From: Utricularia gibba
Taxonomy: Eukaryota > Plantae > Magnoliophyta
Length of the DNA stretch: 64,000 bases
Direction of reading: 5' to 3'
Assembly (NCBI GenBank): GCA_002189035.1
Contig: NEEC01000018.1
Span: 1,302,001 to 1,366,000 of the forward strand
The position numbers were made by a program, and so were the translations under genes. Shown here in pieces: positions 1-64,000 of the stretch (position 1 is the first letter of the stretch; every line of letters begins with the position of its first letter). Under the pieces are notes generated by a model. The model searched no databases. It had not been told where the DNA came from and saw only the letters and a program-made list of their open reading frames with translations.

Positions 1-3000
1 TCATTTTTGAAGCTGCCCGTGCTATCACTGAGTTAAGCTATGTCACTGCGAAAGAGCTAACCCCTGCTATAACCGTTCTACAGCTGTTCTTAAGTTCTTC
101 TAAGTCTGTTCTTAGATTTGCCGCGGTCAGGACCTTGAACAAGGTTTGTATTGGTACACTATTGACATGGTGCTTTCTATTTGGCTTATATTGACTAGAC
201 CCTTGATTTGATGATTCTTTTTATATTTTAGTTTGCGCTTTCTATTTGGAATGTTTTTATCTCGAGGTTTTTTTTTCAGTATCCTAAGAGTCTAGACCCT
301 TGATTTGATGATTCTTTTTACATTTTAGTTTGCGCTTCCTATTTGGAATGTTTTTATCTCGAGGTTTTGTTGTCAGTATCCTAAGAGTCTAGACCCTTGA
401 TTTGATGTTTCTTTTTCTATTTTAGTTTGCGCTTTCTATTTAGAATGCTTTTATCTCGAGGTTTTGTTGTCAGTATCCTAAGAGTCTAAATATATTGGAA
501 CTGCTGAGCACTTGCTTAGCACCTATACCTGTGGATGATGTGATTTCTCGTGCTCCTAATCTACACAGGTTGCAATGACGTATCCCATGGCAGTGACCAA
601 TTGCAACATAGATATGGAGAGCCTTATTTCTGACCAGAATAGAAGCATAGCAACTCTTGCAATCACTACCCTATTGAAAACAGGGAATGAATCTAGTGTT
701 GACCGCTTGTTGAAGCAGATTACAAATTTTATGTCTGATATTGCAGATGAGTTTAAGATTGTTTTAGTAGATGCTATAAGATCTCTTTGTTTGAAGTTCC
801 CTATGAAGTACAGATCCCTGTGAGTGCTTTTTGATTTAATAGGAAATGATCAAATTTTCTTTCATTACTTAATTCGTACAAACACTTATTCATTTTTCTG
901 GTTTTTGCATGAATAGCTAAACATGTGTATGTTGTCAGGATGAACTTCCTTAGCAGCATTTTGAGAGAAGAAGGTGGTTTTGAGTATAAAAAGGCAATTG
1001 TCGATTCAATTGTGATCTTGATTAGGGATATTCCAGATGCCAAGGAAAGTGGACTACTCCATTTGTGTGAGTTTATTGAGGACTGTGAATTCTCTTATCT
1101 TTCCACCCAGGTTTGCTGTGTGCTCTTCAAAACATTGTATTTCATCAAGTGCCTTCCTTTCAGTTATTTTGACTTTAATCTTGGCTTGAACTTCTGTTAG
1201 ATTCTTCACTTCCTTGGAATTGAAGGACCCAAGACATCAGACCCTAGTAGGTATATACGGTATATCTACAACCGAGTGATATTGGAGAATGCGACAGTGA
1301 GAGCAAGTGCTGTTAGTACGTTGGCAAAATTTGGTGCCTTGGTTGACTCATTGAAGGTAAGACTGTTTTCATCAGTTTTACACTCATGTTGCTGCCTGGA
1401 TGAAGTAATATGATATTGATGCTGCAGCCTCGTATATTTCTTCTGTTGAGGCGATGCCTCTATGATAATGATGATGAGGTTAGCTTTTTGCTGCTTTATT
1501 ACTCATGGCAATTAGGTTCTCCACCCCCTGCTCTTCGCTTGCAGATGTTTATTTTTTTGGAGCGTGACAGGTTCGCGACAGGGCAACACTGTACTTAAAC
1601 ACCCTTGCAGGAGATTCAATTGCTGAAACTGAAAACATTGAGGAATTCCTGTTTGGCTCATTTGAGGTGCCGCTGTCAAATTTGGAATCTAGCTTGAAGG
1701 AATATGTAAGTGTTATTTGCTATTCTAATGATTATTGCAGTTAGTTCTGTGAACATATTTAACATGGGCTTTCCTGTCCTTTTTGTTTTCAGATACAGGA
1801 TCCTTCGGAAGAGCGTTTTGATATTAGTAAGGTATCAACGGAGGTTAAATCACAGCCTCTTGTGGAAAAGAAAGCCCCTGGTAAAAAGCCGGGCGGTTTG
1901 GGTGCTCCTCCTGCTCCCATTTCAGCTGCGGAGACTTATGAAAGCCTTCTGTCATCAATACCTGAATACGCAAATTTCGGAAGAATTTTCAAGGTCTATC
2001 TTTGTCTAAGTAATTTTTTTCTCCCCAAGTGTGATTCCTGTACTTCTAATGTGCTGAAGTCCTTGATTTTATGTTCACCAAATCAGTCATGTGCACCAGT
2101 GGAGCTTACGGAAGCAGAAACTGAGTATTCAGTTAATGTTGTCAAGCATATATTTGACAGTCATGTAGTGTTCCAATACAACTGTACAAACACCATACCT
2201 GAGCAGCTACTCGAAAATGTAAGTATCAAGTTCATCGTATCACTACAGTTGAAACAGTACTTACAATCAGAAATTGTTTTACATCTTTCGTGTATTTGGG
2301 AGTTTCATCATAGTTTTTTTTTTCTGCGCGTAGGTGATTGTCATTGTGGATGCTTCTGAAGCTGAAGATTTTTCTGAAGTAGGATCCAAAGCTCTGAAAT
2401 CTCTCCCATACGATGCACCAGCCCAAGCTTTCGTTGCCTTTGAGAAACCTGAAGGTGTTCCAGCCGTTGGGAAGTTCTCCAACTTGTTGAAATTTACCGT
2501 AAAAGAGGTACACTGTTGTTTGTGGCATCAATCTCCCTCTCTGCACACCATACATGAAAGCTTTGTTTTCTAATCAAACTACACAACAAAACTACCTGCA
2601 TTTTCTGCTAATTCCACTAGGTTGACCCATCAACTGGTGAGACAGAAGACGATGGTGTTGAGGATGAATATCAGCTCGAGGATCTGGAAGTCGTTGCCTC
2701 CGACTATGTCCTTAAAGTGGGGGTCTCTAACTTCAAGAACGCATGGGAAGGCATGGGCCCCGACGCTGAACGTGTAGATGAATACGGCCTCGGACCCAGA
2801 GAGAGCCTACCAGAGGCAGTCAGTGCAGTCATCAACCTTCTAGGCATGCAGCCCTGCGAGGTCATCTCTCAAGAACACGAAATCCCTTCGATCTTATGCA
2901 TTATCACAGCGTTTGATCCAAGAATTTACTGCTGCTGTTCTGGTTTCTTGTTTTTTTCCAGGGCTCTGAGGTGGTACCAAGCAACTCAAGGTCGCACACA

Positions 3001-3159
3001 TGTCTACTGTCCGGAGTTTACATAGGAAATGTGAAGGTTCTGGTTCGTGTCTCGTTCGGCATCGATGGCGCCAATAAGGATGTCGCCATGAAGTTGGCCG
3101 TCAAGTCCGAGGACGTCACTGTTAGTGATGCGATCCATGACATAGTCGCCAGTGGCTAG
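1..3159 (+). CDS. COPG: Coatomer subunit gamma (gamma-COP), 5'-truncated, multi-exon
   Basis: GT-AG exons read [22 protein letters not shown] (3-143), [39 protein letters not shown] (570-819), [65 protein letters not shown], and a C-terminus ..[23 protein letters not shown] with TAG at 3157-3159. These match gamma-COP trunk and appendage motifs. Confidence 0.96.
195..488. repeat. Three tandem copies of a 97-bp unit in the first visible COPG intron
   Basis: Unit start CTAGACCCTTGATTTGATG recurs at 195, 292 and 389. Copies differ by a few substitutions; each contains CTCGAG. Confidence 0.95.
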
Positions 3160-3675
3160 AGCCACGTCGCTCCTCTTAGGTCTGTAATCCTTCTCAATTT
3201 TTTTTTATTTTTAAAATAGAATTTAATAGATTATTTAGTTTCAAGATAGTTTTGATATAATTTATCTTTATATTAATTGATGGTATACTGAGCTTAGAAA
3301 AATAGTCTTTTCTCGCTATCAAAATTCTGATCTTTCATAATTATGAATGGAATATAATTATAATAAAAAATACTTTGTTTTTATTGGATAAAATGTTGAC
3401 ACTGGTTCGATGGGTCCCACTCCGAATTACAAAGTCACGTTGACCAGACAGTGAATTCGGAGTAGACAGTTGGTACGGACCGGACCGCATGGTTCGAACC
3501 AAGTCCAAACAATTTCGCATTTATCTTTACCATTTATAACAGTGGGCGAGCCACGGTTGCCAAAAAATGCTAGATATTTTGAAGAGATCAAGGGCGAAGA
3601 GATATACCTGTATCGGTTACTACTGATTGCATTGAACTACAGTTGATTCGATTTCAAAATTCCACTCCGGGGAGT

Positions 3676-5202
3676 ATGACGGCGGAGGGCGGTGTGCTGA
3701 AGAAGCAGCGTTGTGTCGGCCGTTTCTGCACCGAACAGTCCGAGATCGGTTCGCTTATAAACGGGGAGAGCCATCGGAATCCTCTCAAAGGCCGATCACC
3801 CTACGGCTCTCGTCTTCGGTTTCTCTGCTACCCACCGCGCCTCCTGTAACCGGAGGATTCAATGACTCAGTTACCGCTGACGTAATCCTCAGTCTCATCC
3901 CTGATCAACTTTTCGGGTCTATCTTGGAATCCCCGAATTCGGCTGATGACTCAGAGATTCAGGTTTGCCTTCATTCTCATGCTCTTGCCCGTTCCAAGTA
4001 TTTCTCCACTCTACTGTCTGATCGATCGGGTTCGGGGAAAAGTTCCAATATACAACGACTTAAGCTTCATGTACCGGGCACTGCTGAGTCTCTGAACCTC
4101 CATTTGACTGTGCTGAAGCTTCTCTATGCTGATGATCTGTTGTCTTCCATTCAGAGTGTGAAAACAGCCCTTTGTTTACTCCCTGTCGCGCTTGGATTGC
4201 TGTTTGAGGACTGCATCAAAGCTTGTGTCAAGTTCCTAGAGGCAGTGCCTTGGACTGAAGAAGAGGAGAAACAGGTGTTAAGTTTGATTCCTCGCATGAG
4301 CCACGACCAGTCGAAGGAGCTTCTAGAGCGGATCTCTCCCGGTAAAAACAACTCATCTGAGGAAATGCTTCATGGCTTGGTCTTCTCCGCTATGAATAAG
4401 TACCCAAACATGTGTTTCGCCAAGGCGTTTCTCGCCAAGCTTTTGAAGGATTTTCCCTGCAAGGAGTCGGCAAGGAGAGTGTTACACAATGCATTTGAGA
4501 AAAGTTTGAAGGTTGTGAAGCAATCTCTGGAAGAGTACTCGAGTCCACACTTCAGGGGAGACCATAACGAGACTGAAGCTCTTCAGAGGATGAATTTACA
4601 CACTGCTGTAACTAATGGGAAGCGCCTGTTGTGGTTGATAGAAAGAATGATCGAGCTCAAAGTTGCGGATACAGCAGTCAAGCTGTGGAGTGAGCAATCA
4701 TCATTCACTGCTGATTTACAAAGAGCATTTCGTGATGATGACTTCAGACATATCGTTCCCAGCCTACCTGCTGTTATTCTCCGTTGCACTAGTAAGCTCA
4801 TCAATGCTGTCGCCTGTGGTGACATTGTAGCTGATAAACAGGTACTCTTCAAGAAGCCATCAAATGCAGGGTAGTTCCATGAAGTTTAATCATGTCTTCT
4901 TGCTGTGGATTGATTCACAGGTGAGAGTGAGGCTTGTGAAAGAGTGGCTTCCAGTATTGATCATATGCAGAGATGGGGTGTCACTTATGGGGGAGCCCAA
5001 TCACACAACTCTGTACTTGGAGTTGGAAGAAACATTCTTGAGTATAATATCCACACTTCCTCTCTCAACAGCTCAGGAACTCCTGGTGCAATGTCTGAGC
5101 TTCTCGACTCGCAGTGCTGATGATTGCCCTCATCTGGTCTGTGCTTTCTCCACTTGGTTTCGCCGAGCCAACCGCATCCCTTCCATCACCCAGGTCCCTT
5201 GA
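3676..5202 (+). CDS. Plant BTB/POZ-domain protein, 2 exons, apparent frameshift near the 5' end
   Basis: Long ORF contains GGFND..ADVILSL, CLHSHALARSKYFSTLLSDR and CVKFLEAVPWTEEEE, typical of plant BTB proteins. Intron 4842-4920; TGA 5200-5202. The ATG at 3676 is out of frame with the main ORF. Confidence 0.82.
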
Positions 5203-6588
5203 AATGACAAGCTTCTGCATATAAGCATGGTGCACGTAGCCCAAATAAGTGGAGTGCAATAGTTAGTTGGCAAAGTGCTCTGAGGCTTGAATCGGGACTG
5301 TAAATCGACTGTAACTCTGGTGTAAGTACCTGTTTCCCATTGTACATATTGTACAAAGCTTTTCCTTGCTGTGGATCCAGAATCAATTATCAGTAGAAGA
5401 AACATCCAAGAGTGAAACATGAGCTACTGTGAGGGTTAGCACAAAAGCCCCTCGACGAAATTCCCTTGCAAGGGCCAGAGAGAGCGCCTTCTCCATTGTT
5501 TCACTGGCATCTTCTTCCTCATCCGCAGCTAGAACCTCCATGTCTCTTAGACAGCATAGTACTTGCGTAAAGAAAAACCTGAAAAGAAGCCACACGGAGC
5601 ATCATATCCCAGAACCAAACAAGTGAAAAGCTGAACTCGAAAACTAAAGAGGGAACATTGATGCTACTTTGGAAGGAAGACAAGAGATGATGAGACAACG
5701 GAGTACCACACACTAAATACAATTATGGAAAGAATTTCCCAATCCCTGTGACTATCTACACGAACATAAGCAAGCTCTTGCATAGAAAACTCCCAAAGCA
5801 AGTTCCTAAACCAGCAAAACTGATGACTACCCGGAAGTAAGAACTTTTACAGAAATGGCTGAAAGTTCAAAGTAAAAGTAAGACACCATGTACTCTTGTA
5901 GTGGCTGATTAAATAAAAAGCATACCCAAAACCGCCCACCGCATTCAATAAAATACCAGAGACGAACTTCCGGCATCTGAAATGAATTTCCTGACGGAGG
6001 AGAGTTGGGGATGGGAACCAGATGAGAGCGCAACAGCGTCCATAGTAAGCGAATATGAAGCAATAAGCTCAGTTCCAAAGAATTTCACGAACTTGTCAAA
6101 TCTTTCCTCGTTTCCCACGGCGTTTCCGATGATCTTCGGTCGACATCAGTAAATTACGCATCCCAATCCATAATCACACAAGAAACCGGCAAAATGAGCG
6201 CTGCCTCAATTACCGGAAACATGATTATCGTCCGTCATTTATAGTAAGAAGAATAGGCATTTCGTGGAGGAAGAACTAAATCTCCGATGCTCTTGAAAGA
6301 GTGTCGAAGAAATGCCCAAGGCAGCTGGCGCCTCAAGTCGTTTCTCATCAACAGCATCATTTGGCTCTTCATCAAATGATGATATTTGGATCATTTGGCC
6401 CCAAATATTGATTGATATTTGGATCAAGCTTAAGGTCAAGTAACAGTCATTCAATACTAAGACCTTGGAAATGGGTAACATCGACTGACTAATCAATCCA
6501 ACAGTTGTTGAATATACCCAGGAAAACGCCGGCAAATGAATCAAGATCGGAGACGATGATGAGCTCCCGAGCGGCTGCAAGGATCTTC

Positions 6589-7300
6589 TTTACCGCGGAA
6601 TCCCAAAATCTAATCCAGATAAACAAGAAACCGGCGGTCACGGCTCAGAAACAAATTTCTTCAGAATAAATGTGAAGAAGACATTCTAAAGTGCCCAAAT
6701 GTTTTAAGCTCTAATCTCAACTACTCATCCCAATGAAAAATCGTCAGCAGTTGTGAATCCGAAAAAAAAAAAAACCCAAACAATCCAACCCGTAAATCCG
6801 GCCATTTGAAAACGCATCAACAACTACAGAGGCAATGAGTTGAAGTAGCAAAGTAGAATAAAAACCTTGGGAGAGCCAACTCCAGGAAATGGTATCAAAT
6901 CCAATTTTTGACCTCAGTCTAGCGGATGCAATCGTGCTATGAAGCGGTAGCATTGTGCCCAGGCTTCCCAAAATCGAAACAGTCCTTCAGATCCCATAAA
7001 AGGAGAAAGAAAGAAAAAGTCAATTTTCCTTTGGAATTTATATGCCTGGCGAGAAAATTTGAATCTGAATCCAAAATTGCATACAAAATAAGCCTACCAA
7101 TCGCTGCTATAAAAAAGCTATCAATCATAAAATCAGTTCATTAGAAGCGTACCTCGTCCGACAAGATGCCAACAATCCAGCAGCTGAAGACGACGCTGCA
7201 CAGGGTACAGGCTTTCCAGATGCCGTTCTAGGTAAGAGATTCGGGCGCCGGCACAGGGATCTCCTGCAGACCCGATGACTGGAGCGCACGGAGAAACCAT
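6589..7300 (-). CDS. NFD6-like small mitochondrial-type protein, 3 exons, apparent frameshift just after the ATG
   Basis: Exon 2 (6984-6866) reads R|TVSILGSLGTMLPLHSTIASARLRSKIGFDTISWSWLSQ, matching the family motif (M/L)LPLHS.IASARL. Exon 3 (6609-6589) reads DFGIPR-stop. Exon 1 ends at the AG|GT donor at 7153 and is Arg/Ser-rich in the frame that splices correctly. Confidence 0.72.
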
Positions 7301-7328
7301 TAGAAGAGCCCACGATGAGAAGAGAGGT

Positions 7329-7466
7329 TTATAGGGTTTGCTTTTGCTATTTTACCATAAAGTCCCTCTCAGTTATATATACTATCCGGAACTTAAATCC
7401 GACGTCGTTTAACGTCGAGAAGTTAATGAGCCTGACATGGCCCAGAAAATATGGGCTTGTAGCCCA
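7329..7466. promoter_or_regulatory. Telo-box plus site II (TGGGCY) elements in the divergent NFD6-like/RPL27 spacer
   Basis: TAGGGTTT near 7332-7339; GGCCCA 7439-7444, TGGGCT about 7453-7458, AGCCCA 7461-7466. Site II/telo-box pairs are established in plant ribosomal and mitochondrial gene promoters. Confidence 0.6.
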
Positions 7467-7947
7467 TACTACACTTTGATCTGCTTGCGACCCATAGACT
7501 AGTATGCCTGGCGCTACCCACCCAACATCTGTCGCCGCGTTATTCAAAACACTCGTCGCATTTTTCTCCGGCGAACAGTGGCCGAAATAGGTAAGCCGCA
7601 CCATGATTCTAATCGTCTTCAGATGTATTCAACACCCAAAACCATAGTGTAGTCTGGAAATAATGGTGGTTAGTACGAGGAAGTCATTTTCTTTTGTACG
7701 TGTTGAGATTAGGTTTTTTTGTTGCGATGAATGCGATGCGAATAATCTTAATGATTACACTGAATATGTATAATTCTTGTGGGGATTCTTTGAGTTCTAG
7801 TACTTTGAGGTTGAATTAACTTTATCTGGACTCCTGGGGAGGTTGATATCGGGTAATTTCTTGTAGATTTTGGGATCAGGAGACCTGCATTTAGTTTTTT
7901 TTTTTTTTTTCTAATCTTGTAGTGTGTATTTTGAGAGCTAACAAATT

Positions 7948-8609
7948 ATGAATACCTACACCTCTCTGTTGAGAAGACTGAGTACAAGGGATATGATCGC
8001 AAGCACACCCATTTACGCCTCTTCCATTGGTACTGATTTTTGTGAGCTTTGTAGTTTTTACCAATGGAGTATGTGACCTAGTTATGCATTGTAGTGTCAT
8101 CTGGAGCGGGACTTAGCGTGGTTTTCAGGCGGTGGGCAACCAAGAAAACGGCTGGTTCTACAAAAAATGGCCGTGATTCTTTACCCAAAAGTCTTGGTGT
8201 CAAAAAGTTTGGTGGAGAGGTAAGGGAATGAAGTTGGGAGAGTTCGTTGGCTATGCTTTTGTTTCTTAGATGTCTGTGTCAGTATGACGTCCTGCAGATG
8301 CTGAGAAGATCAAAGCAACCTTTTTGTTCGTTTACATAATCTTTTTCTGATGGGAGGTCGCTTGATTTGCAGCGGGTGATACCCGGCAATATCATTGTTC
8401 GTCAAAGAGGTACGCGGTTTCATCCTGGGGACTACGTTGGTATCGGAAAAGACCACACTCTGTACGCACTAAGGGAAGGAAATGTAAAATTTGAGAGAAG
8501 CAAGCTTACCGGGCGAAAATGGGTTCATGTAGAACCCAAGGAGGGCTATGAAATCCATCCGGCTTATGCAAATTCTGAACATGTCCCTGAGGTAAAAGCT
8601 GCAGCCTGA
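7948..8609 (+). CDS. RPL27: Organellar (mitochondrial-type) 50S ribosomal protein L27, 3 coding exons
   Basis: Exons 7948-8029, 8095-8219 and 8372-8609 give [43 protein letters not shown]|[40 protein letters not shown], the bL27 signature with an N-terminal presequence. Confidence 0.95.
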
Positions 8610-9554
8610 TCTTGCTTTCGTCTGCTTCAGCCATACTCTGTATCATGTGAAGAGTTTATCTCAGTCTATAGATCTCATGCTTTTCACTGCTTTCGGTTAC
8701 AATCCTGTTGCACAATTCGCATTCCTATCAGCTAGCAATAATCATGCCATGATGCACTAACATCCTTCACTTCACCAATGCAATTCCAGTATACTTCTCT
8801 GCATCTCCCCCATCCTGAAGGTAATGAATTTCCCTGCTCCTATCATGAGAGAATTTTAAATTATGTTGTATTCACTTCGTGGTTTACATGATTTCCATCG
8901 CCCTATGTGAGGCGCAATAGATTCAGAGAATTTAAAATGCAATCTGGACATGATAAGTAAATAAAGTGGCCGTTGTTTGGTTTCCAGTGGGCTGCAGGCA
9001 GGCACACTGCTGCTACCCTTTTGTAGCTCAAGTTGCAGATAAGTATTCATATTTTAGGAGCAGCCCCTCTGACATTTGGGACACGATGATAGCTGTTCCT
9101 GATGAGCCACCCACCCACTATCATATTGGATTATCAACATTTCTATAACTGGTGCAACCCCACAGCATATTCGATTCCATGCATTATCAATATTACTTAG
9201 ACATGGGGTACATCAATAAATTAATTCTTAGGATGATCATTTTTCTCACACATATTTTTTTCGAAATCTTCTGTACATATCATTGTATTAATTTGTAGAG
9301 ACGCTCTGTTCTGAAGCACATGTATAGATGGATGATCAAGTGACATGTTCTGGATAGGCGTTATCCTATGCACTCCACTGGCAATATGAACATTCAAATT
9401 AGAAATGTTTGGAATATCACTCTGTTGATTTATAATAAAGTAATCCTTCACCTGAGAAATGGCCTTCAATGAATCACTATGTTTGCAATCTAATCTATGT
9501 AATATAGCGTAACACTTACATGAATAAGAAGAAAACGAGAATGATAAATAACAT

Positions 9555-9870
9555 TAGACCCCATTTGGTTGAGGGGTTGATAATATAAATTATTTGGATA
9601 TCTTTAAATCCATATTCATGGGTTTTATACAAAAACCTATTTGGTTAGTGTATTAAAATTATTTGGATTTATCATTACATGCGTTTGGTATATTAGTTTA
9701 GAAAAAAAAGTGTTTAGTATAATTAACATAGATATGGGTTTATGGGTTATTGATGGGTTTATTTAAATTTGTTGAATAAATTTAAACCCAACAATAATTT
9801 ATATACCAAACATTGATAAAATATTAAACCAATGTATAAACCTAGTTAAACCCACAAACCAAACAGCTAA
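9555..9870. mobile_element. Tourist/PIF-Harbinger-like MITE remnant
   Basis: Left end TTAGACCCCATTTGGTTGAGGGGTT and right end AAACCCACAAACCAAACAGCTAA form an imperfect inverted repeat with a TTTGG/CCAAA core, flanked by TTA/TAA. The interior is AT-rich and non-coding. Confidence 0.5.
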
Positions 9871-12023
9871 TAGTTATATTACAAGTAAAATATTACAAAC
9901 TGTTTAATTTATTTAAACAGTTTTATTTGTAAAATATTACAAATAAAACTTAATAAGTCTATAATTTCTTAAAAAACTCAAAGTATATTACACTCATAGT
10001 TATATATCATTTAGAATGAGGTCCTTATTATATAAACAGCTAATGAATCTATTTAAAGAATAATTACTCAAGATGGTCATTGGGTTGGAAAATAGAAAAT
10101 AAACAGTATATTCAAATTTACTCTCTATAATTTATTTTGAGAAGGTTAAAATTAATGTCATATTGATTAGTTCATAATCCTGTAATAATCTCCTTATTAT
10201 TTTATATCATTGATCTAATGATTGGTTCAAATAAAATTATTAACAGATTATTGAATTTCATCTTCATTTTTTTTTGTTTCTCAACAAAATGCTATCTACT
10301 GTCCTCAACTGTTTAGGCTGCCCTATTTCGTTGCTTTCTTCTCTACGTTCGTGTATCATTTTGTTCCTATTATGTCATTAATTAGGATAATACAAAAATT
10401 AAAAATTCTATCTCATAATTAAATTAAAATACTAAATTATGTATTAATTAAAAAAAACACACAAGTTAAAAACATTTTGCCTATTCGGTTGACGTGTCCC
10501 GTCAGTACATTCAAGCTGTTGGGTTTGTCTTGGAACCAGTCCGTGACAGAGGGAGAAGCAGTTGGAGACGGCGGTGATAAATATAAATTAATTAATTTAA
10601 TTCAATTCAAAAAAAATCACGTACCGCGTACCATTATTTTTAATAATTATTAAAAAAGGTAAACAAAGTAGGAAGGGCGGTGAAAAATGTTCACACCAGT
10701 CATGTGCCTCCACGTGATCACTTCCCTCTAATCCACATCACTCGTTTTCTGATTACTATTTCCGCTGACTAATTTGAAATTTCCCCTCCTAAGGACAAGA
10801 TTAAGAAGGACCATATGATATAAATTAATCTCCCCAATATCATTAACAAACCCCATTCCCCTAATACCTATATTTCCAATGCGAACGGCAAGAGCGTTTG
10901 ATTGATGAGATTAGGATAAAAAAATAATTTACTTGAAATTTAAATAAAAATATCGTAAAAAGATTAATTTCTTTATAATATGTTTAGTCCATAAAACTTT
11001 GGTTGTAATTTGAAGAACATAATGAAATTAAAATCGATATTTTACAAACTATAATGTTTTTTGTCGTACATAATCTTATGTTTTGAAGCTCATTAAGAAT
11101 TAATTGTGTTGATCCATGAAAGTTTGATTATCTGATGAAGTTTAGATCTTGACGGATGACCTTATATTAGTCTTTAAGGAATTTCCTTTGTGATGGTAAA
11201 AATATTACGATATCTTACAAATCATGATTATTCTTATTACACATAATATAACGTCTCGAAAGTCATTCAAAGCAATGGTATTGATCTATAATGTCCGGTC
11301 GTCCGTTAAGATTGGATCTCGAAGAAATTACTATTTATATTGTAATTTAAGTAATATTTTTTTAAAAAAAAATTAATAACGTGTGAGACATGTAGTAACT
11401 ATGGCTTGTTGACCAGACCATTAGAAAGTGATTGATGGATGATGCAAGAGAGGGAAGGTCCGGTTTTCCCATTTAGGACCACGTGAAAATTGTTAGGGTA
11501 CGTGACATTTCCCCAATGTTTAGTAAATGCATTCACCATTTAATTGGTCACTATTAACCAATTATTAATATTTCCCAATTCCGAAACATTTTGGTTCCTA
11601 TTATCAACATTTTAATTTTATTTTCCCTTTATAAAAAAAAATAATATGAAGCAACAGTTTAATGAAATAATATAATATCAGAAAATAACTTATTTATTAT
11701 ACTTAATTGTCGAGAGGTGGGGTTGTGTTATCAGGGCAAGCCAAAAAAGTCTTATAATAAGGTTTATTGCCCATCATTTGCAGGTAAGGTTAATTAACGC
11801 CCTAAATAATTAATTAATCACGTGCCCATTCTTGTATGCCACATGTTAGAAAATACAACAAAGTGTCGCCATTCCTGTGTGTTACAAATGGATGCTTTGG
11901 AAAGCTTCGTCTTGTGCGTATTAAAACGTGATGACGTTGGTTGAATATTAAGTGAATACGGGAAAAAAATAACCTATTTTCCCAAAAATAAAAAAAAAAT
12001 GCATTGAAAATTGAAATCGTTAA

Positions 12024-12694
12024 GAGAGTATTTGGTACGTTAATTTAACTGTTTAAATATTTGTATGTTCATAAAAATATAAGTTTGGTAGACTAATTTA
12101 ACAATAACGATTGTTTTACAAAACAATTGTAGTTTTGTAAAACACATCTAAACAATTCAATTTATAAAGTAATTATTTTAAATAATTCTATAAAAAATAA
12201 TATTATTTTTAAATATATATATTTAAAATCTATGTAACAAACAAACTTAATTCTAACCACGCAATACATATTTATCTAAATACGAATAACTCAAATACAT
12301 TATTAATTATTCTATACTAACAAACACATTGTAATATGCATTTAGTTGAATGTCCCAAATTATATTTAATTCATGAATTTAGTTGTTTTTACTTAATCCC
12401 AAATTGTACCTATTAATAAAACATAATATAAAAAGTATTCTAAACCCAAACACACTAAACCTATTTATATCCTAATACCATGAATAAAATATATTTTGGA
12501 GTGTATTTTAATAGTTCATTTAAAATTTTAGTTATTTAATTTAATATAAACTATATTATTTACTCTATTTTCAATAAACGTATATAATAGATTTATTTTT
12601 TTAAAAAATAATTTTAAATTAACACTTATCAGACATTCATATTAAATAAAATATTCTCTAACAACTATTTGAAAACTATCTACCAAACATTTTC
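12024..12694. mobile_element. Degenerate PIF/Harbinger-type MITE(s), related to a copy at about 15310-15570
   Basis: Ends GAGAGTATTTGGTA (12024) and TACCAAACATTTTC (12681-12694) are inverted. Internal blocks 12097-12124 and 12278-12297 recur at 15321-15349 and 15516-15535 with similar spacing. Confidence 0.45.
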
Positions 12695-13752
12695 TTATAA
12701 ATGTGATCATCCCGACCGACCGACCGACCCGACCCGAGACATCCATGATCGGGTAAACCGGTGTACGGGCAGTATAAAAGTCTTCCACTTTTACCAGTGA
12801 CTCCTTTGGCCAGACATTCCTCACCGGTTTGTTCGACTTGGGATTGATTGCTCATTGACGTGGAAAAAAAGGAAATTTTTGTTGGGGAGATTCTAAAAAA
12901 AGTATTAAAATAATTCCATGAAAATAACGGGGATTTGGACATGGAGGGAAAATGAAAAGTCTCCACTCTCCACCTACCATTAAACAGGTGTTAAAGCTCT
13001 ATTTTTTCAAAATCATTTTTTTAATATTTTTTTAAAAAATATAATTAAAAATTATTAAATCCGATTCAACGAAATTTCATAGCTAACCCAGATCCAATGT
13101 ATAAGATATGTGCAATGTGGGGGAGATAGGGGTTCTTATCCGGTATTCACAGGTGTATATTAATGGTGTGGATAGCCCATAGGGTAAGCCCTGGGTCCCA
13201 GTAGACACACCCCACATGAAATCTTACCTAGGGAGACCCACAAATAAGGGGCCCCACCCCAAGAATCTAAGTCTTCAATAGTAAATATTAGATTTATTTT
13301 GTTAATTAATATATGTATATTCTTATTATATCTATATATCATTTACATATTCATTTTTTAAGTATGTATATGGTATATATAAATTAAAGAGGAGACTAAT
13401 TATATTTACACTATTACATATTTTTTCATTTGTATCACTTTAAAAATTATTTTTTTTTCTCATTAAATATCAAATACTTCTCTCGACTATTATATATCAT
13501 ACCTCTATTTTCAGATACTAAAAACATAATTTATTATATACGTTATAATTAATTATATTAAAACTATACTAATATGAAACCAACTCTTTATATAAATAGC
13601 CGCGAGTTTCCACACTCTCAAATGAATTACACTCTTTCTCTCTCTTTCAAAACAAAAAAAAGAAAAAGAAGAGGCGTCTGCTTTTGGAATTTTCCGTCTT
13701 CTGTTGTGAGAAAAAATCTGAGAGAGTTGTGGCTTGAGTTTACGTGGTGAGG

Positions 13753-15050
13753 ATGAAGAGTAGCTGGCAGCGATTGGTTGAGGTGGAGAAGATTTTGAAC
13801 GGTGACGATGGTTTCTGGGGGTTGAACGAGGATCATGTTGCTGTGGGTTTGATGGAATCGGGCCACACATTTTTTTGCGACGAACTTCAGGCGGTTTTGA
13901 ATTCTGGGAGCGTTTCGCAATCCCACTCTGAGTCTTCTTATTCGATTCAGAGAACGTTGAGCTCCCCGCCGGCCGGAGATGTCGCCGGAGTCGGTGGTAG
14001 TCAGAGGAAGAGAGCGGGAAAGAGTTTTAAGGTGGGTTTATCATTAGAACGCTCAACGAAGAGCTTTTATGTTCATTTACCTTATTCGCGACGTTGGGTT
14101 TCTTCAGGGAGGGGCGGATGTGAAACCGGAGAAGAAAAAGATGAAAGTCTGCGAAGACGAAGAATCCAGATTCTCCGAGCAAAACAGTAACAGCAACAGC
14201 AAAAGCACCATCACGGCCGCCGACAGCTCCCGGAAACACCCCGCGGCGAGTGGATCCGACAGCAACTACATCCACGTCAGGGCCCGCCGTGGGCAGGCTA
14301 CCGACAGCCATAGCTTGGCCGAGAGAGTAGGCAACCGCACCCTTCTATTTTTTTCACACGTTCTAAAATGGATCGAGTCTGATAATGAAAGGATCCAGGC
14401 GAGAAGGGAGAAGATCAGCGAAAGGATGAAGTATTTACAAGACTTAGTTCCCGGCTGCAGCAAGGTAACGGGAAAAGCAGCAATGCTGGACGAAATCATC
14501 AACTACGTGCAGTCCCTTCAACGAGAAGTAGAGGTGAAAAAGAATTACCCCAGAATGTCTCTATTCACCAGATTTCACGACTGCAACTTAAAGTTTCACC
14601 TTTTTCACCACCACCCCAGTTGCTATCCATGAAGCTCGCTGCTGTGTCTCCAAGGCTCGACCACGACATTGAAACAAATCTGCCTCAAGAGGTAATAATA
14701 ACCGTGCTTTACAACACAAAACTCAGACAAAATCTCGCTGAACACTTCAACAGATCTACCGCTCAATTCTTCCATCGGCGGACCATTTTCTTCTGCACAG
14801 CGGGATCAGCAGCGCTCCCTTAGCGCTTCCAACCACCTTCTCCGATTCCCGAGTTCAGCAGTTTTCATGGGAGAATCATATTCGAGATCCCTTTGCTTCC
14901 TCGTTCATTCCTCGATCCTTCACAGGTGAGTCAAGTTTCGCCCCAGAAAAGAAACGCATCCGACACGCACTTTCTGACGTTCTCCGATTATCCTGCGTGT
15001 GCGCAGGTGGATTCAGGGGAGTGGGGAACGTGAAGACAGAGATGCTGTAG
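13753..15050 (+). CDS. bHLH transcription factor, subfamily XII (CIB/BEE/BPE type), multi-exon
   Basis: Contains [21 protein letters not shown]|[45 protein letters not shown]|LLSMKLAAV. The last exon reads [14 protein letters not shown] with TAG at 15048-15050. The ATG at 13753 is inferred (13852 is an alternative). Confidence 0.92.
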
Positions 15051-15309
15051 CTGTGGATTCAACGTATTGTCTTGTGATTTGCTGGATGCATGTAACAGAA
15101 CACATGAAGCTCGATTGAGAAAACTTGGCACTTATTTTCTGCCTCTCCTACGGGGAGTGAAATAACTCAGAAAAAAATTGACCAAGTTAGGCTAATTATA
15201 ATTATTTGAGTTTATTGTACTTGATAAATTCATTTAAAAATGAAATTTCATAAATAAATAATGGGAGTTTTAAAAGGCATTTTATTGTATTTGATGATAA
15301 TGTATATAT

Positions 15310-15570
15310 TGGTATGTTGGTTTAACAATAAACGAGTGTTTTACAAAACTACTTTAAAATACTTCGAATTAAGTATTTTAAAAATTAAAGATGGGTTTTG
15401 ATGAACAACTCAATTTATAAAATATTTATTTTAAACATATTTAAAAAACATAATATTAATTTAAATACATATATTCAGAACTTATATATTTAAATAAATA
15501 AATATGTAAATATTTAAATATAAATAACTCAAATATATTATTAGTTATACTGTAATACCCAACACAGCGA
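15310..15570. mobile_element. Second copy of the AT-rich MITE-like repeat at about 12.1-12.3 kb
   Basis: Shares TTTAACAATAA(A)CGA.TGTTTTACAAAAC and AAATA..AATAACTCAAATA with 12097-12297. Confidence 0.4.
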
Positions 15571-16137
15571 AATAGATTTAAGAACTGATCTAATTAATGA
15601 ATTCTATGATTTTTATTCAAATTCTCGTTTTAAAAATTATTAATAATATGTGAATTTAATATTATAGTAATTTCTTTTTAATAAAAAAATGATAAACCCT
15701 TCCATTCAATGATTGCGAAGCAGCGTTGCTAATACTAAATGGGCCTTCGGTTTTAATTGCATGATGAACTGGGCCCAGTGGTCCAATTTAATTGCAATTT
15801 GAATTCCTCCTGCTTTGACGTGTAAACCAGCTGTTTTCGTCTGTTTATTTTTATTTTTATTTTTAGTAAATAATGCATGTTTAAAAATTAAATTTTTTAA
15901 TTAAAAAAATTGCTCATTAGCGATCAGCTTTGAAGGCTGCGAGGTTATGATGAGCCACATGCATTGAAATTTGAAGGGAAACCTCGTTTTGTTTGTATTG
16001 TTTGTCTCTCCTCTTCCCTGGAAATGGGAATCCTTCCCCATGCGTAACCCAGCAATCTCTGGTAAGCCCACGTCGACGAAGATTCGCATTGTGTTTATGA
16101 GCTTTTGCTTCTAAGGTTGATGATCGGATAAGAAAAC

Positions 16138-18928
16138 ATGGTGGAGTCTAATATGCCGGAGCCGAGTGAACCCACCTTGACGCCAGGTATGGCGATGTTT
16201 TTTTACCCTTTTTTTGGTGAAGGGATTTATTTCATGGATGATGGGTTTTCGTTGATGTGAATAAATGGGTGGGATTTTGTGATGAAAGGTTTGGAGAAAA
16301 TCGATTTGGGGAACGCTGAGGATGAGAGGAAAACGAAGCTTGGTTCTCTGAAGAAGAAGGCGATCAATGCCTCCAACAAGTTCAGGAGTTCCCTGAGCAA
16401 ACATCGCCGGAGGAACAGCAGAGTAATGTCGGTTGTTCTGGTGGAGGATGAGCATGATGCCGAGGAGTTGCAGGCCGTGGATGCCTTCCGGCAGGCGCTG
16501 GTCCTGGAAGAACTGCTTCCTGCAAAGCATGATGATTATCATATGCTTCTGAGGTGAAATACCGGCTTTCATTGATCGTATTATTCAAACCATTCATTCC
16601 AAGAATGTGTATACGCAGGTTCTTGAAGGCAAGGAAGTTTGACATTGAGAAATCCAAGCAAATGTGGTCTGATATGCTTCAATGGAGGAAAGAGTTCGGT
16701 GCAGACACCATAGCCGAGGTACTGTATCGGATCCGAAGAAAGTATTCCTTTGCAAGGAGATGATAGGAATGTTACTGAGGCCTGATGCTTTGAACAGGAC
16801 TTCGACTTCAAGGAGAAGGAAGAGGTGCTCAAGTACTATCCACAAGGGCATCATGGCGTTGACAAGGTTGGAAGGCCTGTTTACATTGAACAGCTTGGAC
16901 TCGTCGATTCCGTGAAGCTCCTGCAAGTTACAACAATGGATCGATACCTCAACTACCACGTGCAAGAGTTCGAGAGGACGTTTGCTGATAAGCTACCAGC
17001 CTGTTCAATTGCAGCAAAGAAGCACATTGATCAGAGCACTACCATTTTGGATGTTCAAGGAGTTGTAAGTTGGGATAAAGTGAAAGTTCTTAGTCATTTG
17101 GGGTGAGATGCTGATAGAAATGACTTATTTTGGAATGCAGGGGCTGAAGAGTTTCAACAAATCTGCAAGAGAACTCATTCAGCGACTTCAGAAAATTGAT
17201 GGAGATAACTACCCTGAGGTATCTTATAATTCTCTTATGCTTTTCTGGTTCTTGTGCGAACACTTTGCTTCCATTTTTCAAGCTGGTGCCTTTTTCTGTT
17301 TCTCCTTCAGTCGCTTTTCCAAATGTACATCATCAATGCGGGCTCTGGGTTTAGGCTCTTGTGGAACACAGTGAAATCATTCCTGGACCCGAAAACCACT
17401 GCAAAGATAAATGTAAACCTTCTGAGTTCACTCAAAGTTAAAGCTTTTGAAGCTTCAAACATAGGTAAAGATCAACAAACCCTGTTACCTTTTCATCAGG
17501 TTTTGAGTAACAAATACCAAAGTAAGCTGCTAGAGGTTATTGATGCAAGGTACTGCTCTTCTTTTTTTCTGGCATTTGGGGAAAAAAATTAATCAGTTAG
17601 CATGCAATCAGCCTGTTCCATCTTGATAGTTCTATAAAGAAATATGCTACCTTCTTCTTCCACTTGATCCCATTCACAGTGAGCTCCCGGAGTTCTTAGG
17701 CGGAACATGTACCTGCAAAGACAAAGGTGGCTGCATGGTTTCCGACAAGGGACCGTGGAACGACCCCGAAATCATGAAGGTAAACAAACAAGACTCTGTC
17801 CTGACCAGAGCAATGCACATTCCTTAGGTACCCTGTTCTGATGCACCTTGATTGATTTTCTTCAAGATGGTTCGAAGTGGAATGCACAAATGCTCCACCA
17901 GAGGCTCCATGCCTGAGGAAAAGATGATTTCCGAAGACGAAAATGCTGCCCCAAAGGTAAGTAAAATCCACCGCTACTCTTTTTCTGATCAGACCTTTTG
18001 GCAGCTCTTTATCAGAACTTCGAGCTATTTTTGTACGATTGCAGATCGTGAAGAAGAACATCTCCTTCAATCCAATGAACGAGAACAGAGACTGCACACT
18101 GCATTCCCAGCTCTCCGCAGTGCAGGAAGAAGTAAGATGCAAATACTATTCTATTGATGAAACATAATATGCAAGTGACAAATGGAAACTTCCAGGTGAG
18201 GGACAACCATGATGAGTACGGGCGATTTGTTGAAAATACCGTCGCCGGAAACTGGGTCAAAGCAGCTCAGGCAGCGAAGCGAGACGATCTTTTCATTTCT
18301 ACAGGTGAAAAAGATCATCACAAAAAAATCGCCCTTGCTTTTTCTTTTTTCACCCACATTGTGCACTTTCCGGCCACCACAGATCTATACTCCGCCAACG
18401 ACAAGAAAGCGATGGATGGTTTAAGCAACCATCTCCTCACCGGAGTTCTCACATTTGTGATGGGTGTTGTGACAATGGTGAGGATGACACGAAATATGCC
18501 CAAAAAACTGACGGATTCAACTCTCTATTCCACTTCAATCAACAGCGGGGATTACATGGTTAAATCTCGCCCTCACCACGGGTACGAATCGCTTGATCCC
18601 TGGATTTCTAGGGCGGATTACCTGATCATGGTGAAGCGTATGAACGAACTAGAGGAGAAAACAGGGGTTCTCTGCAGTCAGCCTGTTGCAATGCCTCCAG
18701 ATCAAGAGGAGTTGCTGAAGAACGCTCTTGATCGCGTTGATAACTTGGAGCAAGAGCTCTCTGAGGCCAAAAAGGTTTCAACTTCTTCACACCCATCTTC
18801 AGATTCATTCCATTTTCCTCACAAGAGAAACTTGTCCACAGGCGCTAGAGCAAGCACTATCCCAGCAAGAGGAGCTGCTGGCCTACATCGAGAAGAAGAA
18901 GAAAAAGAAAAAGTTCTTCGCTTTCTAA
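16138..18928 (+). CDS. Sec14-nodulin phosphatidylinositol/phosphatidylcholine transfer protein (SFH family)
   Basis: Exons give [26 protein letters not shown]|[78 protein letters not shown], and a nodulin tail [28 protein letters not shown] with TAA at 18926-18928. The frame is continuous across the junctions checked. Confidence 0.95.
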
Positions 18929-20232
18929 GATGGCAGCAGAGCTTCTCGTCTCCAGATAGCAGACACAGAAATGCTGATCAGGAGACGAGTGTGCAGACAA
19001 ACCGTCTTTTCTGTCTTCGTCCATGGCAATTGGCACTCAAAAATCCACCGTCTCTTCTACCTCAGGGCAAGGGCCCATTAAAATCCAAATCTGGGCACAT
19101 TCCGGCCCAATAAGCCCTACTTCCGATTTTTCCTTTTTTTTTTTATATGATATGGAAATGGGGTTGACACTGATTATATTAAAAAATCTTTAAATAATAA
19201 AATATTACTTAAAAATATTATCCAATTCACACATGAATGTGGATTGATTACAAAATTTAGAATATACTTTCAAGTTAAATTCATTTTTTAAAACATTAAT
19301 AAATCGTGGAAATTGTTTATTTAATTTCATTTACTAAAATATCCCTCGCGGTCACGAAAAACGTAAAGGGGGTTTTTGGTCGGACACCCCCAAATCGCGG
19401 CTCTTTTTTCTCCCGACGGACCGGACCAGTCGATCTCTACAGTGAGATTACAACTATACCCCTTTCCCGCGTGCAATTACCTAATTGTCCTTGGTCTCTC
19501 TATATCATTGTCCAATAATTTCGGTACGTGGGGGGCCACTTCAGACAATCGCGTCATAATGATTCTGTGTCTATGGAGCTCGTGGGCCGCTGCACTGTGC
19601 AGGGCGTCGTTTAGCGCTATGTGATCCGCACATTATTCCCTTCCCTTCTTTACATTGAAAAAGAAAACAACAAACGCTTGTGTTTTTAAATGAATGTGAA
19701 TGGCGTGAAGAAATCCCGGGTGGGCGAAGCAAGCAAATACTGTAAAGGGAACCCCAGATGTCTTGAGTTGAGCAGGAAGTTTCTAGATCAACAAAAACTG
19801 TTCCCTTAAGACAAAAGTGTCTATGTCCTGAGTGAAATCACAGCGAAACTACCCACAAAAGACTGAGTGAAGGTTTGGTATAGGAAATGGACAGGGGTAT
19901 CGGGAGAGTGTCTGTGTGTCTGTGTGCTTAAGAATTTGATTTACAGGATAAATGATCTGCTGCTCTTCCTTTAGCTTTATGTTGCTTTTTCATTACCTGG
20001 TGCTCTATAAATCAACCCCTTTGAGGCTCTATGTTACTTCCCCTTCCTTCCTTGCTCTCTCTCTCTCTCTATCTCTCTCTTTCTTTCTGGTTTCCTTTTA
20101 TCTTCAGTGTTGTCGCTGGTGTGTGTTTTTCTGTGTCTTGTGTGTTAATCAGTCAGAATCTGGTGCTTGCACAGGGATTTTTGTGTGTGTTTCAAATGCT
20201 ACAGCTACTGCTGGCTTTCATCTTTCAGCTTC

Positions 20233-20358
20233 ATGTCTGCTCTTCTGATTGAGCTTTTCCTTTCCCGGTTTATGATCATTTCCACTCAGTGGCGCCGTAC
20301 ACGTTTACTCCAATCCTTCTCCGTTGCGTTTCTCTACTGGTTTTACTACATCTCGTGA
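20233..20358 (+). CDS. Conserved-peptide uORF (sucrose-control/SIRT peptide) of an S1 bZIP
   Basis: ATG 20233 to TGA 20358 encodes MSALLIELFLSRFMIISTQWRRTRLLQSFSVAFLYWFYYIS (41 aa), with the hallmark QSFSV.FLYW.Y..S end. It stops 92 nt upstream of the bZIP ATG. Confidence 0.93.
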   Translation: MSALLIELFLSRFMIISTQWRRTRLLQSFSVAFLYWFYYIS

Positions 20359-20450
20359 TCCTTCTTCCTGCTTAAGATAGATATATTACTAAAATAAGAA
20401 GAATTAAAGGTGAGAAAATAAAGAGATCTATAAGCGTTTCTTGGTTTGCG

Positions 20451-20849
20451 ATGGATTCTTCAAGTGGGGTATCGTCGAATTCGCCGGGAGTTCAAGCGTC
20501 GTCGCCGGAGGAGGATCTGCGGGTGGTGATGGAGGAGAGGAAGAGAAAGAGGATGATCTCGAACAGGGACTCGGCGCGGCGGAGCCGGCTCAGGAAGCAG
20601 CAGCATCTCGACGAGCTGACACGTGAAGCGACACGGCTCAGAAAAGAGAATCACGACTTCATCACCAGCCTCAACGCCGTTACTCATTACTACATCAATA
20701 TGGAGTCGGAGAACGCGGTTCTGAGAGCCCAGGCGTCGGAGCTCACCCAATGGCTACACTCGCTACACGAAATGATCGCCTTCAGCGGCGGCTCCGGCGG
20801 CGGTGCCGACGACGATTTCTTGCTTTTAGAGCCTGTTTATGGAATTTGA
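20451..20849 (+). CDS. S1-group bZIP transcription factor (bZIP11/2/44-like), intronless
   Basis: MDSSSG..EERKRKRMISNRDSARRSRLRKQQHLDEL..MESENAVLRAQASEL matches the group-S basic region and zipper; the upstream SIRT uORF is diagnostic of S1. Confidence 0.94.
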   Translation: MDSSSGVSSNSPGVQASSPEEDLRVVMEERKRKRMISNRDSARRSRLRKQQHLDELTREATRLRKENHDFITSLNAVTHYYINMESENAVLRAQASELTQWLHSLHEMIAFSGGSGGGADDDFLLLEPVYGI

Positions 20850-21682
20850 CGAGATGAATAAAAATTGCTGGGGCAGTAAAAGTAATCCTTCGCCCCTGCT
20901 GTGTTTCCTCCCACCTTATGAAGTACTTGAAACCGCACTACGATTTGTCGTCATCATTCATGTCGCCCACCTTAAAATAACCGCCATTAATGGCGGTTCA
21001 GAAGCTCCATCTCCAACACAATACACACCCACCTTAACTGCCCTCTGGCTCCATGCTCTGAGACACTGAAACATGGAGGGCGGAGGAGGGTGGAGATCCT
21101 CTTCCGACATGCTCCGAGGTTGCATTGTCCGCGCTCTGAGAGACCAGACACTCCCTGAGAGCTCCTTCTTCTTACACTCCACCGATGAAGGGGATTGTCC
21201 GGCGATCAGACAGACAATCCCTAGTTGCTAATCTTGCAGAACGCCAGCCATTGGAGTTGTGCGTGCAGTCTTTTTTACACTTTATGCCAATGAACACAGG
21301 CCATAGCTTTGACTCAATCTTCACTTTAATAAGGAGGATCCATGAACCTTGGTGATTGGGATCCGTACACCCATGTTATGTTCTACTCTACACCCATATC
21401 AATTTTTCATCCAAAAGAAAAAGGCAGAATTCAAGAGAAGTTTTTTTTTTGTATCAATTTTCAATGAATTTTCTAGAATTATAATTAATTTGAAGTTAAG
21501 GGACTTCTTTTATTCTTTCAGTAAGTGATTCTGTGGGGAGCACCCATTTGATTGGTGGATGGATGGCAAGTAGCAACAAAGCTTGGGAATCCTCCTCAAA
21601 TACATACAATTTCTTAAAAAAGAACTAATGTTGATTATTATGTTTCATCTTTTAAATATTTTTTATATATATATCTTCTTTA

Positions 21683-21971
21683 AAGGCAACTCCATCTCTT
21701 AAAATGTCATCAACTGTGAAGAGGGGGGTTTTTTAATAAATTTATTAGATAAAGTAGAGCATTGACGTCTAAAAAATGATTTGGTAGAGTATATTTTTAA
21801 TAAATTTGTTAGATAAAGTGGTGAAATATTTTAATATTAATATTTGGTGAACAAATGATGATTTTTGAAGATAAAGTGGTTAAATATTTAATGTATAAGC
21901 AAATAAGAGATAAATATGATGTGGAGATGAAAGAGAAATGGTAAAATAGTGGAAATTGATGTGGTTGTCCT
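21683..21971. mobile_element. Candidate PIF/Harbinger-type MITE with internal short repeats
   Basis: AGGCAACTCCATC (about 21683) versus GATGTGGTTGTCCT (21958-21971) is an imperfect TIR with TAA flanks. AGATAAAGTRG recurs three times internally. Confidence 0.35.
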
Positions 21972-22197
21972 AAAAAACGCATTAAAATGTAATTGAATCA
22001 TAATTAAATTTGATTTGATCGTGATTTTTTTACTTTATGAATATTCAAATTTAATTCAATTTATATTATTGATGATTCGTAATTTAAAATAATTTAATCG
22101 TAATTCAACACGAGCGGGAAAAAAATGATTTCATCATATGAAGGGCAAATTCGAAATTAGCAAGCGTGATGCATTCCACCATCGTTGCGGGGGCAAT

Positions 22198-22644
22198 TCA
22201 GTCTTTTGACGCTGAAGTTTGAGACTGAAACACGTGTCGAATCTGAGAGCCGTTGGTAAAGACAGAAAGAAGGCAACAGACAGAACCGCTCAAAGCCGAG
22301 TTGCCCGCTGAACTAATTGCGAAGACGTAACTGAGAGAAATGGGAAACGCGACGCAGTTGGAGCACTCGGGACGCAAAGAATTTGCATCCAACCCCAGGA
22401 GAAAGCCCTGTAGGTGGTGGAAGAAAGATGGGTTGGAATTCTCCAGATCTGTCTGTTGGAGGCTTCTCCAAAACTTTGCTGAAATTACAGTGATGTGGAT
22501 GTGGTGAATAAAGCGGGAGATGCAGAATCTGATTGAAACCGCAACTTTGGAAACAGGGTGGCGCTTCTCTTTAGTCTCCAATAGGGCATGCGCCTCTGTT
22601 TCAGGTATTCTTTTTGGCGTCATGCCTCTGCGAGTGAGCCCCAT
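22198..22644 (-). CDS. Unidentified intronless 148-aa ORF
   Basis: True ATG at 22644, stop at 22198-22200. The ORF lies in a GC-richer island within very AT-rich DNA and has no opposing gene. No family recognised. Confidence 0.45.
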   Translation of the reverse strand: MGLTRRGMTPKRIPETEAHALLETKEKRHPVSKVAVSIRFCISRFIHHIHITVISAKFWRSLQQTDLENSNPSFFHHLQGFLLGLDANSLRPECSNCVAFPISLSYVFAISSAGNSALSGSVCCLLSVFTNGSQIRHVFQSQTSASKD

Positions 22645-23091
22645 GTGGGTGGAGTGGACGCCTCTCCTTTTTCCTCAACCTTTTGGAGGTAGTAAGTAAT
22701 AAAGCTACTCTCAATGGAGAGTTAAAAGTTTGGTTGATACAATTCCAGTTTCAGTAAAATCATTTTTAGAATTGATTTTCAAATAAAACACACTTTGCTT
22801 CCACTTCACATGGAATTGAAAGAATGAAATGCTTTAATTTTTTGAGAAACTGATGCTTATAAAATCACATTTTTTGAGTTGTTTTTTACATGGCACCCCT
22901 TGTGCTCTACTTCTCTGTTCGTTCTTAGAAACTGGTGTGGAGCTAAGTGCTTTTACTGCGTGCAAATCGGTGTTTATTATCATTGTAAGCTTCTGGTAAC
23001 GGGGGAGTTCTTACACTGAAACGGGAAGTAAAAGAAGCATCATCATTCGACAGGACATGAAGAAGAACTGATACATGGGAAATCTTGAGGT

Positions 23092-24774
23092 TCAGACATA
23101 GGTGTCGATGAGAGATTTTCTCATCTCCTCGACTAAAGAAGTGGGGTGAGCGCCGCCACGCAATTTGAACACATTCTCGATGACGGACAGCTCTGTGGCT
23201 GTGGTGTCGGATCCGCAGAAGGCTGTCCAGTCATTGACCACCATGCCGGCGGCGATCACTTCGCTGCCACGGTTCACTGTGCCGGCCACCAGGGGGACTT
23301 GGAGGAGCGTTGAGAGCTCATCCAAGTCTTCTATGGATGTATGGGGGTGCACCTGCTCCACCAAGAAGTTGAATAAGCATAAGAAAATGATGGAAGGAAG
23401 CATCGTGGTGATGGTGTCGAGGATCTCACCAAGCCACCTAGATTGGAAAATGCACAGTAGCTCCCGACAAGTATATTGCCGGCAATGGTCTGCTTAAACA
23501 CTTCGACGCCAAGAACATCAGAGATCATTTCTTCCGTGTCCTATGGAAAAACAACCGAATGTCGGAAAAAGCACAAACATTTCTCATGTCTTTCCCAAAT
23601 GCTTACCGAGTCAAGATCAGGATGTGTAAGAGCAACATGATCGTTACATGCAATACAGTTTCCCAGTGCAGATAATCTCTCCTCGACACGCTGCACGACA
23701 ATGTTATCTGGTAGGGCGTTCCTCAAGTGCTGAAGCTCTACAATAAAAACAAGGCGACATCAATAGATAGCGAGAAATGAACAAAGAAACTGCACTACGT
23801 TGAAAATTAAATACAAAACTGTTCCACGATCAGCTAATTGAAACTATGAGGTAAACAAAATTCGCGACCATATGAGGAAATAAGGGACTCAGAAAGCAGT
23901 ATCCCCTAAGCATCGTACAAAAAAACTTGGAGTCTCATTCATACAAGATAACAGCTGGTCTGATTCAGCTATATAATCCAAAATTGAAAAACAAGATACA
24001 TCAATATGGAAATAGAGAATTAGTCAGACTTGATGCATAAACACCATGTATGTTGGATTAAACTAATTCTGAACAAAAGCTACTCAGATATTCTTCAGGA
24101 ACATTAAACCTGGGAGAATTACAAAGTGAATTAAAAAAATGAAAACCAAGTTAATGCAAGGAATCTACGCGTCTAAAATCCATTCTTCCCGAGATACTTA
24201 TCTACAGCAACTTAGAAAGCTCTAAATTATGAATAATTGTGCATACATACAACCAAGTTTGTGTGAAAGTAGATACCTTGATCAGTAGTCGTGTGTGGTA
24301 GCAACAATCCATTTTTATTTCCTGCAATAAAATAAAAAATACTTATTAAAGAAAACACGATGACCAGCACAGGAAAAAAAAAGGACTTTAAAACTCCAAA
24401 AAAAAAAAAAGATCACCAGCACACATGCGACCAATGATTCTTGTGCCCGCGATCGAGGTCTTCACCACCGGAATCACATCAGCCAACTCAGCTTCAAACG
24501 TGCTGCCACGGAAACAGATTCGTACCAAACATTAAACCCTAACTACAGACACTTGTTCAAATAAAACATCATGCCGCACCGGCACCTCAGACCTGTAAAA
24601 ATTCTCTGAACCCCCAATTGCAACCAGACAATAAGCATTTGTGAGCTTCGAAAACACCCCAATGTCACAATTATTCTCGTACTGGAGCCCTGGTGAAAAC
24701 GACGAATATCTGTCACATACTGCACCAATAAGTAGAAGAGAAACAAATTCGTCAAAACTCTTACTCGTGGCCAT
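23092..24774 (-). CDS. EIF6: Eukaryotic translation initiation factor 6, 7 coding exons
   Basis: MAT(R)|[32 protein letters not shown]|..[15 protein letters not shown]|[11 protein letters not shown]..|[45 protein letters not shown]-stop, near-identical to plant eIF6. Confidence 0.97.
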
Positions 24775-26713
24775 TCTCAAAAGTAGAAAATCCGACGAGG
24801 ATGATACGAACGGGTTGGGAGCGCCGGCACTCTAACGAGGAACTCTCCCTGCTCTGACCCCAAAATTCCTTGGCCCAAGTCTTATAAAGGGATGTCGGTC
24901 CATGGATCGATCCATTAGAAATATCAAACCAAAAAATATCAAAAAAAAAAAAATTACTTCAATTATAAATCCTAAAATAGCTGGACACCTCGCCGACCCG
25001 GCGACACCTAGACACGCATCGCAAAGCAATTAAATTCAAAATATATATAAATTTTCCAATTTAATTGCAATAATCGATAACTCAAATTCGAATTTTCTAA
25101 AATACTTATTGAAAACATTTTTTGAAACTAAGTTTATATTTAAAATGTATTTTAATATTATTATTTTGTTATCAAATATGAACAATTTTTACTTTAAAAA
25201 ATTTTAAAAATTTGTTAAGAAACGATAGAACTATATCAAATAAAACTTAAGACTGTGTAAGTTACTTTTCTTAAAAAAATCAAATTTTTAAGAAGTTTAT
25301 TTTAATAAAATATAATTTGATTTATTGTAATTTTTAAAATATAAATAATTTTTATTTAATAATAAAATTGATCATGATTCGTTTTTATGAGTTACAATGT
25401 AATAATATTGTAAAAAACCCTAAATATCACCTAACGTGGAATAAATTTGACTCTTTCTGATACCTTCACCGATATCATCTGTTTCTCCAATCCATATAAA
25501 CCTAAACCCTAAAACTTAAATGGGGCTATTTTTGAAAATTAATCATACTAACTTTATTTCTTATATATTAAGATCAATTTTTTATAATGCTATGATCATT
25601 TTTATCATACCCTAAAGAGTAGGTGGTTACTTTTCTAATACACACTAAAACTACTACCTCTATTGTTCATTTTCTATTATTTTTTAAAAATATTAAAATA
25701 AGAGAATTATCATTTTATGAGAGCTACAAGTCAACAACGGGGGAAAAGGGAATATGGTAAAATATCTCTTGTTTGACTCAATCTGACGCCGTTAGCTTCG
25801 ACCCAAGGGGCGGGGGCCTCCACGCTGTTTAAAGTGAACGCCGTCAAACAAAAGCGGTCTCTCCGTTACCCCCCTTGGCCTCGCTGATAGAAAGTCACCG
25901 GCGTAGCCTTCTCTTCTCTCTTCATACGCAAAGCGATTAGTTTATGGTTTTCTTTTCCTCAGCTGTCACTGACACTCGTCTATTTCTTCTCCTCCTGTCT
26001 CTGGTTGGTGAGAGGCTTGCGCGTCGGTACGATTGCGTAAGCACCTTTTTGTGAATTTTTGGGATTTGTTTACTTTTTGGCCGATTTTTTCTGGTGTATA
26101 TTTTTATTTTGATCTGTTTTGGAAGAAGATCGGTAGCGTTTGGATTTTGGATTGTACTGGTAATTACTAAAAATGAATTTGAATCTGTTTTTCAGTTACG
26201 CAGGCCTGAGTTTCGGATCTCTACTGTGTCTGAACCGTCTGTTTCAAGGGTTTAACCGGTCTATTCCCGTAATAAGGGATTGAAATTGGGGTTAGTATTT
26301 TTTTTCCGATAACGACGGTTTGTTTTATCATGGTTATTGTTTGGAGAAAAGCCAATTTTGAGATATGGAAGGTGTTGATGATGAAGAAGTTATTGTTTCT
26401 TGTTTATCTTGAAAATGCATTATTGATTCTGAGTATGTATACTGTAGGATTGTATTTATTTTTCCTGTTAGTTTTGTGAAGTTCTCGTCCTGTGTTTTGG
26501 TTTGTAATTTATTGGCCATTCCAATTGGAGCTGTTGAAAATGGAGGCATACATCATTTGGCTGCATGAAACGACAATAGCTCTGTCAAATTTCATGGAGA
26601 TTACACTTTCTGCTTAGACCTTGTGATTGTTTCGTATGTTGCCGCGATTTTTTGATTGTGGGTTGGTTTATGGTATAATTTCAGATAACTCTGCGAGTAT
26701 TTATGTCCACTGA

Positions 26714-28205
26714 ATGGGGGCTGCTTGTTGTGTCGCTGCTAAAGACCCGACTATAATCCGGGAATCGCCTGTTGCAGCCGTCCAGAGGCATCCCAACTAT
26801 TCACCTTCTTGGAGCTTTAGATGGGATAATCGTGGACGAGTGGTCGGAGAAGAAACAACTGTAGACTGGTTACGCAATGAGAGTCGTGATGAGGATAGAA
26901 CGGAAGTTAAATCTGGTACCACCCTTCAAGCTACATTTGCATCAGCTGAAGGTAGTCCATTGGATAGCTTTCGATCACTCACGTGGCTAAAGTCGCCGGA
27001 TGAAGGCAATGAAAAAAGTTTAATGCTTCCATCTTCTGGTAAACTAGCATATGCCATTTCATTTCTCGCTTGGAGTTTTTCACTTAGATAAGACTTGGCT
27101 ATTTTTTTTTATCACTTGGAATGATGTTGATTTTGTTCATGTTCCATGCAGATCCAGTTACTTCACGTTATCATGGAAAGGTACTGGAGACTATGGATGA
27201 CGTTCAAAAACATGAATCCCCTCTCCTGAAATATTAGTTAATATTCTGATTTGGCTCCATTTGCAGGTCAGAGAGTCATTTGGGTCATCATCTGCCTCGT
27301 GCCCATCCCCTCCAGGCCCTTGTGTTTCATCCATGTCAGCATCCCCTTTGCCCTCCCAAGGTCCTTTTCAGCCTGCAAATGCAGCTCCATCAAGAGCGCA
27401 CGACCGTTCTCCTGCTCGCCCATTCTTGTACCAGGTACCCGGTAGTCGCAGTCTTGAGTATCAGCCACTGACATTCTCAATATCTGAAGAGCCCCCATCG
27501 TTTCCTCCGCAAGTGTGGGGCAATGAATTAACCAGGGGCTCCAATGGTGGATCTTCAGAAAGCTGGCCGATCCCTGCTTTCTCTGAGCACCTCACAAGTA
27601 CTCCGAGAGCAAGATGGTCCTTTGATAGCGGAACATCAAGCCTGAGTCATGAAAAAATCCACAGGAATAATGATCATAGCCATGGATCCTCTTTTGATTT
27701 CCAAACTTGTGGCATCTGCAGTAAGCTTCTAATCGAAAGGTCTTCATGGAGTTGGACCACCCAAAAAGTAATGGCCTCGAACGAAGTCACTGTGGTTTCA
27801 GTGCTGACTTGTGGGCACGTCTACCATGGGGAATGCCTCGAGTACATGACTCCTGAGATCAACAAGTATGACCCTCCTTGCCCCGTATGTACTTTTGGAG
27901 CGAAGAAAGCTGCTAAGATGTGGGAGAAGGCATTGAGAGCTGAGTTTGAGTCCATGGCTCTAAGAAGATCCAGAAAAAGTGTAGTCATCCGCAGTAGCAT
28001 CTCAACAGATCCTCTTAAAACCAGTGGGATGGATAGAAGAACAGCTCCTAAGATGACCAGATCAAGTTCAAGCTCCCAGAGCTCAACAGGAAAGCCGTTT
28101 CTTCGACGCCACTTCTCCGTTGGCCCCCAAACTGATAGATCTATGCCTAAGAGAGAATCAACTCCAAGGAAGAGTTTTTTCTGGGCAAAATTACCCAAGT
28201 ACTGA
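26714..28205 (+). CDS. RING-finger protein (MGAACC..WSFRWDNRGRV family), 3 coding exons
   Basis: Exons 26714-27039, 27151-27180 and 27269-28205. N-terminus MGAACCVAAK..SPSWSFRWDNRGRV; RING CGICSK..LTCGHVYHGECLE..PPCPVC; tail KPFLRRHFS. Confidence 0.9.
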
Positions 28206-28607
28206 TCATCCCCATTGACATTCGCATTCACTTGTAAGCTTCCCCTTCCATCTCTTTCGTTACAGTACAGTCACCAAATGGAGCAGCATTTCAAAGTGGA
28301 CATGCTATCGTATATGTATCTGCTACTGCACACACATACTGTAAAGAACAACAGTTGAGGTTGATTTGTTGTCATCATATATACAGGGAACTGCTGGATT
28401 TGGACATAGAATGTTTAGTTGTTTGTTGTTTCTTGATTTGAGTTCATTCCCATCGTCTGTACAGCCTGCCCTGCATCTTTCTTCCTTTCTTCAAGCTTTG
28501 CCTTATGGAATATTCTAGCAGAAGGCTAACTTTCCTCCCTCTGAATTTGAACCCTCATCTTATCTCTCTCATTTGGTTGAAACTTGATGCCAATCCATGA
28601 CTCAAGG

Positions 28608-28725
28608 TGACGTTTATCGTATAGCGCCTGCGTGGCAGCCTGCGCTCACCACGCGTCGGTGTGCATGCAGAAGCTGGCGTTCCGTCTGCCACCGCCTTCA
28701 TTACCCCTACTTTTGCTTAAATAGT
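28608..28725 (+). promoter_or_regulatory. Dehydrin proximal promoter with ABA, cold and seed motifs
   Basis: GACGT near 28609, GCGTGGC about 28630, CACGCG (CE3-like) 28650-28655, GTCGGT (DRE/CRT, reverse ACCGAC) 28655-28660, RY CATGCA 28664-28669, TTAAATA about 28717. Confidence 0.55.
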
Positions 28726-28761
28726 TCCCCCATTGCACCATTTGTTGATCCGTAGAGAGTG

Positions 28762-29256
28762 ATGGCGGAGCTGAGAGATGAGCATGGCAACCCGGTCCAG
28801 TTAACGGACCAGTTCGGTAACCCGGTTCAACTGACCGATGAGTACGGCAACCCCGTTCACCTCAAAGGTGTCGCCACCCCGGAGCACGCCCGGGAACAGC
28901 TTCAGCGCTCCGGCTCCAGTTCCTCAAGCTCGGTGGGTTTGGGTTTAGTCCCATGAAGTTGATCCCTTTTCTCTTTGTTTGGCAGTGGGCTGATTTTCTT
29001 GTTTGTATCCTGATGAAAAATGCAGTCGGAGGATGACGGGCAGGGTGGGAGAAGAAAGAAGGGGTTGAAGGAGAAGGTGAAGGAAGCCATCGGCGGAGGA
29101 AAGCATCAGGAGAAGGAGATTGCGCCGGAAACGGCGATGACTACGATGGCTGAGGAAAAAACGCCCACTGACGCCGGCGGGGCGCCGGAGCAAGAGAAGA
29201 AGGGCATCATGGAGAAGATCAAAGAGAAGCTACCCGGCCACCACCGCCAACACTGA
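28762..29256 (+). CDS. Dehydrin, Y3SK2 type
   Basis: Three Y-segments (DEHGNP, DQFGNP, DEYGNP), an S-segment split by intron 28933-29025, and K-segments [14 protein letters not shown] and [15 protein letters not shown]. Confidence 0.96.
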
Positions 29257-29920
29257 ATAGTAGTTATCTGAATGGTGTATGATGTGTGTGTTATGCTGGA
29301 ATTTAGTCGTTGTTTCAGCACGTTCAAACGTTCCCTAGCCATTCTCTTTGAAATTTGAAATTGCATCAATGCCCTTAAGCCAAGCACACTCGCGCCGCTT
29401 GGCACAGTATAAAAAGGCGATGATCGCTCCGCAGTCGTGAGACTCTGTTTTCCTGTTTTTAGTTCAGGTCGGATATGTTTTTCTGACGTCTCCTTGGACG
29501 CTGAAGATTTCGCTCTGGTTCTTCCGGCGACGGTTTTGATCGGATATGTATGATTTCTCTCCAATCCTCGGTTGAAACTAAGGGCCTGGCTGCTGAACGG
29601 TGGAAACCTGAAATCGGTTGGTTTGTTTATGTCGTAACCGTCTTCCGCGCCGTAGGTCAGAACAGCTTCGCCTTCGTCGATGAGGAGAAGAATGCGTTAT
29701 GGCCACTTGGTTCAATTTTGTAAGTGATTAGCCGCTTAGGTTACGTCTATAATGACCAGGTACCGTGTGCGTCGCCGATCTGGGCGGCGATTGTGAGCTT
29801 TGGTTGGATCCTGTTATCCTTTCAGACGGAATGCATATTATCGTGTTCGATTTGATCGGCGCTTCTGTCGTATGTGCGGAGTACGAATGATGCTTAATCG
29901 ATAAAAGGAAGTTATTTCTC

Positions 29921-30069
29921 GGTATTCCTTTGCCTTCCATATTTGTTCCTCGCTCGATTCCATAGCTGAGCTTATCCCCTGAATCATGTTGCTTATTGTT
30001 AGGTATTCCTTTGTCTTCTATGTTGATTGTTGACTCTACTTCATAGCTTAGTTTATCCCCTGAATCATG
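29921..30069. repeat. 81-bp tandem duplication (about 1.8 copies) inside minus-strand ORF 29728-30078
   Basis: GGTATTCCTTTG occurs at 29921 and 30002; TATCCCCTGAATCATG occurs at 29973 and 30054. Confidence 0.85.
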
Positions 30070-30503
30070 GATGCTCATAAGTTGTTACAACCGGTTCTCC
30101 CTCATTCCGAGGAATTTCATCCTTGGGTTCTCTTTTACAATGATCAAATTCAATTCCTGCGAGTCCGATGTGTTTCTGTTGATACTGGAATTCCACAGAC
30201 GATGATAATAAGTGTAATTGGTGGCTTTCATGTGCTTTTTCTTGCTGACAAACGGATCATCAACATGGAAACATTTCTTGGCACTCAGGAGGTTCTCTGT
30301 TCTATACCATTACCTTTCTCTTAATACAGTTTCAGCAGCGGCCATGCCTAGAAGAATCCACCGGCCTCCCCAGGTACCATTCAAATATATGCGATAAAAC
30401 TCCAGTACTCAATTTTTTCATAGAAAATAATTTAATTCAATTCGGAATTAAATCAAAAAATACGTTTCGTTTAAAAACGAGGAATACGCCCACCCTGCTC
30501 CTA

Positions 30504-32521
30504 TCATGTGATAGAAGGGAGAGGGGAAGCTAGATTTCCAGAATCCATGGAATCAAATTCTGCTGCTTCGGCAGCCATGCCTGAAGCTGCAGGGTTAACT
30601 ACATTGTTATCTCTCAGGTGAAGGAATCCGTGGCCAGTTCCATCCAGAATGCTCGTGGGACGAAGTTCACCCTGCTGTAGCCCCAGTGTGAGTGAGATTT
30701 CGTTGATATTGCGACATCTTTTCGGTATCTGAAACTCCACCAACGATGTCAATCCACCGTTATCACCGCTATTTGATTCCGGTAGGGGATTTGTACTTGT
30801 TCCGATCGAAGCTACGGTAGACTCTGGCTGCAGGGAAGTGGAAGTTGTATGGTTTGATAGATTTTCGAATTTGTCTGCGGTTGAATTTGTGGCTGATTTT
30901 CCAGGTGTTTGTGAGGCTTCAGATGAAGAGTTCGAGTCGATGTCAACATCTCCCAGTTCTTCTTTGTACATTTCTTCGATCATTGGCTTCCAAAGGCGAA
31001 CGCGAGCATTTATGAACCAGTTTGAAACCTGAACTCAGCCACAGATTGATCAGCAAAATCCAACTAGTAGGTATGTTATACAAATATTCTTCAGTAACCT
31101 GGCATCTTGTCAATCCAGTTTGTCTTGCTAGCATGATCTTATCAGAATCTTTAGGATAACTGCAGAACGAAGGAAATATCTATCACATCTCTGAAGTTTT
31201 TACTCTTGGTAACTGAAGTAGTTATGTGGGCTTACGGATTGAGGAAGTGCTCAAAGAGCCAAGCTCGCAAGATCGAGACAGAAGTCTCGGGGAGCCCTCT
31301 TTGAGGCCTCCAAGCTTGCTGGTGCATGAGACCAAGCTGCTGAAGCACCCTTTGCTGCCTCATGTTCCGGTCAACGTATCGAAGGCGGGATATTCCGATC
31401 ACCTTTTCGGTTGAAGATGCATCCTCCCCGAGGCTTCTTCTCGCCACATGAATCTGCCTGTTTATTGCATCACGAAGAGAGCGGAAGTGGCGGGATATTG
31501 TCTGAAGAGCAAGGGATGTGTATGGCTTCGCCGCACCGGAGCCTGCTGTTGAATCGAAGGAAGACACAATCATCTGCATCTGGTGAGAGTATTGTCTATA
31601 TCTCCTGTCAACCTGCCGTATGATACAAAAAAACCAAGATAAGCTCACTAGATTTCCCTTTACATTATCAAGAGTTGTATGTGTACTTACATCATCCAAC
31701 AATACCAAAAGTTGGGTTAATCTGCTGTGTAGTTCTTGTTTTTCAGAACCAGAGAGCTGGATCGTTGAACTTCCACCAGCCTTGGGAGAAAAAGAAGAAG
31801 CCATGGCAGAAGGATCAGATGAAGCGGTTTCAGGTTCCCCATCACCTTCCTTTGCGGTTGTTCTTAGCTCTTTCTTGTAGTTTCTATCCTTGATGTCTCT
31901 CTTCACGTTCACCACTTCATCAAGCAACTGCTGTGCTGCTTTCAGGTACTTGGAACTAGAAACCGCACTCGCAATATTCATCATTTCATAAATAGGAACA
32001 ACATCACTCCCTGTGTTTGCAACACTAGAAAACTGCTTATTCTGAACATCATCTTCTGCTTCTATGGGTGTACTTTTGCCACCATCTTCATCTCTCACCA
32101 ATGCACCCAAGCCCAATACTGAGGCTACATTTGGGTTGTCCTTCCGGTAACGGACGCCGGGGAATTGCATGACAGGTGGCGTGTGAGGTCCCAGTGTCAG
32201 GGACAGTCCCTGAAGAACACCAGAAGCAGCTCCCCAAGTACTCAAATGGCTTTGCTCAGCGCCTGAGCCTTCAAAGTTGAGCAAAAATTCTTGGTGACAT
32301 ATATTTGAATCTGAGTGCAGGTTGATGCAGCTGGCTTGGCTCTGGGAATTCTCCGGTAAACCTCCGGCGTACGGCCCAGATGTCGAGGGGCAGTTCATGT
32401 ATGCTACAACATCTGATGGACGAAGAGGTGTCTCTGACTGAGAATTCGGTAAGCTTTCCCTCAAGTAAACCAGTGTTTCAGCCTCTGTTTGATTGCTCGG
32501 CATTGGAAAAAATGCATCCAT
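30504..32521 (-). CDS. BEL1-like TALE homeodomain protein (BLH6/7-like), 4 exons
   Basis: Exons 32521-31691, 31612-31236, 31158-31098 and 31029-30504. Contains the SKY box ([18 protein letters not shown]), BELL domain ([39 protein letters not shown]), homeodomain ([62 protein letters not shown]) and an ISLTLGL box. Confidence 0.95.
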
Positions 32522-35500
32522 TCTGTCTTCTCCTCCACCCCTCAAAACTCTTCCTTCAATAACCTGTCACATCGTTACCACACAGGACATGAAAGGCCAT
32601 GCGATTGTTACATAGGAGAAAGAAACCAGACACAACTACACAGGAGACTTCAAAACCAGAAGCTCAGCAAGAGTTGAAACATTAGGTAATTCACCTTTCT
32701 TGACAGTCTTGAGATCGAACAAGGAAATCCCACACCCCAAAAACCATAACAAAAGAAGTACTAGTCCTCACTTTTTCACCTACTTCCCAGAATCAACAAG
32801 TAAAATGAAAAGAGGGACAGGAAAGAGATGAAGAAGGGAAAGAGAGGAGCAATAAATATGCAGAAAGAATCACCAAGAAAGAAGGCTTGCCTTGCCTCTT
32901 TGTTTTCCTTTTTTCTGCCTAGTAGTGTGGAGAGAGGAGAGAGTAGAGCCACAGTTTTTCAAAGCGTTGTACAGAAGAAGCTTGTAGCTCCTTTACTCCT
33001 CCTTTACATTTTTAAATGATATGCTTTACTGATCATATTCCTACTTTTACCCATTCCCTTTCCCTCTTCAGACTCCCACACTCCCCCTCCCCCTCCCCTC
33101 ATTTATCAAATTATACATTCTGAATTTTTATAGGTGATTTTGAAAAATATTCCCTATCAAATGATTCTGTAAGAAAACTATACACCTCATGTGTATTTTT
33201 TTGTGCATAGTATGTATGAAATAAATGAAAGACGGGTAATTCTATAAATAATTCAAATTTTTATTTCATATAATACGATCAAAAATTTATATATACAATA
33301 ACCATTTTTCTCGTACAATCAACATACATTTTCAACATTTTTGTAATACAACTCTCATCCCCTTCCCACCCTTCCAGATTCATCTAACCTTTCGATACTA
33401 CAATAAAAATTTATACATATAATTATCATTTTTCTCACACAATTAAAATATTGTATCTACTATTGTCATGACAAGCCACCATTTGTCAATGTGCTCCAGT
33501 TCTTGGGATGTTATCAGCTTCTGGTGTTGCCTGGGGGTATTATGATTGCGTGAGTCAGTTAGCTGAGCTCTCTACTGGTCCTTGGTTATGCAGTGCCGTC
33601 TCTAACCACCAGTTGGTGGACCTAAGCCTTCCCCTAATATTCACCACCCCCACTCTATTTATTTATGTTTTTTTAGGGTTTTTCTTTGACAAACCAGGGT
33701 TTTAAAATCCCATTCAATTCAAATCTATATTTTTTTGGATTTAATTAATAAATATTAAATTCAGACATTTATTTTTATTTTTGTGATTAATTGAACGGGG
33801 TCCATTCTATTGTAAAAATAATTCAACCCAAAATCATGATAAATCGAAAAATGTGTTGAATTTGGTTTCACAACACTGATGAACTCAAAAATGTAAGTGT
33901 ATGGTATTAATTTCCGTACATCATCATTATTTTTTTAACATTAAAATGGAAAATAAAAATGGAGAGGTAAGCCCATTGCCTACCGTCTACTAATATCTAT
34001 CTCATGTTTCTAATAAATTATGGGATTAGACTCGAGAGAGGTCCCGTCTCCCTCAATAACTAATTTCTTCTTAAAATCGATCCATTAATCAATATTTAAA
34101 ATTAGATCAATAATCATTTGGTCCAGTTGCATTTTTTTTCATTGATATTAATTTCGTTTTAATTTTAATAACTCATATATTTAATAACCAATCTATTAAA
34201 TTGCCTAAAAGATTGAAATTTAAATTTTGGATTCACGTTTTGATTGTTACAAATGTTATATGTCATACGATATTATCTATTTCGAACACCTAATTCTTAT
34301 AATCTTATATTTTTTACATATAGAAAAAATAGATCGCACAAAATTAAGAAAATTCTTCTATTTAAACATATTAATTCTCTCATTTATAACCAATGCAGTA
34401 TGTTTGAAATTCAAATTTGGGTTTTGATTGTTTCAAAAACTGTATTTCTTAGGTTTCTTCTGTTTGATTGATAAAAAACAACCAACCAATAAATCATTGT
34501 GAGTTTACTATCTTTAGATTATAAGCATGATTAATTCATAACAAGATATGAATTAATGTTATATAAAAACAATACATATCTTGATTGTTTAAACTCAAAT
34601 TCGATTAGTTTCAATCCAAATCGACGAAAAGATCGGTTCGATTTCGAAATCTGATTTTAAAACATGGTTTTCATGCATTTTCATCCAATCTACCTCAAGA
34701 GGGAGTACTCGAATATTCAAAAACCGGGGTGATGAATAACGATACACATGATACATGAAAATGATGTGCTACTTCAAAAAAAGAAAAAAGAAAAGGGTTG
34801 TAAATTTGGGTTGTATTGAATATTGCAGGGGGGCAGAGACGTGTGGCGGAGTCCACTGTACAGCGCATAATTATTGGTGGAGGGGAATACGAATCTTAAG
34901 CCACTGCTGCCGACTGCTCCAATCGGAAGAAATCATTTGGCTGGACCATTGCACCTTGATGCATGCGATGCATTTACTCCAATATGTTCCCCCTCTTAAA
35001 AAGGAATATATTCTTAGAAAAATATTATAAATCTTTTACTATTTTTACAATAACGATTATTAGTAGTTGATAACATAATGTTTTTTTTAAAAACATAAGC
35101 GGTTTGGAAACTCAAACTATAGTGGCGTTTTGCAAAATTTTTAGAGTCTATTTCGATTTTTTTAAAAATTTATTTTAGAAAAATATAAATAATTGATAAA
35201 AATATAAATGAATTATAATTGTTTCAAAAACTATACTAGTTAAAAAGTAAAAATAAAATGAAAAAAATAGTCAAAATTAATATTTGTAATATAATTTTAA
35301 AATTATTTTTGTTATAATTAATTTTATAATTGATATTATTCTATAATAAAATTATTTTTATTTTTTAAAAAATAAAAATAGATTTCAAAATTTTTTCAAA
35401 ATATTACTTATATTTCAAACAATTTATACTTTTACAATCGTATTCTAAAAATAGTTTTTTTTATCCAACGTGAATAATTTTAGAAACCGACAGGGACCCG

Positions 35501-36071
35501 TTTGGAACCAGATGGAATCTGGGAAACTTGAATCCAATCATCAATATACGCATACGCATTATTTTTTTGGTAATTTATGCATGAGAAATAATGAGAGGGT
35601 TCCAATGAATTGGTCAAATTTAAAAACAAATGTTGGGGGCCCCCACAAGGGAAGGTATAGTTTGTACAGCAGGCTCCAGAGAGTAATAATCCTGTGTGTT
35701 TCTTAGTATCCTGGTCCCGCATCCCAGCTGCATGGCATGGCATGGCATGGATAGATTCTGTTTTCAAATGGCTGGAAGTTGAACAGAAGGGTGTTTGAAA
35801 TTGTCGCCCCTGCTCCTGGTACTGACAAGATGCACCCGGGCGGGGCGGCCCAGCCGTGACGCAACCGGCTTGGCTTTATTCCTCTCATCCCTCATTTACA
35901 TTTGAGTCAGAGATCCGAACCGCCGGCTCACCGGTCCAGCTCGTCTGGTCTATTTTTCAAATGATGTGGATTCATGGATCGAATGGACTGGATTATTCAC
36001 TATGTTTGGAATTCACAATATGTGATACTTCTAGGTATAGTAAATGTGTATCTATAGTAATTAAGTCTTAT

Positions 36072-36264
36072 AAGTCATGTTTGGTAACTAGTATAAACAT
36101 TATGATGCATAATATGTATTTAATAATTAATATAAATTTATCTTCATACATTTTTTTTATTATAAGCATATATTTCTTTGCATGTTACATCTCAAATTTA
36201 TCTTGATATCATAAATAAATTTATACCAATATAATATATAACGATATAGCTACCAAACACGCCC
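36072..36264. mobile_element. Tourist-like MITE of about 190 bp
   Basis: Left AGTCATGTTTGGTAACTAG and right TAGCTACCAAACACGCCC form an inverted repeat with a GTTTGGTA/TACCAAAC core. The interior is AT-rich. Confidence 0.6.
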
Positions 36265-37141
36265 GTAGTATCTTAAACTTAGGTCATTATTTTTTAATAG
36301 ATCGGATTATGGGTTAAATCTGTTTTGATCTATGAGTCGGATTCAAACCGGTCATGAGTTCAACCGCCGACGTGTGTGTTGTGCGCTGCTCGCTAAAGAA
36401 ACAGGGAGGAGAAACTGCAGTACAAACTACATGCAACGCCGCTAGCGGCGGCAGAGCAGATTCCTTCCCATGGTTTGCGTGGATGGGGTTCGTTCAAACA
36501 GTAGCGCCGCCGCCGGGATCAGAAGAAGCCGACATATCTTCTCCACTATCCCAAGCAACACCCATCCCGTCACAGGGTAGTTATGCACCCTCCGGGTGGG
36601 CAATGGCTGCCGTAGACGTCGCAGCAACTGATTTTCCACATCAGAGGAACCGGGAAGAGGAAGATCAGTCTTTTTATGCATTAAAACACTGCACAGGCGT
36701 ACCCAGGGAGAGTGAGTTTATTACAAATTTGAAAACCAGATTCGAAAAATATGTAATCAATCCCTTGTAAGAATCATCATTCAACATTAGGAATTATAGT
36801 ACACATCCATTTTGTATGCAGAGGGGGTTCATGTGACCACTGGCTGCATTCTGTGATGGTGGGTGGATCGATGGCCACTGCTCTTGAATGCACATTTGAA
36901 GCCAGAGGGGACGTCTGCTTTCGCTTACAGCATTTATCCACAGTTCTTTTTATAAGAAAAAATGCCTGTTTCTCAGTCCTATCAAGGCTCCAATGGAACT
37001 AGCAGTAACGTATGTATCATATGCAGGAGTCAATTCAATCAATTCTCAGGTATTCCATTCATCAATATGTATTAAAAGCTTCGAGAAATTTACACGTAGC
37101 ACAGACAGAGAGGGGATAAAAACATCACCTTGTCCGTGCTC

Positions 37142-40100
37142 TCAGTCTTCGTCGAGATCGAGTGAATGAGAATGGATAGAATTTATACCCGTCTCCCTCG
37201 TAAAACTTGTTCTGAAACTCTACCCAATGAAGCCTCAAGGCATGCAAGAAGGCGCTCAGTGTTTCCATCACCAAGAGCACTCCAACAGTGACACAGATGA
37301 ATACCACAATACCAACCACAAGGATAATTATGTTATTGTACCTGAAGAAATCAGGGAAGGAACTCACGCTTCAGTCGAGTATCTAGCAGATGGTGGTAAA
37401 AAAAAGTTTTGAAAGAAGCCATCAACTTACCCCCATGCGAGAAGAAGGACCTTCTCATAAAAGACACTGGACAACTCTGAGTGCGCAAGGCTGACAGAGA
37501 AGCAGAAGATTGGGGGATGAGAAGATAGAACACAGTGGAAACAGAAACGAGGGACGTCTCAACATGACAAAAAGCATGTACCTCAGCGCCCATAAACGAA
37601 GATAAGAAGCTGTATTCGAAACTGCCCCAAGCACAAATTCTATGGTGTGTATGAGTTGATGGACAAAGACTTCACTGAATTCAAACTCTTCATGACCATG
37701 GGAGTCATGATTTGCTTCTGACAGCAAAGAGCCATCTGTTTCTGGAACTGGCTCATATCCAGCTCCATGGTGTCTCTAATAATAGTGAAAACAAGTTGGA
37801 GAACCGACGGGCATGATAACAAACCGAAGATATCAAGCCAAACAAGAACATACATCATGTTGCATCTTCAAGAGGAAAGGCTTTGGAAGAAGCATCCATG
37901 GGACAGAAACAAGAGCCAACAGTAACAAGACAAGCTGCAGATGAGCAGCCAAAATGAGCCTCAGTTACAGATTTTCCATGAATTGGAAAAATCGTGCTCA
38001 ATGACTTTGATTAAGTAAATTTCCCAAATATAACGCTGATTACTCAACCTGAATTGTTCTCTGACCAGGAAAAAGTTGATTTTCACCAAGGTCATCAGTA
38101 GGACTGAGAAACATATAGATCATAACGTGGTATAAATCAGCCTGGGATCCAGTACACCACTTAAAAATGATGAGAACAGAAAGGTAGCCAAACAAACTGT
38201 TCAAGAATATCATCTGTGGAATAAACTGGAACCTGAGAATAGATTGGACAGCATGAGATTGAAATTCACCATAGTAACATAGTTACAAATGCTCAATAAC
38301 CATGGCAGTGTGCATCCAGGAGCAACTTAGATGCGGCAAGTAAACAGTGACAGTTTATCAACGATCAAGTAGCAGTAACTCACCAGACGTTCAATCTACT
38401 CTTGAAGAACAGTGCATTGAAATAGCTCAGTCTTATTCCCAGATTCATCTGGGCAACCCCAAGTAGGATGGACATTTTCATTTTTAATGAATTAAGGAAG
38501 GGTAGCTCACTGCGTGAGCCATGCCAAGCAGGGTCCACTCCAAAAGGATAAGTATGACGGGACTTGATAAGGCCAACAGTAGTAGCATCCCTTCAATAAG
38601 AATAGTTCACGATACACGAGGCACAATGAAACAAATAATGGATAAGGACATGCATACGCTGATGAGATACCTGCATTCTGGGTCACGACATACATATGCT
38701 GACCTACCGAATAATTCAAATGGCACAGAGAAAAACTCATTATAGATTAATCCTGTATAGATTGAGAAAAGCGCCATCAACATAATTACATAACGCCCAC
38801 CAAAAGTCATCTCCATAATGTCTCCAAGTTTCTGCAAAGCACAGAAACAATAAAGAATGGGAACAAGTCCAATAGGTCAGCACGATAATACACACCACTT
38901 CATTCATGGTTAGTGCACAGCACGCTTCCAATTTTATTCTGTCTCCAACTGAATACATGGTTCACTCTCAATCGGATATGGGCATGTGGATCACTGGATG
39001 GGGCAAAAGAGGCAAACATGACAACTTTCTAACAATATACTTGATGCAAAAGACAGGATGAGGATTTGATTACACACATTTACGTAGCAATTACAACCCA
39101 ACAGAAATATAGTACTTCAAATTACTTTTTAGGGTTTAAACAGTTTACCTGACCAAGATACTTTTTTTCTCTGACAATCAAAAACATTGTACAAAGTAGA
39201 AAGCATATCCCATGTCCCCAGTCTCCAAACATGACAGCAAAAAGAAATGGAAATGTAACTATGGTAAAAACACCAGGGTTTGCTTCTTGGTACTTGGAGA
39301 TCCTACCACATAGCCAAGAATAAGAAAACTCAATTTAAAGATATATCAAAGTTAAGTGTAACATAACCATTATCTATTGAAAGTACACTGGGCAAACAAG
39401 ATTACATCATGCTTTGAAGAGGAGTGGTGAAGCATTTTCGGAAAAAGTAGAAGAACCATAGCTTGGACAAGTTTTTTGGTGCTTGACATTTTAGTAAGCT
39501 AGTGCAATATGCTTCAAAATATGTTTTTAACAACAGTTTTTCTGGTGGTTGGTATATGCAGATGGTTCAACTAACAAATACTGTTTATCAAAACACCAGA
39601 GGTAATGGGTAAAAAATGCATGCACCACCTTGGGAAATAATATCAAATAATATTTGTGCTTGTACAAGGTAGGCGAAAAAACTCACCCATAAGCATCAAC
39701 AATCTCTTGGAAAGCTGAAGTGAATTTGTTTGTCTGAAAATATGTAGGTGGCATCTCACGGGTATGCAGCACTTGGAAAATAGCATCAACTTCTGAGTTG
39801 GAGTCATAAGTTGCCCGATGCAATGCGTCTTGAATCTGCAACCATATATTGTCAGTGTCCCAAGATCAACACACTGACAAACTGGCCTAACATCATCAAC
39901 GTATGGATTAACAAACGTTTATAGAAGGTAACTTTCATAAAGGGATAACATGAAACAGGAAGTAAATACCTTTTCTGTGGCAAAGACAGGACCCCAACCT
40001 TCCCCACTAGACAGTTTTAGGAGACATCAACACTAAGCATGTTGAGGGTATGATAAATGGCTTTCTCTTTCTTCACCTATATCACACATGACTGCTAAAA

Positions 40101-42499
40101 GTCAATAAAAAGAACTAAAAAGAACTTAAGAGTTAAGGAGCTCGATAAAAATTGCCATTCAGAAGACAGAACTAACAACAGACCAAAAGGTTCCAGTGAT
40201 CAAATTCCTTCTCAATAGTTTGTAATAAATTTCCACGGAGTGTGAGTCCTGCATCAATTGTAATCTTCAACTCTGACAGTTTGGCGTCAACCTATAAGTT
40301 AAAAGAAGATATTTTTCGCAAAATAATGTGGAGTAATTGCTGCCAAGAGGAAAAAAATTGGAAAAAACAAAGTATGGACAAAAATGTAGACTCTGACAAG
40401 CCAAACGAAAGGAACTATACAAGTGATAAAATAGCAGAGACAGGAATTCAATAGCGGATACCTCATTGATCAGTTGAGAATGCTTTTTTATATCCTCATC
40501 AAAAGGATAACGGTTAGCACCAAAAGCTTCGCAAATCTTGAGGATCTTATTTTTTGCCCGTTCTCCAGAAAAAAAAGCCAGAAAGATATTTTTTTCACCC
40601 TGCATCAACAGAACCAAAGATGAGCATTTTCATTGTCAAAAAATAAGTAGACTTCTGAAAAAAACACAACATCATGCAAATGAATTAAAACAACTCAAAA
40701 ACACATTGAGAAACTGCATTGAACCCACATTAATTGACCTGGAAAATGTTAATGAGTGAAGCAAAATTCTAAAAGAACACCTAGAAAATCACTAATCAGT
40801 TTGATATTGTGGAGTCACAAGTTAACATTATACAACAAAAGGATTCTGAACTCAAACCTTGGCACCGGATTATTAAAAACAGAAAACAAGATATAATAAG
40901 CATGCAAAAGACGTTCATCACTGGATGGATACGGGAAAAAGCATGTGGACTACCTTCTCCCCAGATACAGGGTCAATCACTGGGTCATCCACCTCAGACT
41001 GTTTCAGAAAAACATTTCCACGCGTAGCGCGAAATAAGATCCTCTCAAACGCTAAAGATCTACCCCGTGGAACAAGTCCTGTTATAAAGCCTAGCCTAAC
41101 TTGCTTTGTTAAGTCAACAAGTTTTTCCTGAGAGACAGAAGAGAATCAGCATCTAAACCAACAAGAAATGAAGTTAACAAATAGTCATATACCTGATCAG
41201 CTAACAATGGGGTTTCCAAAGACTCCTCACCAGATTGATATTCCCTCTGTTGCACCTCAGCACTTTTCATGGCTGATTCGAAAAAGCTACTAGCCTACAA
41301 GAAGTAAATCAGCACTAACATTAACACACAGTTTGCAGTGACCGAAAGGAGTTTAGTCATACCTTTTGTAGAACAAGCCTGTACTCCACAAGTTCATTAT
41401 AGGATCTTTGCAACTTCTCAGCATTTGCATTCATTTCAACAAGCTCAGACTCAAGGTCCCCAAGTTTGACCTGAAATAGCGAAGATCTAAGGTCTAATCA
41501 CAAGCCCCTAAATCAAGGCACATGCGTTTACTTCATGTACCTCAAGATCATCAATATTCGTTATGGAAGGGACCAAAGTCCCCTGAGAAGATTGCAGACT
41601 AGCTTTTGATATTTGGTCCCGAAAGAATCTTAATTTACGTGCCATTTCCCCACATCTCTTAATCTTCACAGGCAACCAAAAGAAGAGATAAAACTCCATT
41701 AAGTATATGGACAGAGAATTTAGGTTTTTATCCAACAAGTCATCACCCTCTAATAAAAATGGAACCATATAAAAGTCAAAGAGACCTAATACACTTTGTA
41801 CCAAAAACCACCAAACAAAAAATGCTGTGGTTACAGAAATAAAGCGACGCTGCCAATTATTGTGTCACTGACGCATCTCGTGGCAGAGGGCATGGTGTGT
41901 TACTAGCTCGCAAAAAGCTGTTAACCACGTTGCGTAGAAAATTCACCCACAAAATTGGACATAAATAACGCAATGTGAAACAAATAAAGAGTAATACCTG
42001 AACTGCATATGTTCCCTGGAATGGACTTTTATCGGCATTCAACTATTAAAAAAAACAAAAACAAAACCATGCACGTGTAAGGTCAAACAATGATGCTCAA
42101 CGGACTACCAATACTATGTTCCCTACAGCTAAAAGTACACCCTACGTATTCCCACTTCAATGAACTCAACAAACTAGCCCTACTCTTGATCCCCACCATA
42201 GTTAAAAGTAGACCCATAGCGGTAAAGAAAAAAGAAAAGATCTTTAAAAGCATAACTTCACATTCCTAAAGGGGCACTCGTATTCAGGAGAACAAAGCCA
42301 GATGACTCCACATAAAACCGAAGTCGATAAAAGTGAGCAAAAAGAAAAAACGAACATCTTTAAACTGGATAAGCCCGATATCACCAATGTAAGAAGTAGA
42401 AAGGTGAGCAGATTCAATAGGAATTATAAGCTGCACGAGCTGCATCGCCTCCGACCGCATCAGATCCATCGGTGGACAGCACACCCTCCGCTCCCCCAT
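37142..42499 (-). CDS. VHA-a: V-type proton ATPase subunit a (VHA-a2/a3 type), 18 exons; the sequence as given has an in-frame stop and frameshifts
   Basis: [27 protein letters not shown].., [111 protein letters not shown]. Lesions in exon 40076-39970 and at the C-terminus are described in findings. Confidence 0.93.
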
Positions 42500-43804
42500 T
42501 CTCCGACGCCGGAGTTGGACCAACCCGGTTCCTCCTCGGGAAAAAAGATATCGAATTCGACCGAATTTATGCTTCCCCTAGAGGAGCAACGGTATCAACG
42601 GAACCGATCAACACACAGCTGTCCGTGAGAGCACAAATTAGACGGGAACCGTCGTCGCCTATGCAGATGATCAACCGTTTTTCACCGGATTCCGTCCGTG
42701 AGGCACACGTGCCTTTCAGCTCCAGCCCAATCCATTTTCGAGTCCATGGGCCTATCGAAGACCAAATTCTATTGAGATGGCACCATAATAAACATGCATT
42801 GAGCCGGCCCATAATATGCGACCCGAGCGGATGCACTGCCGGTCCACCGCCCCCTTTTTTGCATTATAAATTTAAATATATAATCATTTTGAAACGAAAT
42901 TTAAATTCAATACTAATTAAATGTATTTTCACAAGAATATAATAATATTTTTTGAATATAAGGCAATATCAATTATTTAGAGGATGTTTAATAGTTGAGT
43001 ATAGAATATTTATATCCAAATTTACACATATACCAATAATTAATTAATTAATTCATATATACTAATTTTGTATAAATACATAGATACTGATGGGGTTTAA
43101 ATCGGATTGGGATAATCGGTTTCTAAAAAGTAGCTAAAAGGTGTTCTGATATTCTTGTGTCAGACTACATACCGAGAACTTTTAGAGTTTGTCAGCGTCA
43201 CCCATTTTAGATAGATTGGAAAGTAGTCGAATTACGATAATGACAGAACGGTCGACGGTTATTTGAAAGCAGAATCACAGTATGTATGACAGGTGCAGAA
43301 ATCAACTAACATTTATAGAATTCAGAATTCGATCAGATCAAGGTACCTTATAAATATAGTAAACCTCGAAGAAGAAGGAATTCGATTCTAAAACCTCCAA
43401 TTTGTATTTTCTCCTCAACTCCATCTAGTGAAGAGATTTTTCCGACGAGTTCCGATAATTCTGTGAATTTTCTGTTTTTCAATGGTTTCCACATTAAAAT
43501 TTCTGACACTTTATTTCCGTTAACAGCCTCATTTCACGCATAACACCTAAATCTTAATCGGATACAACCCACTTGGCCGCATCCCCAACCCGAAATTTAT
43601 ATTAGTTTATATTACTCATATATTCAAATTTATATTTTCAAATATCAAATATTATATACAATTCAGTATATCATTATATTCAATTACAACATACTCATTT
43701 TCGGATATTAAGATTGAATTTTGTTGTCACCATTTTTCCCTTTAAAAAAAAAAACTTCAACCACAAAAATCAAAGTATACACGTAATATGGCGAAGATGA
43801 TGGA

Positions 43805-46044
<2,240 letters not shown>

Positions 46045-46316
46045 GACTTATTCTTGTTTTATTAATTTTTTAAATTAATTTAGAAATTATTGAATTTATT
46101 AAATATCTATTTTATAAATTAAATAAGAGATTAATTAAAAAAATTATACTATTTAATTTTTATTTATTATAAAAATATATTCATACTATAACATTAAATT
46201 ATATAATAATAATATATATTAAATTTTACAATATATATTTTAGTATATTAAATTGTATAATATAATTTTATATTATCTTATAAAACAGTTATCCAATCTA
46301 AAATTGATTCTATTCA

Positions 46317-46368
46317 CATAATTTTAAAATTGATTCTATTTTACATAATGTTAAGCACAAATTCAAAT
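46317..46368. repeat. Dispersed AT-rich repeat shared with 56457-56508
   Basis: CATAATTTTAAAATTGATT..ACAAATTCAAA aligns ungapped over about 52 bp between the two sites; probably fragments of one MITE family. Confidence 0.55.
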
Positions 46369-49208
46369 CATTTTTCAAAAAGAGAAATATATTAAAAATT
46401 TTATTCATTTTAACATTTTTTTCGAATAAAAACGAAAAAAATGTAAAACGATAAGAATTTGCCCAAAACGGCACATAAGCTAGTGGGCCCGTGAGAGGTA
46501 AGTCCGGGTCTGGACCAGGCCAACCGGACAGCTCCCCGTTCAACGAACGCGTTCATGCATTAAACAAATGATTTATTACACCTTCTCAGGGATGCGGACA
46601 CCGCCTTTAAGAAGCTTGATGGTGTACAATTCTATCAAGCGAGGCGCCTCCTGCGGTACGGGACACCTACACCCTCCACGTCATCGCTCTATTGGGTCGA
46701 TAGGGGCTGTCCATTAATATTGGCATTAATGAGGGGCGACTTTGCAAATATTAATTACTAGTTACTCTTATTGTAAGAACGTAGGCGTAAGAAAAAGAGG
46801 ATTCCCATGCGGGGAAGACTTTCGCGCTATGAAAAAAAAAGAAATAGGTTGAGAATCGGGACGATGACCCTGGAAGCATTGCCGCTAATTCAGGGAATAA
46901 AAAAATCTTTTTATTTTTAAAAAATTAAAAGTAGGCGATTTTCCACCAAATTCGTCTACGAGACTAGTGAATAAAAAACAAATACCGTCTAAAAACGGTG
47001 CACTTGACTCTGTCCTAAAAAATTTCGAAAGATTTTGAATTTTTCAAAACTGAATAATTGTGAAATTTTTTTTTGAATTAAATTCAAAATTCAAACATGA
47101 ATGTCATCGGATCCTTAATTTAGACATGAATTTACGTCATGACTCATCCGTAGTATCAAATATATAAAGATTTTGATGTTTTAATTTATTTGATATTAAA
47201 TATAATTAATATTGATTCATATAATGATATTACTAAAATATAATTTTTTCACTATATCTACAAAATTAGAAAGAATTTTTACATATATTGATAATAAACA
47301 AACAAATGATGTACTATTTTAAGGAAAAAGACTATATAATAAAAGCATGATATTATCTGATTTATCATGAAATTTATTCGATTTACCTAAAAATGATATG
47401 TTCTTTATTGTTATTAATTGAAAAGGGTAATAAAAAAGGTCATTTTAAAATTAGTCACTATCACCCATTTTTTCACATAATTAGAAAAAGAAAATTGCAC
47501 ATAAGATAATCATTTTTTTCACACAATGTCTAACATATGTTTAATTTTCTATTTAATCGTAAGAAAACGGTATTTTTTTAGGAAAAAATTAAAATGAATT
47601 TCTTGAAGCTAGGGTGTTAGGATTCCACCTTTCTTGCCCGTCATCTTCTTGATTCAATTCAACAGATCCATCTTCATTTATGAAGCAGAGAATCCAAATC
47701 CAAACTATTGTACCACAACACTTCAAGGTAAACATATTATATAATTAAATCCATTTTTTAGGTAATTTATTAATATTAAAATATGGTAACTTATTTAAAA
47801 AACGATAAAATTATTAAAAAAATATCTTTATCAATATAGGTATATTTGGAAATCTAAAAAAGTGTAATAAATACAAATTAAGCCTTTTTGTCAAATTCTC
47901 CCCTCACACATGTCATATAATCTACAATTTCATTTTCAAACATCAAGACCTATATTTTTATAGCCCTTGTTGCCTTCTCATAGAAAAAAAAATCAAATTA
48001 TAGCCAAATTGAAATGACTATACAATTGGAAGTATTTAGAAAACTAGTCATTTTATCGAATAAAATGATCATTTTTATTATTAGTTTTTATTTAACATAT
48101 AAGAGAACAATTTGGTTACTTAATTTACTTGATATTATCACATAATGCAACATGTGGTGACACGATCCATCCATGATATTGTGTAAAAAAAAGAACAAGA
48201 AATTATTATAGCAACGTTTGGAATCCGTATACTTAATTTTATTCTGATAAAATTATTTTTGACTTCTAAACATATATCAAATTATATTTTATGAGAATTA
48301 ATTTTTTAGAATAACTTAAATTTAATGATAAGTATGAGATGATAGATTTTTTATGAGAATCCATTTTAAGAAATGATTATAAGATTAAAATTATAATTAT
48401 AACTATTTTTTATAATGATTTATTTTTTAAATTATGATTAAAATATTAATATATTTAAATTAAAATAATAACATAAATTATAATTCAAAAAGCCTATAAT
48501 ATTTTTTTAATACCAATGATATATATAAAACATAATTTTTAAAGAAAATATGATGATTAATAAATATATCATTTAATTATTATAATCAATTCGCATTTTT
48601 TTTACATTTGAAACATTAATTTTATTTTGTAATAATATTTCTAAAAATTACTTCTGAATATATATTAAATTTATTTCTGTTATAATTATCGATTCTAATA
48701 AAATCAATTATGTAAATAGACAGGTATTTATAAAAATTGACAACTCAAAGTCTTGTTGGTTTAAAAAATAAGCTTCCACAAATTTCTATTTCAATACAAG
48801 GACAGAATATTATTATTAAAAAATGATTATTTTTCACACGTACAGAAAAGTAAGGATGACTATTCTTTAGAAATCAGCGATGGGTAAAGATGAGTGGTTC
48901 CATGTTTGTGTGCCACAGGTGGAAAGACCCGATTTTGATTAGTGGGTTTGCACGACGACTAAGTAAAGAGGAAGATGAGAAAAGTTAAAGGAGACGACTA
49001 GTCACCGGCCATCTGTTTCGGCCACAGAAGAAGAGCTCCCCGCACCCTCGCCCGTCGTTTAAATATTCAGAGGTAACTTTCTTGACAAAGGTATTATGTA
49101 ATAATATTTATTGCGGTTTGCTGGTTTTTATGGGAAGGTGGGTGTTTGAAAGGGATGCGGATGAGAGATTTAGCATTTTGTGTGTAGTAAAGTTGGTGAT
49201 TTCTGGGT

Positions 49209-50285
49209 ATGGAGTGCACGGAGGCAAGAGCGCTGAAGCACAGTTTCTTGTCACAAATGGCTTCTTCCCAGATGCTCTGCGATGACGACGTTTGGCGCTT
49301 CAACGCAGCTGCTGCGCCGGAGGATTTCCCGGTAGAGGACCTTCTTAACCTGGATTTCTCTGATAAGGAGTTTCAGGACTGTGGGGGGGCTTTTGAGGAG
49401 GATGAAGAGGGGTTCAGCAAGTTGGGGAATAAGAATTCTTCCTCCGCTTTCTCCGGCGGCGCCGACGACTTTGACAGTCTCTCCACCGGGAACCTCGCCG
49501 TTGAGGTAAGTGTTATCTAACCTGATGTTTAGGTCGTGGGGAGGATGAAAGAGATTTTTTTTTTTACTGAGCCGATGATTAATTTTTCCCCCGGAGATTT
49601 CTCAAGCTTTGGCCTTTGGTGGGTGATTCTTTTTCAGGTTGAAGGGTTGGAGAGTCTAGAGTGGCTATCTCAATTCGTGGATGATTCCACGGCGGAGCCG
49701 CCGTCGTTGTGGCCGATTGGAAGTTCAACGGCGAAAGCTACCACATGCGGCGGCGCGTTAACTAACGCGCCATCTCAGGACAACCGGGCCACGTTCTACC
49801 CTACGCCGGTTCCCCGGAAAAGACGGAACAAACGGCAGAGATCAAGCGGGCTCCGTTGGTCTTCCGTGTCGCCGCCCTTGAGCTCCGTTGACTCTACATC
49901 GGCTGCATCATCGTCTTCCCACGGGTCATCCTCACTTCCGACCTTGGTTTTCACCTACATACCTCACGACCCCGACTGGTTTTCCAGCATAGAAAAACCG
50001 CCTCCCGCAAAAAAGCCGAAGAGAAAACCGGAGAACGAAAACGGCGCCGTACCCGGGCGGCGGTGTACCCACTGCCAGGTCCAGAAGACACCCCAGTGGA
50101 GAACCGGACCGCTGGGTCCTAAAACTCTCTGCAACGCTTGCGGCGTCCGGTTCAAGTCCGGTCGGCTCTTCCCCGAGTACAGACCGGCCTGTAGCCCAAC
50201 ATTTTCGCAGGCAGTGCACTCGAATAGTCACCGGAAAGTTTTGGAGATGCGGCGGGTCAAGGAGATGACGGCGGCCGAGTTTTAG
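49209..50285 (+). CDS. Class A GATA transcription factor (GATA5/6/7-like), 2 exons
   Basis: Exons 49209-49505 and 49638-50285. Contains [21 protein letters not shown], and the zinc finger [59 protein letters not shown]. Confidence 0.95.
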
Positions 50286-50556
50286 AGGGAAGTTGTTACA
50301 GCGGACCGGGTTCCGCATTAAATTAGTCACTTTCAGGGATAGTTCTACTCCAGTTAAGGACCTTAAAGCTACACCATAAATGTTTTCCTTTTTCTTAGAC
50401 TAACTTAATACCCCCCACCCTTTTATAAAACAAAACCAAAACAAAAAACAAAAAACAGAAAAAAGAAAAAAAGTAATGCTCTTCCTTCAAAATACCTTCT
50501 CAAAACATTCATTTTCTTTGTTTATGTATTCAAATGAATACGCGTGTAAAAACTTA

Positions 50557-51097
50557 CGTGTATTTGATAGATATGTTATCTAATATACATTATAAAATAA
50601 TTATCGAAGTTATTGTTTAGTTTTTCTTCTTACAAATCATTTTTTGAAAATTATTTGTCATAAAATATAAGTGGGATTTATGTAATATCAAAAAAGTTTT
50701 AAATTTTTTACTTTTTTGGAATAAAATTCATTCATATTTAATGTTTTGAAATATTTTTCAAAAATTATACCAACACATTACAACTTTTCCTCTCATATTT
50801 GTTACATTTTTTATATGTTTATTTTAATACATATATATATATATATCATTTATAAAATAATTGTCGAAGTTATTGTTTAGTTTTCTCCTTAAAAATCATT
50901 TTTTGAAATTATTTCTTATATAATATAAGTGGGATTTGTGTAATATCAACAAAGTTTTTAATTTTTTTACTTTTTTTAGAAGAAAATTGGTTTGTATTTA
51001 ATAAAAAAGGTTTTTTTTGAAATATTTAAAAAAAAAAAAAAAAAACTATACCAAACACATTATAACGTTTTATCCTATATATCTATCAAACACGACA
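50557..51097. mobile_element. MITE with an internal tandem duplication of about 260 bp
   Basis: Perfect 12-bp inverted pair TTTGATAGATAT (50563-50574) / ATATCTATCAAA (51079-51090). Inside, 50588-50790 is repeated at 50847-51075. Confidence 0.65.
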
Positions 51098-52554
51098 TCA
51101 CTTTATACATATATATATTTATATCATTTATATATCAAATATTTTAATAATAGGATAATTATTTATGTAAACTGAAATAATTCCAAATTGAGGTCAGTGT
51201 GTGTTGGTGTGGTGTCATTTAATGTGCTACCATGTTAGTGTGTGCACCCCTTCCCCTTCTTTATAGGGTAAGCTTGTAAAGGGTGGGTTGGGTTGGGTTC
51301 AATTATTCATAGGATGGATGGATTATTTGGGGTTTTAAAGTCGTACGCCGGCGACCGGAACCACTTGCCGACAGCGACGTACGGATGAATGGGGCTGCCA
51401 CCAAAAAAGCCATTCAAGTTTATCTCCTGTTATTGGATCACCACAAACTGCATTCCACGTCCACCACCCGACACAATTCCTTTCTTGTCTCATAGATTTT
51501 CGATCGAAAGGGACTCTGGCGCCATGTATATATGGAGTTAATTTGAAAAATACCCACTATAATTTAATTATGTGATAAAAGTATTCATTTTATGTTGAAA
51601 AAAATAGATTTAGTATGTGAGAGAGATTGGTATCATGGATACTTTAATAAAAGATTTTATGTAAATACGTATGTTACCTTAGAAGTATTGAATCTCGGCT
51701 GGGGTTTATGATCGGTGTGAGCCTCAATTGTAAGGCTAGAAGTCTTGTACCGATATTCTATATTGGTTATGGTTCGAAAAATAAAGTAAATTTTCTAATT
51801 TTGTATGAGGGCTTTGTTAGAGATCAATCGTAATTCAAATAAATTTGAAGTTAATTTAAAACATTAATATTGTGTCATGAAGTAATTTTTCGATTAAAAA
51901 TGTTGGTTTAGATTATTAAGACTTTTTATTTTTATTTTTAATATATTGTGACTCATTTTTATGTAATCTAAATATTATATATATATATATTTTATCAATA
52001 ATTGTAGATTGTATTACTTTTTTTGTTATTTATTCTTGAAAATTTGATTTTCATCTAATATAAGATCATAAACAATATTTCTTTTGCTCTATCCTTAATA
52101 TTTAATCTTTGTTGTGTTTATTAGGTTTTCTCTCGAAAATAAAAAATGTAAAATTGTGATAACTATGTATTTAAAATAAATAATATCGTATAAGATGAAA
52201 ATAAATCGTGACATATCAGGTATCCCACATTAATTATGAATATGAAGATAATCAAATTTGTGAATAGTTAGTTAGATGGGAGGAAAGTTTGTAGACTCAT
52301 CCCATTTTAGAAACGGTAGAAAAAACACTTTCCGTAGGTATTTGAAAAGGATTCAAGATTATTATGTTGGGCGTCCCGACCGGCGGCGCAGGTTGGCCCG
52401 GAGAATCAGAAGGGGCTCTCCAACCCATTTATGGACTTTCTGGTGTGTTTTCTGAGCGCTGAAGGCTTTACGTTGGTTTAAGCCCTTGATTTCTCATGGA
52501 GAGTGGGTTGGGGCTTTGCGATCTTGTCCCCTAGCGCTTGGACAGGCATTTAAT

Positions 52555-53400
52555 CTAGGGATCAGGTAGCAGAACCGCTTTGATCGAGAGGGGTGGATGC
52601 ATATTGTCTACGAGGAAAGTGGTGATGGGGGTCGACGCAGGCGGAACAGAAAAGACTAGACTACATCTGAGAATGGCCTTGCCTTGTTCTGAAATAACCA
52701 GAAGCTCTGAAAACTTTGGAGGCATCGAGGAATCACCAGCATTTCTTGGATGGAAATGCATATGATCACACCCAGCACCTTTCTTTAGAGTTGTAATGGG
52801 TTTGAATCACAATCGTACAGTTTTGAATCCGTTCGGAATATTTGGAATCAAGAAACCACAATTTAGATTCATGTGAAATCGATGAAACCAATAGTTCGAA
52901 ATCAGTGAACTGTCATATTTATGTGCTTCCAAAAACATCCACATGAATTGTTATAAATGTCTAAAAATGATTACATGTATTATTAATAATTGTTATGGAT
53001 ATTTAAAAATAATAATATATATTCATGTGGATGTAAGATAAACATTCTCTATTTTTCAGGATCATTTCTAAACATACTTAATAATCATTATAGCAGCCCC
53101 AAATCATTTGATTCTAGTGTCGATTCGATTTAATGTTTATTCTAGTTTTGAACCGAAATCATATGATTCGGTTCGGTTCAAGATTTAAAAATTGAATTTC
53201 GAATCTAAACTATAATCGAAATCGATAATGAATTGTAATTTAATAACCGATGGTTCAAAAAAATTGTTAGATTCCAAATCAAAACCAATCAATTCTACAA
53301 CTCTACCCTTCTTGCACCAGCCATTTGAATTGTAAGGGCAAACTTCCCCTGCTATAGTTTGTGCCACCGGTCCAATAGCCTTGGTTCTGGGCCTTTTAAT
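52555..53400 (-). pseudogene. CCCH zinc-finger gene fragment interrupted by a hAT MITE
   Basis: Removing 52786-53305 plus one TSD joins AQTIAGEVCPYNSNGWCKKG to AGCDHMHFHPRN.. in frame, giving C-x7-C-x5-C-x3-H with the conserved Y, G and G. No ATG lies in frame upstream. Confidence 0.62.
52786..53305. mobile_element. hAT-superfamily MITE, 520 bp
   Basis: TIRs TAGAGTTGTA (52786-52795) and TACAACTCTA (53296-53305). 8-bp TSD CCTTTCTT (52778-52785) / CCCTTCTT (53306-53313), 7/8 identical. Subterminal TTCGA/TTCGG repeats. An 8-bp TSD is established for hAT elements. Confidence 0.82.
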
Positions 53401-53505
53401 TAACTCCTATGTTGGCTTCTTTAAGTAAGCCCATATGATGATGGGCCTGTTTCTGTTTTAAAACCATACTACAGCATTCGCTAAGCCCAACTGAAGCCCA
53501 GCCCA
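53388..53505. promoter_or_regulatory. Cluster of six site II (TGGGCY/RGCCCA) elements
   Basis: TGGGCC 53388 and 53442; AGCCCA 53428, 53484, 53495 and 53500. Confidence 0.55.
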
Positions 53506-53647
53506 TAATTATTCAACCACATGAGGGGTAACTAATATTTACTTGGTCCAACTTGGAAACAACACACAATGCTCGATTAACCACAAAGGCTGTTCCGGGT
53601 TGAATTCAGCCAGACACCTTTGAGTGATAGATACAGCAGTTACCAGA

Positions 53648-55937
53648 TCATCCCTTCAAGGAGTATTTCTTCCCGGTGAAAGCTTGGAATTTGGGCTCTT
53701 CGGCCTTTGGAGGCTCCGGCTTCGCCTCCTTTGAAGCATCCTGCAGCCACAAAAGACATGGGGTATAGACAGAGGTCGATGGCACTGAGATAAAAAAGTT
53801 TCCAAATGACGGAACCTTCTGAGGTTCTCCAGTTCTGTTAGCGTTAGAACCAAACACAAGCTTTCCCTGGCTCTTGCGGTTGGTACTTTGTGAGCTGGAA
53901 CTGGAGGGCGCAGATGTGGCAGCAGTGGATCCATTTGGTTTCTTGTCATGGGTAGAGGGCAGTGGTAAAGAGGATGCAGTCGATGGTTTACCGTCTAAGC
54001 GCCGCCCCACGCCCATGAAGGGGTTAAATTTTGGTTCTGCTTCTACAGGAGGTTCCTGGACTGAGCAAGCAACCAGGATTTGTTAGGTCGTCGTCATTCA
54101 TGAAGAACACATGATTTGAACAATAAATATTCAAATGAGGATAAACCAGACCTTCAGCCGGTGCTTTGCCATTAGGCCTTGATGCTGTAGGTTTTTCAGG
54201 TTCCTTGTAATCAAGAGGAGGAGCAAAGTCCACCTCACAATCAGTCTCTATAATACTGATCCCACTAGAAGGTTTTGTCTCAACGATGTCTATGTAATAC
54301 TTTTTGTTATTGTAAGCCACCATTATACTATCTCCCGTTGTCAGACATGAAAAGTTCCTCAATGTTGTCTCCAAGCTGCGAGAGAGTTGGAGAGTTATCA
54401 AACTTAGACAAGTAATAATGAATCTACGGGATATCAGAGGAGGCACAACATCACAAGCGCCAGATAATGTAGAAACTAATTCAAATGCACCAGGTAAAAC
54501 ATGAACAAATTATGTACTAGAATAGGAAGTTTCTAGGGTGCTCACATAGCCTTGGGGTTAGAAATATCCAAGAAATCTTTGGTGTGTGGCTGCAATTTAA
54601 CGTATGTACCCTTGGGAAGGGTGACATTTTTGACTCGCACAAAATCTCCTTCTTGCAACAACAGATTCTCCATCATCTAAAAACATGGAAGACAAGGTTA
54701 GGCAATTGTCATAAAACAGGCATGGAATTTCAGGTTATTATTTACTACCCAATACGGCATATATATCAACCCTTCTTCAGCAATAAACTCCAGAACACCA
54801 CAATGAGACATGCGCTCAGCACCATCATTCCGAAGCTCAAACAGCATTGGGTAATCGATATGCAGGGATGCTGTATCAAACGAAGACCCAAGAGTAAGTT
54901 AATGGTGTAAATCAGAATAAAGGAAGAAACATGTGTGTAGAATGACTTGCCAAGACGGTCCAGTGCCGAAGGAGGCATTATAACTGCATGAATTTCCCAA
55001 GATAGCCAGAGAGAGAAAAAAAAGTGTTTAACATAATTTTGAAAAAAAACTTCCACAATGGAAAATAGAATGCTGCCTACCTTTGTCACCATTTTCGATT
55101 TGTGCCTGAAAATAAGACACACACCAGATTAGAGCTTCTTAAAATTTACGTAGGATTTAGAAGCAGTTAACCTAAACTAGCTACCATGTCATTTTGTATC
55201 CAAACTGGCAAAATGGAAATGCAACAAAGCTTGCTAGAAGCACATATTATTGTGCGCCAGATTGCTTACATTGTATAGCTTGAAATGACTATAAGTAAAG
55301 ATTACAGAATGACCAGCCAGATGAAGCCTTCTAACCTTGTCAATGAAAGATGCAGGGTAACATCTATATGTTTGCTCAAAAGATGCTCCATGGTATCCAT
55401 ATCCATCGAAAAACTGAAAAGAAAAAAGTTCAAGAAAGATCAGAACATGTGAAACATGTCACAGGAAGAAAATTCGCGTCTCTCAATAAACAAAACGCAC
55501 CAACAGTACCTAAAAATGAAAAGTAAAGTTCCCTACAGAAAAAAAAGGACGAGTGCAATCAAGCTTTACAGATAAGCAATCTTGTCTCAGCAAAAGGTTT
55601 TCCTACGAACACTACCGACTGTTTTTCAATCAACGGCTACCTTCCAGAAGGAACAACGGCTGAGCAACATTACAATCGAAAAAAGCACAAAAATTTCAAA
55701 TTGCACGTGATTTCAATAACGCAACAACATCCAAATAAATACGATAATCTTCAAACAAGCCAAAATAGCACGAGGAGGCACGTTTCATTCTGCATAAACC
55801 CCTAACCCCACTATTGTCGCTTGATTTCCCCATTGCAACGGAAATTTTACGCAAAACAACATAGCAATCCGCATCGTGATGAGGTTTTTGGCATAAAAAA
55901 TAAATACATATATCAGCATCAAAATCACGCATACCAT
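53648..55937 (-). CDS. UFD1: Ubiquitin fusion degradation protein 1
   Basis: ATG-only first coding exon (55937-55935, GT donor), then [26 protein letters not shown]|AQIENGDK|[11 protein letters not shown]|[25 protein letters not shown]..|..[12 protein letters not shown]..|..[15 protein letters not shown].., ending [13 protein letters not shown] with TGA at 53648-53650. Confidence 0.96.
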
Positions 55938-56265
55938 CTTCGTTGTGTTCCGGTGACGGGAAAACACGGCCAAGGCCTTCAACTGCAACCACGAAAAAAA
56001 AACAATACTGAAGATTGATTAATTCAATCAAAAGCCCATAAAACGATTGGAATCAATATATCACCACTTTCAGATCTGCCCAGAATTCCAAGGGAAGAGA
56101 ACTGGAGTACCTTGGAGTTGGACTTGAATCGGAACAACTCCGTAGAAAGGACGCGCAAGGCACGGAATCCCAAGGCAGCCGAATTACAACTAAAGGCGAA
56201 AAAGCTGATAAAAAAAAAAGAAAAGAAAAAACAAAATAATTGAGGCCACTCACTGGACGTACAAA

Positions 56266-56296
56266 TGGGCCGGAACCCAATTATGGGCCAGCCCAA
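56266..56296. promoter_or_regulatory. Site II elements upstream of UFD1
   Basis: TGGGCC at about 56266 and 56284, AGCCCA at about 56290; also AGCCCA near 56033. Confidence 0.5.
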
Positions 56297-57168
56297 AGAT
56301 TTACCCATTAATTATTTTTAATACGAATATATATATTAAATTTATTATTAAAAAAACACATTATTTTTATATTAAATTCTATAATGATTTAAAAAATTAG
56401 ATTTTATAATATTATTATACGAAATATACTTATATCATCAAAATTGAATATATTTACATAATTTTAAAATTGATTTTATTCTATATAAACTAAAGTACAA
56501 ATTCAAAATATAGAACATGCATATAATATATACATAATTTTTAAAATATTATTTATCTTGAAAAGTATTATTTAATATAATCTATCTTAAATATACGATA
56601 TATATTTGTTTACCATACTAGAATTCTTTTAACAAACATATTTCATATTTAAATCTTTAATTTTATTTTAAATCATATAATTAATTTTTTAAAAAAAAAA
56701 ACTAAGTATAGCCCTTCATTATATATCAGTTTTTATATTAAGAAATGTAATTTTATTACCATCATCATAGTATGATGTCACATGACTGATGTCAACTTTA
56801 GGGATGACGTGGCGCACGTGATGCCTTTGGTACTGAGTGGTACTATTACATTCTAGATTCTATCGGGTATTTATATTGTTACACGGACACGTGTCACTGG
56901 ACTGGCGTTTCACTGAAAAGAAAAGGATCTGGTGAAGAACATGGATTGCAGGAAACATCTGGTGTCCAACGCAAGCAAATACAGGAAGGGATCACTCTGA
57001 AACCAGGAGCAACAGCAAGGGAGATGATAGCATACAGTTGAATGAAGTAAACTCCAATCCTCACACACTTTCTACACCAACTGTTTTTTTTTTTTTTTTT
57101 TGAAGAGAAGCTCATGATTTCAAATCTAACTTCAGTTCTGAAAAACAAAAAAGAGAGAGATGCTTCAT

Positions 57169-58295
57169 TCAGGGGCGGGGAACTGCCGGCGGTGTGAAGA
57201 ATCCAAGCTTGGGGTGGGGTAAAGTGGTGGGATGAGGCGGGAAGGTAATTTTGGGAAACGGAGGAAGTGGGTGTGGGGAGATTTTTGGAAATGGCGGTTT
57301 CGTGATTTTTGGGAATGGGGGAAATGGGTGTGGAGGGAAGATTTTGGGGAATGGGGGAAGCGGGTGTGGGGAGAGTTTTGGAAATGGTGGTTTCGTGATT
57401 TTAGGGAATGGGGGCAATGGGTGTGCAGGGAAGATTTTGGGGAATGGGGGAAGTGGGTGATGGAATGGGAACGGCGGCGGTTTGTAGGTCGGGGTCGGAG
57501 GCTTGTAGATCGGCGTCGGAGGTTTGTAGATCGGAGTCGGCGGCTTGTAGGCCGGAGTCGGAGGTTTGTAGATCGGGGTTGGGGGCTTGTAGGCCGGAGT
57601 CGGCGGTTTGTAGACTGGCGGTTTGGGCACCGGTGGTTTGTAAAGCGGCGGGTGATGCAACCAGCCCTGCAAAGGGGGCAGAGGAAGCTTCGGGAGAGGT
57701 GGGTGTTTGAAATAAGGCCACAAGAATTTGGAATTGCATGATGCGGATGAGAATTTAAGGTTTCCAGTGGGTGCAAACGTCACTTTCCCGTTTTCCAAGG
57801 ACTTGGAAACAATTTTCACGGCGGCGGCGCAGGGCGCAGCGGCGGCGTTATGGAGTCGAGCGAAGCAGTCGTATTTCAGTTTGCCGCCGTCTACAACTTC
57901 TTTGGGAAGCGCAACTCTGAATCCCCCGCTTTCTTCCAATTCTCCGGCGCCGAAAGTCGTCACCTTCCCGTCGGAAAGCTTACACTCAACGCTCACATGT
58001 AAACCTGCATGGCAGCACACGTCCGTCAATAATCTGAGTTACCCAAATTGACAGAAACGTCACCGCCATTACACACTTCCGATGCCACTGAAATGTGATA
58101 AAGACACAGTTAGTTGTCAGGGCATGACATAAAGTAGTAGTTACCGGCAAAGGCCTGGCTGGTCTGGAAGTTGTTAGAGACGCAGTCTGCGCACTCGGCG
58201 GCGCCGGTGACCTCAAGCGCCGCCATGTTGGCGAGGCAGAAGCTAAGAGGTGCAAGGAGTAAGGAGAGGAAGAGCATGCTATGAAGAATCCCCAT
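57169..58295 (-). CDS. Proline-rich cell-wall protein with a Pollen Ole e 1 domain (PRP2/PRP4-like), 2 exons
   Basis: Signal peptide MGILHSMLFLSLLLAPLSFCLA, Ole e 1 motif VTGAAECADC..G|LHVSVECK, intron 58144-58005, then KPP(V/T)(P/Y) and PPFPK repeats; TGA 57169-57171. Confidence 0.93.
57245..57646 (-). repeat. Coding repeats of the PRP: 21-nt KPPTP(A/I)Y array (57481-57646) and PPFPK/HP modules (57245-57460)
   Basis: A 21-nt periodicity is visible in 57481-57646. The repeats also explain the spurious antisense ORFs in this interval. Confidence 0.9.
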
Positions 58296-59972
58296 TGGGA
58301 CCTCTTCCTCGTGGAGCTGGTTCAGGAAGCTATACCAGAAGGAAGTATATATAACAAGTAGGTGATTCCCTCTCTGAATCTGTATGGAATTCTCAAGAGC
58401 CGACAGAAGACTTAAATGTCATCACATGAGAGGTTAGATTTAGCTCACTGCCAAAGAATAAAACCAAAGGGATGAAAATACAGAGGAAAGCAATTACAGA
58501 GAGCTTAGCTGCACCAATTCAGCTAATCTCCGATGTTTTAACTTTGAAGTCATAACAAGATTTGACGTACAACCATACAACATCAAGTTTATTGTTCAGG
58601 TTATCGACATGCAGATATTACCAGAAGGTAACGGAGGAGTTACCATGAAGATAAATAACTCTACACCATTACCTTTTTCTGGGTGTTGAAGTAAATGATG
58701 GTGTCTTTAGAGACGAAGGGTAAGCGTGTGTTCCCGAACCCGGTGAATCCAACCTGTAATAGAGAACACAACCCCACCACTAAACTTGAAGACGTAAATT
58801 TACCCATCTATCTCACTGGTGTAAATTCAGATGTTGACCTAAGCAACCATTGGTACATCAACAGAAACTAGGTGAGAACATGATAACTACCGCATTCAAA
58901 CTTACCGCATTTGAGCTGTGGGAACTAAGTGGCTGGATCGGTAACAACATACAACTCTAGCCAACAACATGTGCATGGGTAGGTACAGGGAGGAGGTGTT
59001 TATATGCATACATACAAATGCAGTTGGCAGTTGGAATGCGAACCATTGTTCAGAGAAAGGTTTTGAGAGTTTGAATCCCCACTCGCGAACCAAAAGAAAC
59101 AGCAAGTTGTGAATTGTGTGTACATTCAGAAGATTCCAGAGCATACTACCAAAAAATCCAACGACAACAGAGAGTATTTTAGAGATTCCAACACTGTGCA
59201 TACTATGTGAACCTGTGTGTCCCCTGTTCACCAACTTTAGCGGAATGCAGTTGAGATCAAGTAGGAAAGATGATGGGCTTCCATGTGCACCACCTACATA
59301 GTTTTGATGCAATGATCTGATTAACAACACTGAAAATGAAATGCGTCAACTGCCACGTGGTCCTAATCCCCTTGTCATCATCTGACAACAAAAGCACTTT
59401 TTTACACCCACCAAACATCCTGGTTTCCTTGAAAAACATTTATAGCATATAGAAAAAGCTCATCATCTTACAGCACGGAAACCAATGTAAACAACAAAGA
59501 GATACAAGATGTAAAAATAGAATCACATCCATTCTGAAAGTTTAGTCCAAATAAAATACCCAGGCTAGCTGCGGATATTATTCTTTCCGCTCAAGTCCAC
59601 ACGCACAGAGGGAAGATGATTCATACGTGGCTAAATACCATCAACGCAGTCCTCCAGTCTGGCAGTAGAGTGCCATGAACCATACGGACGGTGGGAATTA
59701 AAGACATGCCTTTATTTGGTGACAAATTGAGTCTAGCAAAGATTTCCTGGTGCAGGACAGGGCAACTTCACAAATATACCGTTTTAAAAATCCATTTTTA
59801 ATTATTTTTTTGGACAATGATTTATTTCTAATGAGGTTGATAGTGAAAAAACCATCTTGAGAGCCATTAAGTATTCAACCATAATACAAAAACTAGTTGT
59901 CCCTTGCAAGGATTGAAGCAAAATATGAGATACAGCATACAGTAAATTTGCTCAATGCCATCTCTAATGCAT

Positions 59973-62279
59973 TCAGTTCCCATGAATTGTATAACGCTCC
60001 CATTTCTTCGTTGGATCGTAAATCTGTGTGAGGGGGAAAACAAGGGTAAAAGTGACTCTGTTAGTGCTCTGCCCAAAGATAAGAAGCTGATTTTCCATGA
60101 GAGAGGATGAGGGTACCTCCCATCTGGAAGCAGGAAAAATGTGTTTGTTCTTCTCATACCAGTGCCTCTCGACGACTTTTCCAGCATGTGACTGTTAACG
60201 ACAATAGAGAAAAATGTTTCAAGGGGAATATGCAAGATGTAAAAGACTTTATGCAAATGAAATAATAAGATTCGAATGAATACATTCGGTCCTAACCTCG
60301 TCTTTCTCTATTGTGGCATCAGCAATTGTTCGAACATCCTCATGAACATCGAAGTGGAAAAGCTAATGCAACAGAAAACGCAATGACAATATTAATAAAT
60401 ATCTGAGGTAAACATGTTGAGTAAATTTCTTAAAGTGAACACAAACTGAAAGTGAATTGAGAATTGGAAACTCAAGTGAGCCTTAGAAAAGGACATACCG
60501 GCCCACTTTTACCTCTGGCCTTGTTCACAATAAGTTCATAGAAGCTGTGTTGCTGCACAGACAAAAATAACCACCTTATTACAAAAAATTTTCCTTAGCC
60601 ATTAACTGTATACATTGTTCCTAAAATAGGAGAGTGGGAAGTGAATAAGGCGGTCACAAAAGAATAGAGATCTTACATGTGGAATAATAAGGTCTTCCTT
60701 TACATAAAGTAGATTATCCACTGACGTAGTCCGCACTTCCCTAAATTCTGGAGCAAGCTGCTGCTGAACAGCTCGCAGGAACTCCCCGATTGTATCACCT
60801 TTCCGAGCCTAAGGAGAGGAGCCAACGATATTTGTAAAAAGTAATCCATGAGTACGCTAAAACTGGATGAAAAGACACATTTATGCTTATTGGATAAGCA
60901 TGAACCTGAATCACACGTCGATGACCAGTACCATCCCAATAACTGTATGTGATTTCCAGAGGTTCATCTTCAAAGATACAAGGAGAAAACGATAAAATAA
61001 GAAAGCTGCATGATAAAAAAATTAAGCTGATTAGCACAAAGAATTCTGGAGCATACTTTTGATTTGTTCTTGCTCCCGAAGCCACTGTTTTCGCAGCCTT
61101 TCACATTCAGCTTTTTCCTCTGCCTCCCGCTCACTGTAAGAGTGTGCTTCAAACCACAAATCCCAAAACATGTGACTAGGGCAAAATTATGAGAATCAAC
61201 GTATTACAACTGAAAGGGGAAAAAGGAGAGATCTCACACCTATCAGGTAAAAAGCTGGTCTCTACGGTTGGATCTTTTCCATATTTTCCAAATTTTCGAC
61301 GTCCAAGAGATTCAGGCTCCTCTATAGGATTTGACAAGGATATAAAGTATAATAGGTTAAAAAGCAATTTATCCCATATGAGAAGTCACAAGACTAAGGA
61401 AACCTAATGTGAAAGTATTGAGCATGAAAATTTAAACAGATGCATACTGCGGTCCTCATCATCCTCTTCATTAACATTGTCAAAATCATCCGAGAATGAA
61501 AGACGAGGATCTGCCTTTATTTTCCGTTTTTTCAGTTTCTGCAGCTGAAGCTCCTCTTCCCTGCAAATTAAAGTTTAGCAACACTACAGCGTAAACAATA
61601 AAAAGGAAATTTGTTACCAAAATAAACATAAAAAAGCTCACTGTTGCTGCAATTTCAGGAGCTTTTCCTTCTCTTCCTCCTCAACTTTGGTCTTAATATT
61701 CACCCTCTGCCGGAAGAAAAGCATTCTGAGACAACTCGTATGTGAAAAAGAATAACTTGGCATATAGACTTGGCCAGAGCAACAGCACACCATACCTTCT
61801 CAACGTACTGCTCTCTGGTCACCAACCCAACAGTTTCCTTTTTGAAAGCTGTCTCTAAAATCTAGCAATTGTCAAAAGAACATCAATCAAAAAATCGGCT
61901 GGGTAACGCAGGCCCATCCAGTTGAAGGAACAGCGAATAATAAATTAACTGATTTCTCCAGTATCACACTTCCAACAAGGAACGAAATTTTCGATAAAGC
62001 AAAGATAAGTGAATAGATTTCGCGGAAATAATTGTTTGGAAAGGCATTCTCTCAATCTTTCGAGCAAAGACAACTTCAAAGAAAAAAAATAAAATTGATG
62101 GTGAATACCTCAGACGTGCTGGAGCCAAATTGAAGGAGACCAGCTTGCCCTTTCGACGATGCGGTTTTGTTTTTGAGTTCTTCAATTTTCCGCCGCTCGG
62201 CTTCTCTCTGCTTCTCCAGCCGCCGTATACGAACGGCATCCTGCGCCGTGCCTACATAACCGTCCCCCATGCCGGCCAT
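59973..62279 (-). CDS. XCT: XAP5 CIRCADIAN TIMEKEEPER (XAP5/FAM50 family), multi-exon
   Basis: [110 protein letters not shown]|[25 protein letters not shown]|[16 protein letters not shown]; TGA 59973-59975. Confidence 0.96.
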
Positions 62280-62596
62280 GACTGCACCAAGGATTTTCCG
62301 TCAGTCGCACCAAATGAGATAAATTAGGGTTCCCAAAAAAAGAATTCAGGGGGAGAACAGTTCCCAGTAGAATCCGTTGTCCGCCCTTCAGTATGAGGCA
62401 TTAGTCACAGTTATATACTAATTAAAATTTTTAAAACGAGCGCGTGTGTTACACTTCCGCTTTACGCGGCTGGGACATTATTGGAGTTTAGATGGCAGTT
62501 ATGAAAATGGAATGCCATCTCAAATTTGGATTTGGGCTCCGATCTCGGGAGTTCCGATAGCCTACTTCAGGCAGCCACCGTAGAAATATCCTAAAT

Positions 62597-64000
62597 ATGG
62601 CGGTGGTTTCGTCTTCTGTCGGAGGCGCTACTATTTCAAGCCAGTTCATTCAATTCTCAGGTCTCCGGAAGTCACTTCTTAAGCTCTACAGCTCCAATTC
62701 CACCTCTACTCAATCGTTACTCTTAAACGTTCATTCGCATGTGCGCCTCGCCTCAGCTGTGAAAGGGTGCGGTGGTGTTGCAACCATGGCTGGCTTTGGA
62801 AAGGTCACTCGCATTTTCCAACTTTTGGGAAATAATTAAGAATTGCTTACTCGAAATATCTTTGAAGAATTGAAGATTTTCAATTCTGATTCTACTTCTC
62901 TTCGTATTGCAGTTTATCGTTGGTGGAAATTGGAAATGTGTAAGTATTGGTTTTGATTAATAGTTTCTCTTTCTGTGTGCCAGAAGAAAGGAACTGAACT
63001 TTTTTCTGGTGTGGGGTATTCTTACACCGTTGTAGTTGATGTTTTTCCATATTCTTGGAATGCATGTGCGATGATACACAGAATGGAACCAAAGAGTCCA
63101 TCAGCAAGCTTGTCTCTGAGCTGATCAACGCGGCGTTGGAATCTGATGTTGGGTTAGTTGTCTGCTAGGTGGCCCATTTTCTTTAGTTCTGCATATTTTT
63201 GGAGGTGACATTTTCGATAGCTGTAGAATCTCATTTTTTAATCGTTAACCATGACAGGTGTTGTTGTAGCACTTCCCTTTGTCTTCATTGATCAAGCAAA
63301 CAGCTCACTAACTAGTAAGATTGAAGTAGCTGCTCAGAATTGTTGGACCGGAAAGGGTGGCGCATTTGCTGGAGAAATTAGGTTCGTCCATCAGAGTGCC
63401 ACTCTTGTTTCAATGCTGTAGTTGGAAATTATGACGAACAAAGAGAAACTCTGCATGAGCAGTGTCGAACAAATAATAGATCTTGGATGCAGCTGGGTTG
63501 TTGTGGGGCACTCCGAGAGGAGCATATCATCGCAGAAGATGATCAAGTGGGGAAATATGCTTTTATCTTTCATCCTTTGTTTTTCTTTTTATCATTCGGT
63601 GAAAGTTAAAAAATCTTTTTAATTCTTGCTGCATGTGCTGTTTTGAATACTTGATCGTCACCTGTAATTAAATTCACAGTTCATTGGTAGGAAGGCTTCT
63701 TATGTCTTGAGCCAAGGTCTAGGAAGCATAGCTTGCATTGGAGAGTTGCTTGAAGAGAGAGAAGCTGGGAAAACTTTTGAAGTCTGTTACCAGCAACTGA
63801 GAGCATATGCTGGTATATTTATTAAGTATGACCCCACTTTCCGCATTGGTGAAATTATTACTGCCGGTTCATACTATAGGGATTGTCTTTTCTTTCTTTG
63901 TTCTGAATGTACTAATCCGTGTGAATTTTTCACTCATTTACCTTTATAAAGATGCGGTTCCAAGTTGGGATAAGATTGTGATAGCCTGTGAGCCAGTTTG
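62597..64000 (+). pseudogene. TPI: Plastid triosephosphate isomerase, 3'-truncated by the window; carries frame/splice lesions and conserved-site substitutions (possible pseudogene)
   Basis: Transit peptide, then GK|FIVGGNWKC|NGTKESISKLV..|..AQNCWTGKGGAFAGEIS|VEQ..GHSER..|FIGRK..ACIGELLEEREAGKT|DAVPSWDKIVIACEPVW. TPI identity is certain; pseudogene status is inferred. Confidence 0.6.

Follow-up and report, generated by a model that had tools for sequence, protein, structure and literature searches.

Two minus-strand open reading frames in the genome of Utricularia gibba (53185–53367 and 52555–52761; all positions refer to the window, that is, the whole stretch of 64,000 nucleotides analysed) are separated by a DNA element and carry the two halves of a CCCH zinc finger. 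The question raised by this locus is whether a zinc-finger gene lies hidden there, inactivated by an insertion halfway through its finger and frame-intact after a precise excision, as proposed in a preliminary description, or whether the finger is a leftover of something larger. The answer developed below is that what remains there is an ordinary pseudogene scrap with a DNA-transposon insertion, not a revivable gene.

The inserted element and the joined frame

Both open frames were found as described, and so was the element that splits them, a 520-bp insertion closed by perfect 10-bp terminal inverted repeats (TIRs) and flanked by an 8-bp target-site duplication (TSD). The features of the element and of the interrupted frame are as follows.

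52786–53305, no strand assigned: probable hAT-like non-autonomous element, 520 bp, recognized by its TIRs and composition
52786–52795, plus strand: TIR arm 1, TAGAGTTGTA, the first five bases of which fit YARNG
53296–53305, minus strand: TIR arm 2, TAGAGTTGTA, complementary to arm 1 at 10 of 10 positions
53306–53313, minus strand: upstream copy of the TSD, AAGAAGGG, identical to the Erythranthe orthologue
52778–52785, minus strand: downstream copy of the TSD, AAGAAAGG, with one G>A change
53306–53345, minus strand: N-terminal half of the relic finger (..EVCPYNSNGWCKKG), from translation and from tblastn and blastn matches to the loci L002, L003, L005, and L006 introduced below
52756–52777, minus strand: C-terminal half of the relic finger (..AGCDHMH); similarity to the relatives stops at 52756
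52555–52755, minus strand: open tail of 66 codons past the last His, with a stop at 52555–52557 and without homologues

The inverted repeat, reading TAGAGTTGTA at one end and TACAACTCTA at the other, stops at 10 bp without further extension, and the 10-mer TAGAGTTGTA occurs three times in the 64-kb window, against 0.09 expected. Its third exact occurrence, at 58950, and a one-mismatch TIR pair at 31670/33347 were rejected as chance, having no partner or no duplication. The GC content of the element is 27.5%, as compared with 44–48% in the flanks. All of its 14 CpGs fall within the subterminal ~115 bp and ~185 bp, to which repeated GAATC/AATCGA motifs are likewise confined, and the central core is palindromic and CpG-free. 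The two TSD copies directly abut the element ends and agree at seven of eight bases, the single mismatch being synonymous (AAG/AAA, Lys either way), as had been noted before. Since Erythranthe carries AAGAAGGG at the target, the upstream copy is taken as the ancestral state, and the G>A change in the downstream copy as having arisen after the insertion.

The hallmarks of hAT elements include an 8-bp TSD and a YARNG terminus (PMC3014272). In the present case the duplication spans 8 bp, the relatives having a single copy in an alignment that is ungapped over the joint, and the short, perfect repeat begins with TAGAG. Judged from these hallmarks, the element is probably hAT-like and non-autonomous. 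No second copy was found in the 64-kb window, which leaves the earlier name "MITE" unsupported insofar as it implies a multicopy family; recent MITE activity is unsupported as well, the site being filled in both DNA samples examined. Contigs from elsewhere in one of these samples (X2) match the element only through 26–38-nt AT-rich interior pieces (at least 85%, in contig data), and its copy number is apparently low.

Removal of 52778–53305, that is, the element plus one TSD copy, yields a 107-codon minus-strand frame without stops that includes CPYNSNGWCKKGAGCDHMH. The frame and the C-x7-C-x5-C-x3-H motif are restored by this operation, in agreement with the preliminary description, and the insertion point falls in the Lys-Lys-Gly codons of the finger. 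By itself the bare Cys/His pattern is weak evidence, arising at ~0.1 per 64 kb in shuffles. A C-x8-C-x5-C-x3-H pattern is also seen on the plus strand at 15046–15105, in a short open frame between stops at 15031 and 15163, and is probably due to chance, in keeping with this rate.

The joined finger could likewise be a chance Cys/His pattern, produced by placing unrelated flanks side by side; the shuffle rate, the further pattern at 15046–15105, and the Pfam scores are in line with this. Four Pfam CCCH models (PF00642, PF18345, PF18044, and Torus, PF16131) were considered, with the gathering threshold as the criterion. With a 45-aa joined peptide, Pfam gave only matches below the gathering thresholds (29 for either model), to the CCCH-type models Torus (18.3 bits) and zf_CCCH_4 (11.5 bits). 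Intact fingers of the relatives also remain under the threshold at 18.5–24 bits, the window's finger scoring lower still, and the matches are weak because the models are weak for the C3H19/NERD type of finger. The separate, unjoined pieces gave no match in Pfam and NCBIfam. Against a fortuitous origin, the ten best matches in a PDB search were all CCCH-finger proteins, the nearest solved structures being CPSF30/Yth1-type fingers (E about 0.01–0.2; CPSF4 fingers best, E 0.009–0.04), and the Sesamum finger shares 10 of the 16 residues that are not ligands. Together with the ungapped DNA match across the joint and the shared syntenic position, both documented below, these results reduce chance to a practically negligible explanation.

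Homology to the terminal finger of C3H19/NERD

Comparison loci were picked via orthologues of a GATA transcription factor gene in the window, from Penstemon davidsonii (L002), Sesamum (L003), Erythranthe guttata (L005), and Sesamum radiatum (L006); a locus from Olea europaea (L007) was compared as well. In tblastn, the joined peptide matched the Sesamum locus at 15/20 residues (E 5e-8; VCPYNANGRCKKGARCDYLH), the Penstemon locus at 13/21 (E 2e-7), and the Erythranthe locus at 13/20 (E 1e-6). The matches fall at the extreme end of a SWIB/Plus-3/NERD_plant/GYF gene, and a corresponding finger is also present in Sesamum radiatum and Olea, making five Lamiales loci in total. Similarity to the C3H19/NERD terminal fingers starts at about 53342–53345, and blastn gave an ungapped 59-nt match (74.6%) that runs from 53342 to 52756 and crosses the excision joint. 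Thus, an uninterrupted homologue exists in other Lamiales, and the insertion together with its 8-bp duplication is proven by comparison, the relatives holding the "empty site". More generally, virtual excision of a TIR/TSD element followed by re-reading of the frame can bring genuine ancestral coding sequence to light, and such a recovery is confirmed here because the orthologues match without a gap across the joint.

The family consists of plant PHD/SWIB/Plus-3/GYF proteins with a single C-terminal CCCH finger, and C3H44 is a paralogue of C3H19/NERD. Its members appear in databases as "Zinc finger CCCH domain-containing protein 19" or "GW repeat- and PHD finger-containing protein NERD". In the passage of PMC9699677 that cites Pontier et al. 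2012, NERD is placed in a pathway of chromatin silencing that depends on siRNA. A terminal C-x7-C-x5-C-x3-H finger is present in 47 of the 59 relatives found, and the window, too, has the "CP[YF]N.NG" signature found in Lamiales/asterid members. The homology is to a host gene, and neither retroelement domains nor repeats lie nearby, which disposes of the earlier suggestion of a gag-like CCCH relic. A tblastn match in Paulownia (L001), "VCPLNANGW", was rejected as chance, as the finger does not continue there.

In the Sesamum locus (L003), the public model at 15258–21305 fuses the NERD-type gene with a downstream CCDC90-like gene, the finger and its stop (~19149) being well inside the model. 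The two genes are separate in Sesamum radiatum (L006), and the Sesamum model is likely an annotation merge. In Olea (L007), the NERD-type gene at 708–12390 is annotated as three models (SWIB + Plus-3; NERD_plant; GYF + finger), and an SH3 gene directly follows it with no GATA gene between, an order unlike that of the other Lamiales loci.

Gene neighbourhood and the missing gene body

Two neighbouring genes bear on the origin of the finger.

49209–50285, plus strand: gene for a GATA transcription factor, oriented convergently to the relic and serving as the syntenic anchor for Penstemon, Sesamum, and Erythranthe
53456–54200, minus strand: 3' end of a UFD1 gene, from an RNA contig (X7) and a domain match (PF24842, UFD1_N2, E 2e-24)

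The GATA gene is located 2.5 kb from the finger, and its best relatives are all from Lamiales (60–66% identity). A plus-strand GATA gene and a minus-strand NERD-type gene stand tail-to-tail in Penstemon, Sesamum, Erythranthe, and Sesamum radiatum (L002, L003, L005, and L006), that is, in four loci from three families. The NERD-type gene is missing beside GATA in Paulownia and Rehmannia, which suggests that the gene has been lost repeatedly from its place beside GATA, as redundant copies are expected to be. Based on the tail-to-tail neighbour shared by the four loci, it is most likely that the remnant is in place and has not moved. The split finger very probably represents the last ~60 nt (~20 codons) of a C3H19/NERD orthologue at its ancestral position, tail-to-tail with GATA, an orthology drawn from that short stretch and one syntenic neighbour. 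The 64-kb window lacks the SH3 gene that the relatives have on the other flank of GATA, and UFD1 does not adjoin NERD in Sesamum radiatum, so that UFD1 is unsupported as the ancestral NERD neighbour; these two observations indicate that the region has been rearranged, and an origin in place is not strictly proven.

A different origin would be that a short C3H19/NERD piece was copied into the locus, through transposon capture, break-repair filling, or fragmentary duplication, the real gene being intact elsewhere. It would account for the small extent and sharp boundaries of the homology, for the enclosing GC-rich patch (52250–53460) that is without counterpart in the relatives, and for a neighbourhood that is otherwise non-syntenic. 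However, the GATA neighbour, the convergent orientation, and the similar distance all match the full gene in the four loci, with which a random landing would be a large coincidence. In addition, neither inverted repeats nor any other carrier structure was found to bracket the patch. We regard a copied piece as improbable and retain the reading of a remnant left in place.

Several further observations were made in the surroundings. GC-rich patches at 51250–51550 and 52250–52780 (46–49% GC) stand within an intergenic region of 17–25% GC, and neither is similar to the CCDC90-like gene that separates NERD from GATA in Sesamum. Scans of 50300–53700 for Rfam families, tRNAs, and promoters or terminators gave nothing relevant. 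At 52504–52555, ~50 bp match further contigs from the species at about 88–90% with unrelated flanks (loose ends of X1 and X2); the stretch is a short dispersed repeat that neither Rfam nor a tRNA scan recognized. On the minus strand at 57169–58295 lies a proline-rich protein gene (Pollen_Ole_e_1, PF01190, E 2e-6) with long PPxYKPPTP-type repeats.

What survives of the NERD-type gene, which is 1000–1800 codons in size, is confined to the finger. The rest of the gene is absent from the 64-kb window: in tblastx with the genes of the five comparison loci (L002, L003, L005, L006, and L007), only the finger and GATA matched, and blastn of the relatives' terminal exons and downstream DNA against 51500–54100 found the finger alone. 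The lack of a start codon noticed in the preliminary description was borne out, the open frame starting just 21 codons before the finger, and its caveat about a possible loss of upstream exons agrees with the data. As for the AG near 53407, previously put forward as a possible acceptor, it is not a conserved splice site, the terminal exon of the relatives being long. In Erythranthe it comprises at least 587 codons, from which it follows that the upstream sequence has been replaced in the window. The X7 RNA contig, which comes from this species, represents a spliced UFD1 mRNA with introns at 53740–53814 and 54061–54151. The mRNA terminates at 53456, on the upstream side of the finger and about 110 nt away, leaving no room for a zinc-finger gene body. 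The UFD1 gene as a whole (53456–56300, minus strand) is apparently intact and expressed, and a spliced contig carrying a second organism label (X19) matches these same exons.

These results bear directly on the idea of a complete or near-complete CCCH gene that was inactivated by the transposon and that an excision or an empty-site allele would return to work. The restored frame and motif speak for it, but the missing start codon, the lack in the window of any part of the long terminal exon or of any other domain, and the proximity of the UFD1 mRNA end speak against it. The idea that a hidden gene was inactivated within its finger is rejected: excision does restore the frame and the motif, but nothing functional would be regained from the ~20 codons left.

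Decay of the finger and its proposed history

In 44 of the 47 relatives with the terminal finger, the stop codon is placed one residue after the last His, and in the other three it is placed three residues after, whereas the window continues for 66 codons. Being situated where the C3H19/NERD family has its stop codon, this tail is most likely a former 3' UTR that is read through after stop loss. A HMMER search of the 76-aa post-element piece against 1.84 billion representatives found no real relatives; four bacterial matches, all repetitive Ig-like/PA14 surface proteins, were rejected as summed chance similarity because eight repeats each match one 28-aa stretch. The ESM Atlas gave low recognition and no family for the same piece. 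Within the finger, the window has Trp, Gly, and His at three positions where the residues listed for the 47 relatives are H/R/N/Y, S/R/A/H/Q/Y, and Y/F/M/W, respectively. Its Pfam scores, lower than those of intact fingers, point in the same direction.

The divergence of the finger is not inflated, with 42 of 58 nucleotides identical (~72%), as compared with 40–48 of 60 among intact genes of different families. Its differences from Sesamum are distributed over the three codon positions as 5/0/11, and this third-position excess, in about 16 differences only, suggests that the finger may have been coding until fairly recently. No transcripts of the region were seen: the X7 RNA contig does not include 52200–53455, and no RNA run is listed for 52480–52785, both at the level of contigs. 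For a gene that could be revived, the third-position bias is a favourable sign of recent coding constraint, but the lack of RNA coverage, the lost stop, and the changed conserved residues are added to the structural objections given above, and we judge such a gene to be very improbable.

The insertion state was determined in two DNA samples from different studies (X1 and X2), and the site is filled in both. Contigs of X1 span both element junctions (52557–52912 and 53210–53375), and a single X2 contig extends across 52200–54200 with 33 substitutions, representing a haplotype about 1.6% divergent. No empty-site allele, that is, no joint skipping the element, was seen in X1 or X2. The Logan contigs used demonstrate presence, not absence; with such contig data, low-level transcription of the scrap or a rare empty-site allele may exist. 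A cluster of five substitutions in 23 bp (52614–52636; G>A, T>G, G>A, C>G, and C>G), common to X1 and X2 as compared with the window, points either to a private allele or to an error of local assembly in the source of the window.

We infer the order of events and the mechanism of gene loss as follows. The ancestral state would have been a C3H19/NERD-type gene tail-to-tail with GATA, as found today in three Lamiales families. Deletion or rearrangement would have taken away the gene body, a redundant copy plausibly being lost in this way, and the expressed UFD1 gene now ends about 110 nt upstream of the finger. Either before or after the gene loss, a 520-bp transposase-less element, presumably of the hAT type, would have entered the Lys-Lys-Gly codons and duplicated 8 bp, one TSD copy mutating afterwards. 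The scrap, untranscribed in the data seen, would then have been left to drift, losing its stop and changing at three conserved finger positions. Given the third-position bias, the gene could still have been working when the element entered it, and the insertion could then have been the first lesion that disabled a working NERD-type copy, with deletion of the gene body coming later. This sequence of events is unlikely in our view; if true, a transposon would have disabled part of a pathway that silences transposons.

As a remnant left in place, the locus documents that one Lamiales lineage has locally lost a C3H19/NERD-type gene beside a conserved GATA gene, and supplies one dated-by-context insertion of an apparently low-copy, probably hAT-like element. 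In annotations it should be masked, the labels being pseudogene fragment and DNA-transposon insertion; it has little significance otherwise.

In comparison with known systems, the finger is closest to that of C3H19/NERD proteins, with which it shares the C-x7-C-x5-C-x3-H arrangement, the residues V-C-P-Y-N-x-N-G-x-C-K-K-G-A-x-C-D-x-x-H, and the position beside a GATA gene as in Penstemon, Sesamum, and Erythranthe. In contrast to the intact genes, the window has no SWIB, Plus-3, NERD_plant, or GYF domain, no start codon, and no post-finger stop, and its finger is interrupted by a transposon, altered at three conserved positions, and without a transcript seen. CPSF30/Yth1-type fingers resemble it in ligand spacing and in the Gly/aromatic pattern, but this likeness is generic to the fold and much weaker than that to the C3H19/NERD terminal fingers, and membership is not shown. 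The element resembles Ds-like elements and hAT MITEs in its 8-bp TSD, short TAGAG (YARNG) TIRs, small size, AT-richness, lack of coding capacity, and subterminal short repeats, and differs from them in having neither a second copy nor a related or autonomous element within the 64 kb. The locus as a whole is comparable to the remnants of lost duplicated or redundant plant genes, in which a tiny syntenic scrap persists of a gene that is otherwise deleted.
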